Assembly (NCBI GenBank): GCA_049323655.1
Contig: JBMONO010000034.1
Coordinates: 45,354-109,353, forward strand
Length of the DNA: 64,000 nucleotides
Source: Thermodesulfobacteriota bacterium
GTDB lineage: Bacteria; Desulfobacterota; Desulfobulbia; Desulfobulbales; SURF-16
Direction of reading: 5' to 3'
Shown: piece after piece, positions 1 through 64,000 of the stretch
Numbering within the stretch: the stretch's first letter is position 1
Layout of the letters: every line of letters begins with the position of its first letter
The notes under the pieces: generated by a model
Told to the model about the DNA's origin: nothing
The model's database searches: none
The model's input: only the letters and a program-made list of their open reading frames with translations
Translations under genes and position numbers: made by a program

Positions 1-1643
1 AGCATTTCCTTGTCCAGCGTGTGCCAGAAACGGAGAATGGCGCGGATGAAGCCGACGATAAGGTTGGAGCTTTCCACATGGCTCTGCTTGCGGAGAAAGT
101 GGATCAGCACATCCTTACGTTTGTGGATCTCGTCAAGTTCGGTGGAGACGTCGCGCAGATGGCCTTCTGCGCCGATTTCATTAAAAAAAACCGGCATGAG
201 CTTGGTGAATTGTTTGACCAGGTTGTAGACCGGGCCGACCGGATGGTTGAGCAGACGGGTGATGTCACGCTGGAAAAGATCGGTGTCTTTGACGCAGGTG
301 CCGGAGAGTTTGAGGTTGATGATCAGGGCGGAAAAGAGAGTGGAGCACCATTTCGGCTCCTGCATGATCAGATTGAGCCAAACCCGGATATTTGCCAGAT
401 GGGCCGGATTGGTGATGGGTTGCCAGTCCTGGTCGACGCCGACGACATTGGCGTACTGGAAGCCGAACCGCACCGTTTCCCAGAGAAAGGTCTCCACCAG
501 CCGACTGTTTTCCCGGTGAAAGACTTCGGTGCCGAGCACCTGGATGCACTGCAGGGCGGTGTGGGGGTAGCGCCGAACGTTTTCCTTGAGCAGCTCCATG
601 GCGGTCAGCAGAAAGGATTCGATCTCCTCGAAAGTCTGCTTGCGGATGAGCAGCACCAGGCTGCGGTTGATCTCGCGCAGGCTCTCCTCGTGGATGAGAT
701 AGAGTCCGGAGGTGCGCATGATGCGGAAGAGAAAGATGAGTTTCCGGTTTTCGGCAAAACGGTCATCTTCCCGTGGGGTCGCTTCCGGTAGGGCCACCAC
801 CAGTTTTTCCGGAATTTCCCGGTAGAGACGGAGCAGATCCATATGAGCCGGCAGGGAGAGCAGGGCCTGGAGATTTTCCAGATCATTGTTCACCGGGATC
901 TCGTTGAGTCGCTGCTGATAGGCGCGGAGCTGCTCGTGGGAGATGGCGGCAAAGAGTTTACCGGCGTCCCAGTTGTCACACATGTCGCTGCACTGGGCCA
1001 GAAACCAGGGCAAGGGGTCTTCTTCTCCGAGCCAGTAGTCGTAGTTGAGTCGCAGCACCCGCTGCAGCAGGCGAATCGCCGACTCGATGAAAAAGGATGC
1101 CTCTTTTTTGCGGTACTCCACCAGGGTCTGGGCGATCTTTTTCATCGGATGCTGGCCCTGCACCATGAGCATGAGGGTCTGGCGATCGAGCCCGTGCAGA
1201 CGGTCGAACAGCTCGGCCAGCACACTTTCATACTCTTTGAGTTCTGCGCGGCCGCAGGTGATCATCCGTTCGACATAGGCGAGCAGTGACTCCATGCAGA
1301 GACTGAGCAAGGTTCGGTTCTTGCGGGTCTCCTCCACGGCCTGGAGAAAAATGGCGCAGAAGAGGCGGAATGCCTCCGGTCCCTGTTTGGTGTCGCAGAA
1401 CAGTCCGACGTTTTTCAGGACAAAGGTGCGCAGCCTGGGAACGATGAGATTCCAGTTGCGGTAAGGGTGATGCACCTCGTAGAGGAGCTCGTAAAGGTTG
1501 TTGTAAATTCCTTTGTAATCCCGGATCAGATCAAGCAGGACTGCGCGCTGCGGGTCGATGATGACGTCAGCAACAGCTGTTTCAAGGAGATTTGCCCGCA
1601 GCGCGCTGGAGGTTTCATGGAGAGGGGTTTTGGTGTGATTCAT
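1..1643 (-). CDS. Large Desulfobacterota-type pyruvate phosphate dikinase / PEP-pyruvate-binding domain protein, N-terminal part (runs off the left edge)
   Basis: Absent from the ORF track because no stop lies in the window. ATG at 1643, 2 nt after the gap stop, reads MNHTKTPLHETSSALRANLLETAVADVIIDPQ...EVHHPYRNWNLIV; the same frame near 30-150 reads DVLIHFLRKQSHVESSNLIVGFI. These blocks resemble the N-terminal extension of deltaproteobacterial PPDK. The catalytic domain is outside the window. Confidence 0.6.
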   Translation of the reverse strand, partial: MNHTKTPLHETSSALRANLLETAVADVIIDPQRAVLLDLIRDYKGIYNNLYELLYEVHHPYRNWNLIVPRLRTFVLKNVGLFCDTKQGPEAFRLFCAIFLQAVEETRKNRTLLSLCMESLLAYVERMITCGRAELKEYESVLAELFDRLHGLDRQTLMLMVQGQHPMKKIAQTLVEYRKKEASFFIESAIRLLQRVLRLNYDYWLGEEDPLPWFLAQCSDMCDNWDAGKLFAAISHEQLRAYQQRLNEIPVNNDLENLQALLSLPAHMDLLRLYREIPEKLVVALPEATPREDDRFAENRKLIFLFRIMRTSGLYLIHEESLREINRSLVLLIRKQTFEEIESFLLTAMELLKENVRRYPHTALQCIQVLGTEVFHRENSRLVETFLWETVRFGFQYANVVGVDQDWQPITNPAHLANIRVWLNLIMQEPKWCSTLFSALIINLKLSGTCVKDTDLFQRDITRLLNHPVGPVYNLVKQFTKLMPVFFNEIGAEGHLRDVSTELDEIHKRKDVLIHFLRKQSHVESSNLIVGFIRAILRFWHTLDKEM

Positions 1644-1645
1644 GA

Positions 1646-2650
1646 TTAAAAGGTTTTCTGGTTTTCCATCAACAGAATCAGATCAAGGACCCGGTTGGAA
1701 TAACCCCATTCATTGTCATACCAGCTTAACACCTTGACCATATTGCCGATTACTTTGGTGGAGATGGCGTCCACCACCGATGAATGCGGATTGCCCTGGT
1801 AGTCGATGGATACCAGTGGTTCTTCCGAATACCCGAGATAGCGGTTGGCTCCCTCTTTCAAGGCCTCGTTCACCTCTGACACCGTGGTTTCGCGCTCCAC
1901 CTCCATCACCGCATCGACCAGGGAGACATTAGGAGTCGGCACCCGCACCGCCAGACCGTCAAACTTGCCTTTGAGTTCCGGAATGACAAGCGCCACCGCC
2001 GCCGCTGCTCCGGTTTTGGTGGGAATCATCGACAAGGCCGCTGCCCGGGCCCGCCGCAGATCGCTGTGAGGAAAATCAAGGATGCGCTGATCATTGGTGT
2101 AGGCATGCACCGTGGTCATCAGTCCCTTTTTGATGCCGAAACGATCCATGATGATCTTGGCAAAGGGGGCCAGGCAGTTGGTGGTGCAGGAGGCGTTGGA
2201 GACGATATGATCCACGGCCGGATCGTACTCATGCTCGTTTACCCCCATAACGATGGTCTTCACCCCGCCCTTGGCCGGAGCGGAGATCACCACCTTTTTG
2301 GCGCCGGCGTCGAGGTGGGCCCCAGCCTTTTCCGCGCTGGTGAAGAGACCGGTTGACTCGACGACGTAATCCACCCCGAGGTCGCCCCAGGGGATCTCCG
2401 CCGGATTGCGGTGATTGAAGATCGTCACCTCCTTGCCGTTGACCGTCAGTCCCTTATCCGACTGGCGGACCTCCTGTTCGTAAACTCCCATGACCGAATC
2501 GTATTTGAGCAGATGGGCCAGGGTCTGATGATCGGTGAGATCATTGATGGCCACAATTTCGATGTCCTTGAACAGCGGATCCTTGCCTTGGGCGCGCATG
2601 ATGTTGCGGCCGATCCTCCCAAAACCGTTAATACCGACTCGTATACCCAT
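1646..2650 (-). CDS. gap: Type I glyceraldehyde-3-phosphate dehydrogenase
   Basis: [13 protein letters not shown]-binding motif, [12 protein letters not shown] catalytic motif, SWYDNEWGY. Confidence 0.98.
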
Positions 2651-2760
2651 CCCGTCCTCCTTCGCTGTTGATGTGAAAGTCTTTTGGTAAAACCCGTTCC
2701 TGCTGCATGTCGGAGCGGACCACTTTCATTGTTTGGCAAGGCGTTCTCCCTCTGTCTCAC

Positions 2761-3591
2761 CTACTGGTTTGCCATCAGAGGGGCGTTACGAGTGCCCTCT
2801 TTTGCACTGTTTTTCCTGATCAACGTCCGCAGCTGACTGGAACGGTGACGGGCTTCGTCGCATTGCCGGTTGATGGCAAGTGCCCCCTGATAAGCGGCAT
2901 GAGCCCGTTCATACCAGTTGCCCTCAAGGTAACTGCGGCCAGCCAGGCAGAAACCGGTTTCCGGTGCGCCGGCAAACATGTCGGCAAAGATCTCGGGAAG
3001 CGACTCTCCCCACAGCTCACGTGCCATCACTTCGTGTTCGAGCAGGAAACGGAGCAGCAGGGGGTTGCCGGACTGTTCCGGCAACATGACGCGCAGCAGG
3101 TAGGCGGCCCGGCCAAACATGAAGCCGAGGCTGTCCATTTGTCGTTCCGTTTCCCGGAAGATGCGGGCCATGAATCGACTGCATTCCAGCCCACAGAAAT
3201 CCATGCCCTCTGCCTTCATTTTTTCCCCCAGCGGCCCGTAGAAGTGAAAGAGATAGCTATTCTCCTTGAGCTTCATCGCCTCGTGGAAAAGAGAGCCGGT
3301 CAGCCAGTCGAGCAGGCAGCCATGCAACTCAACGGCTGGATCGGCATCGCGCCACAGGTGGTGGCAATCGTCTTTGAGGCGCCAGAGCATTCCCTTGCTG
3401 GTCTCGGAGCCGACGAGCCGGTCGATGTCATCATAGGCAACCTGGCCGTTTTTGAGGTAGTCGTGATACATTTTCTGAAAACCGTTCACGGTCCGGGCAA
3501 ACTGGCGCAGCAGTCTGACCAGATGAAAGTCACGGCGTTCAGCCGACCACTGGCCCGGCGCCGGAAGCCGCTTCTTTTCCGTTAGTGGCAC
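2761..3591 (-). CDS. Conserved hypothetical protein, possible C-terminal TPR-like helix pair
   Basis: 276-aa ORF overlapping the glgA stop by 10 nt and co-oriented with gap; no recognisable catalytic motif. Confidence 0.7.
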   Translation of the reverse strand: MPLTEKKRLPAPGQWSAERRDFHLVRLLRQFARTVNGFQKMYHDYLKNGQVAYDDIDRLVGSETSKGMLWRLKDDCHHLWRDADPAVELHGCLLDWLTGSLFHEAMKLKENSYLFHFYGPLGEKMKAEGMDFCGLECSRFMARIFRETERQMDSLGFMFGRAAYLLRVMLPEQSGNPLLLRFLLEHEVMARELWGESLPEIFADMFAGAPETGFCLAGRSYLEGNWYERAHAAYQGALAINRQCDEARHRSSQLRTLIRKNSAKEGTRNAPLMANQ

Positions 3592-5180
3592 AGGGCACGT
3601 GCCTCTGTGTAAAGCTTCATATATCGTAGCACAATTTTTTCCCAGGTGTAGGCATTATGAATGACTTTTATCGCATCGCGCCGCATTGCCGCCATTGTAT
3701 CGGGTTCCGCGCGAAAGGTGTGCAGCGCCCGGCGCATCGCCGCCAGCAGAGCAGTGCTGCTGTGTTCCCCATAGGCAAAGCCGGTTTGGCCGTCCACCAC
3801 CTTGACCAGCCCGCCGACGTGATGAACCACTGGCAGCGTGCCGAAGAGTTGGGCGATGTAATCGGTCAGGCCGCAGGGTTCGTAACGGGAGGGGATGAGA
3901 AAAAAATCCCCGGCCGCATAAATCTTGTTGGCCAGGATCGAGTCATAACCGAAGAGGACGCAGACCCGCCCCGCGCCAACGACGCTTTCGCTGATAAGCC
4001 GCAGATCCTCTTCAAATACCTTTTCGCCGCTGCCCAGCACCAGCAGCTGAAAGCCGTCATCAACGGGCAGCAGGGACTTTAGGGCCTCGACCAGCTTGTC
4101 CACCCCCTTCTGGGCGGTCAGCCGGCCGATAAAGGTGAAGAGGGGCTGATCAGGACGATCCTGCAGCCAGCCATGGCGCCGGACATGGGGCACCTGCCAG
4201 TTGGCCAGCATGGCAAGCAGATCGCGTCGACAGATAGTTTTGCCTCTCAATTCGTTGTGTTCCGGCGAGTATGAGGCGGCCAGCCCCAGCCGTTCTCCCT
4301 GTTTCGGGTCAAAATCAGCGGGATTGATGCCGTTCGTCACTCCTTGCAGGATCACGCCGCGACTTGCCAGGGTGTGGCCAAGCCAGCCGGTCAGGGCATC
4401 ATCGTCGCTTTCCCGCAGCTCGCGGGCATAGTTTTCACTCACCGTGTTCATCACCGCATAGGGGGCTGAGGCGAGAAAGGGGTCAAAACGGCCGTCCAGC
4501 AGATTTTTGCCGATGACCGGTGACGGCAGGCCGGTGACCGCCTTGGCATAGGGCAGATCATCAACCTCCTGATGGTAGCCGAGGCCGGCATTATGAATGG
4601 TGACGACAAAGCCGGTTTTTCGGAAAAACTGGCGGAAACCATCCCGCTCCCGGGCCATGACCGGCAGCAGGGCCGCATGACCGTCGTGGCAATGGACAAT
4701 GTCCGGCCGTTTGTTGCGGTCGAGCATAAGGGCCAGGGCAGCCTTCTGCAGGAGAACGTTCATGGCAAAATAATCGTAGTGACCGGAACCGGTCCGGTGC
4801 ATGGGATCTGCCTTTTCCTCGGTCGCAGTATAGGTGTAGACCGCCTGTTTTTCTTGGTAGCGGTCGGCCGCGGCCAGATAAATAGTCAGGGTTCGTTTCC
4901 CATTTTTCTGTTTTTTCTCCCAGATGAGGACATCCTCCCGCCTTTCCACCCCGACATAATTCATGTCCACCTGCAGGGTGCGGCCCGGCGTAAATCCGTG
5001 GCCGGCCGGGTCGATGAAACCATAACAGGGCAGCATCACCGAGACATCCGCCCGCTTGACGAGCTCCTCGGCAAGCTGGCGGCAGACGTCCTTGACGCCG
5101 CCGGCGCCGGCCAGGCCGTCATACTCGCGGGTGACGATCCAGATTGTTTCAATGTCTTTGGTCTCTTTCATTGAACTCAT
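3582..5180 (-). CDS. glgA: Glycogen/starch synthase (GT5)
   Basis: HCHDGHAALLP, VVTIHNAG, FIGRLTAQKG, IPSRYEPCGL; the KTGGL motif appears as GAGGV. Confidence 0.88.
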   Translation of the reverse strand: MSSMKETKDIETIWIVTREYDGLAGAGGVKDVCRQLAEELVKRADVSVMLPCYGFIDPAGHGFTPGRTLQVDMNYVGVERREDVLIWEKKQKNGKRTLTIYLAAADRYQEKQAVYTYTATEEKADPMHRTGSGHYDYFAMNVLLQKAALALMLDRNKRPDIVHCHDGHAALLPVMARERDGFRQFFRKTGFVVTIHNAGLGYHQEVDDLPYAKAVTGLPSPVIGKNLLDGRFDPFLASAPYAVMNTVSENYARELRESDDDALTGWLGHTLASRGVILQGVTNGINPADFDPKQGERLGLAASYSPEHNELRGKTICRRDLLAMLANWQVPHVRRHGWLQDRPDQPLFTFIGRLTAQKGVDKLVEALKSLLPVDDGFQLLVLGSGEKVFEEDLRLISESVVGAGRVCVLFGYDSILANKIYAAGDFFLIPSRYEPCGLTDYIAQLFGTLPVVHHVGGLVKVVDGQTGFAYGEHSSTALLAAMRRALHTFRAEPDTMAAMRRDAIKVIHNAYTWEKIVLRYMKLYTEARALCH

Positions 5181-5189
5181 AACCTTCTC

Positions 5190-6275
5190 TCATTCCTCAT
5201 CGAGTTCATAATGCTCGGGGGTCCATTCCAGAGTTTGCAGTCGGAGCAGATGATCGGCCAGCGTCAGGCATACCATCGCTTCGCAGACCGGAATGATGCG
5301 GGGAATGGCGGAGATGTCGTGGCGTCCGCCGATTTTTATCTCCACCGGCTCGTTTTCAAGATTGACCGTCCACTGCGGTCTGGAGATGGAAGGGATCGGT
5401 TTTACTGCCACCCGGGCGATGATCGGGTCGCCATTGGAGATGCCGGCGAGAATGCCGCCGGCATTGTTGGAGCTGAAGCCCTCCGGGGTAAGCTGATCGT
5501 TGTTCTGGGACCCGGTCATCCGCGCTGCTGCGAAGCCAGCACCGATCTCGACTCCCTTGACAGCACCGATGGACATGAGGGCGCCGGCGAGGTCTGCGTC
5601 GAGCTTATTGAAGACCGGTTCGCCGAGCCCCGCCGGACAACCGGTGGCGACGATTTCGACAATGCCGCCCAAGGAATCTCCCTCCCGGCGGACCTGTTCG
5701 ATCCGCACCTCCATTCGGGCGGCCGCTGCGTTGTCCGGGCAGAAGAGGCGGTTTTGTCTCACTGCGGCAAAGTCGATCTGCTTGGCATCAATGCCGCCAA
5801 GTGACATGGTGTAGGCTACCACCTGAATGCCATGAAAGGCGAGCAGCTTGCGCGCCACTGCGCCGGCTGCCACCCTGGCCGCTGTTTCCCGGGCCGAGGC
5901 TCGTCCGCCGCCGCGGTGATCGCGGATGCCAAATTTCATCAGGTAGGAATAATCGCCGTGACCGGGCCGAAAGATGTCCTTGAGGTGATCGTAGGACTTG
6001 CTGTGGGCGTCCTTGTTGTAGATGACCAGGGTGAGTGGCGTACCGGTGGTGCAGCCGTCAAAAAGCCCGGAGAGGATCTCCACCCGGTCCGGTTCCCTTC
6101 GTGGGCTGGCCGCGCCGCCGGTGCCGGGTCGCCGCCGATCGAGATCGGCCTGCATATCCTCCTCGGACAACGGAATGCCGGGCGGGCATCCGTCAATCGT
6201 TGCGCCAATTGCCGTGCCGTGGGATTCACCCCAGGTGGTGACCCTGAAAACCTGTCCGAATGTATTGCCTGCCAT
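5190..6275 (-). CDS. aroC: Chorismate synthase
   Basis: [37 protein letters not shown]. Confidence 0.98.
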
Positions 6276-6296
6276 GATTGCTCCCCTTCTCTTTTT

Positions 6297-6439
6297 GACA
6301 AACCCGTGAAAAGTCTTTTTTCACCACAGAGCGCATTGAGAGCGCATTGAGAGCGCAGAGAAATAATCTTTAATACAATCAGTTAGTTCTGAGCACTCAG
6401 TGGACTCTGTGGTTAATTTTCAGTTTTTATGAAACCATC
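6297..6439. mobile_element. MITE-like element, family 1 copy A (143 bp)
   Basis: Imperfect 19-bp terminal inverted repeats (GACAAACCCGTGAAAAGTC / rc GATGGTTTCATAAAAACTG); flanking direct repeat CTTTTT on both sides; internal CACCACAGAG...CTCTGTGGT palindrome; 11-bp unit GAGCGCATTGA twice plus a partial copy. Confidence 0.8.
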
Positions 6440-7004
6440 CTTTTTTGGATTGTTGCTGCTCACTTCTCCCGCTCTGCCAGCAGGCGACAATCGCTTCGGT
6501 GAGACGTTCCGGCTCCAGTTCGGCGTTCAGGATCAGGTGGGAGCCGGCCCGATAAAGCCCATCCCGTTCTGCCAGCACCCTTTTCACCTCCGTTGTCATG
6601 TCCGCATCGGTCAGCGCCGGTCGCTGACCAGGGGTCGCGGCATCGGCGTTGATGCGCTTGATGATGGTGCGGGCATCGGCTCGCAGCCAGACCACCAGGC
6701 TCGATTCCATCAGTTGCTGCCAGATATCCTGGTGAAGCACCGCCCCGCCGCCGGGGGCGACCACCAGATTTTCCCGGTCCACCAGACCGGTTAGATACTG
6801 GCGTTCCAGGGTGCGGAAAAAGGGCCAGCCGTTTTCCGTCACCATGCTGCTGATGGTGCGGCCCTGACGAATTTCGATCTCCCGGTCCGTGTCCAGAAAG
6901 GCAAAGTCGAGCTGCAGCGCTACCAGTCTGCCAATTGTGGTTTTACCTGTCGCCCGGTAACCGGTCAGAATGATTTTTGTTTTTTCTTTCAGCATACATG
7001 ACAT
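6420..7004 (-). CDS. aroK: Shikimate kinase
   Basis: LTGYRATGKTTIG Walker A, DTD, GGGAV; alternative start at 6995; last codons lie inside the MITE end. Confidence 0.95.
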   Translation of the reverse strand: MSCMLKEKTKIILTGYRATGKTTIGRLVALQLDFAFLDTDREIEIRQGRTISSMVTENGWPFFRTLERQYLTGLVDRENLVVAPGGGAVLHQDIWQQLMESSLVVWLRADARTIIKRINADAATPGQRPALTDADMTTEVKRVLAERDGLYRAGSHLILNAELEPERLTEAIVACWQSGRSEQQQSKKGWFHKN

Positions 7005-7073
7005 TTAAGTCACCAGGTCGGAAGGTGTCAAGAAACACCCGGCGCGGAGACGTTTTTTCTTTACCGTTTTTTC

Positions 7074-7092
7074 GATAATGGTTATCATAATT
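7074..7092. promoter_or_regulatory. Fur-family (Fur/PerR-like) box upstream of the peroxiredoxin gene
   Basis: GATAATGGTTATCATAATT matches the classical Fur box GATAATGATAATCATTATC at 15/19 positions, 43 nt upstream of the ATG. Confidence 0.6.
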
Positions 7093-7135
7093 AAAAAAAA
7101 TCGCTTTATTTACCCTAAACACCTTGTAAGGAGAT

Positions 7136-7753
7136 ATGAAAATGGAACACGCATGCATCAAGCCGGTCGCAGTGGGCGACCAGGTTGACAATTTTACCAT
7201 GGACACTTACCTGCCTGCTGAATTCTGTTTCGGCTCCATTTCCCTGGAAAAATTGAAAGAGGCGGGGAAATGGACGGTGCTCGTTTTTTACCCTGCCGAT
7301 TTCACCTTTGTCTGTTCGACCGAACTGGCCGATTTCGCTGCCAGGTACGCTGAGTTTCAGGCCGCCGGTGCCGAGGTCGTCACCGTCAGCACCGACACCC
7401 AGTACACCCATCTGGCCTGGCGGCGTGAGGAGAAGTCGCTGGCCAGTGCCGCCTATCCCATGGCCGCTGACCCGACCGGCACGGTATCGAAGCTGTTCGG
7501 GGTCTATGACCGCAAAACAGGGCTTGCCCTGCGTGGCACCTTTATCATCAATCCACAGGGAGTGGTCGTCGCCTCGGAGGTCAATTATTACAATGTCGGC
7601 CGGAGTGCGGCTGAGACCCTGCGCAAACTGAAGGCGAGCATCCATGTTGCCGCCCACCCTGAACAGGCATGCCCGGCCAACTGGCATGAAGGCGACAAGA
7701 CCCTCACCCCGTCGGCCAGCCTGGTTGGCAGGGTTCACGAGGAACTCAGCTGA
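7136..7753 (+). CDS. ahpC: 2-Cys peroxiredoxin (AhpC/Prx1 type)
   Basis: FYPADFTFVCSTE peroxidatic motif, ACPANW resolving motif, AAGGAG RBS. Confidence 0.92.
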   Translation: MKMEHACIKPVAVGDQVDNFTMDTYLPAEFCFGSISLEKLKEAGKWTVLVFYPADFTFVCSTELADFAARYAEFQAAGAEVVTVSTDTQYTHLAWRREEKSLASAAYPMAADPTGTVSKLFGVYDRKTGLALRGTFIINPQGVVVASEVNYYNVGRSAAETLRKLKASIHVAAHPEQACPANWHEGDKTLTPSASLVGRVHEELS

Positions 7754-7779
7754 TTTCCGTCTGACTCCTCTGTTTTTTC

Positions 7780-7812
7780 ACCTCCCGGTGGTCGTCGGCC
7801 GGGAGGTTTTTT
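7780..7812 (+). terminator. Intrinsic terminator after the peroxiredoxin gene
   Basis: ACCTCCCGG-loop-CCGGGAGGT stem followed by a T-run. Confidence 0.8.
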
Positions 7813-7928
7813 GTTGTTCTGCGCAGGGAGTTCAGAAAAAACGCGTGACATCTCCTGCCGGGAGTTGTCATAGTAAGCCGTTCATTCCATTTGACCTTTT
7901 AAAGCCAAATCATTGACTGGAGCGCATC

Positions 7929-8624
7929 ATGAGCACGACCCACAAACTGACCGTCGTTCTGGCGACGAAAAATCAGGGAAAACTGAGGGAATTTCAGGAG
8001 ATGTTAAAGGATTTTCCGGTGGATCTGCGCAGTCTTGCTGACTTCGGGCCGATCCCCGAGGTGGTGGAGGACGGGGCGACTTTTGACGACAATGCCTACA
8101 AAAAGGCCTCCTTCACCGCCAAGGTGCTCGGCATTCCGGCCATTGCCGACGATTCCGGCTTGGTGGTCGAGGCGTTGAGCGGCGCGCCTGGAGTTCATTC
8201 CGCCCGCTACGCCGGAGCCGGGGCGAGCGATGCCGACAATATCGCCAAACTGCTGGCTGCAATGACGGGAGTAACCAACCGCAGAGCCGTCTTTCACTGT
8301 GTCATCTCCATTGCCGTACCGAGCGGCCCGGCTCTCACCTACGAGGGCAGCTGCGAGGGAGAGATTCTTAGCGCACCGCGCGGGGACGGCGGTTTCGGCT
8401 ATGATCCGGTCTTTTATTTCCCAGGATTTGCCAAGACCTTTGCCGAGGCCTCCCTGGAGGAAAAAAACCGCATCAGTCATCGGGGCAAGGCCCTGGCGGA
8501 AATGGCGGCGGAATTCGACAAGGTGCTGATCTGGCTGCGCCAGCGGCTGGACGAGGTCAAACCACCCAAGCCGGATCACCACCAGTTTGAGCATAATGAC
8601 TGGTCGCAGCCGAAGATGGTCTGA
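7929..8624 (+). CDS. rdgB: XTP/dITP diphosphatase (RdgB/HAM1)
   Basis: LATKNQGK, ADDSGL, APGVHSARY, GFGYDPVF, ISHRGKA. Confidence 0.95.
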   Translation: MSTTHKLTVVLATKNQGKLREFQEMLKDFPVDLRSLADFGPIPEVVEDGATFDDNAYKKASFTAKVLGIPAIADDSGLVVEALSGAPGVHSARYAGAGASDADNIAKLLAAMTGVTNRRAVFHCVISIAVPSGPALTYEGSCEGEILSAPRGDGGFGYDPVFYFPGFAKTFAEASLEEKNRISHRGKALAEMAAEFDKVLIWLRQRLDEVKPPKPDHHQFEHNDWSQPKMV

Positions 8625-8665
8625 GCTGTCCGGTCGGCCAGCTTCGGACTCACATTCGCCAATCC

Positions 8666-9559
8666 TCAGGGCCCGGCGGTGGACTGCCGGAGGAGAAAGT
8701 CGTAAAAGGCCTTGTAGTGGGCCGGCAGGGTGCGTTTTTTGTGGGTGGCGATAAAAAACTCTCGACCCATCCTAATGCCGAGGTCAAGCTCGACCAGGGA
8801 GCCGGCGGCCAGTTCATCGGTAATGGCCCGGCGCGAGAGTATGGAGGTGCCGAGCCCGGCCTTGAGCGCCTGCTTGATCGAGTCGCTGGAGCCCAGCACC
8901 GCCACCACGTTCATCTTCTTCAAATGGATGTCCATGGTCAGGAGAAATTCCTCCATGTTTTTGCGGGTACCGGAGCCTTCCTCACGCAAAAGAAACGGCA
9001 GCCGGTAGAGATCGAGGGTTTTTCGTGTCTTGCCGGTCAGCAAGGCCGGCGGCCCGGCAAAGACCAGTTCGTCTCCGAGAAAGGGCTCGTAGTGCAGGAT
9101 CTTGGGCTCCATACTGGCGCCGACAATGCCCATGAAAAATTCATGACTGATCAGCATGTCGGTGACCCTGCGGGTGTCGGCGATGACGATTTCAAAAGAG
9201 ACCTCCGGGTATGTCTCCCGGAAGCGAGCGGCAAGGACTGGAAGCATGTAATTGCCGGGGATGGTGCTGGCTCCGAGCAGCAGTTTGCCTCTGACCCGCT
9301 CGCCGCTTTTCAGGACGATCTCGTTGATTTTTTCCAGATCCTCGATGAGCTGCAGGGCCCGGGGGAAGATCAGATCCGCCTCGCTGGTCGGTTCGATTTT
9401 TCTGCCCAGCCGGTCAAAGAGCAGGCAGCCGAGGGAGCGTTCCAGGTTTTTAATGTGTTCACTGATGGTCGGCTGGCTGATGAAGAGCTGTTCCGACGCC
9501 TTGGAAAAACTCCGGTTACGATAAACGGAAACAAAGATACGTAGTTGATGGATATCCAT
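8666..9559 (-). CDS. LysR-family transcriptional regulator (CysL / selenium-metabolism-associated type)
   Basis: N-terminal LysR HTH (SFSKASEQLFISQPTISEHIKNLE), GASTIPGNY, REEGSGTR. Confidence 0.9.
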   Translation of the reverse strand: MDIHQLRIFVSVYRNRSFSKASEQLFISQPTISEHIKNLERSLGCLLFDRLGRKIEPTSEADLIFPRALQLIEDLEKINEIVLKSGERVRGKLLLGASTIPGNYMLPVLAARFRETYPEVSFEIVIADTRRVTDMLISHEFFMGIVGASMEPKILHYEPFLGDELVFAGPPALLTGKTRKTLDLYRLPFLLREEGSGTRKNMEEFLLTMDIHLKKMNVVAVLGSSDSIKQALKAGLGTSILSRRAITDELAAGSLVELDLGIRMGREFFIATHKKRTLPAHYKAFYDFLLRQSTAGP

Positions 9560-9621
9560 GGTCCGGCCCTGTGCGGTTATTGTGGGGAAACGATTGGCGA
9601 GAGCATGCCGATTCGTCGGGT

Positions 9622-9966
9622 TTAGTCATTAAAGCCGATCTGTTCGATGAGTTTGCGCATAATTTTGCGCTCCTCCAGAGAGAGGCTCGTCACCTCGAAG
9701 CCGGTATCAAAGAAATCGGGGTTGATGTCATTGGAGGACCAGAGGCTTTTCCCTTCGAAATGGATCTCCTGTTCCTGGAAATAGCCCTCCGGCAGCATCA
9801 GCTTGAGGATAAAGGTGGTGTTGAGGGGGATTTTTTGCTTGCTGACCAGCTTGATGCCCCGGGTGGTGATGTCAACGAGATGGCCGAGCAGGGCGCCGGT
9901 TTCAAGGTCGTAGACCTCGAGATAGTAGATGAGATGATGGCGCTTGAGAACGCGGGATTTGGCCAT
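9622..9966 (-). CDS. Stand-alone PilZ-domain protein
   Basis: RxxxR-like RVLKR and DITTRG (D/NxSxxG-like) motifs; start chosen at ATG 9966. Confidence 0.75.
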   Translation of the reverse strand: MAKSRVLKRHHLIYYLEVYDLETGALLGHLVDITTRGIKLVSKQKIPLNTTFILKLMLPEGYFQEQEIHFEGKSLWSSNDINPDFFDTGFEVTSLSLEERKIMRKLIEQIGFND

Positions 9967-10142
9967 GGTCGTACCTCGGTGAAATGTGATGGTCTCGCTG
10001 AAACCCGCAAACCATGCCGGGCGGGAAAGGAAAAATAACGAGTTCCATGCACCGCCCGTCGGGATCATGGCTTTGGACGATCCCGACAAACGTCGATGAC
10101 AAGATGAAGCCAGCAGGTACGAATATTCTGGCTATTTTCGCA

Positions 10143-10811
10143 TTATTTTGCAACCTTTTCCAGCATGCGATGCACCACCTGCTCGATGGTGAGCGTCGAG
10201 GTGTCGATGATCAGGGCATCTGCGGCGGCCCTCATGGGGGCAAGGGTCCGGCGGCTGTCCTCCTCGTCCCGCCGGCGGATCTGGGCGAGGATCTCCTGCT
10301 CATCCGCCGGCATGCCTTTTTCCCGCAACTGCCGGCAGCGCCGGCGCGCCCGTTCCTCCGGGGCGGCGTCGAGAAAAAATTTATGACGGGCATCGGGAAA
10401 AACCACGGTGCCGGTATCGCGTCCTTCCGCGACCACCCGGCCCGCTTCGCCCAGTCGCTGCTGCATGGCGGTCAGCCGCTGTCGCACCACCGGCTGCGCT
10501 GACACTGAGGATGCCACCAGTCCCATTGCCGCGGTCCGGATCTCCTGGCTGATCTCCTCGCCGTCGACAAAGACCCGCGTATCACCGTCTGCCGGTACAA
10601 GTTGCAGGTCCATGGCGTCGAGCAGTGACCCCAGGGCTTCCTGGTCATCGAGACTGATGCCGCGCTGGCGGGCGGTGTAGCCCACTGCCCGGTACATCGC
10701 TCCGGTATCGAGAAAGGTATAGCCGAGCCGAGCCGCCACCAGCCGGCTGATGGTGCTCTTGCCGCTGCCGGAGGGACCGTCGATGGTGATTATCTCCCGC
10801 ACGCCCCGCAC
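10143..10811 (-). CDS. cmk: Cytidylate kinase
   Basis: ITIDGPSGSGKST, LDTGAMYRA, VAEGRDTGTVVFPDA. Confidence 0.97.
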   Translation of the reverse strand: MRGVREIITIDGPSGSGKSTISRLVAARLGYTFLDTGAMYRAVGYTARQRGISLDDQEALGSLLDAMDLQLVPADGDTRVFVDGEEISQEIRTAAMGLVASSVSAQPVVRQRLTAMQQRLGEAGRVVAEGRDTGTVVFPDARHKFFLDAAPEERARRRCRQLREKGMPADEQEILAQIRRRDEEDSRRTLAPMRAAADALIIDTSTLTIEQVVHRMLEKVAK

Positions 10812-11909
10812 CTATTCGCCCAGGCAGCGGTCCAGGGTGGCAACCAGCCGTTCGTTTTCCGGCCTGGTGCCGACCGTGATCCGGATAAAATGCGGATAGC
10901 CGTATGCGCTCATCGGCCGGACAATCACCCCCTGGCGCAGCATTTTCTCATAGATGATTTTGCAGTCCTGCCCGACATCGACCAGAAAGAAGTTGGTCTG
11001 GGTCGGGAAGACCCGGCAGCCAAGCTTCTCGATCTCCGCGGTCAGCCAGGCAATGCCCTCTTTGGTCATGGCAATGGTGTTGCGATAGTGGTCGTCGTCC
11101 TCCAGGCCGGCCAGGGCCCCTACCTGGGCCAGTTCGTTGACATTGAACGGCTGTCGCACCCGATGCAGATAGGAGGCGATGGCGGCGTCCATTATCCCGT
11201 AGCCGACCCGCAGGCCGGCCAGGCCATAGGCCTTGGAAAAGGTCCGCAGGCCGACCACCGGGGTCGGCTGGTGGAGATAGCGCCGTACGTCGAGCTGCCT
11301 GTCGGCATCGACAAAATCAACATAGGCCTCGTCGAGGACGACGATGACCGTTTCCGGCAGTCTGGCGAGAAAGGCTTCGAAGGCAGGGCGCTCAAATACC
11401 GTACCGGTCGGGTTGTTCGGGTTGTCGAGAAAGATGAGACGGGTCTTTCCCGTCACTCGGGCGGCAATTGTCTCAAGGTCATGGTGCATCTCCGCAAGCG
11501 GCACCACGACATTAACCCCGCCCCGTGCCTGGACCATGGTCTGGTAGACGAGAAAGGAGGGCAGGCTGCTGATCACCTCGTCGCCGGGCGAGACAAAGGC
11601 GCCGACCAGGAGCTCGATGACCTCGTTGGAGCCGTTGCCGAAGACCAGTTCTGCAGGCTGCACTCCCATTTTTTTGGCCAAAGAGCTAGCCAGGTAATAG
11701 CAGCTGCCGTCAGGATAGCGGTGCAAGGTGGCGAGGCTGTCGCGGATAGCTGCCAGCGCCCTGGGTGAAGGGCCGAGGGCGTTTTCGTTGGAGGCCATTT
11801 TGATGGAGCCGCTGATGCCGTATTCCCGTTCCAGCTCCTTGAGCGGTTTGCCGGGGGGATAGGGAACCAGGGTCTCGATGTTTTTGTTGACCGAGAGTTT
11901 CATGGGCAT
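10812..11909 (-). CDS. hisC: Histidinol-phosphate aminotransferase
   Basis: KMASNEN, NPNNPTG, DEAY, RTFSKAYGLAGLRVGY. Confidence 0.96.
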   Translation of the reverse strand: MPMKLSVNKNIETLVPYPPGKPLKELEREYGISGSIKMASNENALGPSPRALAAIRDSLATLHRYPDGSCYYLASSLAKKMGVQPAELVFGNGSNEVIELLVGAFVSPGDEVISSLPSFLVYQTMVQARGGVNVVVPLAEMHHDLETIAARVTGKTRLIFLDNPNNPTGTVFERPAFEAFLARLPETVIVVLDEAYVDFVDADRQLDVRRYLHQPTPVVGLRTFSKAYGLAGLRVGYGIMDAAIASYLHRVRQPFNVNELAQVGALAGLEDDDHYRNTIAMTKEGIAWLTAEIEKLGCRVFPTQTNFFLVDVGQDCKIIYEKMLRQGVIVRPMSAYGYPHFIRITVGTRPENERLVATLDRCLGE

Positions 11910-11924
11910 AAGGTGTCCTTGGGT

Positions 11925-13382
11925 TTACAGAGGAGGTTTCCTGCCGACCATGTCGAGCCGCAATTCCAGGTTGAAAGCGACCCGCAGCAGGCTTTCCTCG
12001 GCAAAGTGAGCGCCTTGCAGCTGGAGGCCGATGGGCAGGCCGGCAGTGCTGATCCCGCACGGCACCGACATGGCCGGAACGCCGGCCAGATTGGCCGGGA
12101 TGGTCAGTACGTCGGAGAGATAGACGCTGAGAGGGTCATGACTTTTCTCGCCGAGCCGCCACGCCGGGGTCGGCGTCACCGGCGAGACCAGCACATCGCA
12201 ACGGGCGAAGGCCTCTTTGTAATCGGCAACAATCAGGGTGCGGATCTGCGACGCCTTCTTGTAATAGGCGTCGTAATAGCCGGCGGAGAGGGCATAGGTG
12301 CCCATGATGATGCGGCGCTTTACCTCGTCGCCGAAGCCGCGGGAGCGGCTCTTTTTATACATGTCGAGGAGCGAATCCGCCTCCATGGCGCGCAGACCGA
12401 AGCGCACTCCGTCGTAGCGGGCCAGGTTGGAACTCGCTTCGGCTGGGGCGATGAGGTAATAGGCGGCGACGCCGTATTCGGTATGGGGTAACGAGACGTC
12501 GACGATTTCCGCCCCGGCCCGCTCCAGCTCGGCGATACCCCGTCGTACCGCCTTTTCCACCTCCGGGTCGAGTCCCGCGCCGAAATATTCGCGCGGTACG
12601 CCGATGCGCATGCCGGAGAGTCCCTCCTGCAGGGCGGCCCGGTAATCTGGCACCGGCTCACGGACCGAGGTCGAGTCCCGCGCATCATGGCCGCTGATGA
12701 CGTTCAGTAGCAGGGCGCAGTCGCGGACATCCTTGGTGAAGGGGCCGATCTGATCCAGCGAGGAGGCAAAGGCAAGCAGGCCGTAGCGCGAAACCCGGCC
12801 ATAGGTCGGCTTCAGACCGACCACTCCGCAGTGGGAGGCGGGCTGGCGGATGGACCCGCCGGTGTCGGAGCCGAGCGAGGCGATGCACATGTCCGCCGCC
12901 ACCGAGGCGGCCGAACCGCCGCTTGAACCGCCGCAGATAAAGGCGGGATTCCAGGGGTTCTTCGGCACTCCGTAGGCGCAGTTCTCATTGGCCGAGCCCA
13001 TGGCGAACTCATCCATCGTCGCCTTGCCGACAATGATCGCGCCGGCTTCTTCCAGTCTCTCTACCACCGTGGCGCTGTAAGGGGGAATGAAGGATTCGAG
13101 GATCTTCGAGCCGGCGGTGGTGCGCAGGCCTTTGGTGCAGAGGACGTCCTTGATGGACAGGGGAATGCCGCAGAGCGGGCCGCCTTCGCCCCGGGCCAGG
13201 CGCTCTTCAGCCGCTCTGGCCTGCCGCAGAGCCTGTTCCCGATCGAGGGTGATGTAGGCGCCGACCTTGCCCTCTACCTGTTCGATGCGGGCAAAGACCG
13301 CCTCCGTTACCGAAAGCGGGTTTGTTTCGCCCCGGACAAAACGATCATGCAAGTTCTGTATGGTCAATGTGTGGAAATCCAT
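11925..13382 (-). CDS. gatA: Asp/Glu-tRNA amidotransferase subunit A
   Basis: Amidase signature [20 protein letters not shown]; start at 13382 chosen from an AGGA RBS. Confidence 0.97.
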
Positions 13383-13395
13383 TTGTTTTCCTATC

Positions 13396-13507
13396 GATGA
13401 AACCGGAAAAAGTCTTTTTGTCACCGGGCACAGAGAAATAGTGTGAATGGCCGCCCGGTATCTCCCTGTGCTCCGTGGTGAATATCGTTTTTTTTTACGA
13501 AACCATC
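13396..13507. mobile_element. MITE-like element, family 1 copy B (112 bp), between gatC and gatA
   Basis: TIRs GATGAAACCGGAAAAAGTC / rc GATGGTTTCGTAAAAAAAA; flanks CCTATC / CCTATT; internal CACCGGGCACAGAG...CTGTGCTCCGTGGTG. Confidence 0.75.
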
Positions 13508-13515
13508 CCTATTCC

Positions 13516-13800
13516 CTAAATGACGCGCGGGACGACAAAGGCCTCCCCGTTCTGGCGCGGGCCGTTGGCCAGCGCCTCCTCCCGCGGCAGGGAGGGACGG
13601 ACCTCGTCTTCCCGGAAGGCATTACGGAGCTCCAGGGCATGGGTGGTCGGTTTGATGGCGTTGGTGTCGATTTCTCCCAACTTGGCGACATAGCCCAGAA
13701 TCCGATCGAGCTGACCGGTCAGGGTCATAATCTCCTGTTCCGACAGCTCCAGCCGGGCGAGATGGGCCACCTTGGCAACTTCTTCCTGTGAAATAATCAT
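13516..13800 (-). CDS. gatC: Asp/Glu-tRNA amidotransferase subunit C
   Basis: VAKVAHLARLEL, FREDEV, FVVPRVI; 94 aa next to gatA. Confidence 0.95.
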   Translation of the reverse strand: MIISQEEVAKVAHLARLELSEQEIMTLTGQLDRILGYVAKLGEIDTNAIKPTTHALELRNAFREDEVRPSLPREEALANGPRQNGEAFVVPRVI

Positions 13801-13809
13801 TCGGTTTGT

Positions 13810-14901
13810 TCAGATGGTTTGGGGTTGTTTTCTGGTGAAAATGATATCGGCAAAGGCCTCCACGACCTGGGGGTCAAACTGGGTACGGACATGGGCGCGC
13901 AGTTCACCCACCGCCTCGTCCTTGGTCATGTTGACCTTGTAGCTGCGTTTGGAGGTCATGGCGTCAAAGCTGTCCGCCACCGTGACAATTCTGGTCAGCA
14001 GATTGATCTCGTCGCCGTGCAGTGCGTCCGGATAGCCGGCGCCGTCCAGGCGTTCGTGGTGATGGCGGACGATCTCTCCTTCCCGTTCCAGAAACTGGAG
14101 AGGCTTGATGATGTTTTCACCGATTTCCGGATGTTTCTTGACCAGTCGCCATTCCTCATCGGTGAGTGGGCCCGGTTTCTGAATGCAGCTAACATCGATG
14201 ACCAGTTTGCCGATGTCGTGCAGCTGGCAGGCCCTGGTCAGGACGTCAATGTCGGCCTTAACCAGACCCATGGTCCGGCCGATCAGTTTGGAGTATTCCG
14301 TCACCCTTTTTGTATGGCCGGCGGTATACTGGTCTTTTTCCTCCAGGGCGGTGTTCAGGGTGATCATGGTGTTGACCGAGGAGATTTCCAGGTGATGGCT
14401 GTACTTTTTCAGTAGCTGGTTCTTTTCCGCCAGTTCTTTGGTCTTTTTGCGGACCTCGCACTCCAGATTTTTTTTGTACATCTTCTCCCGGCGGAGAAAC
14501 ATGCGTTTTTCCACGGCCCGGCGGATCTTAACATCAAAGAGATCGAGATCCTCGATTGGTTTTGGGATAAAATCGTAGGCCCCGAGGTTGATCGCCTTTA
14601 CCGCATATTCCATGGAACCGGCACCGGTGAGAAAGAGCACCGGGATATCGAGTTTGCGCCGGTTGAGGGCCTGGATGGTCTCAAACCCGTTCATCCCCGG
14701 CATGTTGATGTCGAGGAGGATGGCGTCGATATCATCGGTCACCGCCGCCAGCACGGCCTTGCCGTCTTCGACGGCAAACACCTGATGGCCGAAGAGTTCG
14801 AGAATCTTCACCAGCGCATCGCGGACCAGCGGGTCGTCATCCGCCATGAGAATTTTCGGACTGGTCCGATCCGGGGTATAAAGTCGCGCTGATAACGGCA
14901 A
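13810..14901 (-). CDS. Response regulator with HD-GYP c-di-GMP phosphodiesterase domain (RpfG-like)
   Basis: Receiver (ADDD, LLDINMP, IPKP) plus YTAGHTKRV, LHDIGK, HHERLDGAGYP, ADSFDAM. Confidence 0.92.
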   Translation of the reverse strand: MPLSARLYTPDRTSPKILMADDDPLVRDALVKILELFGHQVFAVEDGKAVLAAVTDDIDAILLDINMPGMNGFETIQALNRRKLDIPVLFLTGAGSMEYAVKAINLGAYDFIPKPIEDLDLFDVKIRRAVEKRMFLRREKMYKKNLECEVRKKTKELAEKNQLLKKYSHHLEISSVNTMITLNTALEEKDQYTAGHTKRVTEYSKLIGRTMGLVKADIDVLTRACQLHDIGKLVIDVSCIQKPGPLTDEEWRLVKKHPEIGENIIKPLQFLEREGEIVRHHHERLDGAGYPDALHGDEINLLTRIVTVADSFDAMTSKRSYKVNMTKDEAVGELRAHVRTQFDPQVVEAFADIIFTRKQPQTI

Positions 14902-14986
14902 GGAGAGTCCTCTTTTTCAGTCTGGACGGGGCAGCGTTGGCCCTGCCGCCATCACGTGACATGCTGCTTTCATGTGTCGTGCCACT

Positions 14987-16030
14987 CTACAGGTTCCAGA
15001 AGTTTTTTGCAATTTTTTGTGCATTGGCCAGGGAGGGCACCGGGACATCGCTCCTGCTCAGCCGAAGGAAGGTCTCTTCCGCCAGAAAGGGGCGACCGGA
15101 CATTTCCGCCAGCACCGCCAGCACCCCGTCGCGCTGACCGGCTACATTGTACCCTCCTTCCAGGGTGAAAAGCAGCCGGCCATCGCAGAGCTCGGCGGCC
15201 AGCCCCAGCAGAACCCGGGTCATGTAGGCAAAGCCGTCAACCGTTACCTTCATGGTGCCGAGCGGGTCGCCCTGGTAGATATCAAAGCCTGCGGAGACCA
15301 TGATCATGTCCGGCTGATAGGCGCGGGCCAGGGGCGCAAGGAGCTCGTTGAAGATACGGGCGAATTCCTCGTCACCCTGGCCGCCGGGCAACGGCAGGTT
15401 GATCGTGTATCCCACCCCGGCGCCCTCGCCGGTTTCGAGGAGGGCGCCGGTTCCCGGATAATAGGGATACTGGTGGGTGGAGAAATAGAACACCTGGTTG
15501 GTCCCGGCGAAGCTGTGCTGGGTGCCGTTGCCGTGGTGGAGATCCCAGTCGATGATGAGGATTTTCTCCATCTTCAGATGAGCAAGGGCGTAGCGGGCGG
15601 CAATGGCGACGTTGTTAAACAGACAGAAACCCTTGCCGTAGCCCTTTTCGGCGTGATGACCCGGCGGCCTCACCAGGGCGAAACAGTTATCGATTTCGCC
15701 GGCGGCAAGCAGCCGGGCCCCTTCAACGACCGCTCCGGCAGCAAGGCAGGCAGCGTCATAGGAACGCGGCGAGGTGGTGGTGTCGGCATCAAGCAGGTCA
15801 AAGCGCTTGCCGGCGGTGGAGGCCACCCGACGGATATGCGCCTCGGTGTGATTGAGCGCGATGATCTCGGGCGAAGCCGGGGAAAATTCCGGAAAGAGAA
15901 AGGGGGCGCGGATCTCCGGTTTGTCCAGTTGCTCGTAGATGACGCGCAGCCGTTCCGGGGATTCGACATGGTCGCTGCCCGGCTGGTGCTCGAGAAAAAG
16001 GTCGTGTTTCAAGATGGCGGTTCGTCGCAT
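14987..16030 (-). CDS. Histone-deacetylase-family (AcuC-like) Zn amidohydrolase
   Basis: HVESPERL, RPPGHHA, DWDLHHGNGTQ, SAGFD, LEGGY. Confidence 0.93.
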   Translation of the reverse strand: MRRTAILKHDLFLEHQPGSDHVESPERLRVIYEQLDKPEIRAPFLFPEFSPASPEIIALNHTEAHIRRVASTAGKRFDLLDADTTTSPRSYDAACLAAGAVVEGARLLAAGEIDNCFALVRPPGHHAEKGYGKGFCLFNNVAIAARYALAHLKMEKILIIDWDLHHGNGTQHSFAGTNQVFYFSTHQYPYYPGTGALLETGEGAGVGYTINLPLPGGQGDEEFARIFNELLAPLARAYQPDMIMVSAGFDIYQGDPLGTMKVTVDGFAYMTRVLLGLAAELCDGRLLFTLEGGYNVAGQRDGVLAVLAEMSGRPFLAEETFLRLSRSDVPVPSLANAQKIAKNFWNL

Positions 16031-16041
16031 ACTGTTCCTCG

Positions 16042-16641
16042 TTATTGTGCGGTCATGCGTATGGTTTTTTCCGTTACCAGATAGTGGAGGGGCTGGTCAT
16101 GGGCCAGCAGCGGCAACTGCTGGACCACCTGGAGTTCAAAGGCGAGGCCGATGCGCAGCGCCTGGGGGGCCGCATCGGCGAGAAAACGATCGTAGTAGCC
16201 GCCGCCGTAGCCCAGCCGGCCGCCGTGGTTGTCAAACACCGAGCCGGGAACGAGCACCGCGTCGAGGGCGGTCGGATCAAAGGGGCGGAGGCGATCCCCG
16301 GCCGGCTCGAAAATACCCTGAAAACCGGGCTGCAAATCCCGGCAGGGATCACTGATCAGGCAGGGCAGCAGTTTATGCTCTGCCGCCAGGGTGAGCGGGA
16401 CGCAGACCGCGATGCCCCGTTCGCCAAACAGATCAAAAAGAGGCCAGGTCTCCACCTCGCTGCGAAAGCTGGCATAGATCATGACCCGGTGCATCCGGCC
16501 GAGCTCCGCCATGGCGAGCAGCCGGTCGTGGATCCGGGCGCTCTTTGCCCGCCGCCGGACCGGATCGAGCCCGTCGCGCAGGGCGAGAATCCGGCGGCGC
16601 AAGGCCTTTCGTTCATCTTCAATCAGAAAGATTTCTTTCAT
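16042..16641 (-). CDS. 5-formyltetrahydrofolate cyclo-ligase
   Basis: SEVET, LVPG..FD..GGRLGYGGGYYDRFL. Confidence 0.93.
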   Translation of the reverse strand: MKEIFLIEDERKALRRRILALRDGLDPVRRRAKSARIHDRLLAMAELGRMHRVMIYASFRSEVETWPLFDLFGERGIAVCVPLTLAAEHKLLPCLISDPCRDLQPGFQGIFEPAGDRLRPFDPTALDAVLVPGSVFDNHGGRLGYGGGYYDRFLADAAPQALRIGLAFELQVVQQLPLLAHDQPLHYLVTEKTIRMTAQ

Positions 16642-17422
16642 TTTTTTTAGAAAAATCGATTATCTGTTTGCAGAAGCCGCCGACAAAGCGCGCCTCCCTG
16701 CTGCGCAGGCCTGTCCGGCCGAGGAAGTGGCGGATGTTATGCATCCAGTAGCCGTACCTTTCCTCCTGCAGATAGCCGATGGCGCGCAACGCCTCTTCGA
16801 TCAGGCCATACAGGGTTTCCCGCTCGCGATTGCAGGCCAGTCTGGCCGGGGCTGGTCGATTATCCTGCTGCACTCGCAGCACCTCGCTGTAGAGTTCGTA
16901 GGCCAGTAGCGCCACTGCCTGGGCCAGATTGAGGGAGGAAAAATCCGCGGTGGGAATGGTGGTGACGATATTGCACAGTTTCAGGTCGTCGTTGCTCAGA
17001 CCCCGATCCTCCGGACCGAAGAGCAGGGCGGCCTGGTTGTTTACCAGTTTGGGTACGAGATCGACCATGGCCGTCTTGGGCCCTGCCATGGTATGGCGTT
17101 GGCGTCCCTGGCGAGCGCTGGTGCCGACGACCCACTGAAAGGGGGCAAGTGCCTCGTCGAGCCGGGAAAAGATCTCCAGGCCGTCGATCAGGTGACGGGC
17201 GTGATGGGTGGCCAGTTTTCGCATGCGCTCCTCGTCCGGCTTCTCCTTTCCCACCAGGATCAACCGGCTGATTCCCATGTTGCAGGCGACCCGGGCCGCG
17301 GCGCCGACGTTTTCCGGATAGGCCGGCCGGACCAGGACAATGGCGACCTGGGAAAGTAGTTTTTTCCGGAATTCGATAACAGGGGAATGAGAATGCTCGA
17401 TACGGCTCATCGGGGCGTTCAT
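16619..17422 (-). CDS. trmJ: TrmJ/TrmH-family (SPOUT) RNA methyltransferase
   Basis: IVLVRPAYPENVGAAAR, LFGPEDRGL, SLNLAQAV. Confidence 0.85.
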   Translation of the reverse strand: MNAPMSRIEHSHSPVIEFRKKLLSQVAIVLVRPAYPENVGAAARVACNMGISRLILVGKEKPDEERMRKLATHHARHLIDGLEIFSRLDEALAPFQWVVGTSARQGRQRHTMAGPKTAMVDLVPKLVNNQAALLFGPEDRGLSNDDLKLCNIVTTIPTADFSSLNLAQAVALLAYELYSEVLRVQQDNRPAPARLACNRERETLYGLIEEALRAIGYLQEERYGYWMHNIRHFLGRTGLRSREARFVGGFCKQIIDFSKKNERNLSD

Positions 17423-19680
17423 CGGGCGGCGGCAGCCGAGGCCGCGGTTCGTTTTTCTTCAAGGGCAAAATTGATACGTCGTGCTCGCTTGTCTACCCCG
17501 AGGAGCCGAACAATGACCTCATCGCCGACCTGATAAGTGACGCGACTGCGGCCGGCGACCAGCATGTGGCGTTTTTCGAGAAATTCATAAGAGTCGGGGG
17601 GGAGGTCGGACATTGCCACCCCACCGCTGATCATGGTCCCGGCCAACTCGACAAAAAGCCCGAAAGAGGTGATGCCGGAGATCACTGCGCTAAATCGTTC
17701 GCCGACTTTGTCGGCCATGTAGCGGACCTTGAGGCGGTCGAACATTTCCCGTTCCGCGTCCACCGCCACCCGTTCCCGCCTGGAGAGGAACTCGCCAGCT
17801 TCGTGGAGATCAACCGGCGGCCTGGTCTGCTGTTTGTCCGGCCAGAGATGCTGCTGCAAGGCACGGTGAACCATCAGGTCGGGATAACGACGGATGGGCG
17901 AGGTGAAATGGGTATAATCAGCGGCCGCCAGCCCGAAATGACCGATGTTGTCTGGGGCGTAGCGCGCCTGCTGCATGGTCCGCAGGATGAGATTGCTGAC
18001 CAGATATTCCCGGCTCGTCCCCCTGGTCTGCTCGATAAGGCGATTAAACCAGCGCGAGTCATAGCGATCGCCCTTGAGCTGGTAACCCATCGAGATCATG
18101 AACTCGGCGAACTCCGCGACCTTGGTCGGCTCGGGCGCCTGGTGGACCCGGTAGAGGGCGGCGACATGACGGCGGGTGAAGGTTGCCGCCACCGCCTCGT
18201 TGGCGGCCAGCATGAACTCCTCGATGATTTTGTGGGCCAGATTACGCTCCTGCACGGAGATGGCAGCGATCCGGTCACTGGCAGCATCAATCTCGACAAA
18301 GGGTTCAGGAATCTCAAAACCCATGCTGCCCCGGGCGATCCGTTGCTGCTCGAGCCCGCCGGCCAGCTCAGCCATCCATTTGAGAGGGGTGAGCAGCGGC
18401 TTGAAGAGGCGGCGCACCGCGGCCTCGCGGTCCACGACGATGCGCCGGACCAGGGTATAAGTGAGTCGGTAAGCGCTGCGGATGACGCTTTTGACAAAAC
18501 GGGTCGTCTGCCGCTGGCCGTTCCGGTCGAAATCGAGGATGGCGGTAAAGGCGTAACGATCCACCTCCGGGTTGAGGCTGCACAGGTTGTTTGACAGCCG
18601 CTCCGGCAGCATCGGCACTACCCCGGTGGGGAAATAGACGCTGGTGCCGCGTTCCCAGGCGTCCCGATCTAGCGATGTGCCGGGCCGGACATAATGGCTG
18701 ACATCGGCAATGGAGACATAGAGGCGATAGCCCTTTTTCGTCTTCAGCACCGCCACGGCATCGTCGAAATCCCGGGCCGTCTCGCCGTCGATGGTCACAT
18801 GGAGGATATCGCGCAGATCAGTGCGATCCGGGGTGAGAATCACCTGATCGGGAAAACGGTTGGCCTCAGCCAGGCTGGTCTCCTGAAAGACATGGGGCAG
18901 GTCGAATTTGCGGATCACCATCTCCATCTGGACCCGGCTGGTGTCGGGGTCACCGAGCACCTCGATGACGGTACCGGCGGCCGGCAAACCATCGGTGCCG
19001 AAATTGCTGATCTCGACCAGCACCGCGTCGCCGTCCTGGGCCGCCCCGGTTTTGCCTTCCGTCACCGTTACAATAAAGGGATAGCGTTCGTCCTCCGGGG
19101 TAACTCGCCCTTCCCTTCCCCGCTCGCTGTAGACGCCGACGATCCGTTTGGCAGCCCGGCCCAGCACGGTCACCACCCGTCCCTCCCGGCGGCCGCGGCG
19201 GTCCGCGGTGAACTGAACGAGGATATGGTCACCGTGCATGGCATTGCCCAGATCACGGGGGGGAATAAAGATATCCTTAGCCCCGGCCGGGGCGATGGGC
19301 TGGATCGGGATGGCAAAGGCAAAACCGCGGGGGTGGACGGCAACTGTCGCCTCGGCAAAATGATCGGGATTGAGGCGGTAGCGCTTTTTCCCCACCTTTT
19401 TGAGCAGCTGGCGGTGATCGAGCTCGTCGAGCAGTGTCTCAATCTCCTTGCGTTGGCACCGGCTTTCAGCCAGTATGGCGATGATCTCCTTCATATCCGC
19501 TTTCTCGCCGCGGTCATGGAGCAGACAGAGGAGCGCATCCTCCGCCTTCCTGGCCGCCCGGGCTGCCTTCACCTCCCGCACCGACTCATAGCGGCGGGGT
19601 ATCTGCTGCTCTGGTTTTCTCCGTCTGCCTCGGCTCTGCCGGTAGCCGGCCCGTTTTCCCGTGACTCTTCTCGGTGCCAT
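17419..19680 (-). CDS. rnr: Ribonuclease R
   Basis: HPRGFAF cold-shock domain, TIDGETARDFDDA, HFTSPIRRYPDL, C-terminal S1; start at 19680 inferred (ORF open to 19785). Confidence 0.95.
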   Translation of the reverse strand: MAPRRVTGKRAGYRQSRGRRRKPEQQIPRRYESVREVKAARAARKAEDALLCLLHDRGEKADMKEIIAILAESRCQRKEIETLLDELDHRQLLKKVGKKRYRLNPDHFAEATVAVHPRGFAFAIPIQPIAPAGAKDIFIPPRDLGNAMHGDHILVQFTADRRGRREGRVVTVLGRAAKRIVGVYSERGREGRVTPEDERYPFIVTVTEGKTGAAQDGDAVLVEISNFGTDGLPAAGTVIEVLGDPDTSRVQMEMVIRKFDLPHVFQETSLAEANRFPDQVILTPDRTDLRDILHVTIDGETARDFDDAVAVLKTKKGYRLYVSIADVSHYVRPGTSLDRDAWERGTSVYFPTGVVPMLPERLSNNLCSLNPEVDRYAFTAILDFDRNGQRQTTRFVKSVIRSAYRLTYTLVRRIVVDREAAVRRLFKPLLTPLKWMAELAGGLEQQRIARGSMGFEIPEPFVEIDAASDRIAAISVQERNLAHKIIEEFMLAANEAVAATFTRRHVAALYRVHQAPEPTKVAEFAEFMISMGYQLKGDRYDSRWFNRLIEQTRGTSREYLVSNLILRTMQQARYAPDNIGHFGLAAADYTHFTSPIRRYPDLMVHRALQQHLWPDKQQTRPPVDLHEAGEFLSRRERVAVDAEREMFDRLKVRYMADKVGERFSAVISGITSFGLFVELAGTMISGGVAMSDLPPDSYEFLEKRHMLVAGRSRVTYQVGDEVIVRLLGVDKRARRINFALEEKRTAASAAAAR

Positions 19681-19898
19681 TTTTGCTCCACGGATGCGAT
19701 AAAACTGGAAAAAGCGATCGGCTCTCGGCTGTTCCGGCCGCGACGCGGCAGTGTCGTTCAGTCGGACAGAGTGGGCGCCCGGCAAAATATCCGTTTTCCC
19801 GCTTTCCTTTTTTCGAATATTATTTTAATAATAAGAAGCGGTTACAAAATCACTGACTCAACACTACCACTTTCGGGCGGAAATCTGAAATTTTTTTT

Positions 19899-22010
19899 AT
19901 GCAGCCCAGCAAATTTGACATAGCCGCCTACTGCCGGAAGATGGAAAAACTCATCGGTGGCCAGGAGGGACAGGCGGCCCTCTTCTGGAAGGCGCTTTCC
20001 TTTTCGGTTGATGCGCACCAGAATCAGAAGCGTAAGTCCGGTGAGGCGTATGTCAGTCACCCCTGCCAGGTGGCTCTCATCCTGGTGGATGAGCTTGGGG
20101 TCATGGATCCGGCTACTTTGGCGGCGGCCATGTTGCATGATACGATCGAGGATGTTCCTGAGGTTACCACCGATCTCATCAGCTCCCTGTTCGGCAAGCA
20201 TGTAGCCGCCATTGTCGACGGCTGCACCAAGATCAGCCATTTTTCCGGTGACCGTCAGACCTTTTACAAGCTGGTGCACCGCAAGATCTTTTCCGGTGCC
20301 GCTTCTCGCATCGAGATCATGCTGATCAAGCTTGCCGATCGGCTCCACAATTTGCGTACCATGGCCTCCATGCCCAAGCACAAAAGGCAGAAGATCGCCG
20401 ATGAGACGCTCAACGTCTATGCCCCCATGGCCGGTGTGATGGGGCTTTTCGGTCTGAAGCGGGAACTTTACGACATTGCTTTGACCTACAAGTTTCCCCG
20501 GCAGAGTCAGAAGGTGCTTGCCCATATCCGCCATCTGCAGGCTCTGGAAGAAGGTAACAGAAGAGTGGTGGATACCCTGAAGGAGGCCTTTGAACAGTCC
20601 TGGGTGTCTGCCGATATCCGCCTGAAGGCCAAGGGACTCTGGGCCTATTACAACCCCATCGAAAACGTCCTGGTCCGGGATATTGAAAATCCGCTGGAGA
20701 TTATCATTGTCGTTGATGATCTCCAGTCCTGTTATCGGGCCCTTGGCATTATCAACCAGCATTTCCCGCCCATCCCCCGCACGATCCGTGACTTTATCGC
20801 CAATCCGAAACCCACCGGCTACAAGAGCCTGCATGCCCGGGCCAACATCAGGGGCCAGAATTACCTGTTCAAGATCAGAACTCTGCAGATGGTGCATGAC
20901 GCCAAAAAAGGGATCATCCGGGAATGGCTGTCCCTGGGCACGGTGCCGACCAGTTTCGAGCGGGAGATCCGTGAGATGTTCGGCATCCTCGGGACGGACG
21001 AGAGCCTTTCCTATCGAGAGATGATTGCCGCCAGCGGCAAAAAGGAGATTTACACCTTCACCCCGAAGGGAGACTGTCATTGCCTGCCGAGCCAGAGTAT
21101 TGTTCTTGATTTTGCTTTCAAGGTGCACACCGAGGTCGGCCTCCACTGCATCTCAGCAATGGTCGGCGGCAAAACGGTCAAACCTGATTATGTGTTAAAG
21201 GACGGGGATCGCATTCAGATCAATACCCAGGAGCGGCCGGTCAGATTTGACCCGGACATCCTCCATCGCTGTCAGACCCCACGTGCCCGTTCTGAGCTGG
21301 CCCGACTGTTCCGCCTGAAGCGGGAGGCACTGGCCCGCGACATCGGCCGATCGTTGTTGCGCCAGGAGCTGCAACGGTATGGGGTGCCTTTCGCCGTCCT
21401 CGACGCTGAAGAGACCATTGATATCCTTGAGTATTTCGGCAAGGAGAATCTTGCCGCCCTCTTTTTGGATGTTGGTCAGGGCAATCTGCGGCTCAAGGAG
21501 CTTGTTTATGAGATCACCCATGGACTCTATGCCGGCAGGGAGATGCTGCAGCCGCCGACCGGGGCGTTAAACAGTATTGACCTTGAATCCCTTGATCCGG
21601 AATGCGTCAAGCTTTCCCAGTGTTGCCAACCTCTGCCCGTTGACAAGAGTCTGCTTGGCCTGTTGAGCGAACGCGGACTTTCGGTCCACAAAAAAGAGTG
21701 CCCGAAGCTCAATGCCCTGAAGATTCAGCGGGAGGACGTGGTGGCAGTGCGCTGGAATCTCAAGAAGACCCTGCTGGAAAAGCCTCAGTCCCTGTTGATC
21801 TACAAAAATATCCCCCGCAACCGGATGTTCATGCTCCTCAGCGTCGCTCCGCTCGCCATGAAGATCAGCGAAGTGGTTGCTTTGTCGACCAGGCCGGAGA
21901 TCACCGCCTGGGAGGTCAATTTTACCGCGGAAACCCTGCAGGATTTGAAGAATATTCTCAACCATTTCAGCAAAAGTAAACTGGAATACGAATTCATCCT
22001 TGAGCTGTGA
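19899..22010 (+). CDS. Long RelA/SpoT homologue with intact hydrolase and degenerate synthetase; TGS and ZFD domains
   Basis: RKSGEAYVSHP, LHDTIED, KLADRLHN; TGS YTFTPKG...DFAFKVHTEVG; synthetase EIQIRT replaced by LFKIRT. Confidence 0.88.
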   Translation: MQPSKFDIAAYCRKMEKLIGGQEGQAALFWKALSFSVDAHQNQKRKSGEAYVSHPCQVALILVDELGVMDPATLAAAMLHDTIEDVPEVTTDLISSLFGKHVAAIVDGCTKISHFSGDRQTFYKLVHRKIFSGAASRIEIMLIKLADRLHNLRTMASMPKHKRQKIADETLNVYAPMAGVMGLFGLKRELYDIALTYKFPRQSQKVLAHIRHLQALEEGNRRVVDTLKEAFEQSWVSADIRLKAKGLWAYYNPIENVLVRDIENPLEIIIVVDDLQSCYRALGIINQHFPPIPRTIRDFIANPKPTGYKSLHARANIRGQNYLFKIRTLQMVHDAKKGIIREWLSLGTVPTSFEREIREMFGILGTDESLSYREMIAASGKKEIYTFTPKGDCHCLPSQSIVLDFAFKVHTEVGLHCISAMVGGKTVKPDYVLKDGDRIQINTQERPVRFDPDILHRCQTPRARSELARLFRLKREALARDIGRSLLRQELQRYGVPFAVLDAEETIDILEYFGKENLAALFLDVGQGNLRLKELVYEITHGLYAGREMLQPPTGALNSIDLESLDPECVKLSQCCQPLPVDKSLLGLLSERGLSVHKKECPKLNALKIQREDVVAVRWNLKKTLLEKPQSLLIYKNIPRNRMFMLLSVAPLAMKISEVVALSTRPEITAWEVNFTAETLQDLKNILNHFSKSKLEYEFILEL

Positions 22011-22027
22011 TCTGCCCATTTTTTCTC

Positions 22028-22717
22028 TCAACCGAGCCGGGTCTCGCCATCTGCAAGTGCGGTCAGTGCCTGTTCGTCGAGAATGGTGATGCGACTCCCC
22101 TCCGTGGCGATGATGCTCTGGCTGGACATTCTGCTCAGAATGCGTGACAGCGTTTCCGGAATGGTGCCAAGGAGGCTGGCAAGCTGGGTGCGGGAGACGG
22201 CCAGCTCCACCCGGTTTCCATCCCCTTCACGCTCCCGGGCCAGCAGAAGATAGGCCGCGAGCCGGCCCGGCACCTCCTTCAGTGACAGGGTTTCGATCAG
22301 GTGGGCAAATTGTTTCAGTCGGAAAGAGAGGGTGGCCAGCATGTTCATGGCGAGGGAAGGATGGGCGCTGATCAATTCGATAAAGGCCTGACGCGGAAAA
22401 AAGAAGATACGGCTTTTTTCCAGGGCTATGGCATTGGCGGGATAGGGTGAGCCGGTAAACACCGCTACTTCGGCAAAGGGTTCGCCGGGACCGAATATAT
22501 GAAGGATCTGCTCCTTACCATCCATTGACAGCTTGAAGATCTTTACCCGGCCGCTGATGACGACAAAAAAGCCATTACCCGGTTCCCCTTCGGAAAAAAT
22601 CGGCGTTGCGCGGGCAACCTCCTGATCGACGACGATCATCGCCAGTTCGTCGTAGTCGTCTCCGCGCATTCCTTGAAAGAGCGGGATCGCGGCAACAAGG
22701 TCACGGATTTTCGTCAT
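22028..22717 (-). CDS. Crp/Fnr-family regulator (HcpR/Dnr-like)
   Basis: cNMP-binding fold (IFSEGEPG..F.VVISGRVK, GEPFAEVA) and HTH with PETLSR. Confidence 0.92.
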   Translation of the reverse strand: MTKIRDLVAAIPLFQGMRGDDYDELAMIVVDQEVARATPIFSEGEPGNGFFVVISGRVKIFKLSMDGKEQILHIFGPGEPFAEVAVFTGSPYPANAIALEKSRIFFFPRQAFIELISAHPSLAMNMLATLSFRLKQFAHLIETLSLKEVPGRLAAYLLLAREREGDGNRVELAVSRTQLASLLGTIPETLSRILSRMSSQSIIATEGSRITILDEQALTALADGETRLG

Positions 22718-23531
22718 TTTTGTCCTCTTCTGTCATGGTAAAGGCCAGCATGACCCCACCGCTTTTTCTGAGCCAGACCGGCATGGTGAACAGTTCGCTC
22801 CCGTTAACCGTCGTAACGGTTGCTATCATCCGCAGTCCCCGTTCTTCCCGGATCAGCCCGTGGAGTCCAATGGCCTGGAAAGCCGGCATTTCTGAACCCG
22901 GTGTAGCCTTTTTCACCGCCTCTTTGGCAGACCAGATGGCGGTGAGGGCTGCCTGGCTTCCGTATATCGTGTCGAGTTCTCTGAGTGTCCACCGGTCATT
23001 GGTGCTGACAAAACGTTCCTGTACCCGTGCCACCGTCGGTGTTATGGACTGGATATCGATCCCGCAGTGTCGGTCGGCCACGAGGGCCACCGCCCGCCTG
23101 CCGCCGTGCGATATCGATACGTGCAACCGACGGTTTGGAGAATGACCGTCTTGCCAGCTGATCTCCGGTTTCCCTGTTCCGTTCGCCACAATCGCAATCA
23201 TTTTTCCCATCTCCTCTCCTGTTGCGATGTTGATCTTGATGCCGCCGGTCTGCAGGGCCGCATATTTTGCCGCCAGCCGGCCACCCAGCCATTCGATTTT
23301 TCTTTTTTCCAGCTGATAGCCGGCGAACTGCTGCATTTCACCATCGGTCAGCCACCCTGAGTCGACGACGGTTACCGTCGTCCGGGCGAGAAGGGTTTGC
23401 AGTCGGGCCAAGTCGACGATAGCAAGGGTGAACTGCTGCGACAATTCCGTCACCGACGGCCAGGCCCGCCGGGTGAGAGCCGTGCCGTCGCACAGTGGCA
23501 GTGTCCTCCTTTTTCTTTTGTTCTTATCCAT
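22701..23531 (-). CDS. Sfp-type 4'-phosphopantetheinyl transferase
   Basis: RKIEWLGGRLAAK, VSISHG, CGIDIQ, WSAKEAVKK; start uncertain. Confidence 0.8.
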   Translation of the reverse strand: MDKNKRKRRTLPLCDGTALTRRAWPSVTELSQQFTLAIVDLARLQTLLARTTVTVVDSGWLTDGEMQQFAGYQLEKRKIEWLGGRLAAKYAALQTGGIKINIATGEEMGKMIAIVANGTGKPEISWQDGHSPNRRLHVSISHGGRRAVALVADRHCGIDIQSITPTVARVQERFVSTNDRWTLRELDTIYGSQAALTAIWSAKEAVKKATPGSEMPAFQAIGLHGLIREERGLRMIATVTTVNGSELFTMPVWLRKSGGVMLAFTMTEEDKNDENP

Positions 23532-23578
23532 TATTGCGGGTATAGTGGATGCAATTTTTGCTGGTAGGGTGCCACGAC

Positions 23579-24142
23579 ATGTCCATGCTTGATTTCATCA
23601 TCATTTTTTTAGTTGCCGTTTTCCTTGTCAGGGGAATCTGGATCGGCTTTGTCCGACAGCTCGCCTCCATCGCTGCGCTGGTGCTGGGTTTTGTCATTGC
23701 CGGCCGTTGTTATGGCGAATCGGCCGCTTTTGTCACTCCTTTTGTCCGTGACCCTCAGCTCGGTTTTTTTATTGCGTATCTGGTTCTTTTTGCCGCCGTC
23801 TTCGGGGCCGTCATTCTGCTCGGCGTTTTTCTTCGCCAGGTCGTCACCCTTTCGCTGCTCGGCTGGTTTGACCGGATGCTGGGTGGTGTTTTCGGCATCG
23901 CCAAGGCTGCACTGCTCTCCTGTCTGCTGGTTATGTCTGCAGGTCTCGTCGTCTCGGGCTCCCACCCTTTTTTCCGCAGCTCGTCCCTTTATCCCTATCT
24001 GGAAAACGGCTCACAATTGCTGCTCATCCTCATTCGCGACCGCCAGCTCCGCGACTCCCTCTGGCCCCGGCTGCCCGCTATCGTCCCTATGTCTGATTCC
24101 CCGGTACAAACGGGCAAGCCGGTCCGGAGTGGCGCCGAGTAA
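23579..24142 (+). CDS. cvpA: CvpA-family membrane protein
   Basis: LDFIII...RGIWIGFVRQL, DRMLGGVFGIAK; four hydrophobic segments. Confidence 0.88.
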   Translation: MSMLDFIIIFLVAVFLVRGIWIGFVRQLASIAALVLGFVIAGRCYGESAAFVTPFVRDPQLGFFIAYLVLFAAVFGAVILLGVFLRQVVTLSLLGWFDRMLGGVFGIAKAALLSCLLVMSAGLVVSGSHPFFRSSSLYPYLENGSQLLLILIRDRQLRDSLWPRLPAIVPMSDSPVQTGKPVRSGAE

Positions 24143-24781
24143 AAAACCCGCAACCATCAGCTGATTGAGCAGTGTTGTTCGTATTATCCCCAGTTGCCGC
24201 CAGCGTCGGTCCGAGGTCAGGGCGGTTTCGGCAAGCAGTCTGATTCTCCCTTTTTTGCGAAGACGGCGGACCAGGCAGAAGTCTTCCATGATCGGCATCT
24301 CGGGATATCCACCGAGTTCAATAAAATCCACTCTTTTCAGAAAGATGCCCTGATCGCCGTAGGGCAGTTTCAGGAGGCGAGCGCGAAGGTTTGCCAGTTT
24401 GGCGATCAAGCGCAGCCCGCCGCCTGGCCCGTCGATACCCAGGCGAAACGCGCCGGCAATCCATTTTCCCGATGTCATGGTCTCTTCCACTGCTGCCATG
24501 AATCCATTTGGCAGACGTGTGTCGCCATGGAGAAACAGCAGGATATCGCCCCTTGCCGCTGTTGCACCGACGTTCATTTGCCTGGCCCGGCCCTTTTCCG
24601 TTTCCATCACCATGGCCCCTTGCTGTGCTGCGATATCCCTGGTACGGTCGGAGCTGCCGCCGTCAACGACCACGATTTCCAGGCCTTGAGCGCTCCCCAG
24701 GGAGTGCAGGGTGCGGCCGATATACTCCTCTTCGTTGTACACCGGAATGATGATGGTAAGAATCGGCTTTTTCCTGTCCAT
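24011..24781 (-). CDS. GT2 glycosyltransferase, TIGR04283 type (rSAM/selenodomain- and arsenosugar-associated)
   Basis: IIIPVYNEE, VVDGGSSD, GRARQMN.GA, FLHGDT, LPYGDQGIF, GGYPEMPIMED, SDRRW. Confidence 0.88.
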   Translation of the reverse strand: MDRKKPILTIIIPVYNEEEYIGRTLHSLGSAQGLEIVVVDGGSSDRTRDIAAQQGAMVMETEKGRARQMNVGATAARGDILLFLHGDTRLPNGFMAAVEETMTSGKWIAGAFRLGIDGPGGGLRLIAKLANLRARLLKLPYGDQGIFLKRVDFIELGGYPEMPIMEDFCLVRRLRKKGRIRLLAETALTSDRRWRQLGIIRTTLLNQLMVAGFLLGATPDRLARLYRGIRHRDDSGQPGPEGVAELAVANEDEQQL

Positions 24782-24786
24782 TATTG

Positions 24787-25440
24787 TCAGATGTCGATCC
24801 CGGTGAGTAGCTCAGGTAAGTTATTTGCCAGCAGGGCCAGATCTTCCGGCCGGTCGATGTCGGGCAGCGGTGGCAGCATGGCAACGGTTATGTTGTGCGC
24901 TTTGCACTTGTCCATCGTCTGCCGCAGAACACCTTCCCCTCCCCAGTTTATGTTCTCCCACAGAAGATCAGCCGGTCTGTTCAGGCCGAGCAGATAATAG
25001 CCGCCGTCATGGGCCGGGCCGATTACCGCATCCCGCGTCCCCAGCAAGTTAAAGGCCTCGTCAAGCAATTCTGCGGTGAGAAAGGGGCAATCAGCGCCGA
25101 TGATGACGGTGCGGGCCGCATCGCAGGCAAATGCCGTGTTGACCGCATGGCGCATCCGCATGCCTAGATCTCCCCCGTGCTGTTTTTTGACGGCGCATCC
25201 GATCGGCACCCACCTTCGGACTTCTTTAGTTGACCCGCCGTCGAAATAAACTTCGACCCGCAGTGCCCGCTTTTCCTGCATTGCCAGGGCCTGTCTATAC
25301 ATCAGTTCAGTCATCCGCTGCTGGAGTCTGGCCGCCCCTTCTGCGCCCAAGGCCGGGATCAGCCGCGTTTTGACCAAGCCCGGGCGCGGGTAGCGGGTAA
25401 ATAGTAATAGCGTTTCGAGGGGAAGATTTGGTAGTGTCAT
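24787..25440 (-). CDS. TIGR04282-type (DUF2064, CofC-like) transferase
   Basis: FTRYPRPGLVKTRLIP, QHGGDLGMRM, IGADCP, GPAHDGGYYLLG, DIDRPEDL. Confidence 0.88.
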   Translation of the reverse strand: MTLPNLPLETLLLFTRYPRPGLVKTRLIPALGAEGAARLQQRMTELMYRQALAMQEKRALRVEVYFDGGSTKEVRRWVPIGCAVKKQHGGDLGMRMRHAVNTAFACDAARTVIIGADCPFLTAELLDEAFNLLGTRDAVIGPAHDGGYYLLGLNRPADLLWENINWGGEGVLRQTMDKCKAHNITVAMLPPLPDIDRPEDLALLANNLPELLTGIDI

Positions 25441-25488
25441 CCTGGTTGCTGAAGTTCCTGTCTCTGGTTACCTCGCTGATCACGGACC

Positions 25489-26268
25489 ATGAAAAGAAAA
25501 CGCAATAAAGAAAAGAGAATAGACCCCCTTTCCTATCGGGAACGCCATTACCGGCAACGGGTGACTACCGACGGCCTGATCCCTTACCGGGTGACAGTCT
25601 GTGAGACCGATCTGCTTATCCTGGCCGATCATGATGTCCGCGAGGATGCTACCAGGCTTGTCCTCCATTACCGATCCCAGCTGGAGGGTTATATTTCCCG
25701 TTTTCCCGATTTTCTCTCCTCTCTAGTTCCTTTGCCGGAGGACACATTAGCCTGTCCGATTGCTCGCGCCATGCTATGGGCCGGCAGGGTCGCTGGCGTT
25801 GGGCCGATGGCGGCGGTGGCCGGTGCCATCGCTGAATATGTCGGCACCGATCTGATCCGCTCCGGGGTAACCGGCGAAATTCTCATTGAAAACGGCGGTG
25901 ACATTTTTGTCTCTCGGCAGCGGTCCTGCTCTGTGGCAATTTATTCCGGAGCCTCGCCGCTCAGCAACAGGATCGGTATCCGGATTTCGACCGCCCTCAT
26001 GCCCCTCGGCGTCTGTACCTCATCCGGCACTATTGGTCACTCGCTGAGCTTCGGACAGGCCGACTCGGTTACCGTGCTGGCGCGCTCGACGCCGCTGGCC
26101 GATGCAGCTGCCACCCGGATCGGCAACGAGATAAAGGCGCGAACCGATATCGAGCATGCCCTGGCCGTTGCCCGCGCCCTTCCCGGACTGATCGGGGTGG
26201 TGATTGTTCACCATGACCAGCTCGGCATCTGGGGCGACATCGAACTGGTCCCTTTAACGGGCGGCTGA
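25489..26268 (+). CDS. UPF0280 family ApbE-like protein
   Basis: VGPMAAVAGAIAE, IENGGDI, GVCTSSGTIGHSLSFGQADSV, ADAAATRIGN. Confidence 0.88.
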   Translation: MKRKRNKEKRIDPLSYRERHYRQRVTTDGLIPYRVTVCETDLLILADHDVREDATRLVLHYRSQLEGYISRFPDFLSSLVPLPEDTLACPIARAMLWAGRVAGVGPMAAVAGAIAEYVGTDLIRSGVTGEILIENGGDIFVSRQRSCSVAIYSGASPLSNRIGIRISTALMPLGVCTSSGTIGHSLSFGQADSVTVLARSTPLADAAATRIGNEIKARTDIEHALAVARALPGLIGVVIVHHDQLGIWGDIELVPLTGG

Positions 26269-26310
26269 GTCGACGCGCCGTCTGCCTACCCACGCCAACC
26301 GCTCTTTCCG

Positions 26311-27006
26311 TTATACAGGTTTTTCCTCCTCCAGTTCCATTAGTTCCTTAAAAAAGATGATGGACGGAAATCTCCTTGAATAGACTACTGGTCTGGTACT
26401 GCTTGATTTCGCCACATAGATCAGTGCCCTGATGCCGTAGGTTGCGGCACTTGCCAGGACTTTTTCGTTGTCGTCAGCGAGCATGGTGGTGTTTTTGTCA
26501 AAGTCAATAAAGTCATGCAGTTTTCTCCAGAATTGCGGGTTTTCCTTGGCAATGCCCACCTCTTCGGAGCAGACGATTTTATCAAAGTGCGATTCGATCT
26601 CGGTTTTCGCCATTTTGATGGAGATGGTGCGGCTGTGGGCGTTGGTCACCAGGTAGATTTTCTTCCCCATTTCCCGGCAGTATTCGAGAAAATCGATAAC
26701 ATAGGGGTGCACCTGGATGAGATGGTGCAGCCTTCGCTTCATGTCGGCAATGTCGAGTCCGAGTTCGCTTGACCAGTAGTCAATGTCGGTCCATTTCAGG
26801 CTTCCTTCGTGGCTTTTGTATTTTGCCATCAGCTCTTCGTAGGCCTGCCAGAAATTGATATTGTTTTCCCTGGCATAGATTTCCGGGACATGCTCCTCCC
26901 AGAAATAATCGTCAAAATGACGATCGAGCAGGGTGCCGTCCATGTCAAGCAGCACTGTCTCGATGTTTTTCCAGTTTATTTGCGGAACCAGTTTTTTCGC
27001 CAGCAT
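26311..27006 (-). CDS. HAD-family GMP/IMP nucleotidase (YrfG-like)
   Basis: LLDMDGTLLDRHFDDYFW, LVTNAH, ADDNE. Confidence 0.88.
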   Translation of the reverse strand: MLAKKLVPQINWKNIETVLLDMDGTLLDRHFDDYFWEEHVPEIYARENNINFWQAYEELMAKYKSHEGSLKWTDIDYWSSELGLDIADMKRRLHHLIQVHPYVIDFLEYCREMGKKIYLVTNAHSRTISIKMAKTEIESHFDKIVCSEEVGIAKENPQFWRKLHDFIDFDKNTTMLADDNEKVLASAATYGIRALIYVAKSSSTRPVVYSRRFPSIIFFKELMELEEEKPV

Positions 27007-27741
27007 TTATCGCCCCAATCGGTTTATGATATCGCCCACCGTTTCATTGCCGATTTTTTCTCTGGCAATGACAGCCAGCAGGTCACTTATTTCCCTTGCC
27101 TCCTTCGGCAGGAGGAGGAATCCTGGTATCCTTTCCGCCTGCAGAATTTTTTCGTGCGCCGTTCTGATTCTTTCTCTTTTTTTCATTCGTTTCAGGATAT
27201 CCGCCTGTTCCGGTCGGCAACACATCACTCGCAGCACCTCAATGAGGTTCCCCCATATCCTGCCTTGGCCGATGTGCTCGATAAGTTGCAGCATTACCGT
27301 GTTGATCGTAACGATGCGTCCCGGCAGGGTTGCCTCGCCGCTGCTGCAGTTGTTTTGCGAAAAGAAACTTCGGCAGGAAAAGGGCCGCGCCGTATAAACG
27401 GTGCAGTTGTTTTTCTCCAGTAATGGGCAGGGAAGTGCCGGCTGATGCACTGTTTCTTTTGTTTCGATCACCCGTCGCTGCAGGCAGATTCGGGCGGCAG
27501 CGTTGGTGGTCATGGAAGGTGTGGCGGTTACCGGCGCCCTGTCGAGCATATCAGCGAACCAATCGATTTTTCCCGATGACCGTACGTGGTTGAGAATGCC
27601 TTCCGCTTCGCATTCTGTCATCATGACGTTCGCTGTGCAGCAGGCCGCGCAGCCTTGATGGCAATAAAAGTTCTCCCGCTTCAGCCATTGGGCATGATGC
27701 TGATAGAGTATGGCCAGAATGTCGGCCTCGTTATTTCGCAT
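27007..27741 (-). CDS. YkgJ-family cysteine-cluster protein
   Basis: CHQGCAACC...CPLL...CTVYTARPFSCR; start 27741 preceded by AAGGA. Confidence 0.8.
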   Translation of the reverse strand: MRNNEADILAILYQHHAQWLKRENFYCHQGCAACCTANVMMTECEAEGILNHVRSSGKIDWFADMLDRAPVTATPSMTTNAAARICLQRRVIETKETVHQPALPCPLLEKNNCTVYTARPFSCRSFFSQNNCSSGEATLPGRIVTINTVMLQLIEHIGQGRIWGNLIEVLRVMCCRPEQADILKRMKKRERIRTAHEKILQAERIPGFLLLPKEAREISDLLAVIAREKIGNETVGDIINRLGR

Positions 27742-27751
27742 TTTTCGTTCC

Positions 27752-27972
27752 TTACAGGACGTCGTCCGGCACAAGGCGCATGCTCAACCAGATCAGCAAC
27801 GCGGAGAAGGTGGCGTCATCGATCAGCCCGAAGCCGAACAAAACGTCCGGAAGGTGTCAGCGGGCACCAGCAGGTAAATCAAGGCGGCGGCAAACAGCAG
27901 TTTGGCCACCCAGGGTGTTCCGCGGTCGGTCATTATTTTCAGATACCGGACAGAGCGGTGCAGCCGTTCCAT
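27752..27972 (-). pseudogene. YkvA/DUF1232 small membrane protein with a one-base frameshift near 27855
   Basis: First frame MERLHRSVRYLKIMTDRGTPWVAKLLFAAALIYLLVPAD; shifted frame continues LPDVLFGFGLIDDATFSALLIWLSMRLVPDDVL-stop, together completing the DUF1232 P.D.LPD..G.G.IDD pattern. Confidence 0.75.
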
Positions 27973-27976
27973 GCGA

Positions 27977-28898
27977 TCAGGTGAGGACAGCGCCGATGAG
28001 ATCCCGCACATCGGCAATGCCATGGTGTGACAGGTGATTGGCCAGTTCCTGAACCAGATTTCCCGAAATTGCCGGATTGATCAGGTTTGCCGTCCCGATC
28101 TGTACGGCGCTGGCTCCGGCCAGCAGAAATTCGATGACATCTTCGATGTTCATGATGCCGCCGATCCCGATCACCGGGATCTGCACCTGGCGCGCCACCT
28201 GCCACACCATCCGCAGCGCCACCGGTTTGATGGCAGGACCGGAAAGACCGCCTACCACATTGGCGAGCTTCGGCCGGCGGCTGTGGATATCAATGGCCAT
28301 GCCGAGCAGGGTGTTGATCAGGCTCACCGCTGTTGCCCCCCCCTGTTCTGCCGCCCTGGCCATGGCGCCGATATCGGTGACATTTGGGGAGAGCTTGATG
28401 ATAACCGGTTTGCTGGAGTTGCGGCTGACCTGTTTTGTCACCGTCTCCACCATAGTCGGATCAGTGCCGAATGCAACTCCACCCTGTTTGACGTTAGGGC
28501 AGGAGATATTGACCTCAATGGCAGCTATGGCGGATTCATTGCTTATCCGCTCGGCCAGTTGGCAGTACTCCTCCACGCTGTCGCCGAGGATATTGACGAC
28601 GACAGCACAGCGCAGTTGGTTGAGATATGGTATTTTTTCGGTGAGAAAGGCGTCGAGGCCGCCATTTTCGAGGCCGATCGCATTGAGCATGCCACAGGCG
28701 GTTTCCACAACCCCGGGGGGGGGGGTTGCCGGGTCGCGGATAAAGGGAAACGCCTTTGACGACAATGGCGCCAAGCCTGTCCAGATCGACAAAGTCGCTG
28801 AACTCCTTGCCGTACCCGAAGGTGCCGGAGGCTGTCATGATGGGATTTTGCAGGGTGAGACCACCTACTTTGACAGAGAGGTTGGTTTTCATGGCCAT
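27977..28898 (-). CDS. pyrD: Dihydroorotate dehydrogenase B catalytic subunit, split by a +1 frameshift at the C4G11 run (28711-28725)
   Basis: N-part [13 protein letters not shown]...VKG in one frame; C-part [24 protein letters not shown] in another. Confidence 0.92.
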
Positions 28899-29692
28899 AT
28901 CGCCTCCGCCGTGAACACCGGCCCCTCCATGCAGACATGCAGATAGTTTTTCGCCTGGTCCCGTCCGGGCAGGGCGCAACCAAGGCAGGCGCCGATTCCA
29001 CAGGCCATGTGTGCCTCCAGGGAGACTTGGCAGGGCGTCCGGCGGGCCCGGCATATCTCCGCCACTTTTGCCATCATCGGTTGGGGTCCGCAGCAGTATA
29101 CGGTGGCTGATGGCGGCTCGGCCAGAGCGACGGAGAGCAGATCGGTGACAAGGCCGTGGTGGCCTGCACTGCCATCGTCAGTTGCCTTGGTGATGAAAAT
29201 TCCCGGCAGATCGCTGAGGCCGTTAAACGACTCCAGTTCTGCTGCCGTGCGGGCGCCGAGCAGAACGGTGATCGATGTTGCGGGCCGTTGTTGCTGGATG
29301 GTTTCCGCGAGAAAGTGCAACGGAGCAATGCCCATTCCGCCGCCAACCAGAAGATGCCGCTCCGTCCCGATCCCGATGGTGAATCCGTTGCCGAGGGGAC
29401 CGACCAGCTGTACTGCCTTTCCCGGTTGTAGTCTGGCCAGACGGTCGGTGCCGCGCCCCATGATCTTGAAGATGATGATCAGTCGTTCCCCAGAGCGCCG
29501 ATGAATGGAAAAGGGCCGCGGCAGGAGCGGATCGCTGCTCGTGTCATCGTTTGTTCTCACCATGACAAACTGACCCGGCAGGGCCGAGGCGCATATTTCC
29601 GGACAGGACATTTCCAGGGTGCAGATGTCCCCCGCCCTTTCGATCTGAACGACCCTGCCTGGTCCGGCGTAGCGATGTTTTTCCTTCATCAT
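28889..29692 (-). CDS. pyrK: Dihydroorotate dehydrogenase electron-transfer subunit
   Basis: [41 protein letters not shown]...CMEGPVF. Confidence 0.95.
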
Positions 29693-30582
29693 TCTTTCCC
29701 GTTGTTAAGGCCGCTGGTCAGCATCTTGTGGAGCCTTTCCAGGTCATCAAGGGAGTAGTAGTCAATCTCGATTTTGCCGCGCATGCCGGTCTGGCTGATG
29801 CGGCTTTTGGCGTCAAGGGCCCGGCTGATATCGTCGGCCAGTGCTGCACAGTAGGCATCTGGCAGTCCGGGTGCCTGGTTTTTTCGGCTTGCCCCTTTTT
29901 TGCCAGGTTTTTTTTTGTTGCTCGCAACGATTCGTTCCGTCTGCCGCACCGACAGCCCCTGACTGATGATGCTGTCACGCAGTTCGCGGAGGCTCTCTTC
30001 GTTTTCAACTCCGAGCAGTACCCTGGCGTGTCCCATGCTCATCCTGTTTTCCGTCACATCCTGCTTGGCATAATCCGGCAGGAGAAGCAGTCGCATAGTG
30101 TTGGCCACCGTCGAACGGTCTTTGCCTACCTTTTTGGCGATCTCCTCCTGGGTGAGAGCAAATTCGTCAGCCAGACGTTTGTAGGCCAATGCCTCATCAA
30201 TGGGATTGAGGTTTTGGCGCTGGATATTTTCAATGAGCGCCAGTTCCAATCGGTCTTCCGGATCTGCTTGTTTGACGATGACCGGCACCTCGTTTAAGCC
30301 GATCCGTTTGGCTGCCCGCAACCGCCGTTCACCGGCAATGAGCTCATATGCGCCGCTGTTGTCAATCTCCCGGACAACCAACGGCTGCAGAACTCCCTTT
30401 TCCCTGATCGATTCGGCGAGTTGGGCAAGGGCGTCGTCATCCATTTCCCGCCGCGGCTGGTAGGGGTTGGGCTGAATCGCATTGATCGGACAGCGGAAAA
30501 ACTCACGCTGCGTCTCATCAATATCCATTGAATCAGGCAAAAGTGACCCCAGCCCTCTTCCCAGTGGTTCGTCTTTTCTCAT
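29689..30582 (-). CDS. parB: Chromosome partitioning protein ParB/Spo0J
   Basis: LGRGLGSLL, PNPYQPR, GERRLRAA, IENIQRQNLNPIDEA. Confidence 0.96.
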   Translation of the reverse strand: MRKDEPLGRGLGSLLPDSMDIDETQREFFRCPINAIQPNPYQPRREMDDDALAQLAESIREKGVLQPLVVREIDNSGAYELIAGERRLRAAKRIGLNEVPVIVKQADPEDRLELALIENIQRQNLNPIDEALAYKRLADEFALTQEEIAKKVGKDRSTVANTMRLLLLPDYAKQDVTENRMSMGHARVLLGVENEESLRELRDSIISQGLSVRQTERIVASNKKKPGKKGASRKNQAPGLPDAYCAALADDISRALDAKSRISQTGMRGKIEIDYYSLDDLERLHKMLTSGLNNGKE

Positions 30583-30613
30583 CTTTTTTTCTCCCAGCGG
30601 CACCGGCATTTGT

Positions 30614-31390
30614 TTATCCCTCCTGCCGTTTGATGAACTCCCGGCCCAGATTCATATAGCTCAGTGCTCCCACAGATCTGGGATCATATTCCATTACCGG
30701 TTTTCCGTAACTGGGGCATTCGCTCAAGCGCACATTGCGTGGGATGACGGTTTTGTAGACCTTTTCCTGGAAATGCTGCTTCACCTCTTTTGCGACTTGA
30801 AAGGTCAGTCGGTTGCGGCGGTCATACATTGTCAGGACGAGCCCCTCAATGCTGAGTTTTTTGTTGTATGAGCGTTTGACCAGGCGAATTGTGCGGACAA
30901 GCTGGCTTAGCCCTTCGAGGGCGAAATATTCGCACTGCAGCGGAATAATGACCGAGTCGGCAGCGGTGAGGGCGTTCAAGGTGAGTAGTCCGAGTGAAGG
31001 TGGGCAGTCGACGAAGATGTACTCGTAAGAACAGAGCAGTGGTTCCAGTAATTTTGCCAGGTACTGCTCGCGCTTGGAGGCTGACATCAGTTCGACCTCG
31101 ACCCCGATGAGATCGATGTGGGTCGGTAGCACGTGGAGATTTTCCAGGCAACTTGCCGGCTTGATGCTCTTTTCCACCTGTTCTCGGTCGAGATAGCAAT
31201 GATAGAGATGTCTTTCCATCCCTTTGGCGCTCACCCCGAGCCCGCTCGAAGCATTGCCCTGCGGGTCGGAGTCGATTACCAGCACTCTGTGGCCGAGTTT
31301 GGCGAGAGCTGCAGCCAGGTTGACCGTAGTCGTCGTTTTGCCTACCCCGCCCTTTTGGTTCGCCAATGCAACTATTTTCCCTCTTTTCAT
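30614..31390 (-). CDS. parA: Chromosome partitioning ATPase ParA/Soj
   Basis: ANQKGGVGKTTT, DSDPQGN, DCPPSLG, IPRNVRLSECPS. Confidence 0.96.
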   Translation of the reverse strand: MKRGKIVALANQKGGVGKTTTTVNLAAALAKLGHRVLVIDSDPQGNASSGLGVSAKGMERHLYHCYLDREQVEKSIKPASCLENLHVLPTHIDLIGVEVELMSASKREQYLAKLLEPLLCSYEYIFVDCPPSLGLLTLNALTAADSVIIPLQCEYFALEGLSQLVRTIRLVKRSYNKKLSIEGLVLTMYDRRNRLTFQVAKEVKQHFQEKVYKTVIPRNVRLSECPSYGKPVMEYDPRSVGALSYMNLGREFIKRQEG

Positions 31391-31408
31391 GTCGATCCTG
31401 TTGTGTGT

Positions 31409-31438
31409 GTCGGAATTTTAAAAAACGACGATTCCGAC
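31409..31438. repeat. 30-bp hairpin repeat GTCGGAAT-N14-ATTCCGAC, copy 1
   Basis: Perfect 8-bp inverted arms; 26/30 identical to 34251-34280. Confidence 0.6.
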
Positions 31439-31655
31439 GGGCGGCGCATTGTAACTCGTTGTTTTCACTTTCCCACCTGCCATGTTTACGGGTTTTTGCA
31501 AGACCATCATGTTTCGTCGAGAATGCTTGTTGAGGCGCCTCCTTTTTCGTCTGTCGGCGTGGCGGTTCGGGAGTGTGCGGTCTTGCGTTTTCCTCTTTTA
31601 CCGAATCCTCACCTGTTCGACAAGGGTATTTTTCTTTTTTGGCACTGTCTTTCTT

Positions 31656-31810
31656 GATGGTTTCGCAAAAAGTCAATTTCGGGGATGGCTAAGCAAAAAT
31701 CGTCAAATGCGAGGCGCGCACATTGCGAGGAATGAGGCGTACTTGGGTATGTCGCAGTGACGAGATAATGTGCAGCAACGAAGCAGTTGGCGACTTTTTG
31801 CGACGCCATC
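31656..31810. mobile_element. MITE-like element, family 1 termini with a different interior, copy E (155 bp)
   Basis: TIRs GATGGTTTCGCAAAAAGTC / rc GATGGCGTCGCAAAAAGTC (17/19); exact TTTCTT direct repeat on both flanks. Confidence 0.88.
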
Positions 31811-31863
31811 TTTCTTGTCCAGGGCCCATCGTGGGGTTTGTTCGGCAACGGAATATGGAGACG

Positions 31864-31879
31864 TGTTTCACGTGGAACA
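31864..31879. promoter_or_regulatory. parS centromere-like ParB loading site
   Basis: TGTTTCACGTGGAACA fits the parS consensus TGTTNCACGTGAAACA and lies ~470 bp upstream of parA. Confidence 0.85.
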
Positions 31880-31901
31880 ATCGCTGTTTTTTGATGTTGT
31901 A

Positions 31902-33035
31902 TCAGCAGGTTAAAAGAGAATGGACGAGCTCTGCGGTGCGGAGCATGTCGGTAAGTGTTATGGTTTCAGAGGTTGAATGAACGTTTTCCATGCCAATGCC
32001 AAGGATAGCACAGGGCAGGCCGGCGGCGTTAAGGAAGTTTGCGTCGCTGCCGCCGCCGGCGCGATGGAAGGTGAGCGGGCGCTTGAGAGCTTGAGCGGCC
32101 TGGCGGGCCCTCACCAGCGGCAGGCTGTCGTCGGCGAGCAACATGGCAGGGTATTGAAGCGGACTTTGGAAATGGAGCGATGGCGTGCTGCCGGTAAGAT
32201 GCTGCGGATCATTCCAGCCCTCAACCGCCTGGTAAAAAATTTGATGGTAAAGGTCAAGATAGGAGCGGAGGCGGGCGAGGTCATGGCTGCGAATCTCGCC
32301 TTTGACTTGGACCAGGTCGGGGACAATATTGGTGGCAGTACCGCCGGCAATGATACCTATATTGGCGGTGGACACATCGTCTAACTGGCCCATGGGCAGA
32401 CGGGCAATGGCCTGGGCCGCGATCTGAATGGCATTGATGCCATAACGGGGGCGAAGGCCGGCGTGGGCGGCAAGGCCACGAATCTCGGCAATAACGGCAT
32501 GGGAGGCCGGTGCACCAGTGACGACCGTATCGACACCGGTGGAGTCAAGGGCATAGCCGTAGACGGAACGCAGGCGCCTCCCGTCAAAGGACTTAGCACC
32601 AAGGAGGCCGATTTCCTCGCAGGTGGTAAGGAGAATCTCCAGCGGCGCAAAGGGTATCCCCTGCTCGCGCAGGGAGGCGATCGTTTCCAGAAGAATAGCG
32701 ATTCCCGCCTTATCATCAGCACCAAGCACCGTGTCGCCGGAGCTGGAGAAGACATCGTTTATCTTCCTGACCTTGATACCCTGACAGGGATTAATCACAT
32801 CGAGATGGCAGTTGAAGCAGACCGGCGGCGAATGCTGGAGACCCCCGGCAAAGCGAATGAGAAGGTTGCCGGTGTCGGAGCCGGTGGCGGCGCGCGTATC
32901 ATCTTCAAATATCGAGTCAGCCCCGAGTTCCCTGAAAAGCGAGCACAGATAGCCGGCAAGCTTTGCCTCGCCACGGGAAGGGCTGTCGATTTCACAAAGA
33001 GTGATAAATGTGTGGGAAAGACGATCGCTGTTCAT
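31902..33035 (-). CDS. M20/M25/M40 metallopeptidase (peptidase T-like)
   Basis: NCHLD, LGADDKAG, TTCEEIGL, AAHAG, GGGSDAN, HSTSE; start 33035 inferred. Confidence 0.9.
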   Translation of the reverse strand: MNSDRLSHTFITLCEIDSPSRGEAKLAGYLCSLFRELGADSIFEDDTRAATGSDTGNLLIRFAGGLQHSPPVCFNCHLDVINPCQGIKVRKINDVFSSSGDTVLGADDKAGIAILLETIASLREQGIPFAPLEILLTTCEEIGLLGAKSFDGRRLRSVYGYALDSTGVDTVVTGAPASHAVIAEIRGLAAHAGLRPRYGINAIQIAAQAIARLPMGQLDDVSTANIGIIAGGTATNIVPDLVQVKGEIRSHDLARLRSYLDLYHQIFYQAVEGWNDPQHLTGSTPSLHFQSPLQYPAMLLADDSLPLVRARQAAQALKRPLTFHRAGGGSDANFLNAAGLPCAILGIGMENVHSTSETITLTDMLRTAELVHSLLTC

Positions 33036-33040
33036 CCGTA

Positions 33041-33481
33041 TCACAGGCCGGAAGGCATGGAGTTGACTGACTGCAGCAAAGAAACTTCCATGGCCCGAAC
33101 AGGACAGGCAGAAACACAGAGTCCGCACCCGGTACACTTGTCCGGGTCGAACAGTACGGCCATGTCCGGCCGTGTAATGTACAATGCGCCGGTCGGGCAG
33201 ATCCCGGTACAGGCGCCGCACTGAAAACATTTTTCATCATCACGGCGAATGATAGTGGACAACGACTCGATATTGACGCCAAAGCCACGAAGATAGTCGA
33301 GTGCCTCGCGAACATTGTTCTTGTGACCAAGCAGTTCAAGAACCATCAAGCCCTCATGCTGGGGAAGAATGGTCGCCTTGAGAATGTTAAATTCAACGCC
33401 ATACTGGCCCACCAGTTTGCAGATGATCGGTTTATCGCTGGTTTCCTTGGGAAAGCGCAACACATAGATACGTGAATACAT
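33041..33481 (-). CDS. NIL-domain 2x[4Fe-4S] ferredoxin-like protein
   Basis: NIL-like EFNILKA segment; CFQCGACTGICP and CTGCGLCVSACP; GAGG RBS. Confidence 0.88.
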   Translation of the reverse strand: MYSRIYVLRFPKETSDKPIICKLVGQYGVEFNILKATILPQHEGLMVLELLGHKNNVREALDYLRGFGVNIESLSTIIRRDDEKCFQCGACTGICPTGALYITRPDMAVLFDPDKCTGCGLCVSACPVRAMEVSLLQSVNSMPSGL

Positions 33482-33829
33482 AAAAACCTCGATCAAGTAG
33501 GTTATCTTCACAAGAAAAGAGGGTCGCGAAGAAATGTAATACGCCGTCCGATCCTCTTATCTTGTCGCGGAGAATTGCGTGCTGTTGAACAAAAAAACCT
33601 AGTGCAAGCAAAGAAACGTCACTGTTTTCACATTAGTTAATCAGATACCGCTCACATTGCAAGCATTCTCTGCGCGGGCTGCTAACGTTCTAGATCGGAG
33701 ATGCTGTGCCGGGGAAAAAATCATTTGAAGGGGCGCACGGAAAAAGGTATACAGTGCCGACCGGGCCGATTCGGCGCGAATGGACAAAATGGAAATTTCG
33801 GAGCCGCGAACCAAGTGACAGGAAAAGGC

Positions 33830-34234
33830 GTGGACAGCGTCAGTCGTGAAGAATTGCTTGCCGTCATCGGTGACTTCATCAGCATGGGGCACCTTGAAAA
33901 TATTCTGGCCATGTTTCGCCAGGACACAGGGCTGTACCAGCTCAGTGGGGAACTTATCACTGATGAACGGTACATGGTTCGCATGGGCATGGTCGTCCTT
34001 TTTGAGGAACTGGCGCGCAACAATCGTCATGACATTCAGCTTGCTCTCCCTTCCCTGTTGCCGAAACTGGGCCACGAAAAGAGTTTTGTCCGCGGCGATA
34101 TCGCCACCCTGCTTGGCATTATCGGCACCAAGGAGGCCAGGCAAGCTCTGGAAAAGTTGCTTGAGGACGACGATGAGCAGGTTGTCTCCGTGATAAGGGA
34201 TATCTTGGCCGATTTTCCGGCTGAACAGCCCTGA
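33830..34234 (+). CDS. HEAT-repeat protein
   Basis: VRGDIATLLGIIG...LEKLLEDDDEQV HEAT-like pattern; GTG start after AGGA (uncertain). Confidence 0.65.
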   Translation: MDSVSREELLAVIGDFISMGHLENILAMFRQDTGLYQLSGELITDERYMVRMGMVVLFEELARNNRHDIQLALPSLLPKLGHEKSFVRGDIATLLGIIGTKEARQALEKLLEDDDEQVVSVIRDILADFPAEQP

Positions 34235-34250
34235 AATTTCAACAATTTTT

Positions 34251-34280
34251 GTCGAAATCATAAAAAACCACGATTCCGAC
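34251..34280. repeat. 30-bp hairpin repeat, copy 2
   Basis: GTCGAAATCATAAAAAACCACGATTCCGAC; 26/30 identical to copy 1. Confidence 0.55.
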
Positions 34281-34291
34281 GAACCATGTTT

Positions 34292-34410
34292 GAAAAAACC
34301 ATAAAAAGTTTTTTCACCACAAAGCGCACTGAGAACAGAGAGAAAACATCTTTAAATAAGATTAGTTGCATCTCGTGTTCTGTGGTAAAAAAGCTTTTTA
34401 CGATTTCATC
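34292..34410. mobile_element. MITE-like element, family 1 copy C (119 bp)
   Basis: Degenerate TIRs GAAAAAACCATAAAAAGTT / rc GATGAAATCGTAAAAAGCT; internal CACCACAAAG...TTCTGTGGT; a second TIR-like 19-mer follows at 34411-34429. Confidence 0.65.
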
Positions 34411-34477
34411 ATTTTTTGTCGCAACCATCAGTGATGGGCATCGACTGCCCGGATTATCACCCTGTCTAAAGGAATTT

Positions 34478-35092
34478 ATGCGTATTTTGCAGATCAACAA
34501 GGACAACCCGCAACAGCGACTTATTGAACAGGCAGTTGAGGTGCTCCGCCAGGGAGGGGTAGTAGCGTATCCGACGGACACAGTTTACGGAATCGGCTGC
34601 GATATCTTCAACCAGAAGGCTGTCAAGCGAATCTATCAGATTAAAAAGCGGGACAAAGAAAAACCGTTCAGCTTCATCTGCGCTGATCTGAAAGATGTCA
34701 GTCTCTACTGTTTCCTGTCGAATACCGCTTACAAGCTGATGAAAAAATCGCTGCCAGGACCCTATACCTTTGTCTTGCCGGCCATGAAAATCGTACCGAA
34801 AATCATGATGACAAAACAAAAAACCGTCGGAATTCGGGTTCCGGACAATACGATCTGTCAGTATCTGGTCAACACTCTGGGTAACCCTTTGCTGACGACC
34901 ACTGCCAGTCTGGATGATCTCTCCATTCCCCAGGATGCCTATGATGTTGCCAACAATCTCGGCAACATGATCGACGTCATCATTGACAGCCCCTGTTTTC
35001 CACCTGAGCCTTCCAGTGTCATTTCGCTTATCAGCGATATCCCAGAGATCCTGCGATTCGGCAAAGGGGATACGGGAGAATTTCTGAGATAA
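34478..35092 (+). CDS. Sua5/YciO/YrdC-family protein (threonylcarbamoyl-AMP synthase-like)
   Basis: VAYPTDTVYGIGC, LPGPYTFVL, VGIRVPD. Confidence 0.9.
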   Translation: MRILQINKDNPQQRLIEQAVEVLRQGGVVAYPTDTVYGIGCDIFNQKAVKRIYQIKKRDKEKPFSFICADLKDVSLYCFLSNTAYKLMKKSLPGPYTFVLPAMKIVPKIMMTKQKTVGIRVPDNTICQYLVNTLGNPLLTTTASLDDLSIPQDAYDVANNLGNMIDVIIDSPCFPPEPSSVISLISDIPEILRFGKGDTGEFLR

Positions 35093-35105
35093 TATTTTTC
35101 ACCTT

Positions 35106-35238
35106 GACAAACCCGTAATAAGTCTTTTTTGACCACAAAGTGCAGAGAAAATGCAGTGAAAATGTCTTTTATTACAATCAGTTACCTCTGTGTGCTCTGC
35201 GGTGACTGTGGTTAATTTTCACTTATTACGAGACCATC
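35106..35238. mobile_element. MITE-like element, family 1 copy D (133 bp), between convergent sua5-like and ihfB genes
   Basis: TIRs GACAAACCCGTAATAAGTC / rc GATGGTCTCGTAATAAGTG; flanks CACCTT / AACCTT; interior collinear with copy A (TACAATCAGTTA, CTGTGGTTAATTTTCA). Confidence 0.82.
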
Positions 35239-35554
35239 AACCTTTGTTAATGGCAGGCTTGGCGTCGTTCGGGTTTACACCGGCCAGCGGATCCTTGATG
35301 GATTTACTCATTGTGAAGTGAACGGTTTTCCGGGTCGATATGTGCATGACCTGGGCGGTCCGCGGGTTTTTTGTGATCCGTGATTTCCGCTCCCGGGTGC
35401 ACAAGCTGCCGAAGCCTCGAATTTCTACCCTTCTTCCCTCTTGCAGGGCCTCAGTTATGGCATCGAGGATGATATCGATCACATGGGTGACATCTTTTTT
35501 CAGATGCCCTGGGGTCTGTTCAGCTACAGAATTGATAAGGTCGCGTTTTAACAT
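35237..35554 (-). CDS. ihfB: Integration host factor beta / HU family
   Basis: GRRVEIRGFGS, RITKNPRT, VHFTMSK; position downstream of rpsA-sppA is typical of ihfB. Confidence 0.82.
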   Translation of the reverse strand: MLKRDLINSVAEQTPGHLKKDVTHVIDIILDAITEALQEGRRVEIRGFGSLCTRERKSRITKNPRTAQVMHISTRKTVHFTMSKSIKDPLAGVNPNDAKPAINKG

Positions 35555-35749
35555 ATAAAAATTCCTGGCCCAAAAATGGCTTGATAAATCAAGCTTTGTC
35601 TGTCCGGCTTTTGCTGCAAACCTGTTCGGGAACGTTAAAAAAAGTGACCTGTCGTTTGGACAGTCGCTGCGAGACCTTTTTCCTAACGTCTGTGAAGAGC
35701 CGGTCTGCAGAGTTTCAGAGCAGTAGATGACTATAAATACTATTTCGCA

Positions 35750-36673
35750 TCACGGTAAAAGGGTCCACTCATAGGAAAGGCGCGGATGTTCCATACCCGT
35801 GCGTCGCAGAATGTCGGTGAGGCCGTTTACGGCAAAAAGCTTGAAAAAAGAGAGGCGATCATTTTCCGGGTAAAGGAGGGTTGTGTTTTTCCCGGGATGA
35901 CCGGCAAGTTCGGCCGCCAGTCTGACCGCATCATTGAAATTGCCATAATCATCGATGAATCCCAGCTGCTTTGCGGTTTCTCCGGAAAAAATCCGACCGT
36001 CAGCAAACTCGCGTACCCTTTCAGGTGCAAGTTTTCTGCGGGCTGCTATATCCTCAACAAACTGTTTGTGCACCTCGTCGATCAGGCTTTGCAGGAGAAG
36101 CCGCTCATCTGAAGACAAAGCCCTGCTCGGCGATCCTATGTCTTTCATCGGGCCGCTTTTGACCACTTCATCTTTATATCCAATTTTCTGAAAGATCTCT
36201 TCAAGGTTGGGAAACTTGAGAATGACCCCCATGCTGCCAGTCAGGGTTCCCGGACTGGCAAGAATTTTCCCAGCGCCAATGGCGGCATAGTATCCACCAG
36301 AGGCTGCAACTGAACCCATCGAGGCAACGACGGGCTTGACCTTGTTTACACGGGCGATCTCGCGATAGATTTCTTGCGCCGCACCCACCGCGCCACCGGG
36401 GCTGTCAATGCGTACGACAAGGGCCTTGACTGCGGCATTTCGACTGAAACGATCGAGCTGAGCTAAAACTTCTTCAGCATCGGTGAGTACTCCTTTAAGG
36501 GGGACAATCGCAATGGGAACCGCATCGGTGTGGAAAAAATCGACACCGCTCTGCCTGGACAGGCTGGCAACAAAAAAGGTTATTCCGACCCAGAAAAAAA
36601 GTCCTATAGCTCCCAGGATAAGAAATCCGGTGAGCAATGGATGTTTCCGGCGGAATAACCTTTCTTCTGTCAT
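35750..36673 (-). CDS. sppA: Signal peptide peptidase SppA (36K type)
   Basis: RIDSPGGAVG, KPVVASMGSVAASGGYY, TGSMGV, ADGRIFSG. Confidence 0.94.
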   Translation of the reverse strand: MTEERLFRRKHPLLTGFLILGAIGLFFWVGITFFVASLSRQSGVDFFHTDAVPIAIVPLKGVLTDAEEVLAQLDRFSRNAAVKALVVRIDSPGGAVGAAQEIYREIARVNKVKPVVASMGSVAASGGYYAAIGAGKILASPGTLTGSMGVILKFPNLEEIFQKIGYKDEVVKSGPMKDIGSPSRALSSDERLLLQSLIDEVHKQFVEDIAARRKLAPERVREFADGRIFSGETAKQLGFIDDYGNFNDAVRLAAELAGHPGKNTTLLYPENDRLSFFKLFAVNGLTDILRRTGMEHPRLSYEWTLLP

Positions 36674-36700
36674 ACCTTTCAGTAAACGTCTGCGGGGTTC

Positions 36701-38434
36701 TTACTCTTCCCGACGTTCCTGATTGTTCAGCTCTTCCTTGAGCAGATCGCCCAGTGTTGACGGCCCGGATTGAGCCTGCATTTTTTTGTAATCTTCGAGC
36801 TTCATGTCATCACTGTCATCTGTCATTGCCTTGACGGAAAGCCCGATCTTGCGGTCTTTAGCAGAAACACTAATGACCTTGGTCTCGATCATATCACCGA
36901 CATTGTACATGCCAACCGGAGTGTTGATCTTGTCCTTGCTGATTTCCGAGACGTGGACTAGTCCTTCGACCCCGTCCTCAACCTCGACGAATATCCCGAA
37001 ATCAGTGACATTTGTGATTTTACCGGAAACATGGGTGCCAACCGGGTACTTTTCGATTGCCTGTTGCCAGGGATCAGGTGTCAATTGTTTGATGCCAAGA
37101 GAGAATCGCTCATTTTCCCGGTCGATTTTCAGCACCACGGCCTGAATTGTCTGCCCCTTGGAATATTTTTCAGAGGGATGCTTTATACGTTCCGTCCATG
37201 AGAGATCCGAAACATGTATCAGACCATCAATTCCCTCTTCAATGCCGATAAAAATACCGAAATCAGTGATGTTCTTGATTTTTCCTTCAATAATTGAGCC
37301 GACCGGGTAATTTTCAGTCACCAAATCCCATGGGTTGGGCTGCAACTGTTTCATTCCCAGTGAAATACGCTTGGCATCAACATCGATATTGAGGATCGAG
37401 ACATCAATGGCGTCGCCCACCGAAACGATTTTAGAGGGGTGACGGGTCTTTTTGGACCAGGACATCTCTGAAACATGAACAAGCCCCTCAACGCCTTCTT
37501 CCAATTCGGCAAAAACACCATAATCGGTAATGCTGACCACCCTGCCAACTGCTCGTGAGCCGACCGGGTACTTCTGTTCAACAGTTGACCAAGGATCAGG
37601 CTTGAGCTGCTTGACGCCGAGAGAAACTTTATCGGTTTCCTTGTCATACTTGAGGACCTTGACCTCAATCTCCTGTCCAACCTTGAAAAGCTTAGACGGA
37701 TGAGAAACCCGGCCCCAGGACAGGTCGGTGATATGACAGAGTCCGTCTAGACCGCCGAGGTCAATAAATACACCGTAGTCGGTGATATTGGTGATGGTGC
37801 CGACTACAACGGAACCTTCGGAAAGGGAAGTTCGCATCGCCTCCCGCAGCTTCTGGCGCTCCGCCTCAAGGATGGCACGGCGGGAAATGACAACATTGTT
37901 GCGTTTGCGGTTGAACTTAAGGATTTTAAATTCATATGTCTGACCAATCATGCTGTCAAGATCTTTGACCGGACGAAGATCGATCTGTGAATAGGGCAAA
38001 AAGGCCGGGACACCAATGTCGACCGAAAGACCGCCCTTAACCCGGCTCTCAATGCGTCCGCTGATGGTGCCGTCTGCCTCCTGGATGCTGGCAATATCCT
38101 CCCATACCTTAATGCCGATCGCCTTCTCGCGGGAAAGGCGCAGTCCGCCTTCAGCCTCGCGTTTTTCGACAAAGACGTCGAAAACGTCGCCGACCTTGAC
38201 TTCGATCTCTTCCCCTTCACTGCGAAATTCACTCAAGGGGATCTCACTCTCGGACTTGTCGCCGATATCTATAACCGCAAAGTTGTCGGTCAGTCCGATA
38301 ATGGTGCCCTGCACAACGTCACCGACATTGGCGACATTGAGCTGTTCGTCGTTGAAGAGCTCTGCAAAGCTCATCCCTTCCTGGATGGACGTAAAGTCAT
38401 CCTGTTGTTTGTTTTCTGTTGCGCTGTTTCCCAT
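36701..38434 (-). CDS. rpsA: 30S ribosomal protein S1
   Basis: Six S1 repeats (AFLPYSQID, NITDYGVFIDLGG, GLVHVSEMSW). Confidence 0.98.
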   Translation of the reverse strand: MGNSATENKQQDDFTSIQEGMSFAELFNDEQLNVANVGDVVQGTIIGLTDNFAVIDIGDKSESEIPLSEFRSEGEEIEVKVGDVFDVFVEKREAEGGLRLSREKAIGIKVWEDIASIQEADGTISGRIESRVKGGLSVDIGVPAFLPYSQIDLRPVKDLDSMIGQTYEFKILKFNRKRNNVVISRRAILEAERQKLREAMRTSLSEGSVVVGTITNITDYGVFIDLGGLDGLCHITDLSWGRVSHPSKLFKVGQEIEVKVLKYDKETDKVSLGVKQLKPDPWSTVEQKYPVGSRAVGRVVSITDYGVFAELEEGVEGLVHVSEMSWSKKTRHPSKIVSVGDAIDVSILNIDVDAKRISLGMKQLQPNPWDLVTENYPVGSIIEGKIKNITDFGIFIGIEEGIDGLIHVSDLSWTERIKHPSEKYSKGQTIQAVVLKIDRENERFSLGIKQLTPDPWQQAIEKYPVGTHVSGKITNVTDFGIFVEVEDGVEGLVHVSEISKDKINTPVGMYNVGDMIETKVISVSAKDRKIGLSVKAMTDDSDDMKLEDYKKMQAQSGPSTLGDLLKEELNNQERREE

Positions 38435-38642
38435 GAACCTGTTTCCTCCTTGGCCAATTTAGAAAAGATTCTTATACCAAACCGGGGGAGTGATGACAAC
38501 TGTAAATATGAGTATTTGCGAAAAACATGGAGGTTTGCAGGGCAAGATAAAAGAGCAAAGAGGATGCAGCATTCGATGATGATCCGGTGCAGCCGCAAGG
38601 AGAATGGAAAAAGAGGAAAAGAGGAGCGGAAACCCTGTAGAA

Positions 38643-39065
38643 TCAGTAAATTTTGTTGATAAAGTCCTGCAGGATGAGCTGGTGGTCAAAGACAAGAGGG
38701 GGAAGGTCGTCAAGGGAAAAGATTCGTGCTTCGGCCGCATCATCGCCGGAACGAGGAGATCCGTCGGCCCGGGCGATAAAGACCGTGCTGATGGTATGAA
38801 AGCGCGGATCACGGCCCGGCGCAGAATAGCTGTGCATTTGGCGGACAAGGGTAACGGTAAGCCCGGTCTCTTCCAATGCCTCACGTGTCGCCGCTGATTC
38901 AAGCGACTCGCCGTAATCAACAAAACCGCCGGGAAGGGCCCAGCCATGAGGGGGATTCTTTCGTCTGACGAGAACAATGCCACCGGCGATTTCAATTATA
39001 ATATCCACCGTAGGCAAGGGGTTTCGTGGGTGCTGTTTTGTAGATGAGTCAGCCATTGCCGTCAT
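38643..39065 (-). CDS. NUDIX hydrolase
   Basis: [28 protein letters not shown] Nudix box, RDPRFHT. Confidence 0.92.
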
Positions 39066-39643
39066 TAAATAAGAAGATTGCCGAGTGAATCCCAGCAATG
39101 CACAGAGGTAAGATTGTGTCTGCCGACATTCCATGGCTGGTCAAAAACAACAGGGGTGAGACCGGAGCAGGCCATCTGCAGGCAGGTTTCAACCCGGTCG
39201 TCAACAAAATATTGGATTCCCAATGCTCTGACGCAATCTGCCTTGGTATCGTGGTCACCCATGGCGATAAGGCGCATGTTGGCGCTGACATCAGTGGGCA
39301 GAACAGTTTGAAGCCATCGGATAATGGGCTCGGCGGTGGGTCGGGCGGTCACGAATGTCAAAGGAGCACGAGCGGCAAGCCGGCTGAGGACGGCAACTGC
39401 GCCGGTCATGGGCTTTAAGCCGCAGCTGATGGGGTCACACAGCAATCGGTTAAAAATGGTATCAATGATCGCCTTGTCAACAGCGAGACAATCTTCCACC
39501 TGGAAGGCAGTGATTTCTTCTGGGGCAATGGAGATTTTATGCTCTTCCGCAGCAAGACGGATAAAGGCTTCCATGGTATCGGCGACGACGCAGTCAATAT
39601 CAAAGCCGATACCATGGGCAGGAATGGTGTGGAGAAGCGTCAT
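39065..39643 (-). CDS. HAD-like hydrolase (5'(3')-nucleotidase-like)
   Basis: [23 protein letters not shown]; start 39643 inferred. Confidence 0.75.
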
Positions 39644-39723
39644 TATGTCGATCCGCGATGATGGCACGAAAAACAGGAAATTTTCAAAATACCACTTTAG
39701 ACAAGCATTCACAACCCTTCTTC

Positions 39724-39752
39724 TTGACAAACGATGGCAAGAGCGGCATAGT
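39724..39752 (+). promoter_or_regulatory. Putative sigma70 promoter for the nitronate-monooxygenase-family gene
   Basis: TTGACA-17 nt-CATAGT, 61 nt before the ATG. Confidence 0.45.
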
Positions 39753-39813
39753 CGCATATGTTTTCCATCGGCTGCAATTTTTTTATTCGGTTTGACGATA
39801 ATAAACGACACTC

Positions 39814-40779
39814 ATGAAACTGCCACCCCTGACCATAGGCCCCTTTACCGCATCCGTCCCGCTTATCCAGGGAGGAATGTCGATCCGCGTCTCTACCTCG
39901 GCCCTTTCCGCTCCGGTGGCCGAGTGCGGTGGTATCGGCACCATCGGCGGCTCCGCCCTGCCGGTGGAGGAGCTGCAGGCAGACATCCGCAAGGCCAAAA
40001 GCATGACAAAAGGCATCATTGCGGTAAACATCATGTTTGCCATGAAGAATTTTTACAATCTGGTAATGGGCTCCATCGAGGCCGGGGTTGACATGATCAT
40101 CACTGGTGCTGGATTCTCCAGGGATATCTTTAAAATCGGCCGGGACACCAACACACCCATTGTCAGTATCGTCTCCTCCGCCGCTTTTGCCAAGCTGGCT
40201 GAAAAACTCGGCGCCGCGGCAATCATTGTTGAGGCAAAGGAGGCTGGCGGTCATCTGGGTACCGACGTCGCCCTGCGAGACCTTTTCCCGGAGATCCGCC
40301 GGGTGGTGAAAAAGGTGCCGCTTATCGCCGCCGGCGGCATCACCAACGGCTATGAAATGGCGGAGATGATGGACAAGTACGGCGCCGACGGTGTCCAGAT
40401 CGCCACCCGGTTTGTCCTCACCAAAGAATGCGCCGTTTCCGACACCTTCAAGCAAACCCTGCTCAATGCCAGCAAGGAAGATGTCGTGCTCACCACCTCG
40501 CCGGTCGGACTGCCGGGCCGGGCGATCAACACCCCTTTTGTTCAGCGGCTGGCCCGGGGAGAGTCCCCGAAGGTCAAGGAGTGCCTCTATAAATGTCTGA
40601 AAAAATGTGATCATCATTATTGTATCAGCGACCGACTGATGCGGGCACATGACGGCGACTATGAAGAGGGGCTTTTCTTCACCGGTGAAAATGTTTATAA
40701 GATGAAGGATATCCTGACCGTAAAAGAGGTTTTCGAGCAGTTTGTCTCCCAGGCAGAATCCGTCTACAAAGAAGGGTGA
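39814..40779 (+). CDS. Nitronate monooxygenase / FabK-like FMN oxidoreductase
   Basis: PLIQGGM, EAGGHLG, IAAGGI, GVQIATRF, SPVGLPGRA. Confidence 0.88.
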   Translation: MKLPPLTIGPFTASVPLIQGGMSIRVSTSALSAPVAECGGIGTIGGSALPVEELQADIRKAKSMTKGIIAVNIMFAMKNFYNLVMGSIEAGVDMIITGAGFSRDIFKIGRDTNTPIVSIVSSAAFAKLAEKLGAAAIIVEAKEAGGHLGTDVALRDLFPEIRRVVKKVPLIAAGGITNGYEMAEMMDKYGADGVQIATRFVLTKECAVSDTFKQTLLNASKEDVVLTTSPVGLPGRAINTPFVQRLARGESPKVKECLYKCLKKCDHHYCISDRLMRAHDGDYEEGLFFTGENVYKMKDILTVKEVFEQFVSQAESVYKEG

Positions 40780-40893
40780 GAAGGCCCCGGTCTTGCTTGT
40801 CGAAGTGTTTGGCGCCGGAGGCCATCAGGCACCTGTGATGCGTTGCGCCCGCCTCCCCTTCGTTTCATTCCCGTCGTCATCACGCAAAACAGC

Positions 40894-42228
40894 ATGAAAC
40901 AGCGTACAGAAACAACGCCCGTCCAGGACGAAGAAGCGGCGCCGCTCATCGTGGAGCGGGACGATCACTCCGTCGCGGTCAACGACATCGACCGCGACGC
41001 TCTCAAGGTGCTCAATCGGCTGCATGAGGCCGGTCACGTTGCCTATCTTGTCGGCGGCGGCGTTCGTGATCTCTATCTCGGCAAAAGACCCAAGGACTTT
41101 GACATCAGCACGGATGCGCGACCGGGCCAGATCCGTCAGCTCTTTCGCAACAGCCGAATCATCGGCAGGCGCTTCCGGCTGGTGCAGGTCTTTTTCCACA
41201 ACAACAAGATTATCGAAGTGTCAACCTTTCGCTGTCGCAGCGAGTATGATAACGAGGGCGGGGTGGATGTTCTGCCGGCCAACAACACCTTCGGCAACGA
41301 GGCCGACGACGCCTTTCGCCGTGATCTGACCATCAACTCCCTGTTCTATGACATCGGCAACGAACAAATCATCGACTATACCGGCGGGGTGGCGGATCTC
41401 GACCGCCGCATCATCCGCTTTGTCGGTGACCCGGACCGGCGTATCATCCGCGACCCGGTTCGCATGCTCAGGGCGGTCCGCCACGCCGCCCGCAGCGACT
41501 TTGCCATCGAGGAGGCGACCTGGCAGGCCATTATTCGACACCGGGACAAGCTGCTGCTCTGTCCGGATTCACGCATTCGTGACGAACTGCTGAAAGACCT
41601 GCGCGGCGGGGCGAGTGCCGCCTGGCTCAATTTCATGGTTGACAGCGGCCTCTTTGCCGTGCTCTTCCCCTTTTATGCGGAGGTGCTGGCCGAAAAAGGC
41701 GGGGATTATCGGCAGTTGCTGGGCCGGCTGTGCGGAGTCATTGATCGCATTCATGGCGATGATGGGCAGCAACTGCCGGAAGGACTGCTGCTCGCCCTGC
41801 TGCTCATCCCTTGGGCCCAATGGTGTTTTCCCGAAATGGGCGTCGAGCGGAAGAACGGCGAAACCTATTCACTGTCCCGGAAAATTCGCGATGAGCTGGA
41901 AAAGCGCCTCGGGCACCTCAATATCAAACGGGCAGTGAAAGAGCAGATCGCCGCTCTGCTGGCCCGGCTCAACGTCTTTGCCGCCGGTTATGAAGAAGGA
42001 AAGTGGCAGGCGCGACTCAAGCGCAAGAGTTACTTTAAGGAAAATTCCCAGTTTTATCTTCTCTATCGGGAGGCCTGCGGCGGTGAACCGGCGGCGGAGC
42101 TGCACATCAACGAACCCGGACGCAAAAAGGAACGCGTCGATAAAAGGCCTGATCGCCGCAAAGGTCGCGGTCCGGCCTTTGCGCGGAAGGGTGTCCGCGG
42201 AGGGGTTTTCGGGTTACGCAAACGATGA
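40894..42228 (+). CDS. pcnB: Poly(A) polymerase I
   Basis: VGGGVRD...PKDFD, PAP-specific IIGRRFRLVQV, RRDLTINSL, DPVRMLRA. Confidence 0.9.
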   Translation: MKQRTETTPVQDEEAAPLIVERDDHSVAVNDIDRDALKVLNRLHEAGHVAYLVGGGVRDLYLGKRPKDFDISTDARPGQIRQLFRNSRIIGRRFRLVQVFFHNNKIIEVSTFRCRSEYDNEGGVDVLPANNTFGNEADDAFRRDLTINSLFYDIGNEQIIDYTGGVADLDRRIIRFVGDPDRRIIRDPVRMLRAVRHAARSDFAIEEATWQAIIRHRDKLLLCPDSRIRDELLKDLRGGASAAWLNFMVDSGLFAVLFPFYAEVLAEKGGDYRQLLGRLCGVIDRIHGDDGQQLPEGLLLALLLIPWAQWCFPEMGVERKNGETYSLSRKIRDELEKRLGHLNIKRAVKEQIAALLARLNVFAAGYEEGKWQARLKRKSYFKENSQFYLLYREACGGEPAAELHINEPGRKKERVDKRPDRRKGRGPAFARKGVRGGVFGLRKR

Positions 42229-43145
42229 CCTCTTTTCCTGCCGACATAGCCGAACTGCGCGCCCTTTCTTGCCGGGATCTGATGGAACGGGCCCTGGCTG
42301 CAAAACTTGACCGCCGGGGGACAAGGGTATCGCTCTGTTCCATCATCAATGCCAAATCGGGCCGCTGCAGCGAGGACTGCCGCTTTTGCACCCAGTCGGC
42401 CCGTTATCCCACCGCAACCCCGGTTTATTCCCTCAAAGACACGGCGGAAATCGTCGCGGCGGCTCGCCAGGCCAGGGAAGACGGCGCCAGCCATTTTTCC
42501 ATCGTCACCAGCGGCCGCGGCGTCACCCCGGATCTGCTGCCGCGGCTCTGTGCGATCATCGGTGCGGTCCGTGCCCAGGTGGACATCTCGGTCTGCGCCT
42601 CCCTCGGCCTCGCTACCCTGGAGGATTTTTGCCGACTGAAGGAGGCCGGTCTGTCCCGCTATCACCATAACCTGGAAACATCGCGGGAATTTTTTCCTCA
42701 CATTGTCACCACCCATAGTTTCAGCGACCGGATCAACACCATCCGCGCCGCCCAGCAGGCGGGGCTCGAGGTCTGCGCCGGCGGGATCATCGGCCTCGGG
42801 GAGAGCGAAGACGACCGGGTTTCCATGGCCCTTTCCCTGGCCGAACTGGGGGTTGTTTCGGTACCGCTCAATATCCTCATCCCTCTGCCCGGTACGCCCC
42901 TGGAAAAGACGGCGCCGCTGGCGGTGGAGGACATTCTGCGGACCATCTCCCTCTTCCGTCTCATTCTGCCCGATATCCCGCTCAGGCTGGCGGCGGGCCG
43001 GGAATCGGCCCTGGCCGATTTTCTCGGCCTCGCCTTTCTGGCCGGCGCCGACGGCATGATGATCGGCGGCTATCTCACCCAGCGCGGCCGCAGTCCGGAG
43101 CAGGACCGGCGCTTTATCGACGCTGTTCGCCGCCTTTGGGGCTGA
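42225..43145 (+). CDS. bioB: Biotin synthase
   Basis: NAKSGRCSEDCRFCTQS radical SAM motif, YHHNLET, VCAGGIIG, VPLN. Confidence 0.95.
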   Translation: MTSFPADIAELRALSCRDLMERALAAKLDRRGTRVSLCSIINAKSGRCSEDCRFCTQSARYPTATPVYSLKDTAEIVAAARQAREDGASHFSIVTSGRGVTPDLLPRLCAIIGAVRAQVDISVCASLGLATLEDFCRLKEAGLSRYHHNLETSREFFPHIVTTHSFSDRINTIRAAQQAGLEVCAGGIIGLGESEDDRVSMALSLAELGVVSVPLNILIPLPGTPLEKTAPLAVEDILRTISLFRLILPDIPLRLAAGRESALADFLGLAFLAGADGMMIGGYLTQRGRSPEQDRRFIDAVRRLWG

Positions 43146-43146
43146 G

Positions 43147-44307
43147 ATGGATCGGCTAAACTGGCTCCGTGCCCAGCACGAGCAGGGCAGGCTGCGCAAT
43201 CTGACGCCGGTGCAGCGTGGTGTCGACGGTCAGGTACGGCTGGTCGGAGGCGATGACCCGCTTCGTGATTTTTCCTCCAATGATTATCTGGCCCTGAGCG
43301 TTCATCCGCAACTGGTGGCCGCCAGCCGCGATTTTCTCGACCGGTGCGGCTGCGGCGCCGGCGCCTCCCGGCTGATGAGCGGCGATCTCGATTTGCATCA
43401 TCTGCTGGAAGCGGAGGTGGCGGCCCTCAAGGGTCAGGAGGCGGCGCTGCTCTTCGGCAGCGGTTACCAGGCCAACTGCGGCATTATCCCGGCCCTGGTC
43501 GGCCGCAGCGACGTTATCTTTTCCGACCGCCTCAATCATGCCAGCATCCATGACGGCTGCCTGTTGTCCCGGGCCAGGGTCGTCCGTTTCCGGCACAACG
43601 ACATGGAGCACCTGGAGGAGCTGCTCCAAAGCCGGCGCGGCACCGGCGAGGCGCTCATCATCGCCGAATCGCTCTATTCCATGGACGGCGATCGTTGCCC
43701 GCTGGCTGATCTGGTCATCCTGAAGAATCGCTACGGCTGCCTGTTGGTGATCGACGAGGCCCACGCCACCGGGGTGTACGGCGCCCATGGCGGCGGCATT
43801 ATTGAGGAAGAGGGGCTGACCGGCGAGGTGGATCTGGCCATGGGCACCTTCGGCAAGGCGCTGGGCAGCTACGGGGCCTATGTTGCGGCCAGCCGGGAGA
43901 TGATTGATTTTCTCGTCAACCGGGCCCGCAGTTTCATCTATTCCACGGCGCTGCCGCCGGCGATGATCGGCGCTTCTCTTGCCGCGGTGCGGCTCGTGCG
44001 GGAGCAACCCGAATTGCGCTCTGCACTCGCCGCCCGGGTAACGGTTTTTCGTCAGGCCCTCAGGAGGCATGCCATCGAGCCCATCGGCGCCTCTCAGATC
44101 ATCCCGGTGGTGGTCGGCGACAACGCACGCACCGTGGCTGTTGCCGCTCGGCTGCGGCAGCAGGGCGTTTTCGTCACCGCCGTTCGTCCACCCACCGTGC
44201 CGGAGGGCACTGCCCGGCTGCGTTTTTCCGTTACACTCCACCTAGAGGAAAAAGATCTGAACGCCACCGCCGCGATGCTGGCCCCTATCCTTGCAGAAAA
44301 ACCATAA
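43147..44307 (+). CDS. bioF: 8-amino-7-oxononanoate synthase
   Basis: FSSNDYL, GAGASRL, DRLNHAS, IDEAHATG, GTFGKALG. Confidence 0.93.
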   Translation: MDRLNWLRAQHEQGRLRNLTPVQRGVDGQVRLVGGDDPLRDFSSNDYLALSVHPQLVAASRDFLDRCGCGAGASRLMSGDLDLHHLLEAEVAALKGQEAALLFGSGYQANCGIIPALVGRSDVIFSDRLNHASIHDGCLLSRARVVRFRHNDMEHLEELLQSRRGTGEALIIAESLYSMDGDRCPLADLVILKNRYGCLLVIDEAHATGVYGAHGGGIIEEEGLTGEVDLAMGTFGKALGSYGAYVAASREMIDFLVNRARSFIYSTALPPAMIGASLAAVRLVREQPELRSALAARVTVFRQALRRHAIEPIGASQIIPVVVGDNARTVAVAARLRQQGVFVTAVRPPTVPEGTARLRFSVTLHLEEKDLNATAAMLAPILAEKP

Positions 44308-44326
44308 AAAATAAAAAAGCGAGGCA

Positions 44327-46288
44327 TCACGTCCCTTCAACCAGTCGCTTGAACGCATTGCGTTCCTGCTGGTTGCCGACCACCGCGACCATGTCGCCGG
44401 GGTGGAAGGCATACTCCGCTTTAGGGTTGGAGTGAAAAGTTTTGTCGTGGATGATCGCGACAATCGATGCCCCGGTTCTGCTGCGCACGGCCACCGCTTG
44501 GATGCTCTGATTGACAAGGGGGCTCTCCTGCGGAACGGTGACCCAGGAAATCTCCAGCATATTTTTTATGTTATCAAACTTGGCCAGCAGTTCATGGCCA
44601 TCCTGTACCTGATAGATGGGGGCATAGAGATGTTGGCGCACGGCATCGGTATACTGCTGAATGAGGGTTACCGGAACGGCAAGGTGCAGAAGGGCCTGTC
44701 GGGCAATTTCCAGACCGGCCTCCATCTCCGGCAGCACCGCCATGTAGACCCCGCTTTCATAGAGGGCACGAATCTGCTCGACGCCGTCCGCCCTGGCAAT
44801 GATATGTAACTGCGGACGCACCCGCAGTGCTTGCTGGACAATGGCCTGGGCCGTGGTCACCGAGGGCGTTGTGATGAGCAAAAGGGTGGCCCTGTCGATT
44901 TTCGCCACCCGGCCGACTGTCTCGTGACTCATGTCGCCGAAGATGACCGGGAATTTTGCCGCTTTGCACTCCAGCATCCGTTGGTAATTCATTTCAATGA
45001 TGACAAAGGGCAGCCCGAGCTGGTTGAGGATTCGGGCGATGTGTTGGCCCACCCGGCCGCCACCGACGATGACAACATGGTCCTGGAGGCCGGCGAATGG
45101 AATGTTTTCCATGTGGGGCGCGTCGGAGCGGATCAGTTGCTTTTTGATGGCGTAGAGAGGTGCTGCCAGCGAGGAAGCAAATGGCGTGAGCACCATGCTG
45201 AGGACCGATACCGCAAGGATGAGGGAATACATGTCCGGGGTGATCGCCTTTGCTTCGAGACCCACTCTGGCGAGGACAAAGGCAAATTCGCCGACCTGAA
45301 AGAGGCCGAGACCAATGGCAATCGGCACGATATTGATGTAGCCGAAAAGTTTGGCGAGCAGGGAGAAGAGCGAACCTTTGCAGGCGGCGATGACGAGAAC
45401 AAGGGCAAGAATTTTTTCCCAGTTCTGGATCAGAAAAACCGGGTCAAGCAGCATCCCCACCGAGGTGAAGAAGAGCAGGCCGAAGATGTCCCGGAGGGGA
45501 ATGATGTCGCTCAGCGCCTGATGGCCATAATCGGATTCGCTGAGCACCATGCCGGCAACAAAGGCGCCAAAGGCAAAGGAAAGCCCGACCAGGTAGGTGG
45601 CGTAGCCGACCCCTAGCCCGATGGCGGTTATGGAGAGAATGAAGAGTTCTCGTGAGTTCCAGCGCGCAACATGGCCCAGCAACCATGGCAGCACCTTGCG
45701 GCCGAAATAGAGCATGACCATCAGAAAGGCAACGGACTTGACCGCCGCCACGACGAGGAGGGGCAGACCTGCTTCGGGATTGCTCAACTGCGGCAGGATG
45801 ATCATCATCGGGATGACGGCAAGGTCCTGGACAATGAGCATGCCGATCATGACCCGACTGGAAAGCGTCCCCACCAGTTCCCTGCTCATCAGGGTTTTGA
45901 GGGTCACCATGGTGCTGGAGAGGGAGATCATGGCGCCGAACCATAATGCGCTGGTTGTCGGCCAGCCGAGGTATCTGCCGAGAAAATAGCCAAAGACGAT
46001 GGTCAGCAGAATTTGCACCGGGGTGCCGAACAGCGCGATATTGCGGACCGAATGGAGTTCACTGAGAGAAAATTCCAGTCCCAGGGCAAAAAGCAGAAGA
46101 GCCACCCCGATTTCGGCGAGCATCTCGATTTCATGAATATCGCCGATCGTCACTCCGCCGGTGTGGGGGCCGACGACGATCCCGGCCAGGATGTAGCCGA
46201 GAATAAACGGCTGTCTGAGCGCCTGGGCAAGAAGTGCTCCGAGCAGGGCGGCAACTACGATAATGACGATATCGGCGGCAACACCCAT
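44327..46288 (-). CDS. CPA2 cation:proton antiporter with TrkA-N and TrkA-C domains (KefC-like)
   Basis: Multi-TM N-terminus ([24 protein letters not shown]), GGGRVG RCK domain, C-terminal RCK_C. Confidence 0.92.
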
Positions 46289-46291
46289 TTT

Positions 46292-47122
46292 TTACCCTTT
46301 TTGACAGCAGGGACAGAAAAAGGTGCTCCTGCCGCCGATCACCTGTTTGGCAATGGCCGTATGGCAGCACGGGCACGGCTCGCCGGCCCGACCGTAGACC
46401 GCGAGCTCCAGCTGAAAATAGCCTTTTTGCCCGGAACTGTTGACAAAATCACTGATTGAGCTGCCGCCGGCGGCAATGGCGCGACTGAGGACGCTTTGGG
46501 TCGCCGCGGCTACTCTCTCCCATTGCCGGCCGGAGAGGGATCCCGCCGGGGTGGTCGGATGGATGCCGCAGACAAAAAGGATCTCGTTGGCGTAGATGTT
46601 GCCGATGCCTGCCACCATCTGACCGTCCAAGAGGAAATTTTTCACCGGCTGCAGCCGGCCTCTCGCCTTTTCCTGGAGATAGGGGCCGCTGAAATCGTCG
46701 GCAAAGGGCTCCCTGCCGAGCTTGGCAAAGGGGTCTGCAGCGGCCAGGTGGCCGGGTGGCAGCACTCTGATGCAGCCGAAACGGCGGGGGTCATTGTAGC
46801 GCAGCTGGCTGCCGTCGGTAAAGGTGAGGACGAGGTGGTCATGGAGACCGGGCGGGGCCGCGGCGGGGAAAATCCCCAGTTTGCCGCTCATGCCGAGGTG
46901 GATAATCATGGCGGCCTCCTGGTTGGCGAGAAGAAAGAGGAGAAATTTGCCGCGCCGGCGAATATCGCTGATCGCACTGCCCTTGACCCACTGCTGCAAT
47001 GCCGCCTCGGGCAGCGGCAGTCGCAGGTTTTTTCCGGAACAGGCGACAGTGTGCACCTGGCGGCCGATCACATGGGGGAGCAGGCCCCGGCGGATGACCT
47101 CGACCTCGGGTAGTTCCGGCAT
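46292..47122 (-). CDS. mutM: Formamidopyrimidine-DNA glycosylase
   Basis: MPELPEVE, RRGK, HLGMSG, AGIGNIYANE, CPCC...CPCCQ zinc finger. Confidence 0.97.
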   Translation of the reverse strand: MPELPEVEVIRRGLLPHVIGRQVHTVACSGKNLRLPLPEAALQQWVKGSAISDIRRRGKFLLFLLANQEAAMIIHLGMSGKLGIFPAAAPPGLHDHLVLTFTDGSQLRYNDPRRFGCIRVLPPGHLAAADPFAKLGREPFADDFSGPYLQEKARGRLQPVKNFLLDGQMVAGIGNIYANEILFVCGIHPTTPAGSLSGRQWERVAAATQSVLSRAIAAGGSSISDFVNSSGQKGYFQLELAVYGRAGEPCPCCHTAIAKQVIGGRSTFFCPCCQKG

Positions 47123-47123
47123 G

Positions 47124-50100
47124 TCAGATCACCAGGGCGACCGGCAGCCCCGTCTCCGCGCCCCGATCACGGCTGTCCCAGAGCAGGCAGCCCTTGCGGA
47201 TACACTCGCGATTATGCGGGTACTGGTTGCAGTGGAGAGTATCTGCGGCAACCAGTGTAACCGGCAGCAGGTCATGCGAGAGGCGGCCGGCCTCCTGCAG
47301 GGCGATGACGCTTTCCCGCTGACAGCAGCGACCGGCCCGGATTGCGGCTATTTTTTCGAGAACCTGGGCCGTGGCCTGCTGGGCCTGCTGCCGTTTGCCC
47401 GGGGTGAGCGGGGTCGCCTCGAGAATGACGGAAAAGGCGATCCCCACTCCGAGGGCGGCGCCACAACCGCCCCAGAAACCGCAGACTCCGCCCGGCACCC
47501 GGCTGCCGCGCTCAATGGCGGCGAGGATGTCTTTTTTTCCGGCCTTGCCGCCCCGGGCCCGGTAGGCGGAGAGGATGACGCCGGGGATGATGGCATGGTG
47601 CTCCGGTCCATGCATGGAGATGGCGGACTGCGATCTGATTTTTTTCAGCAGGATGATCATGTCCTCCACCGCTGACTCGGTGCAGATCTTTTTAATAACC
47701 GCCAAGCCCTTGTCCTGATGACAGTTGTCACAGACGAAATGGCCGTGCAGGCAGACGGCGTTCGCCTCTTTCTCCTCTCCGCAATAATGGCAGGTTGTGG
47801 CCCGATCCCGGGTGAAGTAGCGCAACTCGCAGCCGCAGACCATGCAGTCGCTGTGCTGGCGCCGATCGCTTGCCGCTGGCGAGGAACAGCAGGAGAGGGC
47901 GGGGCTGTTCTCCGGCGGCAGACCGCAGCAGCCTCCGCCCTGGTCGATATTGATCACTGCGCCCTCCTGGTTCAAAATAAAGACCGATTCGTCTAGTCCG
48001 GCCAGATCAGCTGCCGCGATCCGGGTTTTTTCCCCTTTGAGCAGCAGTTTGCCGCTCTCGGTGTAGACGCCGGCAAACGGCCCGCGGTAGATGACTTGGG
48101 CCGTCTCGGGCACGGCCGGCTTCCAGGCAAGGAAGGTAAGTGAATAAAAACGGGTGTTCCCAACGCTGCGATAGGGAAAACGTTTGAGGAGGCGCACTGC
48201 AACAAAGCCGGTGGCGCAAAGCATGGCCAGTAGTTCCGTTTGTCGCATGGCGCCGCCCAGACACTCACCCCGCAGTTTTTCGTCGTTTTTGATCGCAGGC
48301 GGCACCGCCTCGTCGGTGACGATGTCAGCCACCACCAGCCTACCGCCGGGGCGGAGGATACGGAAGGCCTCGTGCAGGGTGCGGCGTTTGTCCGGGCTCA
48401 GATTGATGACGCAGTTGGAGATCACCGCATCGGCAATGCTGTCCTCCAGGGGGATTTCTTCGAGAAAACCCTTGCGAAACTCGACGTTGTCAAAGCCGAG
48501 ACGTTGTGCCACCTCGCGTTGGGAAGAGCGGGCCAGGGTCAGCATGGCGTCGGTCATGTCGATGCCGTAGACCCTGCCGGCGGAGCCCACCATTGCCGCG
48601 CCCTGAAAGCACTCGACCCCGCTGCCGCTGCCAAGATCAACCAGGGTTTCGCCCTGGGAGAGGAAGGCGTCCCGGACCGGGCTGCCGCAGCCATAGGAGC
48701 GCTGGCGGGACACCGCCGGAATGAAATCCTCCTCCTGCTGGCGGTCGGCAAAGGGGTTGACGATTTCCGCATTGGCCTCCTGGGCGGCCCGTCCGTAAAA
48801 TTCCCGTACCGTGGCATGACCCCGGTCGTCCCCGAGGGAGACGACGCAGTTGCAGTGGGTCAGCGCCACCGCGCCTCCCTCCGGGCAGTCATGACGGACA
48901 TCGCCCATGCGCAGCAGGATCGATCCCTCTGTCTGCGTTGAATAGCATCCGGCCTGGCGGGCAATAAGCCAGAGGGCCATGCGGTTGTAAAGCTCGACAT
49001 AGGGATCATGGCCGGTGAAGGAACCGCCGCGTAAGTAGCTGTGGTCGATATCGCCGCCGCCGATGAGAAAACGCAGGGGATTTTCCTCGTAGGCGGAGCC
49101 GGCAATGGTTGTCTGGCGCAAGTCTGCGAGCAGCGGGCTCGTGCGCCACACCTGTTCGAGTCCCTCGGTGAGAACACCACAACGCAGCGCGGGAATGGCC
49201 ACCAGGGCCGGCGAGGGGTAGATCGCCCCGTCCGGACCGACGGCCAGGGATTCCCAGCCGCTGTTGCTGAGGTCAAAGCGGGTGCCGGGAGAGGAGAATA
49301 CCTGGCTTTTCAGTGCCTCGACGTTATCTACCATGATGCCGAGGTGTTCTGCGAGTTCCAGGGCCGGTCGCAGATGGGTCCAGATTTCATCCGGCGGCAC
49401 GAACTGGTTGCTGCTGCCCTTGCCCCGGACAAAGTGCCAGAGCAGGTGGAGATTGCCGACCTCCATGTCTCCGGCAAGGGAAACGATGGCGGAGAGTTCC
49501 GCCACGTTGTGCCGGTTGACCGCCACCGACAGAGTGGGGCGGATGTGGTGGTCCCGGAGAAAGGTGAGGTTATCGAGCAGTCTGGCAAAGGTGCCGGTGC
49601 CGCGCAGGCGTTCGTGGTTCTCTTCCAGTCCGTCGAGACTGATCTGCAGATGAAGCCGCTCCCGGTCGGCGCGGGTAAAAAATGCCCCGTGCTCCCGCAG
49701 AAGCAGGCCATTGGTCAGCACCACCGTATGGCAGTGCGGATCCGCAGCCAGCAGGTCACAAAGGACATCGGAAAAGTGCGGGTAGATAAAGGGCTCGCCG
49801 CCGGTAAAATAAAAGATGGTGCAGCCCAGCTCTCGCGCCTCTGCCATGGCGCGGCGCAGATCGACCTCGGGCAGGGCAGCCGGCGAGGCCGGAGAGGCGC
49901 TGAACAGGCAGTGGCGGCAGGCCAGATTGCAGGCGTCGGTAAGATGGAACCAGCATTCTTTCAGGCGGGTGAGTGAGAGCACCTGGCCGCGGCCGGCGTA
50001 TGGCGGGGTCGGCTCCCGTTCGGTCAGGGCGCGGAGGCGGGCCAGGTGCAGTGTCTGCATCTCCCCTGGTCGGGTTTGATTGGAGAGCAAGGAGTCGGTT

Positions 50101-50204
50101 TGGCCATCGGCGACAAACCAGTCCGGAATGTCGGGGGCAACATAGATGGCGTAACCGTCAAACTCGAATCTTTTCCAGTGCGGTGAGGATTTCGTCGTAT
50201 TCAT
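47124..50204 (-). CDS. Fusion: radical SAM + degenerate SPASM + ArsM-type As(III) methyltransferase + Cys-rich DUF5714-like domain
   Basis: CNLACRHC (49908-49931), FTGGEP; YGCGSP, DLGSGSG, GIDMT, ISNCVINL, GECLGGA; C-terminal CMVCG/CHYCG/CDNCH, HGPEHH, CGFWGGCG, RCCQRE. Confidence 0.82.
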   Translation of the reverse strand: MNTTKSSPHWKRFEFDGYAIYVAPDIPDWFVADGQTDSLLSNQTRPGEMQTLHLARLRALTEREPTPPYAGRGQVLSLTRLKECWFHLTDACNLACRHCLFSASPASPAALPEVDLRRAMAEARELGCTIFYFTGGEPFIYPHFSDVLCDLLAADPHCHTVVLTNGLLLREHGAFFTRADRERLHLQISLDGLEENHERLRGTGTFARLLDNLTFLRDHHIRPTLSVAVNRHNVAELSAIVSLAGDMEVGNLHLLWHFVRGKGSSNQFVPPDEIWTHLRPALELAEHLGIMVDNVEALKSQVFSSPGTRFDLSNSGWESLAVGPDGAIYPSPALVAIPALRCGVLTEGLEQVWRTSPLLADLRQTTIAGSAYEENPLRFLIGGGDIDHSYLRGGSFTGHDPYVELYNRMALWLIARQAGCYSTQTEGSILLRMGDVRHDCPEGGAVALTHCNCVVSLGDDRGHATVREFYGRAAQEANAEIVNPFADRQQEEDFIPAVSRQRSYGCGSPVRDAFLSQGETLVDLGSGSGVECFQGAAMVGSAGRVYGIDMTDAMLTLARSSQREVAQRLGFDNVEFRKGFLEEIPLEDSIADAVISNCVINLSPDKRRTLHEAFRILRPGGRLVVADIVTDEAVPPAIKNDEKLRGECLGGAMRQTELLAMLCATGFVAVRLLKRFPYRSVGNTRFYSLTFLAWKPAVPETAQVIYRGPFAGVYTESGKLLLKGEKTRIAAADLAGLDESVFILNQEGAVINIDQGGGCCGLPPENSPALSCCSSPAASDRRQHSDCMVCGCELRYFTRDRATTCHYCGEEKEANAVCLHGHFVCDNCHQDKGLAVIKKICTESAVEDMIILLKKIRSQSAISMHGPEHHAIIPGVILSAYRARGGKAGKKDILAAIERGSRVPGGVCGFWGGCGAALGVGIAFSVILEATPLTPGKRQQAQQATAQVLEKIAAIRAGRCCQRESVIALQEAGRLSHDLLPVTLVAADTLHCNQYPHNRECIRKGCLLWDSRDRGAETGLPVALVI

Positions 50205-50414
50205 GGCAAAATTAGGGTAAAGTGACGCGTTAATCGCGGCGGACCACGGAGGGTCGTGGCCTTTTCGCCGCATCGACCTACCCTATCATAAATGTCGTTT
50301 TCTGCAATCAGGATTGCTGTCCTGGCCCAGGAAGGCAGGATTAATTCTTCATCACAACAAAAAAATGCAATTGTGCCCCGGACCGGCGGCACCAGTGAAA
50401 ACAACGATAAGACC

Positions 50415-52243
<1,829 letters not shown>

Positions 52244-52341
52244 GCAGACTCGCACCGCGTATTTGCGCAGCAGTGCCTGCACCATGAACATCTGCACCCC
52301 ACGGGATCCGATGTTCGCATAACACGATAAGGAGTCTTCAT

Positions 52342-52671
52342 ATGACCACACTTGCCCACGCCGCCGATGCTGCGGCTCCCGCGGCCAGTCCTTTGGCCGG
52401 CTTTCTGCCCATGATCCTCATTTTTGTCGTCTTTTATTTTCTGCTCATCCGGCCCCAGCAGAAAAAGGCCAAGGCCCAGCAGGAGTTTCTCGCCAATCTG
52501 AAAAAAGGCGATGAAGTCATCACCGGTGGCGGGCTGCACGGTAAGATCACCGGCCTGACCGATACAGTGGTCACCCTGGAGGTCGCCGACAATGTTCGGG
52601 TCAAGGTGGCGCGCCAGTATATTCTCGGCGCTGCCGGCGGCAAGCAGGATCAGGCCTGCACCAGCGGATGA
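52342..52671 (+). CDS. yajC: Preprotein translocase subunit YajC
   Basis: FYFLLIRPQQKK, LKKGDEVIT.GGLHG; follows tgt. Confidence 0.96.
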   Translation: MTTLAHAADAAAPAASPLAGFLPMILIFVVFYFLLIRPQQKKAKAQQEFLANLKKGDEVITGGGLHGKITGLTDTVVTLEVADNVRVKVARQYILGAAGGKQDQACTSG

Positions 52672-52706
52672 GCCATCAATCGCTAGTTTCACCGTCGGTG
52701 AAGCAG

Positions 52707-52737
52707 AAAAAAACGAGCCCGCCATCGCATGGCGGGC
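52707..52737 (-). terminator. GC-rich hairpin whose U-tract is on the minus strand (may be bidirectional)
   Basis: A7 at 52707-52713, then GCCCGCCAT-CGC-ATGGCGGGC (perfect 9-bp stem). Confidence 0.5.
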
Positions 52738-52858
52738 GATCTGTTAAAGAAACGGTCATGATGGCGGCTGCCATGAGTCGGTTATCATGGCCTTCGGGTG
52801 TTCTCGGGCGGCCATGCCCGTTCATGTCTAACGGGAGAGTCACGCTGACCTGTTCGTT

Positions 52859-55603
52859 ATGCCGGAAAACTTTCTGACCCGCTCCTTTAATCTCGACAGC
52901 CTGCCCACCCTGCCTTCGGTGGCCATGGCGGCCATTCGTCTCATGGAGGGCGAGAATTCCACCTTTGATTCCCTGGCGGAGCTGCTGAAAAACGATCAGG
53001 TGCTTACCGGCAAGATTCTTCGCTATGCCAATTCCGTCCATGTCGGCGCCAGACGGGAAATCACCACCATTCCCCATGCCATCTCGGCGGTCGGCTTCAA
53101 TGCCTTGCGGAGCATCATCCTCTCGGTGTCGATTTTTGACAGTTTTTCCGCCGCCACTGAACAGGAGGAGGAAAAACTGGTCCGTTTCTGGCTGCATGCC
53201 ATCGGTGTCGCCGCCACTGCCGAGGCCCTGGCCCGCCGTCTCGACTTCCCTTCCCCGGATGAGGCCTATCTCTGCGGTCTGATTCATGATCTCGGCAAGC
53301 TCGTCTGCTATCAGCAGTTTCCCGACACCTTTTCCCGAATCTGCCAGGAGATCGAACAGCCCACCAGCGCTGCGGACAGCGTGTTGTCCCCCCTGGAAAC
53401 CGAGCAGCTCATCGCCGGTTTCGATCATATCGATGTCGGCAAACTGATTGGTGAACGCTACGGATTCCCCGATATCCTGACCCGCTCCATGTGGCTCCAT
53501 CACCAGCCGGTCATCGAGCCGATCGCGCCGGATGTCGACCATTTGCCTCAGCTTGTCCGTTTTGCCGATGTCCTGTGCGTCACCCATAATGTCGGCTCCA
53601 GTTACTTTCTCACCGAGCGCCCGGTCTGCCATGACTCCTTTCGGCGCGCCCTCGAATATCTGGCCCGTCTCCATGGATTGAGCGGGCCTGATCTCCAGGA
53701 TATTATGGAGAATGTCCATGCCAGGGTGGAGGATGTCTGCAAGATCCTCGGTTTCTGGAACAGAGACGAATACCGGCAGCTGCTGCGCACGGCCAATGTC
53801 AGCCTGGGCCGGATGAGCCTGCAGCTCGACGAAAACAACCAGGATCTCTTCGCCACCAACCGCATCCTCTCCGCCACCTGTCAGATGCATGAGCAACTCC
53901 ATTCCGATCTCTCGCTGCGGGAGGCTGCGGAAATTGTCTGCCGTTCGGTGTGTGCGGCCTTTGAGGTGGAGCGGGCGCTTTGTCTGATCCGTGATCCGAA
54001 AGCGCACCGTTTCATCGGCGCCATTGTTGAACGGGACGTCTTTCACCCGGTCGAGCTGCCTTCCATTCTTGCCGATATGGTCCGGCGCAAAAACCATGCG
54101 ACCCGCGACATTGAAATCGAGGCGGCAAACCGGCTGGAGCAGGCCACCCACGACCTGGTGCATGGCAGAATCGACGAATCGCGCATGTTCAGCCTGTTGT
54201 CCGGGGCAAAATTTCTCGCCACCTTTTTTGTTGCGGACCGGAATTCCCGCTGGCGCAAGGAGCCGCTGCTCGGGCAGCTGCTGATCGATTTCAGCGACGG
54301 TCCTGATTGCATTCGTAACGGGATGACCGGTCTGCGCCAGAATTTTGAGGCATTTGCCGCCGCCGTCGGCACCGCCATTGACCGCCTGCTCCTTCAGCAG
54401 GCCCTTTCCGTGCAGGCGAGAAAACTGGCAGAGGCGTCCCGGCGGATGGAACAGCAACAGCAACAGCTCTTTCATTCCCACCGGCTGGCCACGGTCGGCC
54501 ATCTTGCCTATGGCATGGCCCATGAGATCAACAATCCGCTGACCGTGGTCTCCCTCAATCTCCAGCTGCTGAAGCGGATGCTGCCGACGGATACCCTCGA
54601 ACCGGGCAAAAGGCTGGAAATAATCTCCGATCAGGTGGAGCGGATTGCCGGAGTGGTTAATAATCTGATGGCCTTTGCCAAACCGACCGAACCGAAATTC
54701 GGCCCGACCGAGGTAGCGGACGTCGTGAAAAAGGCGTTGCGGCTGATGGAGAACCGCGGCGCCTTGGCCAGCATCACGGTGGACAACCAGCTCTCCGGCA
54801 AACTACCGCAGGTCATGGTCGATTCCCAGCAGATCGAGCAGGTCTTTCTTAATCTGTTCATCAACAGTTGCCAGGCCATGCCGCAGGGCGGCAGGCTGAC
54901 CATCTCCGCCTTTGCCGCCAGCGAGCATATCGATGTTTTTGTCCGTGACAGCGGCCATGGCATTGCCGCGCAGGATCTGACCAAAATCTTTGATCCCTTT
55001 TTCACGACCCGAATGGAAGGGGAGGGATCCGGACTCGGCCTGGCGGTCTCTCACACTATCATGGAGCACAACAAAGGCGCCCTCCAGGTGGAAAGTGAGC
55101 CTGGCCAGGGCACGACTTTTATCGTCCGTTTGCCCCTAGATAAGAGCGACCGCCTACGCGAGATGAAAAAAATTCTCCAGACCAGGAAAAAAGAGGACGC
55201 GGCCAAGGCGGGCGAAGGACGGCATCGGATTCTGGTGGTGGATGACGAAGAATCGCTCAATTCCGTGGTGCAGGAAACCTTGCGGGCCGCCGGCTACAGT
55301 GTTGACGGCGCCTATGACGGAGTGGAAGGCCTGGAAAAGCTGCGACAGGACAAATATGATGTCGTCCTGCTTGATCTGCGCATGCCGCGTAAGGACGGGC
55401 TGGCGGTGCTCAAATTCATCAAACAGGAATATCCGAACATCGCCGTAATCATCATTACAGGCCATGCCTCTATGGCCGAGATTCAGGAAACTGCAGCCAA
55501 GGGGGCCTTTGCCTGCCTGAAAAAGCCCTTTCTCCTCGATCGGCTGCTTGACACCATTGCCCGGGCCATCAAGGGCAGGGAAGGCCGGGCGGCGGCATCG
55601 TGA
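52859..55603 (+). CDS. Hybrid sensor: HDOD domain + histidine kinase + receiver
   Basis: HDOD (LPTLP, D..LTGKILRYANS, GLIHDLGK); H-box AHEINNPL, N-box QVFLNLFINS, DSGHGI, FDPFFTT, GSGLGL; receiver VVDDE, LLDLRMP, KP. Confidence 0.9.
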   Translation: MPENFLTRSFNLDSLPTLPSVAMAAIRLMEGENSTFDSLAELLKNDQVLTGKILRYANSVHVGARREITTIPHAISAVGFNALRSIILSVSIFDSFSAATEQEEEKLVRFWLHAIGVAATAEALARRLDFPSPDEAYLCGLIHDLGKLVCYQQFPDTFSRICQEIEQPTSAADSVLSPLETEQLIAGFDHIDVGKLIGERYGFPDILTRSMWLHHQPVIEPIAPDVDHLPQLVRFADVLCVTHNVGSSYFLTERPVCHDSFRRALEYLARLHGLSGPDLQDIMENVHARVEDVCKILGFWNRDEYRQLLRTANVSLGRMSLQLDENNQDLFATNRILSATCQMHEQLHSDLSLREAAEIVCRSVCAAFEVERALCLIRDPKAHRFIGAIVERDVFHPVELPSILADMVRRKNHATRDIEIEAANRLEQATHDLVHGRIDESRMFSLLSGAKFLATFFVADRNSRWRKEPLLGQLLIDFSDGPDCIRNGMTGLRQNFEAFAAAVGTAIDRLLLQQALSVQARKLAEASRRMEQQQQQLFHSHRLATVGHLAYGMAHEINNPLTVVSLNLQLLKRMLPTDTLEPGKRLEIISDQVERIAGVVNNLMAFAKPTEPKFGPTEVADVVKKALRLMENRGALASITVDNQLSGKLPQVMVDSQQIEQVFLNLFINSCQAMPQGGRLTISAFAASEHIDVFVRDSGHGIAAQDLTKIFDPFFTTRMEGEGSGLGLAVSHTIMEHNKGALQVESEPGQGTTFIVRLPLDKSDRLREMKKILQTRKKEDAAKAGEGRHRILVVDDEESLNSVVQETLRAAGYSVDGAYDGVEGLEKLRQDKYDVVLLDLRMPRKDGLAVLKFIKQEYPNIAVIIITGHASMAEIQETAAKGAFACLKKPFLLDRLLDTIARAIKGREGRAAAS

Positions 55604-56658
55604 TGGATTCCCGCCTGCTCACCATAGACGATCTGGTCCGCCTCACCGGGCTTGAGGAGAGTCTGCTGCGCTATTACGAATCCGAATACGGCGACGCGTT
55701 GCCCGAAAAAATTCTCCAGGGCGGGGTACTCTATTTTGCCCCGGCCAGCGTTACCGCCTTTGCCGCTATCCATGCCCGCAACGACACCGGCGCCTTGCCT
55801 CAGCCGGTCGCCGCCTCCCGCGCCCGGGTCATTGCTGTTACCTCCGGCAAGGGAGGGGTGGGAAAAACCAACCTGGCCCTTAACCTGGCGGTGGAATGGC
55901 AGCGGCTGGGAAAAATGACGGTGGTGCTCGACGGCGACATGGGGCTCGCCAACATCCACCTGCTGGCCGGCATCACCCCACGCCACTGCCTTCTCGATCT
56001 CATGCGGGGCACGGCGGAACTGGCGGACATCATCGAGGCCGGGCCGGAAGGCATCGGCATCATTGCCGGCGGCAATGGACTGCTCTCTCTGGCCGACAGT
56101 AGTCGACAGGATCGGTTGCGGGTCATCGATGCGCTGATCGAGCTGGAAAAGGCGGCCGACATCATCGTCGTCGATACCGGCGCAGGCATGGGGCGGGGCG
56201 TGCGCGATTTTCTCATGGCCGCCGATGAAATTATCTTTGTCATCACGCCCGACATCACCTCGCTGACCGATGCCTATGGTCTGCTGAAGGGGTTGCACCA
56301 GGAAAATATGCCCCGCCGCCCCCTCTATCTGGTAGTCAATATGGCTACCACTCTCAAACAGGCGGCGGATGCGGCCCGTCGTTTTGTCACCTGCGCCCGG
56401 GATTTTCTCGATCGCATCGTGATAAACAGCGGCTATATCCTCAAGGATGCCACCGTGTCGCTGGCGACGGCGCGGCGCACCCCCCATGCGATCTACCGAC
56501 CGGAGTCCCGGGTCAGCAAAAACACCCGGGCCATTGCCTGCAATCTCCTGCGCAGCGAGACAGACCGCAGTCGCGGCAGTTCCTCCTTCGGGCGCTATCT
56601 CAATCTTATTCGCGCCGCTCGGCCCGGGAGCCTGGCAACGGAGAGGAAAACGGCATGA
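55600..56658 (+). CDS. MinD/FlhG(FleN)-like ATPase with N-terminal MerR-type HTH
   Basis: LTIDDLVRLTGL..SLLRYYE HTH; TSGKGGVGKT, DGDMGLAN, VDTGAG, TPDITSLTDAY. Confidence 0.86.
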   Translation: MMDSRLLTIDDLVRLTGLEESLLRYYESEYGDALPEKILQGGVLYFAPASVTAFAAIHARNDTGALPQPVAASRARVIAVTSGKGGVGKTNLALNLAVEWQRLGKMTVVLDGDMGLANIHLLAGITPRHCLLDLMRGTAELADIIEAGPEGIGIIAGGNGLLSLADSSRQDRLRVIDALIELEKAADIIVVDTGAGMGRGVRDFLMAADEIIFVITPDITSLTDAYGLLKGLHQENMPRRPLYLVVNMATTLKQAADAARRFVTCARDFLDRIVINSGYILKDATVSLATARRTPHAIYRPESRVSKNTRAIACNLLRSETDRSRGSSSFGRYLNLIRAARPGSLATERKTA

Positions 56659-57521
56659 GCTCTTCCGGCTGGGCAGAAAAATTTGGGTTTTCCCGCAATC
56701 CCTTCAAGGACACCCTGAGCACCGATCTTTTTTACCGGACCAGACAGCACGAAGAGGCCCTGGTCAAGCTCCGCATCGGCATTGAGGACTGCCACGCCCT
56801 TATCCTGCTCAGCGGGGCCTCCGGCACCGGCAAAACCCTGCTTTCCCAGCTGGTGGTGCGTGAGTTGGGCGAGCGTTTCGCCACAGTGATTGTGCCGGTC
56901 TACCCGGAGATGGGCAAGGGAACCCTTCTTGATCGCATCCTGGCCGAGGCCGTCCCGGAGCGGCGGCAGGCGGCCAAAAGCGCCGATCAGCTCCTTCGTC
57001 AGCTGCAGGAGACGGCCTTGGCTCTTTACCAGAGCGGCAGGCGGCTGGTCATCGTCATTGACGAGGCCCATTTTCTGAAAGCCGATGCCCTCCATATCCT
57101 TCGCACCCTCTCCAACCTGGAAACAGAACAGGAAAAGCTGGTAACGGTTCTGCTTATCGCCGAAAAAGGGCTGAGTCGTCGATTGGCTCATCCCTCCTAT
57201 GCTTCCCTGCGAAGCCGCATCACCTTTGCCGTGCAGCTTGAACCCCTGCAGCAGCGGGAAACAGAACAGTTCATCAAGTATCGGCTCCTTAAATGCGGCG
57301 CCTCTCCATCCCTCCTGACCTGCGATGCCTATACTGAAGCCCATCGGCTCAGCAACGGCATACCAAGGGAGATCAACCGCCTGCTCTACAACGGTTTTCT
57401 TGAGGCCATGAGCGGCAATCACCCAGTCCTGACCGGGGCACTGATGGCGACGGCGGGCCGGAAGGCAGGTCTGTACCATGTCCCGCATGCGTCGATTGCG
57501 ACTCAGTCGGTCGCCCCGTAA
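56655..57521 (+). CDS. ExeA/GspA-family AAA+ ATPase (cytoplasmic, no peptidoglycan-binding tail)
   Basis: FGFSRNPF, GASGTGKT, IDEAH, SLRSRI, SNGIPREIN. Confidence 0.86.
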   Translation: MSSSGWAEKFGFSRNPFKDTLSTDLFYRTRQHEEALVKLRIGIEDCHALILLSGASGTGKTLLSQLVVRELGERFATVIVPVYPEMGKGTLLDRILAEAVPERRQAAKSADQLLRQLQETALALYQSGRRLVIVIDEAHFLKADALHILRTLSNLETEQEKLVTVLLIAEKGLSRRLAHPSYASLRSRITFAVQLEPLQQRETEQFIKYRLLKCGASPSLLTCDAYTEAHRLSNGIPREINRLLYNGFLEAMSGNHPVLTGALMATAGRKAGLYHVPHASIATQSVAP

Positions 57522-57654
57522 GCGCTCGGGTGAGGGCGTCACCCCGGAGGAGCTGGCGGTGCTGATCGGTGCCGAGGCGACTGCGCCAGCCGATAAAGCG
57601 GGCCAGCAATCCGGCAAACCGGTACACCAAGGTAACCTGCCGGACCGAGAGTGA
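57478..57654 (+). CDS. Putative 58-aa small protein overlapping the ExeA-like gene end
   Basis: Hand translation: MSRMRRLRLSRSPRKRSGEGVTPEELAVLIGAEATAPADKAGQQSGKPVHQGNLPDRE; purine-rich GAAGGCAGG upstream; below the ORF-track cutoff. Confidence 0.35.
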   Translation: MSRMRRLRLSRSPRKRSGEGVTPEELAVLIGAEATAPADKAGQQSGKPVHQGNLPDRE

Positions 57655-57776
57655 TTTCAGGCCGCTCGTCGTGATCAGCACAGGAATGTCATCTTGCAAA
57701 TGGCGATCCTTTCGTGGCCGAGCCGGTCCATTTTCCCTTTGAGCGGATGACTGCCGTCGCCTCGGGCTTTAGTTTA

Positions 57777-57956
57777 GAGCTTATCCACAAATAAATCTTT
57801 GATGCTCGCATCCGGCTTTTGGCCGCCTTTGCCCGTTGCTCAATCGCAAAATCTTCGCCGCAGCGCTGCTACGCCTGCGGTTTTGCTCAATCGCCCCGGT
57901 CAAATCCGTCGCAAAATCCGGCGCGATCCCTGAAAAGCTTATTTGTGGATAAGCTT
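57777..57956. mobile_element. MITE-like element, family 2 (180 bp), IS5-family-like ends containing DnaA boxes
   Basis: Perfect 17-bp TIR AGCTTATCCACAAATAA (57778-57794 / 57939-57955); TTA on both flanks; internal TTGCTCAATCGC twice. Confidence 0.8.
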
Positions 57957-58003
57957 TTAATTTTCTCGTTGTCTCTTCTTCTTTTCTTGCTGGCCCTTTC
58001 CGT

Positions 58004-59257
58004 TCAGGGGCAGGAGAGTTGAGTGCGCCGGATCAAGGTGTATGGCAGCCACTCTGCCTCCCGGTCCGGGGTCAGCACCACCCGACTGCCCGGATTGGCC
58101 TGGGACAGGGGGCGTCCCTCCGCCGTTTCCAGGGCCAGCACCCGAAACGGAGTATTGGCGATGCCACGGCCCATGTACTCGAGGGTGTCGCCCGGTATGA
58201 TGCGGTGGCGGACATCGACAAACGGTCTGGCGCCGCCGCTCAGGATCAGGGCAGCCGGACCGTAGGTCTGATCGACCTGGGCGCCGTTGTAACACATGTC
58301 ATCCGCGCCGGGCGGGCCGGCAAAAAAATTCTCAGTATAGCCGCGACTGCCGAGTTTGGCCATCTCCGCCATGAACGGCGGCGGCAGGGTGATGGCCGCC
58401 GCCGGAGCAGCCTGCAACGCCGCCCGAACATAATCGAGAGCGGCCCGATAGACGCGGACAATGCCGCCGGCGTAATAGATGCCCTTCATCCGCCCCTCGA
58501 TTTTGAGTGAATCCACCCCGGCCGCGAGCAGTTCCGGTAGACGCCTGATCAGGCAGAGATCCTTGCTGTTGAAGATATATGTGCCGCGGCCGTCCTCCTC
58601 CACCGGAAAGAACTGGCCGGTCCGCTTTTCCTCCTGGAGTTGATAGCCGTATCGGCAGGGATGGGCACAGTTGCCCTGATTGGCGTCCCGGCCGGTCAGA
58701 TAGAGGCTCAGCATGCAGCGGCCGGAGTAAGAGATGCAGAGGGCGCCGTGGACAAAGACCTCGAGTTTACAGGACAGGATTGCGCGCATTTCACGGATCT
58801 CGGCGAGTGAAAGTTCCCGGGCGAGATTGAGTCGGCTGACTCCCTGTTCCTGCCAGAAGAGGCCGCCTTCCACATTGGTGACATTGGCCTGGGTGGAGAG
58901 ATGGATCGAGAGGGTCGGCGCCACCCGGCGGGCAATGCGCAGCACCCCCGGATCGGCGATGATAAGCCCGTCCACTCCGAACCGGGCCAGCTCGCCGATG
59001 CAGGCGGCGACGCCGTCGAGATCCCGGTTGTGGGCAAAGATGTTGACCGCGGCAAAGACCCGCGCTCCTCGCTCATGAGCAAAGATGATGCCTTCCTGCA
59101 GTTCTTCGACGGAAAAATTGGCGGCATGAGCGCGCAGGCTGTAGTCCCTGGCGCCGAGATAGACGGCGTCCGCCCCGTAGGCAATGACGGTTTTCAGTTT
59201 TTCCAGGCTGCCGGCAGGGGCCAGCAGTTCACAGGGAAACGACAGGTGCTGTTCCAC
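58004..59257 (-). CDS. Peptidase U32-family Fe-S protein (TrhP-like tRNA hydroxylation factor)
   Basis: ELLAPAGS, GADAVYLG, HLSTQ, HGALCISYSGRC...CAHPCR, NSKDLC, LKIEGR; GTG start after GGAG. Confidence 0.85.
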   Translation of the reverse strand: MEQHLSFPCELLAPAGSLEKLKTVIAYGADAVYLGARDYSLRAHAANFSVEELQEGIIFAHERGARVFAAVNIFAHNRDLDGVAACIGELARFGVDGLIIADPGVLRIARRVAPTLSIHLSTQANVTNVEGGLFWQEQGVSRLNLARELSLAEIREMRAILSCKLEVFVHGALCISYSGRCMLSLYLTGRDANQGNCAHPCRYGYQLQEEKRTGQFFPVEEDGRGTYIFNSKDLCLIRRLPELLAAGVDSLKIEGRMKGIYYAGGIVRVYRAALDYVRAALQAAPAAAITLPPPFMAEMAKLGSRGYTENFFAGPPGADDMCYNGAQVDQTYGPAALILSGGARPFVDVRHRIIPGDTLEYMGRGIANTPFRVLALETAEGRPLSQANPGSRVVLTPDREAEWLPYTLIRRTQLSCP

Positions 59258-59380
59258 GATGCTCCCCGCGCCGCAAACGGCGCAAAAAGATGAAAAAGGT
59301 ATTGACCACGTTCCTCGGAAACTGTTTGAATGGGCGACAAAACGCAAGCACCCATATAAACTTTTTTTTCCCGGGCTTCA

Positions 59381-60424
59381 ATGGCGGAAACAGCACGACA
59401 CAACATTGCGGTCGCCATGAGCGGCGGGGTGGACAGCACGGTCTGCGCGGCCCTGTTGCGTCACCAGTATGCGGTGCATGGATTTTTCATGGATATCGGT
59501 CTGCCGGACCGGGAGGCGCAGCTCACCCGGGTGCGGGCTATTGCCGCCCAGCTCGCCGTCCCCCTGGAAGTCATCGACCTCCGCCAGGCCTTCCACGAAG
59601 AGGTCATCGGGTATTTTCGCCGGAGCTACCTGGCCGGCCGTACCCCCAATCCCTGCGTAGTCTGCAATCCCCGTATTAAATTCGGCCGACTGCTTGATGA
59701 GGTGCGGCGGCGCGGCATGGAAAAGATGGCCACCGGTCATTATGTCCGACTTCGGCGGGACAGCGCCGGGGTACATCTGCTCACCGGCATCGACCCGAAA
59801 AAGGATCAGTCCTATTTTCTCTGCGGCGTGAGCGAGCCGCAACTTGCCCATCTTCTTTTTCCGCTCGGCGACCTGACCAAGAAAAAGGTCTGCCGCCTGG
59901 CGATCGATCTCGGTTTTCGGCAGTTTGCCGAGGGCGGCGCCGAGAGTCAGGACGCCTGCTTTCTCCAGGGGCGAGGGGTGGGTGATTTTCTGAAAGATGA
60001 GACAGAGGGGCAAAAAGGTGATATTGTCAGCACGACCGGCGAGCGGCTCGGTCGGCATGCCGGCCTTTTTCACTATACCGTGGGGCAGCGCCGGGGACTG
60101 GGCATCTGCGACGCCACCCCCTCTTATGTTATCGGCCTTGACCCGACGACCCGGCATGTCATTGTCGGCAAGGAGGTGGACCTCTGGCGGCGGGAGTTGC
60201 GCGTCACCGACATGAATTGGATTGCCGGGGCCCCGGCGGCTCTGCCGCTGGCATGTCGGGTCAGGATTCGATCCCGGCATGCGGCGGCGGAGGCGGAATT
60301 GGTCCGGGATGGCGACGGCTGGCGAATTCTCTTCCAGGCGCCGCAGCGGGCCGTGACGCCGGGCCAGTTTGCCGTTGTCTACCGTGGCGACGAGGTGCTG
60401 GGCGGCGGGGAGATTGCAGGATAA
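59381..60424 (+). CDS. mnmA: tRNA 2-thiouridylase MnmA
   Basis: AMSGGVDS, TPNPCVVCN, ATGHY, KDQSYFL, ESQDACF, TPGQ. Confidence 0.96.
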   Translation: MAETARHNIAVAMSGGVDSTVCAALLRHQYAVHGFFMDIGLPDREAQLTRVRAIAAQLAVPLEVIDLRQAFHEEVIGYFRRSYLAGRTPNPCVVCNPRIKFGRLLDEVRRRGMEKMATGHYVRLRRDSAGVHLLTGIDPKKDQSYFLCGVSEPQLAHLLFPLGDLTKKKVCRLAIDLGFRQFAEGGAESQDACFLQGRGVGDFLKDETEGQKGDIVSTTGERLGRHAGLFHYTVGQRRGLGICDATPSYVIGLDPTTRHVIVGKEVDLWRRELRVTDMNWIAGAPAALPLACRVRIRSRHAAAEAELVRDGDGWRILFQAPQRAVTPGQFAVVYRGDEVLGGGEIAG

Positions 60425-60427
60425 GCG

Positions 60428-61744
60428 ATGAGTGAGCAGAAAAAAACGAAAGTGGCGGTCACCACTCTGGGCTGTAAGGTGAACCAGTTTGAATCGGCAG
60501 CCTTTCTTTCCGAGCTGGAGATGCGGGGGGTTGAGGTGGTCCCCTTTGCCCGGATCGCCGACATTTATATCATCAATACCTGCACCGTCACCGCCAGGGC
60601 GGCGGCCCAGTCCCGCCAGATGATCCGCCGGGCCCTGAAGACCAATGGCCAGGCGCGAGTCGTGGTGACCGGCTGCTATTCGCAGGTTGCCGCCACCGAG
60701 GTCATGGAACTGGCTGACTGGGCGGTCTGCATCGTCGGGAACGGTCACAAGCACCGTCTGGTCGATATCGCCCTGTCGGACAAGCAGTGTGATCTCGAGA
60801 TGCATCTGGGCGACATTGCCAGTCGCCGGACCATCTGTCCATTGACGCCAACCCGTTTTCCCGGACGCACCCGGGCCTATCTCAAGCTGCAGGACGGCTG
60901 CAACAATTTCTGCTCTTACTGCATCGTCCCCTATGCCCGGGGTCGCAGCCGCAGTCTCGATCCGGCCGCGGCCCTTGGCCAGATCGCCCTCTTTGTCGCC
61001 GCCGGTCACCGGGAAATCGTGTTGACCGGCATCCATGTCGGCATGTACGGTCTCGACCTTTCGCCCCGGACTGAATTAACCGATTTTATCGGTTTGGCAA
61101 CGAGCTGTTTCCCTGACGTTCGTTTTCGTCTCAGTTCCCTTGAGCCCAATGAAATAGGCGATGATCTGCTTGACCTGATGGCGGCACGGGAAAACTTCAT
61201 GCCGCATCTGCACATTCCTTTGCAGAGCGGCGATGACGCCATCCTGCGGGCCATGAACCGTCGTTACAGCGCCGCCGATTTCGCCTCCCTGGTGGAGCGC
61301 ATCCGCGTCCGCATTCCCGCCGCCGCCATCGGCGTCGATGTCCTGGTCGGCTTTCCGGGAGAAACGGAAGCGGCCTTTGCCGCCACCGCTGCCCTGCTGG
61401 CCAAGCTGCCGGTTACCTATCTCCATGTCTTTCCCTATTCCCGTCGCCCCGGCACCATGGCCGCCGGCATGGATAAGCAGATCCCCGGTCCTGAAAAGGA
61501 GCGACGGGTGGCGGCGCTACGGCGGCTCGATCAGGAAAAACGCGCGATATTCTATCGCCGCCACCTCGGCGAGACCCACCTGGTACTGGCGGAGAATCGG
61601 AAGAACCGCTTTCGGTTGATGCGAGGCTTTAGCGAAAATTATATACCCGTCCTCTTTCCCGCTTTGGAGAAGGAAAATAATACCCTGATCGAAGTGCGTC
61701 TGGAACGGCTGGAAGAGGGAATCGTTTTTGGACACCGCCTATGA
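60428..61744 (+). CDS. mtaB: tRNA t6A37 methylthiotransferase MtaB
   Basis: TLGCKVNQFES, INTCTVT, LQDGCNNFCSYCIVPYARG, HVFPYS.RPGT. Confidence 0.93.
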   Translation: MSEQKKTKVAVTTLGCKVNQFESAAFLSELEMRGVEVVPFARIADIYIINTCTVTARAAAQSRQMIRRALKTNGQARVVVTGCYSQVAATEVMELADWAVCIVGNGHKHRLVDIALSDKQCDLEMHLGDIASRRTICPLTPTRFPGRTRAYLKLQDGCNNFCSYCIVPYARGRSRSLDPAAALGQIALFVAAGHREIVLTGIHVGMYGLDLSPRTELTDFIGLATSCFPDVRFRLSSLEPNEIGDDLLDLMAARENFMPHLHIPLQSGDDAILRAMNRRYSAADFASLVERIRVRIPAAAIGVDVLVGFPGETEAAFAATAALLAKLPVTYLHVFPYSRRPGTMAAGMDKQIPGPEKERRVAALRRLDQEKRAIFYRRHLGETHLVLAENRKNRFRLMRGFSENYIPVLFPALEKENNTLIEVRLERLEEGIVFGHRL

Positions 61745-62994
61745 TTGGAGAGATTATCGCCATTGGCAATGAACTGACCTCCGGCCGGATCCTGAATTCG
61801 ACCAGCCATTTTGCCGCCAGCCATCTCTACGGCGCCGGCCATGAAATTACCGCCATGGCCACCATCGGCGATGAACCGCGGATGATCGGCAAGGCTCTGC
61901 GGGAGAGCATCGAACGGGCCGATTTTGTCGTGGTCACCGGCGGGCTCGGCCCCACCAATGACGACATGACGAACCAGGCAGTGGCCGAGGCCCTGGACCG
62001 ACCCACCATCCTCTATCCGGAAATCTTCGAAAAAATCAAACAATCGGAATCGTTCAAGGAGATGCCTTCCCTGGAAAAGCTGGCCTGGCTTCCATCGGGG
62101 GCAGAAATTTTAAAGCCAGGCGATCGGATCGCCGGCTACATGCTCATCTACCAAGACAAGCCGATTTTCTTCTTGCCCGGCGTACCTCACCAGATGCGGG
62201 AATTGATGCTCGACCGGGTCATTCCCCGGTTGGCTGCCTGGGGTGGGGCGAACAGCGCCCTGGTGAAACAGAAGGTCTTCAAGGTCTTTGGTCTGCCTGA
62301 GCCGTTGGTGCAGGAAAAATTGGCTGCCTTTGAGAAAAAAAATCAGCAGCTTCGCATCGGCTATTACCCTAACGCGGCCGAGGTGCATGTCAGCCTGACG
62401 GTGCGGGGGGCAACGCCCGAGGAAACCGCTGACCACTTTTCCCACGGCGAGGCGACCATCCGCGCGATCCTGGGTTGCTGTATCTATGATGATGCCAACC
62501 GTTCCCTGGAGGCCATTGTCGGCCAGCTCCTGCGGGAGCGGAGCATGACCCTGGCCCTGGCCGAGTCCTGCTCAGGCGGCCTGATGGCCCATCATATCAC
62601 CCAGATCGCCGGCAGCTCGGGCTACTTTCGGGGCGGGGTTGTCGCCTATGCCAATGCGGTGAAGGAGGCGGTGCTCGGCGTCAGCCGGCCGACCCTGAAC
62701 AGATGCGGGGCGGTCAGCCGCGAGACGGCGACGGAAATGGCGATCGGCGTCAGGAAAATTTGCGGCGCCGATATCGCCCTTGCCATTACCGGCATCGCCG
62801 GACCCGGCGGGGGCACTCCGCAGAAGCCGGTGGGCAGCGTCTGTTTCGCCGTTGCCAATCAGCACGGCGCCGTTTCCCTGAGCTACCGTTTTTCCGGCAA
62901 CCGCGCCATGGTGCAGACCAAGGCGGCCATGACCGGGCTCGATCTTTTGCGCCGTTCTCTTCAGGGGCTTGACTTTCTTGACAACGGCTGGTAG
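61741..62994 (+). CDS. cinA: CinA-family protein (MoCF-like N-domain + PncC NMN deamidase)
   Basis: [42 protein letters not shown]. Confidence 0.92.
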
Positions 62995-63077
62995 TGATGA
63001 CTGTTTTTCCGACGTCCGCGCCGGTTCCGGCAGGTGTCGTTTTTCTTTCACAAACCGCAGCACAAGGAGCTTCCGCT

Positions 63078-64000
<923 letters not shown>

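Follow-up and report, generated by a model that had tools for sequence, protein, structure and literature searches.

In cyanobacteria, the arsenosugar pathway is represented by ArsM and ArsS of the Synechocystis type, and the NCBIfam families linked to it by gene context are TIGR04167 (ArsS), TIGR04169, TIGR04282 and TIGR04283. To our knowledge, no enzymes have been assigned, cyanobacteria included, to the part of arsenosugar and arsenolipid synthesis that follows ArsS, and the NCBI names of TIGR04282 and TIGR04283 rest on gene context alone. For anaerobic sediments, arsenic methylation alone is usually considered. ArsS itself uses radical SAM chemistry to adenosylate dimethylarsenite (PMC13598754; reference 61 of PMC12159101). 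A radical SAM enzyme and an ArsM-type methyltransferase also make a C-As natural product in the arsinothricin pathway (ArsL/ArsM; bioRxiv 10.1101/2024.02.01.577332), which differs in that ArsL transfers an aminocarboxypropyl group and in that neither a sugar nor genes of the two transferase families are involved. A search of the accessible literature found no functional work on TIGR04282, TIGR04283, DUF2064 or DUF5714.

The locus analysed here, from an anaerobic Desulfobulbia metagenome-assembled genome (99.64% complete), shares with the cyanobacterial pathway the two transferase families, termed T1 (TIGR04282) and T2 (TIGR04283) below, as well as a radical SAM partner and an ArsM-type domain that bears the cysteine motifs for As(III). 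However, ArsS and the AhpD-like protein TIGR04169 are both missing from the host's set, a SPASM/maturase-like radical SAM domain occurs as part of a fusion with ArsM and DUF5714, and the gene set spreads across 22 kb and onto a second contig. From comparisons of sequence and gene content, we consider that T1 and T2 probably make up the later half, in which the sugar is handled, of an arsenosugar-type organoarsenical pathway that has the fusion in place of ArsS. The pathway would be split over at least two loci because the replacement lies 22 kb away.

The T1-T2 gene pair and its predicted folds

T1 and T2 are real, intact genes that probably form a bicistronic unit in the window, the whole stretch of 64,000 nt analysed (Table 1). 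The initial annotation had described tandem TIGR04282-like and TIGR04283-like genes 5 nt apart, and the reading frames, the spacer (TGA-CAATA-ATG) and scores above the curated cut-offs were all verified. It had also remarked on the missing radical SAM or ArsM neighbour. Profile annotation of the flanking genes (cvpA, PPTase, a Crp/Fnr regulator, UPF0280 and a HAD hydrolase) indeed gave no radical SAM enzyme and no methyltransferase, but this is no peculiarity of the locus: throughout the host's order, the block that holds the pair is conserved and lies apart from the radical SAM gene, also where that gene encodes ArsS, so that having no partner next door is normal in the lineage. The UPF0280, HAD, PPTase, Crp and CvpA genes were rejected as pathway members and regarded as neighbours by descent, because they are syntenic within the host's order only and are missing from the tight T1/T2 clusters of other families. 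A promoter and terminator scan gave nothing exceeding the shuffled expectation.

Table 1 Features of the window discussed in the text
Feature	Position	Strand	Size	Basis and role
T1, TIGR04282/DUF2064 protein	24787-25440	(-)	217 aa	Profile matches, predicted fold
T2, TIGR04283 GT2 glycosyltransferase	24011-24781	(-)	256 aa	Profile matches, predicted fold
rSAM::ArsM::DUF5714 fusion	47124-50273	(-)	1049 aa	Profile matches; proposed upstream partner of T1/T2
LysR regulator, NF040786	8666-9559			

T1 matches TIGR04282 over the whole protein (206.4 bits, cut-off 134), Pfam DUF2064 (114.6 bits, cut-off 25.8) and Pfam CofC (27.3 bits, cut-off 22), and falls outside TIGR03552 (36 bits, cut-off 105). 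Its AF2 model (pLDDT 94.7) has as top Foldseek match PDB 3CGX (TM 0.80; sequence match 1e-28), a DUF2064 protein of the same family from Desulfovibrio desulfuricans G20 solved by structural genomics, which has no assigned function and so informs on the fold of T1 only. The next matches, 7P97, 6BWG/6BWH and 2I5E, are CofC/FbiD guanylyltransferases of F420 biosynthesis; among characterised proteins they are the nearest to T1 in structure (Foldseek E 7e-11 to 5e-10, TM about 0.7), and they have the K-x-R-L and G-x-D-x-P motifs in common with it. Identity to them is merely 16-19%, however, and the genome context of T1 is unrelated to F420. In a 16-sequence alignment T1 retains 21/21 invariant columns, with K24, R26, L27, G115, D117, P119, D145-G-G, D194 and D196 among the invariant residues. 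The predicted fold of T1 thus groups with CofC/FbiD-type nucleotidyltransferases and, since its neighbours are nucleotidyltransferases (CofC/FbiD, KdsB, IspD and GlmU) and no glycosyltransferases, the NCBI name 'arsenosugar biosynthesis glycosyltransferase' for TIGR04282 is probably inexact.

T2 matches TIGR04283 over its whole length (253.6 bits, cut-off 182) and PF00535 (Glycos_transf_2) with 71 bits, and stays under the cut-off of every other named equivalog. The AF2 model (pLDDT 89.8, with residues 233-256 below 50) has GT-A fold neighbours in 6P61, WrtF, TarS, GpgS and GtrB, and its predicted fold groups with NDP-sugar-dependent GT-A transferases. As in the Leloir enzymes of GT2 (MftF, WrtF, TarS, GpgS and GtrB), the fold is accompanied by acidic NDP-sugar motifs, and D40, H85, D87, G142-D-Q and E166-D167 are invariant; T2 differs from GtrB in being a short, soluble-type protein without membrane helices. 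Its last ~25 residues are a non-conserved tail overlapping cvpA, which, together with the lack of ArsS in the host, might be taken to mean that the pair is a functionless remnant decaying after the loss of ArsS. We regard such decay as highly improbable, given that both frames are intact and complete, with scores exceeding the cut-offs, all invariant residues retained and confident predicted folds, and that the arrangement recurs in 4/4 further genomes sampled from the genus and in most of the family.

The radical SAM-ArsM-DUF5714 fusion

The fusion is the sole radical SAM/ArsM-like gene found within the window, and its near end lies 21.7 kb from the pair. It consists of a radical SAM/SPASM-type domain (residues ~100-425), an ArsM-like methyltransferase domain (~487-784) and DUF5714 (860-1031), and scores 177 bits against NF040538 (cut-off 500), a further difference from the ArsL/ArsM pathway. 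The methyltransferase domain aligns to the ArsM structure 5EVJ at 1.7e-38 and keeps the ArsM cysteine motifs GCG, SNCV and GECL of the As(III) site; it scores below the cut-offs of the models for general ArsM (NF008823, 219-223 bits, cut-off 263) and arsenosugar-type ArsM (NF038099, 122 bits, cut-off 400). Its radical SAM domain does not resemble ArsS, and the fusion may accordingly yield a product other than that of ArsS. A check of the whole host genome for a canonical arsS or arsM elsewhere, which would have spoken against the pairing suggested in the initial annotation, gave no canonical ArsS (TIGR04167), the best match (41 bits against 300) being the fusion itself. The only other ArsM-like gene of the genome, on contig C27, was dismissed as a canonical ArsM, being a lone TGA-containing methyltransferase under every cut-off.

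Even with the pair connected to the fusion as described, the element handled could be selenium, tellurium or antimony, for example in a seleno-sugar or seleno-lipid, making the 'arsenosugar' label wrong for these anaerobes. Their ArsS usually has an in-frame TGA and is a selenoprotein, although selenocysteine within an enzyme does not imply a selenium substrate, and DUF5714 matches the model of the selenoprotein MbdU. Recurrent neighbours carry the NCBI names 'selenium metabolism-associated' or 'near Sec', names that themselves derive from gene context; the LysR regulator NF040786 adjoins the fusion in one genome (G009) and is also present in the window (Table 1), and NF045663-like dicluster proteins recur as neighbours. 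ArsS has, moreover, been characterised from a cyanobacterium only (PMC13598754). Against these points stand the three As(III)-site motifs of the fusion methyltransferase, which is closest to solved ArsM structures, and we judge a different element unlikely.

Co-occurrence and exchange of the radical SAM partner

Co-occurrence was analysed in a phylum sample of 401 genomes (204 T1-positive and 197 T1-negative) and among 41 relatives of the host. Because DUF5714 as a marker undercounts the fusion, two relatives scored with neither partner (G027 and G038) having a radical SAM and methyltransferase ortholog without this domain, the whole fusion served as the query at phylum level. All 34 fusion-bearing genomes of the phylum sample, from 20 families, carry T1 (base rate 204/401), as do 133/143 ArsS-bearing genomes, and the fusion was found in 0/197 T1-negative genomes; Fisher p-values for co-occurrence overstate the support, since the genomes are related. 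ArsS and the fusion are nearly mutually exclusive, occurring together in 3 genomes only of the 401 and in 0/41 relatives. Of these relatives, 34 carry T1, 22 the long fusion and 8 ArsS, the sole two exceptions with the fusion and without T1 being genomes of 70-77% completeness (G023 and G025). In 14 control genomes, ArsS and T1 scored above their cut-offs in the cyanobacterium only.

The ~22 kb split is kept within the host genus. In the host genome the intervening stretch holds unrelated housekeeping genes, which counts against a joint pathway. Elsewhere, the pair lies beside a fusion ortholog or a few kb away (G111, G121, G334, G188, G240, G238, G177 and G009), with T1/T2 adjacent to the fusion in at least eight families. 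Adjacency is operon-like with the fusion in L057 and L069-L076, and with ArsS in L054 and L078-L088. The idea put forward in the initial annotation, that the pair acts on the product of the fusion 22 kb away, therefore gains support across Desulfobacterota from the complete co-occurrence, the adjacency in other families and the few overlaps with ArsS. In a tree of T1 and T2, fusion-partnered and ArsS-partnered copies interleave, with G009 (fusion) and G028 (ArsS) as sisters (support 99) and G240 (fusion) grouping with G120/G384 (ArsS; support 98), which indicates repeated partner swaps. This amounts to a natural swap experiment, in which one transferase pair works with ArsS in some genomes and with a non-homologous, ArsM-fused radical SAM enzyme in others, and it can be argued on this ground that both partners supply a similar intermediate. 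T1::T2 gene fusions are common in the genomes compared; their N-terminal extensions were discarded as clues, as they represent an extra GT2/MobA-like domain and, in L107, a spurious extension of the reading frame.

The pair could instead be independent of the fusion and serve envelope glycosylation or the salvage of 5-deoxyribose-type SAM by-products, its co-occurrence reflecting ancestry and an anaerobic lifestyle. Such independence would accord with the constancy of the cvpA/PPTase/Crp-Fnr/UPF0280 block in the host's order whatever the radical SAM partner, with a 99% complete relative (G040) that carries the pair and an APH-type kinase and neither ArsS nor the fusion, and with the 40/204 T1-positive genomes of the phylum sample scored with neither partner. 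Three of these 40 (G057, G098 and G317), however, bear other rSAM::ArsM fusions, in addition to the orthologs of G027 and G038, and the fusion without T1 is confined to the two incomplete relatives. The pair is directly adjacent to or overlaps its partner in many families and, although every genome has many radical SAM enzymes, T1 tracks only ArsS and the ArsM-fused ones. We consider independence quite unlikely, while noting that G040 and the 40 phylum genomes also count against a role of the pair downstream of ArsS or the fusion.

A proposed order of reactions

For that downstream role, the nucleotidyltransferase fold of T1, the phosphorylase and kinase neighbours and the partner swaps provide a concrete, testable reaction order, with substrates and products that we infer. 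In most bacteria of the phylum the early half would be carried out by ArsS; in the host genome and its family the fusion would take its place, methylating As(III) and forming a 5'-deoxyadenosyl-type arsenical. A phosphorylase or nucleosidase may then strip the adenine to leave a ribose-1-phosphate derivative, T1 would couple this sugar-1-phosphate to NMP to yield an NDP-sugar, and T2, as a putative Leloir-type GT2 enzyme, would move the arsenoribosyl group onto an acceptor to give a glycoside, possibly a lipid. Such a scheme points to a widespread metabolism of complex organoarsenic, or related metalloid, compounds in anaerobic sediments.

A dicluster::DedA membrane protein, encoded on contig C17 and recurring in these clusters, may constitute a third pathway locus. 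Judging from neighbours of the DedA and fatty-acid-hydroxylase types, the acceptor of T2 may be a lipid head group. It is conceivable, if doubtful, that the fusion yields a C-As (or C-Se) intermediate unlike the ArsS product, from which T1/T2 and dicluster::DedA would build a novel metalloid glycolipid of anaerobic sulfur bacteria; this would represent an undescribed class of anaerobic organoarsenicals and the first functional assignment for DUF2064.

For the phosphorolytic step, a point against the scheme is that no MTA phosphorylase scored above the cut-off in the host genome, which encodes only a housekeeping-type purine nucleoside phosphorylase, on contig C37. In G028, however, an MTAP gene (275 bits) separates ArsS from T1T2, a homolog is present in G355, and the APH-type kinase gene of G040 is located downstream of T2-T1.

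The transferase pair and its surroundings

Both transferase genes proposed in the initial annotation, T1 (TIGR04282/DUF2064) and T2 (TIGR04283, GT2 type), were recovered at the positions assigned to them and score above the curated family cut-offs, and the gap of 5 nt between them was confirmed as the spacer CAATA, from the T1 stop to the T2 ATG. T1 also matches Pfam DUF2064 (114.6 bits), with a weaker match to CofC (PF01983; 27.3 bits, cut-off 22), and T2 matches Glycos_transf_2 (71 bits); both are ordinary members of their named families. The pair is boxed in by genes of the opposite strand, cvpA on its 3' side and a UPF0280-type gene 48 nt upstream, an arrangement that suggests an operon of just these two genes. 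The convergent overlap of T2 with cvpA spans 132 nt (window 24011-24142); in relatives it is 57-78 nt or absent. The last ~25 residues of T2 are unconserved across 14 homologs and predicted to be disordered (pLDDT <50). In line with the initial annotation, which saw no ArsS-type radical SAM or ArsM gene next to the pair, no radical SAM enzyme or methyltransferase was found among the close neighbours. These comprise cvpA, an Sfp-type PPTase, a Crp/Fnr regulator, the UPF0280-type gene and a HAD hydrolase. Seven genomes of the order have the UPF0280-type gene next to T1 and divergent from it, and it is absent from the tight T1/T2 clusters of other families; it is therefore probably a neighbour by descent only.

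Coordinates of the genes and loci discussed (L, fetched loci; C, contigs of the window's own genome)
Feature	Location	Strand	Description
T1	window 24787-25440	-	217 aa; TIGR04282 206.4 bits (curated cut-off 134)
T2	window 24011-24781	-	256 aa; TIGR04283 253.6 bits (cut-off 182)
UPF0280-type gene	window 25489-26268	+	NF003323 281.8 bits (cut-off 271)
Fusion	window 47124-50273	-	1049 aa; radical SAM/SPASM-type ~100-425, ArsM-like methyltransferase ~487-784, DUF5714 860-1031
LysR regulator	window 8666-9559	-	NF040786 "selenium metabolism-associated", 282.7 bits (cut-off 250)
Stand-alone ArsM-like methyltransferase	L090:5818-6798 (C27)	+	in-frame TGA codons
Dicluster::DedA (4Fe-4S dicluster/CCG + DedA/VTT)	L089:7449-9281 (C17:59448-61280)	+	610 aa
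G027 fusion ortholog	L099:14-2322		two overlapping ORFs: radical SAM 543 aa, methyltransferase 365 aa; no DUF5714
G021 ArsS::ArsM fusions	L063:9873-11870; L068:9821-11914	+	665 and 697 aa; DedA genes adjoin the L063 copy
G040 T2-T1-kinase operon	L059:8842-11262		kinase 353 aa; genome 99% complete, without ArsS or any radical SAM::ArsM fusion
G104 DUF2064 sensor-kinase fusion	L112:5228-7165	-	645 aa; DUF2064, HisKA, HATPase and receiver domains
Three-domain proteins	L109:4205-6256; L110:1071-3221; L115:4645-6687	-	GT2/MobA-like, DUF2064, GT2

ArsS, ArsM and the fusion across genomes

The pair had been suggested to act on the product of the radical SAM::ArsM::DUF5714 fusion ~22 kb away, with a search for a canonical arsS-arsM elsewhere as one check. 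No ArsS above the cut-off was found in the whole genome (3.56 Mb assembly, 99.64% complete, window on contig C34), whose close relatives are uncultured Desulfobulbia/Thermodesulfobacteriota MAGs; the best TIGR04167 match (41 bits against 300) is the fusion's own radical SAM domain. The sole other ArsM-like gene, a lone methyltransferase on C27, falls under all family cut-offs, its nearest models being ArsM/AhpD and MTase/UXPK-star selenoprotein, and the genome therefore holds no separate canonical arsS-arsM.

The methyltransferase region of the fusion scores 219 bits (hmmscan of the protein) or 223 bits (genome search) against NF008823, cut-off 263, and aligns with the solved Chlamydomonas ArsM 5EVJ (1.7e-38). 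The element handled may be other than arsenic, given that many ArsS copies are selenoproteins, that DUF5714 resembles the selenoprotein MbdU and that several neighbours bear context-based "selenium-associated" names from NCBI; however, the fusion retains the As(III)-site cysteine motifs GCG, SNCV and GECL, pointing to As(III).

Among 41 relatives of the same genus, family and order, TIGR04282 was found above its cut-off in 34, ArsS in 8 and the fusion, called as DUF5714 inside an open frame >1000 aa, in 22, with ArsS and the long fusion together in none of the 41. The two fusion-bearing relatives lacking TIGR04282 are 70% and 77% complete. Six T1-positive relatives were initially scored without either partner. 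In two of these, G027 and G038, the radical SAM and methyltransferase parts of the fusion have clear orthologs that lack DUF5714 (53% and 60-61% identity), the two-ORF form in G027 reflecting a frameshift or else a genuine split; two others of the six are 77-80% complete. G021, of the same family and without the long fusion, encodes two canonical ArsS::ArsM fusions, a direct analogue of the window fusion's architecture built on standard ArsS.

Across 401 evenly drawn genomes of the phylum, with the fusion called from query coverage across its radical SAM and methyltransferase parts, TIGR04282 occurs in 204, ArsS in 143 and the fusion in 34, from 20 families. All 34 fusion genomes and 133 of the 143 ArsS genomes carry TIGR04282, the fusion is found in none of the 197 TIGR04282-negative genomes, and both partners coexist in 3/401 only. 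As related genomes are not independent data points, Fisher tests (3e-11 for fusion against T1; odds ratio 0.03, p = 8e-14 for ArsS against fusion within T1-positives) exaggerate the support, and the family count is the safer figure. Neither partner was found in 40 TIGR04282-positive genomes; three of these encode radical SAM::ArsM fusions of other kinds, in which the radical SAM domain differs (G057, 828 aa; G098; G317).

Gene neighbourhoods and exchange of partners

Loci were fetched and their ORFs labelled by BLAST against the window's proteins. Synteny, which the initial annotation had suggested testing, was seen in seven genomes, in which the pair directly adjoins a fusion ortholog (G111, with overlapping ORFs; G121; G334; G240; G238, with DUF5714 as a separate gene; G177; and, from match coordinates, G188), and the two lie 3-5 kb apart in G009, G363, G421 and G324. 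The pair directly adjoins ArsS in G028, G162, G092, G090, G126, G120, G384, G103, G134, G203 and G355, and T1 and T2 are often joined in one chain of 430-490 aa. A distance of ~20-24 kb between pair and fusion, as in the window, is found again in G001, G003 and G020 and, from another family, in G273, which marks the split as long-standing and stable in the window's lineage. An order-wide conserved block (Crp, PPTase, CvpA, T2-T1, UPF0280) is kept with ArsS (G029, G030, G032 and G021) or with the fusion, so that having no partner next door is the rule in this lineage.

In a maximum-likelihood tree of concatenated T1+T2 from 29 loci, fusion- and ArsS-partnered pairs interleave, requiring at least four to five switches: G009 (fusion) is sister of G028 (ArsS; support 99), G240 (fusion) groups with G120 and G384 (ArsS; support 98), and G121 and G334 (fusion) are sister of G241 (ArsS). 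One transferase lineage thus serves either partner, and this swapping is the strongest argument that ArsS and the fusion supply a similar intermediate. The pair may instead act independently of the fusion, a reading favoured by its housekeeping-like conserved block and the kinase-only genome G040, but the 34/34 co-occurrence and the adjacency to the fusion in many families speak against this, and we regard a functional link between pair and fusion as probable. The connection of TIGR04282/TIGR04283 with ArsS is already encoded in their NCBI names; the window's case differs in having the fusion as partner and in its dispersed layout, and the searchable literature holds no functional study of TIGR04282, TIGR04283 or the fusion.

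Predicted activities, recurrent neighbours and proposed pathway

T1 is predicted with a pLDDT of 94.7, its closest solved fold being 3CGX, an uncharacterised DUF2064 structure, followed by 7P97 (3-phosphoglycerate guanylyltransferase), 6BWG and 6BWH (FbiD/Rv2983) and 2I5E (CofC) and, further down, KdsB, IspD and GlmU. Its invariant residues include K24-x-R26-L27, G115-x-D117-x-P119 and D145-G-G. These nucleotidyltransferase relatives couple a phosphate monoester to an NMP, and the term nucleotidyltransferase-like therefore probably fits T1 better than glycosyltransferase. T2 (pLDDT 89.8 except residues 233-256, the disordered tail) has a GT-A/GT2 fold with neighbours 6P61, WrtF, TarS, GpgS and GtrB, all listed neighbours being NDP-sugar users. 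With motifs intact, folds confident and the pair conserved across the genus, a relic is excluded.

Other genes recur beside the pair. A DedA/VTT membrane protein (PF09335) is present in 15 examined loci, with some copies carrying a fused 4Fe-4S dicluster/CCG domain or FAD disulfide-reductase; the dicluster::DedA gene of the window's genome adjoins mobA, unlinked to the pair, and its orthologs lie within the T1/T2-fusion cluster in G009, G177 and G238. A TIGR04169 AhpD-like protein is found with ArsS in 12 loci and with the fusion in none, and a fatty-acid-hydroxylase-family protein and DUF3047 occur in four loci each. In G028, ArsS and fused T1T2 are separated by a gene for an S-methyl-5'-thioadenosine phosphorylase (TIGR01694, 275.1 bits; cut-off 274.85), and G355 has a homolog at the corresponding place. 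In G040, an APH/choline-kinase-fold kinase follows the pair and may represent a salvage-type entry into it. A homolog of the window's LysR regulator directly adjoins the fusion in G009.

ArsS adenosylates dimethylarsenite to 5'-deoxy-5'-dimethylarsinoyladenosine (PMC13598754; Cheng et al. 2021, cited in PMC12159101); no enzymes for steps beyond ArsS are assigned in the searchable literature. In the window's genome, both methylation and the making of the C-As bond, the first two chemistries, would fall to the fusion. A phosphorylase (or nucleosidase plus kinase) could then free adenine to leave a 5-substituted ribose-1-phosphate, which T1 would turn into an NDP-sugar and from which T2 would pass the sugar to an acceptor. 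The recurrence of DedA and lipid-hydroxylase genes nearby may point to a lipid as acceptor or product. This order of phosphorylase, T1 and T2 is drawn from gene context, with putative substrates throughout, and is put forward tentatively.

Two variants of the families were also observed. The G104 sensor-kinase fusion is an unexpected form of the T1 family, and one family encodes the pair as a protein of three domains and about 680-716 aa, whose additional N-terminal domain was verified with Pfam in L109 and L110 and assigned in L115 from its like domain layout.

Follow-up and report, generated by a model that had tools for sequence, protein, structure and literature searches.

Organization of the locus

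The window, i.e., the whole stretch of 64,000 nucleotides that was analysed, carries a gene in which a radical SAM (rSAM) module, an ArsM/AS3MT-type methyltransferase module and a DUF5714 tail are fused (Table 1). Its open reading frame is uninterrupted at 47124..50273 (−) and would encode 1049 aa from the first ATG (50273). A start at 50204, which gives the uninterrupted 1026-aa frame of the original prediction, fits the N-termini of homologs of the fusion; the first ATG has the better Shine–Dalgarno-like sequence, and both positions are therefore candidates. Pfam matches supported the three-part architecture that had been predicted: Radical_SAM at aa 88–237 (E = 1.5e-18), Methyltransf_31 at aa 516–654 (E = 1e-30) and DUF5714 at aa 837–1008 (E = 1.7e-57).

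The start of mutM lies 1 nt past the stop codon of the fusion, and the two genes are probably co-transcribed. mutM was found downstream of the fusion in 23 of 83 loci, all Desulfobulbales-type; because of this restriction the linkage is probably inherited synteny, and it was rejected as a functional clue.

Table 1. Features of the fusion gene and of other genes in the window.
Feature	Position	Strand	Basis
Whole gene, rSAM–ArsM–DUF5714 fusion	47124..50204	−	1026 aa + stop; ORF list, domains
Radical SAM module, aa 1–458	48831..50204	−	Pfam Radical_SAM; SPASM-type fold, auxiliary-cluster cysteines lost
N-terminal three-strand, two-helix domain, aa 10–61	50022..50177	−	Secondary structure of model
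CNLACRHC, CxxxCxxC motif C92/C96/C99	49908..49931	−	Invariant in 76/76 family members
C440 ... H450-C451-N-C453, conserved C-terminal rSAM signature	48846..48887	−	76-member conservation
ArsM/AS3MT-type As(III) SAM-methyltransferase module, aa 459–756, including ArsM C-terminal domain	47937..48830	−	PDB, NCBIfam, Foldseek
C506 codon, equivalent to CmArsM C72 (YGCG)	48687..48689	−	Alignment; 100% conserved
C598 codon, equivalent to CmArsM C174 (SNCV)	48411..48413	−	Alignment; 100% conserved
C648 codon, equivalent to CmArsM C224 (GECLGG)	48261..48263	−	Alignment; 100% conserved
Flexible double vicinal-cysteine segment, CC759–760 ... CC772–773	47868..47936	−	Model pLDDT below 50
DUF5714 tail, aa 780–1026	47127..47867	−	Pfam 194–198 bits; model pLDDT 90.9
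mutM (formamidopyrimidine-DNA glycosylase)	46292..47122	−	Sequence; Pfam labels in homologous loci
TIGR04282-family gene (DUF2064, CofC-like)	24787..25440	−	NCBIfam 206 bits vs cutoff 134
TIGR04283-family GT2 glycosyltransferase gene	24011..24781	−	NCBIfam 253 bits vs cutoff 182

The middle module is related to arsenite methyltransferases

The methyltransferase module matched the PDB sequences 5evj (E = 1.5e-38), human AS3MT 8xt7 (8e-34) and CmArsM 4fr0 (3e-31). All of the top five PDB sequences were ArsM/AS3MT, with E values from 1.5e-38 to 5e-30, and the next methyltransferase followed at 4.5e-9; the top 13 Foldseek matches were likewise all ArsM/AS3MT, and the best NCBIfam matches of the module were arsenite methyltransferases as well. 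As had been proposed, the module therefore groups with arsenite methyltransferases and not with non-arsenic ones. It is ~30% identical to CmArsM 4FR0, CrArsM 5EVJ and human AS3MT 8XT7, and it shares with them the fold, SAM motif I, three As(III)-binding cysteines, and the ArsM C-terminal domain with its trailing Cys-rich segment. Along with the Methyltransf_31 match, the invariant glycine-rich motif I ('VDLGSGSG') identifies a class I SAM-methyltransferase fold. The cysteines that the original prediction had placed at ArsM/AS3MT positions in YGCG (48687), SNCV (48411) and GECLGG (48261) proved to be correctly located and to match CmArsM residue for residue. The equivalents of C72, C174 and C224, as well as SAM motif I, were invariant in 76 members, down to ~33% identity.

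The module differs from ArsM/AS3MT in several respects. It sits in a 1026-aa fusion, and its score for the NCBIfam arsenite methyltransferase PRK11873 was 219 bits, below the curated cutoff of 263, with model positions 39–235 of 272 covered. It also lacks the N-terminal region bearing CmArsM C44, which the permuted relatives keep. In CmArsM and AS3MT, the first methylation depends on this fourth cysteine (C32 in the human enzyme). In the window module it is missing at its usual position, there being no Cys between 'VREFYG' and YGCG; CrArsM has a Cys in the aligned stretch, and permuted relatives have CC motifs there. The YRGPF stretch, previously taken for a linker, falls within the C-terminal domain when the module is aligned with human AS3MT. 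Judged by its sequence, this module is a genuine methyltransferase of the ArsM/AS3MT type, and its predicted activity is of the same type.

The radical SAM module is of SPASM-type descent

The CxxxCxxC motif of the original prediction is present as C92/C96/C99; in rSAM enzymes, this motif binds the SAM-cleaving [4Fe-4S] cluster. SPASM rSAM enzymes (anSME, ChlB, SkfB, PqqE and MftC) were the structural neighbors of the modelled module, and Foldseek gave anSMEcpe and ChlB as the best matches (TM 0.72–0.75 over ~375 columns), indicating a SPASM-type fold after the rSAM core. Pfam detected no SPASM domain in the window module, and the seven-cysteine SPASM motif was not found there; the SPASM cysteines are replaced in the window lineage ('YPS', 'GGGDIDHSY') and retained in sister forms. 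The window lineage differs from SPASM enzymes in having neither auxiliary-cluster cysteines nor a precursor peptide, and in its fusion to ArsM. The best rSAM family matches in NCBIfam were the peptide maturases MftC, StsB and ScmE at ~83 bits, far below their cutoffs. In the model, aa 10–61 probably represent the remnant of a PqqD-like recognition domain; PqqD scored 26 bits (cutoff 23.4) in a sister standalone rSAM protein and was not detectable by Pfam in the window fusion protein. Sister proteins retain both PqqD and SPASM signatures. Sequence and model together indicate that the rSAM module is descended from SPASM-type enzymes and has lost the auxiliary-cluster cysteines.

C440, H450 and C453 were 100% conserved among the 76 members. 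The HCNC motif (aa 450–453) had been counted among the ArsM/AS3MT cysteines; it belongs instead to the rSAM module, which it also closes in the permuted and standalone forms. We rejected the possibility that HCNC is a displaced ArsM CysA, because it ends the rSAM module even where ArsM sits at the other end with its own CysA. A canonical SPASM auxiliary cluster on C342/C440/C451/C453 was rejected as well, since C342 (74% conserved in the 76 members) and C451 are not universally conserved. From the conservation pattern, C440/H450/C453 may perhaps be a candidate arsenic-holding site for the radical step.

ArsS (TIGR04167) is the rSAM enzyme of cyanobacterial arsenosugar synthesis and is paired with a separate ArsM. 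The expectation that the rSAM module would not be ArsS-like was borne out: TIGR04167 was not among the best 25 NCBIfam matches of the fusion, the weakest of which had an E value of 6e-14, and Pfam gave no match in the fusion to DUF3641, the Cys-rich domain at the C-terminus of ArsS.

The cysteine-rich segment and the DUF5714 tail

Pairs of vicinal cysteines were found, as predicted, at 759–760, 772–773 and 960–961. CC759–760 is 93–95% conserved in the 76 members, and tail-less relatives terminate with the same CC-x(5-15)-CC motif. The predicted Cys/His-rich tail was identified as DUF5714 (PF18978), with 194 bits against a gathering score of 26.2 and the full model length covered. In it, a zinc-ribbon-like CxxC...CxxC hairpin precedes a helical bundle, in which the motifs GPEHH, CGFxGxCGAA and RCCQRE are invariant. 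A fold search with the DUF5714 model returned no PDB fold match. A relationship to C_GCAxxG_C_C redox proteins was rejected (hhalign probability 4%, with only the G-CGA motif aligned). Some DUF5714 or fusion proteins carry the JGI label '7,8-dihydro-6-hydroxymethylpterin dimethyltransferase', which derives from the KO of MJ0619, an enzyme since recognised as tetraether lipid synthase; because these proteins showed no significant sequence match to the structure of that enzyme (MJ0619), the label was dropped as a transitive annotation. The tail is missing in about a quarter of family members; it is an optional add-on, dispensable in many lineages.

Two NCBIfam families of anaerobes, ArsM_AhpD_UU and ArsM_DUF2284_UU, resemble the window protein in combining an ArsM-type module with a redox or metal-binding domain rich in Cys/Sec. 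They differ in having no rSAM module, and the window protein has Cys in place of Sec. The DUF5714-related double selenoprotein MbdU was matched by the window tail at 120 bits; all scores of the window protein for these three families were below the curated cutoffs. Relatives of both the ArsM and DUF5714 modules thus occur as selenoproteins (PMC13188914; NCBIfam ArsM_AhpD_UU, MbdU).

The rSAM and ArsM modules occur as fusions in anaerobes

An exhaustive search of 1.84 billion representatives showed that the rSAM clade is small and sharply bounded, comprising ~200 clusters (200 profile matches at E ≤ 1e-30). Of the full-length members, almost all carry ArsM as a fusion partner, either as rSAM-ArsM(-DUF5714) or as the permuted ArsM-rSAM; the two domain orders imply independent fusions. 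When the rSAM module alone was used to find genome loci, all 83 loci encoded fused rSAM and ArsM wherever the ORF was complete. That is, the two modules are obligately coupled. The rSAM-ArsM family was found in >589 species-level genomes of anaerobes. A literature search on DUF5714 or the rSAM-ArsM fusion returned nothing relevant, and the rSAM clade is previously undescribed.

Genomic neighborhood

The fusion had been described as lying among housekeeping genes with no arsR/arsC/acr3 neighbors. Its immediate neighbors are indeed housekeeping genes, and no ars regulator was found near it in the window; however, the window also carries a tandem TIGR04282/TIGR04283 pair (24011..25440) 22 kb from the fusion. 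These two genes are likely pathway partners of the fusion. TIGR04282-like genes occur within 10 kb of the fusion in 11 of the 83 loci; these 11 come from Thermodesulfobacteriota, Desulfuromonadales, Planctomycetota, Bacteroidales, Spirochaetia and Wallbacteria. Many of the TIGR04282-like genes adjoin the fusion directly and share its strand, and they score above curated cutoffs. Genes for TIGR04282 and TIGR04283, a MerA-like reductase and a DedA/VTT protein lie next to the fusion in at least six orders or phyla; VTT/DedA was present in 19 and the MerA-like reductase in 8 of the 83 loci. TIGR04283, alone or together with TIGR04282, also flanks the permuted fusion and a standalone sister rSAM. 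The co-occurrence check suggested in the original prediction was thus positive, both in distant phyla, where the genes adjoin, and within the window. Its claim of a single-polypeptide pathway was overstated, as the fusion is accompanied by separate genes for transferase, membrane and reductase proteins.

TIGR04282 and TIGR04283 bear the label "arsenosugar biosynthesis glycosyltransferase"; TIGR04282 is a 'hypothetical equivalog', and the arsenosugar name of both families has so far rested on co-occurrence with ArsS only. In the contexts of three homologs, the cyanobacterial TIGR04282 gene lies among polysaccharide (hps/GT2) genes, not adjoining arsS/arsM, and no arsS was found near TIGR04282 homologs in these three contexts and two others. 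The second-best match of the TIGR04283 proteins was MftF. Across the 83 loci, there was no conserved ORF of 25–95 aa within 1.2 kb of the fusion, alternate-frame artefacts aside, and the loci encoded neither a cobalamin-binding domain nor a HemN-like rSAM methylase. At some loci, the neighbors include lipid-related genes (flippase-like, FA_hydroxylase, DedA/VTT) or thiol-redox genes (redoxin, DsbD_TM, MerA-like reductase).

Proposed function

In many anaerobic phyla, the rSAM-ArsM pairing travels with arsenosugar-type sugar-transfer genes, suggesting an unstudied anaerobic route to complex organoarsenicals. We propose, with a probability of roughly 0.5, that the fusion is a bifunctional enzyme of organoarsenical biosynthesis with an accessory tail, which feeds an arsenosugar- or arsenolipid-like pathway. 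Based on homology and the invariant ligand cysteines, the ArsM module would use C506/C598/C648 to bind As(III) or MAs(III), which it would methylate with SAM. The rSAM module would then reductively cleave a second SAM and form a further As–C bond on the methylated arsenical, perhaps while C440/H450/C453 hold the arsenical. By analogy with the unrelated ArsS, the radical reaction would most likely be the addition of the 5'-deoxyadenosyl radical to DMAs(III). Fusion of the modules would channel toxic, oxidisable trivalent intermediates, and the CC...CC segment with the DUF5714 tail may take up As(III) or pass it on, or serve as a relay for reducing equivalents. Recurrent gene linkage suggests that the TIGR04282 protein (CofC-like, nucleotidyltransferase-type) and the TIGR04283 protein (GT2) would process the product, probably with participation of the DedA/VTT or flippase-like membrane protein and the MerA-like flavoprotein, and that the end product may be of the arsenosugar type and possibly linked to a lipid.

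ArsS adenosylates DMAs(III) to DDMAA (PMC13598754), and the window rSAM could plausibly perform the same reaction with the 5'-dAdo radical. Both rSAM enzymes are functionally tied to ArsM, in the window family by covalent fusion in two domain orders, and both are associated with TIGR04282/TIGR04283 genes, which score above curated cutoffs at loci of the window family. Unlike ArsS, the window rSAM is of SPASM/PqqE-like descent without DUF3641, it is covalently fused to ArsM, and it occurs in anaerobes rather than cyanobacteria. ArsL is a non-canonical rSAM enzyme that transfers a 3-amino-3-carboxypropyl group (bioRxiv 10.1101/2024.02.01.577332). ArsL/ArsM of arsinothricin biosynthesis also form an rSAM and methyltransferase pair that makes As–C bonds, as predicted for the window protein; however, no similarity to ArsL was seen in the window rSAM module, and the arsinothricin ArsM model matched the C-terminal part of the window methyltransferase at 178 bits, far below its cutoff of 500. 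Because the rSAM module is unrelated to both ArsS and ArsL, its reaction is proposed by analogy. A bolder extension, which we hold only tentatively, is that this module is the third independently evolved rSAM enzyme for As–C bond formation after ArsS and ArsL. It would derive from PqqD-SPASM peptide-maturase stock, with the C...HCxC site replacing the auxiliary clusters as the arsenic-holding site, and together with the fused ArsM and the structurally new Cys/His module DUF5714 it would enable strict anaerobes to produce membrane compounds of the arsenosugar or arsenolipid type. The candidate producers would include sulfur-cycling Desulfobulbales, anammox-type Planctomycetota, Acidobacteriota and Spirochaetia, and anoxic sediments and groundwater would then contain an unrecognised source of complex organoarsenicals.

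Algae and cyanobacteria, with their separate ArsM and ArsS, are regarded as the main source of complex organoarsenicals such as arsenosugars and arsenolipids. If our proposal is correct, sulfate reducers, cable-bacteria relatives and other sediment and groundwater anaerobes possess an alternative fused enzyme system. In aquifers and paddy soils, this would have consequences for the speciation and mobility of arsenic. It would also provide a new radical SAM scaffold for carbon–metalloid bond formation with built-in substrate channelling, and a first functional handle on DUF5714, a fold without a solved relative, and on the TIGR04282/TIGR04283 proteins.

Alternative explanations

Several observations count against the organoarsenical proposal: the rSAM module is unrelated to ArsS and ArsL, the fourth ArsM cysteine is missing at its position in the window lineage, the PRK11873 score is below the cutoff, the arsenosugar label of TIGR04282/TIGR04283 derives from co-occurrence, the cyanobacterial TIGR04282 genes lie among polysaccharide genes and not beside arsS/arsM, and the fusion sits among housekeeping genes with no ars regulator and its partner genes 22 kb away. 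An arsenic enzyme with a different radical step would fit the ArsM identity and the obligate fusion equally well. Such a step could be radical methylation to tri- or tetramethyl species, 3-amino-3-carboxypropyl transfer as in ArsL, C–As bond formation with a lipid or sugar as the acceptor, or a reduction that recycles pentavalent intermediates. The rSAM module is not related to ArsS in sequence, the SPASM ancestry and the PqqD-like N-terminus of the module are typical of H abstraction from a bound substrate rather than 5'-dAdo addition, and flippase-like, FA_hydroxylase and DedA/VTT neighbors would allow a lipid acceptor. However, the shared TIGR04282/TIGR04283 partners point to the downstream chemistry of the ArsS pathway, and the loci encode no cobalamin-binding domain or HemN-like rSAM methylase. 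We consider a different radical step fairly unlikely.

It is quite unlikely, in our estimation, that the in vivo substrate of the ArsM-like module is not arsenic but Sb, Se, Te, or a sulfur or selenium metabolite (thiol or selenol), or that the system builds a modified glycoconjugate or cofactor with no arsenic role. The core-like housekeeping context with translational coupling to mutM and no ars regulator, the polysaccharide loci of cyanobacterial TIGR04282, the selenoprotein relatives of ArsM and DUF5714 (PMC13188914), and the thiol-redox partners (redoxin, DsbD_TM, MerA-like reductase) are consistent with such a role. Nevertheless, none of the three As(III)-ligand cysteines varies across phyla, and all close characterised relatives are arsenite methyltransferases. 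We know of no characterised ArsM-family member with the cysteine triad that acts on a non-metalloid. The fusion could also be a RiPP or cofactor maturase, in which the PqqD-like and SPASM-type rSAM modifies a ribosomal peptide and the methyltransferase decorates the product. In mycofactocin-type systems, MftC works with the GT2 protein MftF; MftC, StsB and ScmE were the best rSAM family matches, MftF was the second-best match of the TIGR04283 proteins, and sister proteins retain PqqD and SPASM signatures. This possibility is very improbable, as all maturase scores were far below cutoffs, no conserved small ORF adjoins the gene across the 83 loci, the auxiliary-cluster cysteines are lost in the window lineage, and a maturase would leave the invariant As-binding triad unexplained.

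Organization of the fusion protein

The original prediction of a single uninterrupted ORF was borne out. The originally proposed start at 50204 agrees with the N-termini of homologs, and residues are numbered in the resulting 1026-aa form. In NCBIfam searches, arsenite methyltransferase models ranked first for aa 478-761, the SPASM-type radical SAM (rSAM) maturases that came top for aa 78-401 were every one far under their cutoffs, and the top model for the tail was 'metal-binding double selenoprotein MbdU'. No curated model for the whole protein was found in NCBIfam or Pfam.

Positions of the fusion gene, its domains and the related or neighbouring features
Feature	Position	Strand	Details
Fusion ORF from first ATG	47124..50273	-	1049 aa
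Fusion gene from start used here	47124..50204	-	1026 aa
Radical_SAM	aa 88-237		Pfam
Methyltransf_31	aa 516-654		Pfam
DUF5714	aa 837-1008		Pfam, E 1.7e-57
DUF5714 region modelled	47127..47867	-	pLDDT 90.9
mutM	46292..47122	-
rph (RNase PH), as listed	50292..51122	+
TIGR04282	24787..25440	-	206 bits, passes curated cutoff
TIGR04283	24011..24781	-	253 bits, passes curated cutoff
Cys-rich ORF	27010..27774	-	255 aa
Low-GC segment	30849..39811		GC 0.47-0.52 around 30-39 kb vs about 0.58-0.63 elsewhere
Permuted fusion, locus L088	8001..10136
DUF2064-GT2 gene, locus L056	7277..8731		485 aa, Planctomycetaceae MAG
Standalone ArsM-like gene, locus L009	1453..2547		365 aa

The five best matches of the methyltransferase module in all PDB sequences were arsenite methyltransferases (Chlamydomonas 5EVJ, 1.5e-38; human AS3MT 8XT7, 8e-34; CmArsM 4FR0, 3e-31), and the next methyltransferase after ArsM/AS3MT followed at about 1e-9. 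Using the full-length model, Foldseek ranked 13 ArsM/AS3MT structures top. C72, C174 and C224 are the As(III) ligands in the CmArsM and AS3MT structures; counted along the CmArsM alignment, they correspond to C506, C598 and C648 of the window protein. These comparisons show that the middle module belongs to the ArsM family, with an intact arsenic site. The fourth cysteine (CysA, Cm C44) was missing from its usual position in the aligned window module. The 'YRGPF' segment had been described as a linker; the human AS3MT alignment continues through 'VIYRGPFAG', and the segment therefore belongs to the ArsM C-terminal domain. In one Desulfobulbales-type MAG, a standalone ArsM-like gene is located 8 kb upstream of the fusion gene.

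The rSAM module has an intact CxxxCxxC and a GGEP motif, and its predicted fold resembles the SPASM enzymes anSMEcpe and ChlB (Foldseek TM 0.72-0.75). The SPASM cysteines are replaced in the window lineage ('YPS' for 'YPC' and 'GGGDIDHSY' for 'CGGGC'), and Pfam detected neither SPASM nor PqqD in the window protein; sister proteins retain both signatures above threshold. A C...H-C-x-C motif closes the module in all forms, with C440, H450 and C453 conserved at 100%. Together, the results show that this intact rSAM module belongs to a distinct clade.

The DUF5714 tail was modelled with high confidence from a 49-sequence alignment as a zinc-ribbon-like hairpin and, after it, a helical bundle, and Foldseek found no similar solved structure (best E about 2, TM <0.25). 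Its conserved features are CxxC...CxxC, C-x3-H-x2-C-x2-CH, GPEHH, CGFxGxCGAA and RCCQRE. The kinship of the tail with the Sec-containing MbdU (PMC13188914) is consistent with a redox or soft-metal role, nothing more specific. Similarity to C_GCAxxG_C_C proteins, considered as possible relatives, was not significant. Standalone DUF5714 proteins of 230-280 aa occur in unrelated taxa at 42-50% identity (homologs P0121-P0240), with hosts including [Eubacterium] cellulosolvens and Candidatus Magnetoglobus; one such copy (locus L004) lies near SAM synthetase, adenosine-kinase-like and flavoprotein genes.

Distribution and domain orders

At least 120 clusters with 54-95% identity share the full-length architecture. 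We scanned 185,579 species genomes using the rSAM module alone as the query, and at least 589 matches were confirmed, in Desulfobulbales, Desulfuromonadales, Desulfobacterales, Clostridia, Planctomycetota, Bacteroidales, Chitinivibrionales, Spirochaetia, Wallbacteria, Acidobacteriota and Nitrospinota. Cultured carriers include Desulfurivibrio dismutans, D. alkaliphilus, Hydrosulfovibrio ferrireducens CB1MN, Desulfoluna limicola ASN36 and Thiovibrio sp. JS02. When 1.84 billion representative proteins were searched exhaustively with a profile, only 200 matches were obtained at E<=1e-30 vs 13,896 at 1e-10, indicating that the rSAM clade is small and well separated. The same search found a permuted form, ArsM-rSAM, that is about 700 aa long and has the whole canonical ArsM N-terminus, as well as a few apparently standalone rSAMs. 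In the permuted fusions P0423, P0425 and P0428, the CC motifs of the canonical ArsM N-terminus and a full SPASM cysteine set were retained.

For comparison of loci, 80 from the genome scan were kept and joined with three found earlier. Wherever the ORF was complete, the rSAM was fused to an ArsM module in all 83, and about three quarters also carried DUF5714; the tail-less members (780-850 aa) have CC-x(5-15)-CC at their C-terminus. Across 76 complete members, the rSAM triad, C440, C453 and the three ArsM ligands were the invariant cysteines, and CC759-760 was 93-95% conserved. The fusion occurs in two orders, which argues strongly that the rSAM and ArsM are functionally coupled, and the survey shows this coupling to be obligate.

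Gene neighbourhood

The window fusion lies among housekeeping genes, as originally described, with rph, tgt and yajC on one side and mutM, a Kef-type antiporter gene, bioF and bioB on the other. The mutM start codon is 1 base past the fusion stop codon. mutM follows the fusion in 23 of the 83 loci, in some cases with an intervening DedA/VTT gene; these are Desulfobulbales-type genomes only, and we therefore regard the linkage as inherited synteny.

None of the neighbours was universal across the loci compared; a recurring set was found instead. In 11 of 83 loci, representing at least six orders or phyla, a TIGR04282-like gene lay no more than 10 kb away, often next to the fusion on the same strand, and TIGR04283-like genes, DedA/VTT genes and MerA-like flavoprotein disulfide reductase genes were found in five, 19 and eight loci, respectively. 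Example neighbours scored above the curated cutoffs (TIGR04282, 181-206 bits vs 134; TIGR04283, 242-245 bits vs 182). In the operon of locus L088, VTT, flippase-like, C_GCAxxG_C_C (seleno)protein-family, membrane protein and TIGR04283 (269 bits) genes, in this order, precede a permuted fusion. A standalone sister rSAM has a flippase-like gene on one side and, on the other, TIGR04283 (253 bits) and then TIGR04282 (200 bits) genes. The two families are themselves joined in locus L056, as a DUF2064-GT2 protein encoded downstream of an rSAM-ArsM-DUF5714 gene, a VTT gene and a Pyr_redox_2 gene. Other partners in individual operons were DUF3047, a GalT/HIT-type nucleotidyltransferase, a fatty-acid-hydroxylase-family protein, DUF547, and redoxin with DsbD_TM.

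In the window, TIGR04282 and TIGR04283 genes form a tandem pair at a distance of 22 kb from the fusion, flanked by genes for a CvpA-like membrane protein, a PPTase-like protein, a Crp-family regulator, a PRK04334 hypothetical protein and a HAD-type GMP/IMP-nucleotidase-like protein. For the close relatives P0003 and P0030, the lengths of the contigs suggest that the fusion and TIGR04282/04283 likewise share one contig. Linkage of the rSAM-ArsM fusion to the TIGR04282/04283 genes is shown to be recurrent.

Proposed function

NCBI's curators tie TIGR04282/04283 to ArsS-dependent arsenosugar synthesis, and As-C bond formation by ArsM plus an rSAM is established in principle with ArsS and ArsL. 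The fusion resembles these systems in that principle; unlike them, it has another rSAM lineage, an obligate fusion in two orders, an optional module without a known fold, and a distribution in anaerobes. A search of the accessible literature found nothing on DUF5714 or an rSAM-ArsM fusion, and database names for these proteins are generic only.

The most economical reading is that the rSAM may be a non-orthologous counterpart of ArsS, fused to ArsM and upstream of an arsenosugar-like pathway. ArsS adenosylates DMAs(III) (PMC13598754), and we infer that the rSAM module would perform the same radical step. Fusion to its ArsM partner would channel trivalent intermediates, and downstream transferases and membrane proteins would yield an arsenosugar-like product, possibly lipid-linked. 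C440, H450 and C453 may take part in the radical chemistry, and the DUF5714 tail may have an accessory role.

Three rival explanations were considered: another kind of As-directed radical reaction, a substrate other than arsenic, and a RiPP or cofactor maturase. The maturase reading is disfavoured, as no conserved precursor ORF was found across the 83 loci. Several caveats apply to the ArsS-counterpart reading. The window ArsM module is without the canonical CysA, and the fusion lies in a housekeeping setting that shows no ars regulation. For TIGR04282/04283, the 'arsenosugar' label is based on co-occurrence. Cyanobacterial TIGR04282 genes (L085, L086 and L091) are located in hormogonium-polysaccharide-type loci (HpsJ, several GT2, N_methyl pilin-like), and no arsS or arsM adjoined them in these three loci; therefore, the name rests there on co-occurrence, not adjacency.

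Other features of the window

The listed rph start is probably about 40 codons too early, as homolog N-termini align at an internal 13-letter segment; the later start would leave about 140-210 bp of divergent intergenic sequence shared by rph and the fusion gene. The Cys-rich ORF (YCHQGCAACC ... C-x-V-Y ... CRSF) had no Pfam or NCBIfam match at E<=0.01 and is not an ArsS. The genes scanned in the low-GC segment are housekeeping genes (M20 peptidase, ribosomal protein S1 and S49 peptidase).

Follow-up and report, generated by a model that had tools for sequence, protein, structure and literature searches.

A conserved, translationally coupled operon encoding an HDOD hybrid histidine kinase, a wHTH-MinD ATPase, an AAA+ ATPase and a small two-motif protein

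Four genes on the + strand form a translationally coupled operon in the window, the whole stretch of 64,000 nucleotides that was analysed. In order, they encode an HDOD hybrid histidine kinase (gene 1, 52859..55603, 914 aa), a MerR-type wHTH fused to an FlhG/FleN-like MinD ATPase (gene 2, 55600..56658, 352 aa from GTG), an AAA+ ATPase of the ExeA/MshM family with an AAA_22 domain (gene 3, 56655..57521, 288 aa), and a small two-motif protein (gene 4, 57478..57654, 58 aa); all four are open reading frames, the first three assigned with Pfam and the last by its conserved motifs. The junction between genes 1 and 2 reads GTGATG, with gene 2 starting at GTG 55600 or at ATG 55603, the latter giving a 1-nt overlap with gene 1, and the junction between genes 2 and 3 reads ATGA. 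Shine-Dalgarno-like sites were found upstream of gene 3 (GGAGAGG) and 12 nt upstream of gene 4 (GGAAGG). The preliminary description of this DNA had recorded three coupled genes; those reading frames and their overlaps are real, but the unit has a fourth gene that was missed, which at its start overlaps the end of the AAA+ gene by 44 nt and extends the operon past 57521.

The operon is set among housekeeping genes, with rph, tgt and yajC upstream, a U32 peptidase gene, mnmA, a MiaB-like gene and cinA downstream, and S1, RNase R, SpoT and others farther out in the window. The genes checked across the window included no flagellar, pilus or T2SS genes near the operon, in agreement with what had been noted before. 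Pfam and hydropathy indicated no transmembrane, peptidoglycan-binding or periplasmic part in any of the four proteins. The highest Kyte-Doolittle 19-residue means were 1.66 in the kinase (within the globular HDOD domain), 1.40 in gene 2 and 1.29 in gene 3, values at which no transmembrane segment is predicted in these three, and the earlier description of them as cytoplasmic stands. No ParB domain was detected with Pfam in the operon or its flanks, either in the window or in the loci whose neighbours were read.

The kinase combines an HDOD domain at residues 15-217 (E 2e-49) with HisKA at 548-610, HATPase_c at 655-761 and a C-terminal receiver at 791-900 (Pfam), and has a middle region, at about residues 300-530, without domain assignment. 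Its kinase boxes are H555 (H-box), NLFINS at 665, DSGHG at 697, GEGSGL at 721 and the receiver D839. H555, the G1 aspartate D697, the phospho-acceptor D839 and the HD pair H143/D144 were invariant in 29 kinase orthologues. Judged by its sequence, gene 1 is a soluble hybrid histidine kinase with all required motifs.

Gene 2 begins with a wHTH (~55621-55785, +; Pfam MerR_1, AF2) that matches MerR_1 at residues 8-58 with 24.0 bits against a cut-off of 21.6; the match is stronger in distant gene 2 relatives (E<=1e-5), which retain an extra 'GLSxxEI' helix. The AF2 model (pLDDT 84.8) places helices at 9-16 and 20-29, strands at 38-40 and 43-46, and a helix at 49-62, a helix-helix-wing-helix topology modelled with a pLDDT of ~90, after which a disordered linker (64-70), with no long helix, leads into the P-loop domain. 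The motif TGLEESLLR[FY]YESE was invariant or nearly so in the orthologue alignment. This N-terminal domain family is very small, with 36 representative clusters in 1.84 billion, and the domain was fused to this type of ATPase in all nine full-length, unbroken matches read (P0005, P0270, P0273-P0275, P0277-P0280; ~340-390 residues).

The ATPase core of gene 2 (~55822-56559, +; Pfam, AF2) is a MinD/ParA P-loop domain at residues 75-320 (Pfam AAA_31/ParA/CbiA). Its deviant Walker A motif SGKGGVGKT (K84, K89) and D192 were invariant in 24 orthologues, as were the switch residues along with the signature lysine K84. The closest solved relatives by sequence are FleN 5j1j (E 5e-42) and FlhG 4rz2, to which types gene 2 is ~30-34% identical, and Foldseek matched the model to FlhG 4rz2 (TM 0.91), FleN and the FleN-FleQ AAA+ complex 7ejw. 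A putatively amphipathic C-terminal helix, SSFGRYLNLIR (~56581-56616, +), modelled by AF2 at residues 329-339, is conserved as S[SA]F[GSA]RYxNLI and has a hydrophobic moment of 0.47-0.80, which sets it apart from shuffled versions only moderately, 0.02-0.29 of shuffles reaching it. The DQAxxLR enhancer helix of FlhG is absent; there is no DQA in gene 2, and residues 1-75 are instead the MerR wHTH plus linker. JGI pipelines annotate gene 2 orthologues as 'flagellar biosynthesis protein FlhG'.

Gene 3 consists of an ATPase module only, with AAA_22 at residues 49-177 (E 2.5e-21, Pfam) and a conserved N-terminal motif, FGxxxNPFxDT...RTRQHEEA. Its Walker A (GASGTGKT) and Walker B (VIDEAH) motifs are intact, residues G54-K60 and E137/A138/H139 being invariant, and D136 nearly invariant, in 30 orthologues. 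The preliminary description had claimed intact catalytic motifs for all three genes that it listed, and these alignments uphold that claim; its domain calls (HDOD kinase with receiver, MerR HTH plus FlhG-like ATPase, ExeA-like ATPase) likewise agree with the Pfam, sequence and fold matches. The best curated match of gene 3 was TIGR03015, the XrtA/PEP-CTERM-associated ATPase, at 135.5 bits, far below the cut-off of 324.5. Public sources name its orthologues 'ExeA family', 'GspA' or 'MshM'. The orthologous group is tight: of the candidates that were scored, only 340 reached E<=1e-8. Pfam matched neither Sigma54_activat nor PG_binding in the 288 residues, and the highest hydropathy (1.29) indicated no transmembrane segment. 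The AF2 model (pLDDT 89.7) gave ORC2/Cdc6, TnsC, MuB filaments and RuvB as top Foldseek matches; likeness to the ORC/TnsC fold is generic for this AAA+ branch, and sequence and fold searches returned no ExeA ATPase structure.

Gene 4 carries two motifs, the N-terminal MSRMRRLRL (consensus MGK[IL]SRLRL) and GVTPEELAVLIG (consensus GVxxEEL[AD]VLxG), followed by a variable tail that is often basic in orthologues. In 26 loci of Desulfobulbales type and in three distant loci the motif overlaps or directly follows the stop of the AAA+ gene, and the small protein is present in lineages whose ATPases are only ~40% identical. Its conserved residues are encoded by 4-6 different synonymous codons across loci, and selection therefore acts on the protein. 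Run against 1.1 Mb of flhG loci unrelated to the module, a gene 4 profile produced no match with E<1, and it missed the four true FliM/FliY N-termini that the control loci contain. The small protein is specific to this place in the operon. The protein is annotated publicly as hypothetical, including the window's own copy (P0248). In one clade (six loci) it is fused in frame to UvrB as an N-terminal extension, a pattern that fits a single evolutionary event with later loss in a subclade.

The operon is carried by sulfur-cycling Desulfobulbales-type bacteria and by more distant relatives. Across a survey set of 47 non-redundant loci, with gene 2 identities of 36-100%, the kinase gene was upstream of gene 2 in 43 of the 45 loci that could be assessed, and in 41 of 42 gene 2 was followed by the AAA+ gene, a recurrence of gene order far beyond chance. 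At least four distinct genomic contexts were found (rph-tgt-yajC; thiL...uvrB; moeA/PIN; hpf-ptsN), all of them housekeeping and differing between lineages, and insertions inside the module are tolerated (HigBA, a 3.7-kb cassette). In 17 loci the flanking genes were read one by one, and neither there nor among the genes of the window that were checked was any flagellar gene, flhF included, present; in the remaining loci the screen covered thiL, uvrB and the genes of the module itself. In the loci examined, no secretin, pilin, GspB, Wzc or XrtA gene adjoined the module, and an ExeB/GspB partner or a T2SS or MSHA neighbourhood was absent from every one; the fliM/fliY N-terminal motif had no match in any of the 47. 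The preliminary description had named a neighbourhood survey beforehand as its test, and the trio proved conserved, with no MSHA, T2SS or flagellar embedding in the loci examined. No conserved operator was found upstream of the module, many kinase genes abutting thiL with almost no intergenic DNA.

Some loci depart from the full arrangement. Beside the ATPase gene, locus L122 has a DedA-like membrane protein instead of the kinase and L125 has HTH_17 plus a coiled-coil protein; L119 has no AAA+ gene downstream of gene 2; and one clade (L084, L100, L103, L107, L114) keeps the trio with no peptide after the AAA+ gene. It follows from these loci that no single partner is indispensable everywhere. 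We are highly confident that the four genes are a conserved functional module.

The preservation of order and coupling in 47 loci, at identities down to 36%, also bears on the idea that the operon is a detached fragment, or that a normal flhG, a standard two-component kinase and an unconnected AAA+ gene have come to lie side by side by accident. The FlhG label that JGI pipelines give gene 2 orthologues would suit this idea, but the FlhG-defining DQAxxLR helix is absent, no flhF was seen in the loci whose flanks were read, and the N-terminal domain forms a very small family (36 clusters), fused to this ATPase type in the nine full-length matches read; the idea has practically no chance of being right and is refuted by the synteny survey (47 loci). 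ExeA/MshM/PEP-CTERM-type ATPases and MinD-related P-loop proteins are known to accompany secretins, MSHA pili and EPS export, and the module might be a regulatory accessory that serves envelope or exopolysaccharide assembly in trans, having become separated from the structural genes. Such a role would be consistent with the best curated match of gene 3 (TIGR03015, 135.5 bits), with the labels GspA, ExeA or MshM that sources attach to its orthologues, and with the distant locus L125, which adjoins a polytopic membrane protein, a methyltransferase and glycosyltransferases. We nevertheless consider it very unlikely: the TIGR03015 score is far under the cut-off of 324.5, the four proteins have no transmembrane, peptidoglycan-binding or periplasmic parts, the loci examined have no secretin, pilin, GspB, Wzc or XrtA gene adjoining the module, and the contexts are housekeeping and vary by lineage.

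Another unlikely explanation is ParA-like positioning, in which the wHTH-MinD protein would coat the nucleoid or membrane, the small protein would be an adaptor that tags the AAA+ assembly as cargo or, in the fusion clade, UvrB, its N-terminal peptide would trigger hydrolysis and thereby spread or position that cargo, and the kinase would tune the process. Gene 2 does belong to the MinD/ParA family with its dimer signature intact, a partner with a basic N-terminal peptide is encoded downstream of the ATPase, this peptide occurs as an N-terminal extension of UvrB in six loci, and type Ia ParA proteins have an N-terminal HTH. However, the module has no ParB/parS-like or other cargo gene, gene 2 is nearest FlhG/FleN and not Soj/ParA, the UvrB fusion fits one event later lost in a subclade, and an HTH of the site-specific MerR type points to recognition of particular DNA sequences and not to a carpet on the DNA. 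The 'positioning' function in the preliminary description is not established, with no cargo, ParB or parS evident.

As the preferred reading of the mechanism as a whole we infer, with somewhat less than even confidence, that this cytoplasmic chromosomal signalling operon is built around a nucleotide-gated DNA-binding switch, which phosphorylation would control as well. Gene 2 is without the MerR coiled-coil dimerisation, for which an ATP-dependent MinD-type 'sandwich' dimer would substitute, such that DNA binding would turn on with ATP and off with hydrolysis; the C-terminal amphipathic helix may also give the dimer a hold on the membrane, the role that such a helix has in MinD and FlhG. FlhG forms an ATP-dependent dimer, and its C-terminal targeting sequence binds the membrane (PMC12826062). 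The small protein probably serves the MinD-like ATPase as its cognate partner. Its basic N-terminal MGKISRLRL would be akin to the N-terminal peptides with which MinE, ParB or PomX-type partners stimulate their ATPases, and its acidic GVxxEELAVLxG would be a docking peptide, reminiscent, over about five residues, of the FliM/FliY 'EIDAL' that binds FlhG and phosphorylated CheY. The EIDAL peptide of FliM is necessary and sufficient for FlhG binding and is the site of CheY-P binding (bioRxiv 10.1101/2022.04.21.489128).

The MinD-like protein would set the activity or assembly of the ExeA-like AAA+ protein, its client or partner, much as FleN acts on FleQ; FlhG/FleN binds and inhibits the AAA+ ATPase FlrA/FleQ (PMC12826062). 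The HDOD kinase would sense an intracellular cue, and its own receiver would bias protein-protein contacts, with no classical DNA-binding response regulator being phosphorylated. Control of the ATPases by the hybrid kinase, as proposed in the preliminary description, is not established; the loci offer conserved adjacency only, and L122 and L125 have no adjacent kinase. The output is most likely transcriptional or nucleoid-associated control, and we lean towards DNA, the modelled AAA+ fold being nearest to DNA-bound ORC/Cdc6, TnsC and MuB and the peptide being fused to UvrB in one clade. It is a quite unlikely further step that the module represents a new class of regulator, an ATP-gated MerR whose dimer is reset by a MinE-like peptide, with an ORC/TnsC-like AAA+ protein that assembles on DNA, and control by the HDOD kinase via receiver-peptide competition. 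If true, a MinD-type nucleotide sandwich dimer, in place of a coiled coil, would pair MerR DNA-binding domains, and the small protein would recruit as a portable tag, with nucleotide-excision repair recruited or distributed by a ParA/MinD-type machine in the UvrB-fusion clade.

No described system with this four-gene composition was found in the literature searched, and PADLOC returned only weak, generic P-loop or receiver matches (E>=7.5e-8, partial coverage) and no system-level match, in keeping with the earlier statement that none is described. The FleN-FleQ pair (FlhG-FlrA) of monotrichous Gammaproteobacteria is similar in that an FlhG/FleN-type ATPase is encoded with an AAA+ ATPase on which it is proposed to act, in that gene 2 finds some of its best structural matches in FleN and the FleN-FleQ complex, and in an output that involves DNA binding. 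There, however, the AAA+ protein is a sigma-54 enhancer-binding protein and carries the HTH, whereas here it is ExeA/ORC-like and the HTH is on the MinD-like protein, the receiver domain sits on the kinase, and no flagellar genes are nearby. The FlhF-FlhG-FliM/FliY switch shares the fold of gene 2 (TM 0.9 to FlhG), perhaps the C-terminal amphipathic helix, and an acidic E-[LI]-x-x-L peptide in gene 4 that recalls EIDAL, although the gene 4 profile does not detect true FliM/FliY N-termini. In FlhG, an N-terminal enhancer helix with the DQAxxLR motif activates FlhF (PMC12826062); in gene 2 a MerR wHTH takes the place of this helix, and no flhF was seen in the loci whose flanks were read.

The MinD-MinE, ParA-ParB and PomZ-PomX systems likewise pair a dimerising ATPase with a deviant Walker A motif and a small co-transcribed partner whose basic N-terminus is likely ATPase-stimulating. 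MinE/ParB/PomX-type partners stimulate their cognate ATPase via a conserved basic extreme N-terminus. In this operon, by contrast, the AAA+ gene lies between the ATPase gene and the partner gene, MinC, ParB and parS are all absent, the ATPase has a site-specific HTH, and a histidine kinase is wired in. In type Ia ParA proteins (P1 ParA, F SopA) a Walker-type partition ATPase follows an N-terminal HTH, and the operator is bound in a nucleotide-dependent manner; gene 2 has the same arrangement, but its HTH is of the MerR_1 class and its ATPase of the FlhG/MinD rather than the ParA Ia branch, and the module is chromosomal, not plasmid-borne, with no ParB or centromere. Gene 3 shares an AAA_22 core and an N-terminal 'FGL...PF' motif region with the ExeA/GspA, MshM and TIGR03015 ATPases, and differs from them in having no transmembrane segment or peptidoglycan-binding domain and no ExeB, secretin, MSHA or XrtA neighbour. 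The N-terminal wHTH of gene 2, helix-helix-wing-helix and above the MerR_1 cut-off, is that of MerR regulators, but in place of their coiled-coil dimerisation helix and C-terminal effector-binding region gene 2 carries a P-loop ATPase.

The module consists of four co-oriented, translationally coupled genes, the association of which is shown to be kept over deep divergence and in changing genomic contexts. All lie on the plus strand: a 914-aa ORF with Pfam HDOD, HisKA, HATPase_c and Response_reg domains (gene 1, 52859-55603), a 352-aa ORF with a MerR_1 domain and then a MinD/ParA P-loop domain (gene 2, 55600-56658), a 288-aa AAA_22 ORF (gene 3, 56655-57521), and a 58-aa ORF that overlaps the end of gene 3 by 44 nt (the small gene, 57478-57654). 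The preliminary description had reported the first three ORFs with their start/stop overlaps, which we recovered as stated, and had ended the module with gene 3, a boundary that the fourth coupled gene moves. Two further claims, of intact catalytic motifs and of no transmembrane segments, were borne out: the kinase, MinD-like and AAA+ residues are all present and invariant across orthologues, and hydropathy never reaches transmembrane level except inside a globular domain. In the window the junction of genes 1 and 2 reads GCA TCG TGA TGG, giving gene 2 the option of a GTG start at 55600 (4-nt overlap) or an ATG start at 55603 (1-nt overlap), the choice made by gene callers in relatives; genes 2 and 3 meet in an ATGA overlap with GGAGAGG just before it.

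The genes around the module are housekeeping genes, with a radical-SAM/methyltransferase/DUF5714 protein, rph, tgt and yajC on the 5' side, U32 peptidase, mnmA, a MiaB-like gene and cinA on the 3' side, and ribosomal protein S1, RNase R, SpoT and CCA/poly(A) polymerase more remotely in the window. The first of these neighbors is a 1049-aa fusion of radical SAM, class I methyltransferase and DUF5714 domains (47124-50273, minus strand) that also adjoins rph in the related loci L081 and L083. G+C content falls to 0.47-0.55 across 30001-40000, compared to about 0.60 in the rest of the window; this is not obviously an island, because the genes checked there (M20 peptidase, Sua5/YrdC, S49 peptidase, ribosomal protein S1) are housekeeping. 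No Rfam match was found in 52000-58500, and a promoter and terminator scan gave counts near the shuffle expectation, with nothing of weight within the operon. The host is uncultured, and the module region had matches in metagenomes only and none among RNA-seq runs.

Many relatives match gene 2 over its full length at 55-94% identity and keep the N-terminal domain; the sources label them Desulfobulbaceae, Desulfurivibrio or Thermodesulfobacteriota MAGs. We assembled 47 non-redundant loci through individual protein look-ups, a metagenome scan seeded with the N-terminal domain of gene 2 only, and look-ups of distant representatives retrieved by a profile of that domain; the lowest gene 2 identity among them was 36%. 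A further set of loci (L001-L080) was rejected as orthologue loci, the full-length-alignment scan that produced them being dominated by the generic Walker A pattern. These are ordinary flhG loci from Firmicutes, spirochaetes and further groups, and served solely as a negative control.

The kinase gene lay immediately 5' of gene 2 in 43 of 45 assessable loci, and the AAA+ gene lay 3' of it in 41 of 42. The exceptions were L119, with no AAA+ gene 3' of gene 2; L122, with a DedA-like gene where the kinase was expected; and L125, in which a 220-aa HTH_17/MerR plus coiled-coil protein replaces the kinase. The context of the module is rph-tgt-yajC in the window's clade, thiL on the 5' side and uvrB on the 3' side in the largest group, moeA and a PIN gene in another, and hpf-ptsN on the 3' side in one distant lineage. 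Genes 2 and 3 are separated by a HigB/HigA-like toxin-antitoxin pair in L100 (7215-7792) and L107, and by a 3.7-kb cassette encoding a 432-aa ATPase-like protein and a TPR-rich protein in L114 (~7500-10500); these insertions are mobile cassettes that leave both genes intact. Among the copies with flanks that were read, none had a flagellar, pilus, T2SS, MSHA or PEP-CTERM structural gene beside it. The survey thus found neither poor conservation of the trio in the 47 loci nor, in those copies, its embedding in MSHA, T2SS or flagellar loci, either of which the preliminary description had named as grounds for abandoning its proposal. The order of the trio is kept in varied contexts with no such structural genes alongside, and therefore the module is real and autonomous, not a detached fragment. 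Past the module in L125 (4666-13618) come genes for a polytopic membrane protein of 452 aa that matches no Pfam family, a methyltransferase and glycosyltransferases, the sole EPS-like neighborhood among the copies seen.

Public annotations, that of the window's own genome among them, list the small gene's product as a hypothetical protein, and in several relatives gene callers have an ORF of 61-76 aa overlapping the AAA+ gene's 3' end. Alignment of relatives revealed an N-terminal motif, MGK[IL]SRLRL, a second motif, GVxxEEL[AD]VLxG, 10-12 residues past it, and a variable tail that is frequently rich in lysine and arginine. With a profile of the first 36 residues, 26 Desulfobulbales-type loci showed the motif right at the AAA+ stop; five of them lay outside the profile's building set (E 4e-10 to 9e-4). 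Across 1.1 Mb of unrelated flhG loci this profile gave no match with E<1. The element also occurs, its motifs spaced further apart, in the distant loci L126 (MGPKTRLRI...GDLSMEETNILW), L125 (MGKKTDLRR...GDLTHEEKRILWG) and L129 (MNGRTDLRL...EVTAEEQAILWG). From locus to locus the conserved residues vary widely in synonymous codon (six are used for R8 and for L7 each, four for G20 and for L29 each), and therefore selection acts on the small protein rather than on the DNA.

In six independent metagenome contigs (L098, L106, L108, L113, L115, L120) both motifs are fused in frame to UvrB as an extension of about 40 residues, N-terminal to the canonical start F-x-L-x-S-x-[FY]-x-P-x-GDQP, and the fused uvrB sits directly 3' of the AAA+ gene. 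The small protein is missing in a clade of five loci (L084, L100, L103, L107, L114). In a neighbor-joining tree of gene 2 the fusion loci form a grade enclosing this peptide-less clade, and L087, L088 and L109, which have a separate small gene and then uvrB, branch outside the grade; the simplest history fitting this tree would be one fusion, then one loss. The fusion shows that the peptide is able to serve as an N-terminal tag on another protein. As for repair, the idea that adjacency to uvrB proves such a function was rejected, and the fusion is a hint rather than proof, because it is a single event and there is no nearby uvrB in the window's clade.

The gene 2 ATPase is closest among solved sequences to FleN (5j1j, E 5e-42) and FlhG (4rz2), and its AF2 model (pLDDT 84.8) superposes on FlhG (TM 0.91), FleN, and FleN bound to the FleQ AAA+ domain; K84, K89 and D192 are invariant among orthologues. 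Residues 1-62 of the model form helix, helix, two-stranded wing and helix (pLDDT ~90), the MerR_1 HTH scores 24.0 bits against a Pfam cut-off of 21.6, and the N-terminus is predicted to be a MerR-type winged HTH. MerR proteins dimerise via a long coiled-coil, in place of which the model has a disordered linker. The extra 'GLSxxEI' helix of the MerR DNA-binding domain is kept in distant members. At the C-terminus the conserved helix S[SA]F[GSA]RYxNLI is amphipathic (moment 0.47-0.80), compatible by analogy with a putative MinD/FlhG-type membrane-targeting sequence. The DQAxxLR enhancer helix, a defining feature of FlhG (PMC12826062), is absent from gene 2.

At E<=1e-3 the N-terminal domain family is a tiny one, 36 representative clusters out of 1.84 billion. 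Fusion of the domain to this ATPase type was seen in nine full-length, unbroken matches of ~340-390 residues, those whose sequences were read (P0005, P0270, P0273-P0275, P0277-P0280); the remaining matches were mostly shorter sequences, besides a single ordinary MerR-restriction-domain protein and a pair of spurious sequences. Five proteins of this family (P0262, P0265, P0268, P0286, P0291) have an unusual architecture of 2-5 tandem copies of the MerR-like winged-helix domain and a C-terminal coiled coil.

Gene 3 and its orthologues form a tight group of 340 sequences (E<=1e-8), which the sources name ExeA family, GspA or MshM. The Walker A and B motifs of gene 3 are intact and invariant among orthologues, and it has neither a transmembrane nor a peptidoglycan-binding part. 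The top curated match was TIGR03015, the XrtA/PEP-CTERM-associated ATPase family, at 135 bits, far under the 324.5 cut-off, and a PDB sequence search gave marginal Walker A matches only. The folds nearest to its AF2 model (pLDDT 89.7) are ORC2/Cdc6, TnsC (CRISPR-associated, Tn6677 transposons), MuB filaments, RuvB and RFC, which places gene 3, as modeled, in the initiator/loader branch of AAA+ proteins, a branch that acts on DNA. The kinase is soluble, H555, D697 and D839 are invariant among its orthologues, and its HDOD domain is as conserved as the catalytic core.

An operator search in the upstream regions of 30 loci, in many of which the kinase gene abuts thiL, found no evident common motif. 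In the window a palindrome, TTCACCGNCGGTGAA / TTTCACCGTCGGTGAA (TTCCACCGGTGGTGAA in relatives), lies at ~52690-52710, past the yajC stop at 52671 and 5' of the kinase gene, with a GC-rich hairpin right after it (52717-52737). It recurs at the same position in L081, L083 and L090-L094, in the window's clade only, and could be a terminator/attenuator element or a candidate operator. Between the small gene and the U32 peptidase gene, whose ends converge, lies a 22-nt inverted repeat, 91% complementary (57773-57960; TTTAGAGCTTATCCACAAATAA / TTATTTGTGGATAAGCTTTTAA), the arms of which enclose 144 nt with two short direct repeats and each contain TTATCCACA, which we take to be the DnaA-box consensus. 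A 14-mer of the element is unique to that place in the window (0 expected by chance). The element had no Rfam match, and could be MITE-like, a DnaA-titrating site or a small RNA locus.

From these features we infer a mechanism with support falling from the gene 2 switch to the small-protein partner, the AAA+ partner and the kinase input. Gene 2 would be a nucleotide switch, with an ATP-sandwich dimer standing in for the absent MerR coiled coil, so that two winged helices would be offered to DNA in the ATP state only; by analogy with FlhG and MinD, the dimer may in addition make its C-terminal helix available to the membrane. The small protein would be the cognate partner of this switch. A conserved basic extreme N-terminus is a hallmark of MinD/ParA ATPase stimulators such as MinE, ParB and PomX. 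The acidic E-E-L-x-V-L motif weakly resembles the EIDAL peptide of FliM/FliY, which is both required and sufficient for binding FlhG and to which CheY-P docks as well (bioRxiv 10.1101/2022.04.21.489128); this likeness is a lead, not a finding, because the small-protein profile missed all four true FliM/FliY N-termini in the control flhG loci. The AAA+ protein would be a partner whose ATPase or assembly gene 2 modulates, as FleN modulates the AAA+ protein FleQ (PMC12826062). Input would come via the kinase's own receiver domain, possibly by phosphorylation-dependent competition for the peptide, as the operon has no classical response regulator.

Other readings of the module differ in how well they sit with these data. 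Chance adjacency of the genes is excluded by synteny. A role as an envelope or EPS accessory acting in trans is weakened by the lack of a membrane part and of structural neighbor genes. A positioning machine of ParA type, in which the peptide would tag the cargo, is plausible, and is compatible with the mechanism preferred above.

MinD/ParA ATPases are the main spatial-placement devices of bacteria, and two-component systems are their main sensing devices. A conserved operon uniting both, in which the ATPase also carries a sequence-specific DNA-binding domain, would show how a phosphorylation signal is turned into a nucleotide-switch decision taken on DNA or at the membrane. The poorly understood soluble ExeA/MshM-type ATPases and the HDOD domain gain a defined, testable partner set, the UvrB fusion is a natural experiment on the peptide's recruitment target, and a small protein is recovered that annotation pipelines would otherwise miss or leave 'hypothetical'. 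The sources name the carriers as sulfur-cycling bacteria of Desulfobulbales type, which are common inhabitants of sediments, sludge and groundwater.

PADLOC returned no defense-system match for the module, and we found no description in the literature of a combination of HDOD, MinD, MerR, ExeA, MshM, FlhG and FleN, in agreement with the earlier statement that no described system of this composition was known. Because the literature gave no such description, we rate the module as a new wiring of known parts, not as categorically new. It differs from FlhG systems in lacking DQAxxLR and flhF, and from ExeA systems in that gene 3 has no membrane or peptidoglycan-binding domains and there is no ExeB or T2SS; gene 3 scores under the cut-off for TIGR03015. 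Unlike MerR regulators, gene 2 has no coiled coil or effector domain, and unlike ParABS, the module has no ParB. Gene 2 shares its architecture with type Ia ParA proteins that carry an HTH, and the module would work most like a hybrid of FleN-FleQ and MinD-MinE.

What the first reader, a model, noticed from the sequence alone, without database searches (positions are those of the whole stretch)
57777..57956. MITE whose two termini each contain a perfect DnaA box
Seen: TTATCCACA at 57781-57789 and its reverse complement at 57944-57952, inside a perfect 17-bp TIR, with TTA on each flank. Known: TTATCCACA is the consensus DnaA box; the IS50/Tn5 outer end has a DnaA site; GAG ends with TWA duplications occur in IS5-family subgroups. 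Inference: a non-autonomous element that could tie its transposition to DnaA or, if multicopy, scatter DnaA-titrating sites (datA/DARS-like) across the chromosome.
Basis: partly seen in the sequence, partly recalled or inferred. Interest (0 to 1): 0.65.

Follow-up and report, generated by a model that had tools for sequence, protein, structure and literature searches.

The report
IS5-type MITE; DnaA box incidental
The 180-bp stretch is a real, multicopy, recently mobile miniature transposon of the IS5 family (IS1031 type). The "DnaA box" in its ends is most likely just one lineage's spelling of the transposase-binding repeat, not a replication-linked signal.

Summary
Window 57777-57956 is a 180-bp element with an 18-bp terminal inverted repeat, GAGCTTATCCACAAATAA. 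Seventeen positions are perfect here and the outermost pair is mutated. It is flanked by a TTA duplication, and TTATCCACA sits in both arms.

It is a MITE:
- Copies with other flanks and TTA/TAA duplications occur in related genomes.
- Depth rises about 10-fold inside it in metagenomes that hold this organism.
- A sister copy has a precise empty-site allele, 183 bp shorter.
- IS elements of 924-949 bp (IS5 family, IS1031-type: orfA/orfB, GAG/GAA ends, 3-bp TWA duplication) carry the same ends.

The DnaA inference is not supported. In 13 related IS elements and in a MITE superfamily of more than 100 copies that share its interior, box positions 7-8 are among the most variable TIR positions (ACA, ATA, TTA, GTA, GCA). 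They can differ between the two ends of one IS. Only 4 of 110 ends sampled through the shared interior carry a perfect box. The window has no box cluster, no dnaA gene and no clear skew turn. DnaA may bind the site in vitro, but nothing suggests a selected role.

An unexpected extra: the hairpin apex is more conserved than the ends.

The parts
57774..57776 (.). left target-site duplication, TTA
   Evidence: The same 3-bp TTA or TAA repeat flanks copies at other loci. In the metagenome sample 39 of 55 copies have a perfect TTA/TTA or TAA/TAA pair.
57777..57794 (+). left terminal inverted repeat, GAGCTTATCCACAAATAA (18 bp)
   Evidence: The same 18-mer ends L005 and L078, the 942-bp IS in L063 and the IS end in L057.
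57781..57789 (+). 9-mer TTATCCACA (DnaA-box consensus), which is TIR positions 5-13
   Evidence: Homologous positions read TTATCCATA, TTATCCTTA, TTATCCGTA, TTATCCGCA, TTATCCGCC, CTATCCACA or TTGTCCGTA in relatives.
57795..57938 (.). non-coding interior. With the TIRs it folds into one long imperfect hairpin.
   Evidence: RNA minimum free energy is -68.6 kcal/mol on the + strand (z -5.7) and -79.1 on the - strand (z -6.9). Some interior pairs show compensatory changes. No Rfam family matches. No promoter-like or terminator-like site lies inside the element.
57839..57893 (.). conserved apex of the hairpin (CTCAATCGCAAAATC..GCTGCTACGCCTGCGGTTTTGCTCAATCG). It includes the 22-nt motif at 57865-57886 that was used for the metagenome scan.
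   Evidence: The 28 columns next to the motif average 84% pairwise identity among 11 TIR subfamilies. The TIRs average 61-64% and the subterminal parts 58-63%.
57939..57956 (-). right terminal inverted repeat. It reads AAGCTTATCCACAAATAA on the - strand, so the terminal base 57956 is mutated (T for C).
   Evidence: G at TIR position 1 is invariant in 46 distinct TIR variants.
57944..57952 (-). second TTATCCACA 9-mer, inside the right TIR
57957..57959 (.). right target-site duplication, TTA

Best explanation

**How it works (inferred steps marked)**
- It encodes nothing.
- A DDE transposase supplied in trans, of the orfA/orfB type, is inferred to bind its 18-bp ends GAGCTTATCCACAAATAA, cut at the terminal G and insert at TWA. 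The 3-bp duplication of that target is observed.
- The element lies between two convergent genes: an AAA_22 ATPase gene at 56655-57521 (+) and a U32 peptidase gene at 58004-59347 (-).
- The insertion is shared with a genome about 95.6% identical, so it is older than that split.
- Its right terminal base is mutated, so this copy may no longer move (inferred).

**The DnaA box.** TTATCCACA is simply positions 5-13 of the transposase-recognition repeat in this sub-lineage. The family consensus is GARCTTATCC-NN-AAATAA, and the two N positions are free to vary. The perfect DnaA consensus is therefore most likely a by-product. DnaA may occupy it, but there is no evidence that transposition or replication control depends on it.

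**Shown versus inferred**
- Shown: anatomy, copy number, mobility and the link to the IS family.
- Inferred: trans-mobilisation by a cognate transposase.
- Inferred from comparative data only: the lack of a DnaA role.
For: **Structure**
- Perfect 17-bp TIR and TTA duplication.

**Other copies**
- L078 is a second copy in the same MAG as the orthologous locus L068. It is 93% identical, has other flanks and has TSD TTA.
- L005 is a copy in another genome, 90.6% identical, with TSD TAA.
- Homology stops exactly at 57777 and 57956.

**Multicopy**
- In three metagenome runs that hold this organism, contig depth rises from 15, 32 and 8 to about 150, 250-310 and 50-125 inside 57776-57956. Contigs break there, and several different flanks start exactly at the element ends.

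**Mobility**
- In runs X1, X4 and X7, contigs join L078 1623 to 1807 and skip exactly 183 bp, which is the 180-bp MITE plus one TSD. The flanks are about 96% identical (31 differences in 788 bp). Run X13 has the filled site.

**Autonomous relatives**
- L063 5863-6804 is a 942-bp IS with ends GAACTTATCCATAAATAA and AAGCTTATCCACAAATAA and TSD TTA. Its orfA carries DUF4096, its orfB carries DDE_Tnp_1_2, and both hit NCBIfam transpos_IS5_3.
- A further 12 IS elements of this clade were examined. Six of them could be measured end to end, at 924-949 bp. They carry the same TIR skeleton, and TWA duplications wherever both flanks could be read.
- The IS1031 group is defined by about 850 bp, orfA/orfB with a -1 frameshift, a TNA target and a 3-bp repeat (PMC12016507).

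**Box not conserved**
- IS ends read ACA, ATA, TTA, GTA, GCA or GCC at box positions 7-9, and the two ends of one IS can differ.
- Among 55 distinct complete MITEs found through the shared interior, 4 of 110 ends have a perfect box, 9 have one mismatch and 57 have three.
- Among the closest copies, about 8-9 substitutions fall in the 9 box positions against 3-4 in the other 9 TIR positions (my count).

**No replication-origin context**
- No dnaA homologue, no box cluster and no clear turning point in GC skew.
Against: - No autonomous IS with these ends was found in this organism or its nearest MAG. The type-A IS copies are in a Methyloglobulus (gammaproteobacterial) MAG, and no relative of that IS with at least 80% nucleotide identity is in the runs that hold this organism.
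- No empty-site allele was seen for the window copy itself.
- Copy number comes from metagenome contig depth, which can include other organisms.
- A perfect consensus box at both ends is exactly what a high-affinity DnaA site looks like, and Tn5 shows that such a site in a transposon end can matter (PMC3347997). Comparative variation argues against a conserved role but cannot exclude one acquired by this lineage.
Confidence: 0.78

Rival explanations
1. A DnaA-coupled MITE. DnaA binds the perfect boxes in both ends and gates or assists transposase access, as at the Tn5 outside end. Alternatively, the roughly ten copies act as dispersed DnaA-titrating sites.
For: - A perfect TTATCCACA in both arms of the window copy and of L005, and in one arm of several others.
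- The Tn5 outside and mosaic ends carry a DnaA site, and DnaA can out-compete transposase there (PMC3347997).
- About 10 copies would add up to about 20 perfect boxes to the roughly 19 expected by composition in an assumed genome of 4.5 Mb.
Against: - Box positions 7-8 vary freely in cognate IS elements and sister MITE subfamilies, and within single IS elements.
- The most abundant MITE subfamily has TTGTCCGTA, three mismatches, and is clearly prolific.
- There is no excess conservation of the box within the closest copies.
- Two inverted boxes with 154 bp between them do not resemble datA or DARS (that architecture is recalled from memory).
- By my own composition estimate, 20 extra boxes would add only about 15% to the roughly 130 relaxed-consensus (TTWTNCACA) sites expected.
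Confidence: 0.1
2. The element's lasting role is as a host-useful hairpin, for example an RNA stabiliser, a processing site or a terminator between genes. The IS1031-type ends are only the vehicle. The conserved apex is the selected part. This can be true together with the best explanation.
For: - The whole element folds as one long hairpin with z -5.7 and -6.9, with some compensatory pairs in the interior.
- The apex is 84% conserved across subfamilies whose TIRs are 61-64% alike.
- TIR-less copies persist at orthologous intergenic sites and are better conserved than the neighbouring coding DNA: L152/L206 show 95% against 71%.
- The window copy lies between convergent genes.
Against: - The scan that collected the copies required 22 nt of the apex, so conservation nearby is partly ascertainment.
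- Gene conversion among repeats could also keep cores alike.
- No canonical terminator or promoter was detected in the element, and no Rfam family matches.
- No RNA data could be found.
- Only two orthologous pairs were examined.
Confidence: 0.2
3. Not a transposon at all. It would be a vertically inherited palindromic intergenic repeat, REP-like or a replication-related site, whose inverted ends are structural.
For: - The window copy is shared with the orthologous locus in L068.
- No empty allele was seen at this locus.
- The element is strongly palindromic.
Against: - Copies at unrelated loci end at exactly the same bases and have TTA/TAA duplications.
- A sister copy has a precise 183-bp filled/empty difference.
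- Full-length IS elements carry the same ends.
- There is no dnaA gene, box cluster or skew turn.
Confidence: 0.02

Closest known systems
IS1031 group of the IS5 family (for example ISLrh, PMC12016507), plus unnamed 'IS5 family transposase' elements on plasmids of Azotobacter chroococcum (NZ_CP066312), Polaromonas sp. JS666 (NC_007949), Aminobacter sp. MSH1 pBAM1 and Pandoraea oxalativorans
   Same: - GAG/GAA ends and a 3-bp TNA (here TWA) duplication.
- TIR skeleton GARCYTATCCRYAAATA. The Azotobacter IS even has CTATCCACA.
- Relatives of 924-949 bp with orfA (DUF4096) and orfB (DDE).
   Different: - The window element is 180 bp, has no transposase and has an unrelated interior.
- ISLrh itself has a quite different TIR, GAACCTGTCTAGTATCT.
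- No cognate IS was found in the same organism.
Prokaryotic MITEs in general (Correia, RUP, Nezha, Chunjie; reviews PMC10969869 and PMC3184786)
   Same: Small size, TIRs, target duplication, multicopy, intergenic location, strong hairpin potential and trans-mobilisation by an IS transposase.
   Different: - Chunjie, the described deltaproteobacterial MITE of similar size (178-235 bp), has 21-bp TIRs and 9-bp repeats, so this is not Chunjie.
- No paper in the library contains this element's TIR or core strings.
Tourist / mPIF MITEs of the eukaryotic PIF-Harbinger superfamily (recalled from memory, not tested here)
   Same: - A 3-bp TWA (TTA/TAA) duplication.
- Transposases related to IS5.
- Several sister subfamilies here have GGGCCTGTTC-type ends that resemble Tourist/mPIF ends.
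   Different: Those are eukaryotic elements. The resemblance of the ends is a lead from memory only.
IS50/Tn5 outside end with its DnaA site
   Same: - A DnaA-box-like 9-mer inside the transposase-binding end, reading inward.
- TTATNCACAANT is shared. The OE sequence is recalled from memory. The existence of the DnaA site and its competition with transposase come from PMC3347997.
   Different: - IS4 family, 9-bp duplication, 19-bp ends.
- In Tn5 the role of DnaA was shown genetically. Here relatives lack the box and nothing has been tested.
datA / DARS DnaA-regulatory loci of E. coli (architecture recalled from memory)
   Same: They contain consensus DnaA boxes outside oriC.
   Different: Those loci are unique chromosomal sites with clusters of three or more closely spaced boxes plus IHF sites. 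Here there are two inverted boxes with 154 bp between them, on a mobile repeat.

Membership tests
MITE (non-autonomous class II element) | Short (under about 300 bp) with no coding capacity | tested here: met
   The element is 180 bp. The only ORF that touches it (57819-58022) has no Pfam hit.
MITE (non-autonomous class II element) | Terminal inverted repeats flanked by a target-site duplication | tested here: met
   An 18-bp TIR (17 perfect here) and a TTA duplication. Of 55 related copies, 39 have perfect TTA or TAA duplications.
MITE (non-autonomous class II element) | Several copies at unrelated loci | tested here: met
   L078 and L005 have different flanks. Depth is about 10-fold higher, and multiple junctions are seen in runs X1, X2 and X4.
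MITE (non-autonomous class II element) | Filled and empty alleles that differ by element plus one duplication | tested here: met
   For the sister copy L078, contigs of X1, X4 and X7 skip exactly 183 bp. This was not seen for the window copy itself.
MITE (non-autonomous class II element) | An autonomous IS with matching ends in the same genome | tested here: inconclusive
   Matching IS copies were found (L063, L057), but in a Methyloglobulus MAG. None was found in the 64-kb window, in the four MAG077 loci recovered by the exact 17-mer scan, or at 80% or more nucleotide identity in the runs holding this organism.
IS5 family, IS1031 group (as source of the ends) | Ends GAG, with a 3-bp duplication of TNA | tested here: met
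   GAG at the left end. The right end is AAG here but GAG in L068, L078 and L005. The duplication is TTA or TAA. The group definition comes from PMC12016507.
IS5 family, IS1031 group (as source of the ends) | Cognate full-length IS of about 850-950 bp with overlapping orfA/orfB that encode a DDE transposase | tested here: met
   The IS elements in L063, L100, L101, L223-226, L230 and L231 measure 924-949 bp, with DUF4096 and DDE_Tnp_1/DDE_Tnp_1_2. NCBIfam transpos_IS5_3 hits the two halves at 88 and 51 bits, each below the whole-protein cut-off of 110 because the halves were scored separately.
Functional DnaA-binding locus (oriC, datA or DARS type) | A cluster of several closely spaced DnaA boxes | tested here: not met
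   There are only two perfect boxes, with 154 bp between them, both created by the TIR. Boxes with up to 1 mismatch number 13 against 7.0 +/- 2.9 expected and are scattered.
Functional DnaA-binding locus (oriC, datA or DARS type) | Origin context: dnaA/dnaN nearby and a GC-skew turning point | tested here: not met
Cumulative skew shows no V-shaped turn at the locus.
Functional DnaA-binding locus (oriC, datA or DARS type) | DnaA actually binds | not testable with these tools
   This needs EMSA, footprinting or ChIP.
Transposon end that uses DnaA as a host factor (Tn5-like) | The box is conserved in the ends of related elements | tested here: not met
   Box positions 7-8 read AC, AT, TT, GT or GC among 13 IS relatives, and they differ between the two ends of L063, L223, L230 and L234. 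Only 4 of 110 MITE ends are perfect.
Transposon end that uses DnaA as a host factor (Tn5-like) | Transposition frequency depends on DnaA | not testable with these tools
   This needs a genetic assay.
Chunjie MITE (Geobacter uraniireducens) | 21-bp TIRs and 9-bp direct repeats | tested here: not met
   Here the TIR is 18 bp and the duplication 3 bp. Chunjie's features come from PMC3184786.

The most novel reading that the evidence does not exclude
This MITE sub-lineage has acquired high-affinity DnaA boxes at both termini. DnaA occupancy would then compete with or assist the transposase, as DnaA does at the Tn5 outside end, coupling mobility to the cell's replication-initiation state. The roughly ten copies would about double the number of perfect DnaA boxes in the chromosome and measurably buffer free DnaA.
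Probability: 0.08. Interest if true: 0.6.

Novelty: new member of a known kind. Interest (0 to 1): 0.3.

Why it matters
The element gives a clean, apparently undescribed example of an IS1031-type (TWA-duplicating, 'Tourist-like') MITE in uncultured Thermodesulfobacteriota. It comes with direct filled/empty evidence of recent movement.

It belongs to a large metagenomic superfamily in which both ends change together from subfamily to subfamily while the hairpin apex stays put. That pattern is useful for studying how MITEs switch transposase partners, and whether hosts retain the hairpin.

It also matters for annotation. A perfect DnaA consensus inside a repeat should not be read as an origin or a DnaA-regulatory site without comparative support.

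If the DnaA reading were nevertheless true, it would be a second, independent case of a transposon end that uses the replication initiator.

Tried and rejected
- **Rfam.** Searches of the locus and of eight related loci found no family above threshold. The only hit was a chance match at E = 0.46.
- **Promoter and terminator scan.** Nothing lies inside the element.
- **Empty allele of the window copy.**
  - Exact-protein look-ups of the two flanking window genes found nothing on record, possibly because of start-codon choice.
  - Laying eight runs on the window locus showed no joint.
- **RNA runs.** None could be listed for the locus.
- **Viral contigs.** A scan for the core motif found none.
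- **Plasmid collection.** No match to the MITE DNA.
- **Full-text search for the TIR and core strings.** No paper holds them.
- **Cognate IS in the same community.** Laying the runs that hold this organism on the L063 IS gave only short conserved transposase fragments.
- **IS5 transposases in the fetched loci.** tblastn against the fetched genome and metagenome loci (L001-L222) found them only in L063 and L057. An earlier tblastn also found none in the window.
- **Chunjie identity.** Rejected.
- **Chance 17-mer hits.** Most single matches in the genome scan are chance, including one kept inside a conserved gene of Smithella/Syntrophaceae.
- **RNA-structure reading of TIR covariation.** Rejected. 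The two arms change together because both must fit one transposase, so this is not evidence of RNA structure.

Full report
**1. The observation**

The sequence is as described.
- AGCTTATCCACAAATAA lies at 57778-57794 (+) and 57939-57955 (-) and nowhere else in the window. That holds even with up to 3 mismatches allowed. Shuffles give a mean of 0.04 matches, and 1 of 100 reaches two.
- Perfect TTATCCACA occurs only at 57781 (+) and 57944 (-).
- TTA flanks both sides.

The two boxes are not independent, because the inverted repeat copies one into the other. About 0.27 perfect boxes are expected by composition in 64 kb, so the box count alone is unremarkable. The inverted repeat is the real signal.

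**2. Boundaries and mobility**

A scan of one genome per species for the 17-mer returned 99 loci, most of them chance single hits. Three matter.
- L068, from a Thermodesulfobacteriota MAG, is the orthologous locus. It is 95.6% identical over 6.4 kb and carries the element.
- L078 is another contig of the same MAG. It has a 93% identical copy with unrelated flanks.
- L005, from another 'Deltaproteobacteria' MAG, has a 90.6% identical copy with yet other flanks.

Homology begins and ends at window 57777 and 57956. The consensus end is the 18-mer GAGCTTATCCACAAATAA. The flanking triplet is TTA, TTA and TAA in these copies.

In the window copy the last base, 57956, is T instead of C. TIR position 1 is G in all 46 distinct end variants seen later, so this copy may be crippled.

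Metagenome runs that contain this organism at about 100% identity show three things.
- Contig depth jumps from 15, 32 and 8 to about 150, 250-310 and 50-125 inside 57776-57956.
- Assemblies break inside the element.
- Several different flanks start exactly at its ends.

This fits roughly ten copies per genome equivalent, with the caveat that other organisms may contribute to the depth.

No empty allele was seen at the window locus. When the same runs were laid on the L078 locus, contigs of three runs joined 1623 to 1807. They skip exactly 183 bp, which is the 180-bp element plus one triplet. The flanks differ at 31 of 788 positions (about 96% identical). The run from the MAG's own sample has the filled site. 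That is a classical filled/empty pair, so the family moved after these two lineages, about 4-5% diverged, separated.

**3. Which transposon family**

L063, from a Methyloglobulus MAG, contains a 942-bp element.
- Its ends are GAACTTATCCATAAATAA and AAGCTTATCCACAAATAA, and it is flanked by TTA.
- It encodes an orfA with DUF4096 and an orfB with DDE_Tnp_1_2.
- Both ORFs hit NCBIfam transpos_IS5_3.
- This copy carries frameshifts.

L057 has the end of a second IS whose orfA is only 59% identical, yet it has the perfect type-A end.

A protein search with orfA gave 202 relatives. DNA was fetched for eleven further IS elements, from metagenomes and from plasmids of cultured bacteria. The six that could be measured end to end are 924-949 bp. 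All have overlapping orfA/orfB or a single annotated 'IS5 family transposase', GAG/GAA ends, and TTA or TAA duplications where both flanks are readable.

These are the defining features of the IS1031 group of the IS5 family: about 850 bp, orfA/orfB with a -1 frameshift, a TNA target and a 3-bp repeat (PMC12016507). The window element shares only the 18-bp ends with these IS elements. Its interior is unrelated.

**4. Is the DnaA box meaningful?**

The ends of the 13 IS elements examined read as follows. Where only one spelling is given, only one end was read or both ends agree (L100, L231).

| Source | End(s) |
|---|---|
| L063 | ..TTATCCATA.. / ..TTATCCACA.. |
| L057 | ..CCACA.. |
| L102 | ..CCGCC.. 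|
| L223-226 | ..CCTTA.. / ..CCATA.. |
| L227 | ..CCATA.. |
| L230 | ..CCGCA.. / ..CCGTA.. |
| L231, L100, L101, Polaromonas, Aminobacter, Pandoraea | ..CCGTA.. |
| Azotobacter | CTATCCACA / CTATCCATA |

The clade skeleton is GARCYTATCC-NN-AAATA. The two free positions are box positions 7 and 8. From established knowledge of the TTWTNCACA consensus, those positions are needed for DnaA recognition. They differ even between the two ends of one IS.

It revealed a superfamily of MITEs of about 173-190 bp, mostly 179-183 bp, with the same interior and TTA/TAA duplications, but at least ten end types.
- GAGCTTATCCACAAATAA
- ..CCAT..
- GGGCTTGTCCGTAAATA (by far the commonest)
- GGGCCTGTCATCAAATAACTTG
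- GGGACTCGGAAAATACTAATATACC
- GGGCTCGTAAAGAAATAACTTG
- further types

Both arms change together. That is expected if each subfamily is matched to its own transposase.

Of 110 ends from 55 distinct complete copies, 4 have a perfect box, 9 have one mismatch and 57 have three. Among the closest copies (the window, L068, L078, L005, L218, L154, the four ..CCAT.. copies, L012 and L035) I count about 8-9 substitutions in the nine box positions. The other nine TIR positions have 3-4.

So the box is not specially protected, and prolific relatives do without it. The locus also lacks any origin-like context: no dnaA homologue, no box cluster and no clear skew turn.

The precedent is real. The Tn5 outside and mosaic ends carry a DnaA site, and DnaA can displace transposase there (PMC3347997). 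From memory, the Tn5 outside end shares TTATNCACAANT with this end.

DnaA would probably bind a perfect consensus in vitro. About ten copies could roughly double the perfect boxes expected by chance, which is about 19 for an assumed genome of 4.5 Mb. That would add only about 15% to the relaxed-consensus sites (my estimate).

I therefore rate a selected DnaA role at about 0.1.

**5. What else the element is**

The whole 180 nt folds into one long imperfect hairpin. The RNA minimum free energy is -68.6 kcal/mol (z -5.7) on the + strand and -79.1 (z -6.9) on the - strand. Some interior pairs keep pairing through double changes (columns 51/134 and 60/125). No promoter-like or terminator-like site lies in the element and no Rfam family matches.

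The apex of the hairpin, window 57839-57893, is unexpectedly the best conserved part. The 28 columns next to the search motif, which the search did not force, average 84% pairwise identity across 11 end types. The ends average 61-64% and the subterminal parts 58-63%.

Copies without recognisable ends persist at orthologous intergenic sites.
- L152/L206: the core's left half is 95% identical against 71% for the upstream coding DNA.
- L180/L157 is a second such pair.
- In L152 a remnant left end, GGGACTGTTCAC, now supplies the last codons of the upstream gene, and this is conserved at protein level in L206.

This hints that the hairpin is retained by hosts or homogenised by gene conversion. The sample is biased by the search motif and rests on two pairs, so I record it as a lead, not a result.

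**6. Comparison and novelty**

- The element works like, and passes the tests for, a MITE of the IS5/IS1031 kind.
- It is not Chunjie, the described deltaproteobacterial MITE, which has 21-bp TIRs and 9-bp repeats.
- No paper in the library contains its end or core sequences, and it is absent from the plasmid and viral collections.
- From memory, its closest functional analogues are the eukaryotic Tourist/mPIF MITEs of the IS5-related PIF/Harbinger superfamily, which also duplicate TWA.

It is a new member of a known kind. The end-switching superfamily with a conserved apex is the most interesting by-product.

**7. Verdict**

- Observation: confirmed.
- MITE and IS5-subgroup interpretation: supported, including multicopy status, an empty site for a sister copy and autonomous relatives.
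- DnaA coupling or titration: not supported by comparative evidence and untested experimentally.
- Interest: 0.3.

Noticed in passing
window 57839-57893; loci L103-L222: The apex of the MITE hairpin is more conserved (84% mean pairwise identity outside the search motif) than the ends (61-64%) across at least ten end types of a MITE superfamily of about 180 bp. Both ends co-vary between subfamilies. It looks like one cargo hairpin paired with many transposase-specific ends.
   Followed up: partly
L152 (core motif at about 2753-2774) and L206; L180 and L157: Copies of the hairpin core without recognisable ends sit at orthologous intergenic sites just after a stop codon. In L152/L206 the core's left half is 95% identical while the upstream coding DNA is 71% identical. 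A remnant left end, GGGACTGTTCAC, encodes the last residues of the upstream protein (..ERDCSLKD* against ..ERECSLKD*).
   Followed up: partly
L074 about 6272-6293; L088 about 2984-3005; L008 about 6756-6781: L074 and L088 contain isolated 22-bp palindromes GAGCTTATTTGTGGATAAGCTC, made of the first 8 and last 14 nt of the element. L008 holds a fragment of the right end only. These may be internal-deletion remnants. The right end of the full element is itself a 10-bp stem with a 6-nt loop (window 57933-57958).
   Followed up: no
window 57956: The terminal base of the right end is T here. It is C in the orthologous copy L068 and in L078 and L005. The corresponding G of the TIR is invariant in 46 end variants, so the window copy may be unable to transpose.
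   Followed up: partly
window 57833-57914 in run X2: Contig depth reaches 2,300-5,400 here against 32 in the flanks. A related element sharing only the central part is therefore extremely abundant in that biofilm metagenome.
   Followed up: no
L078 1890-1990 and 2022-2090: Two further short stretches near the sister MITE show 5-10-fold depth and several length-variable joints (70-100 bp skipped) in four runs. This is another repeat or a variable tandem array.
   Followed up: no
window 52859-57521: Upstream on the + strand lie three genes: an HDOD-HisKA-HATPase-receiver hybrid kinase (52859-55603), a MerR-HTH/ParA-like ATPase (55600-56658) and an AAA_22 ATPase (56655-57521), whose ORFs overlap by 4 nt. 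The MITE lies 256 bp after the last of them and 48 bp after the convergent U32 peptidase gene.
   Followed up: no
window about 22000-38000: GC falls to 0.47-0.50 at 34-38 kb against 0.58-0.62 elsewhere. AT skew is strongly negative (-0.11 to -0.23) at 22-32 kb. This may be a foreign island.
   Followed up: no
L010, L025, L045, L016: The same 17-mer is conserved within about 60 nt of the apparent start of a gene in Smithella/Syntrophaceae genomes. It is unrelated to the MITE: a chance match preserved alongside the gene.
   Followed up: partly
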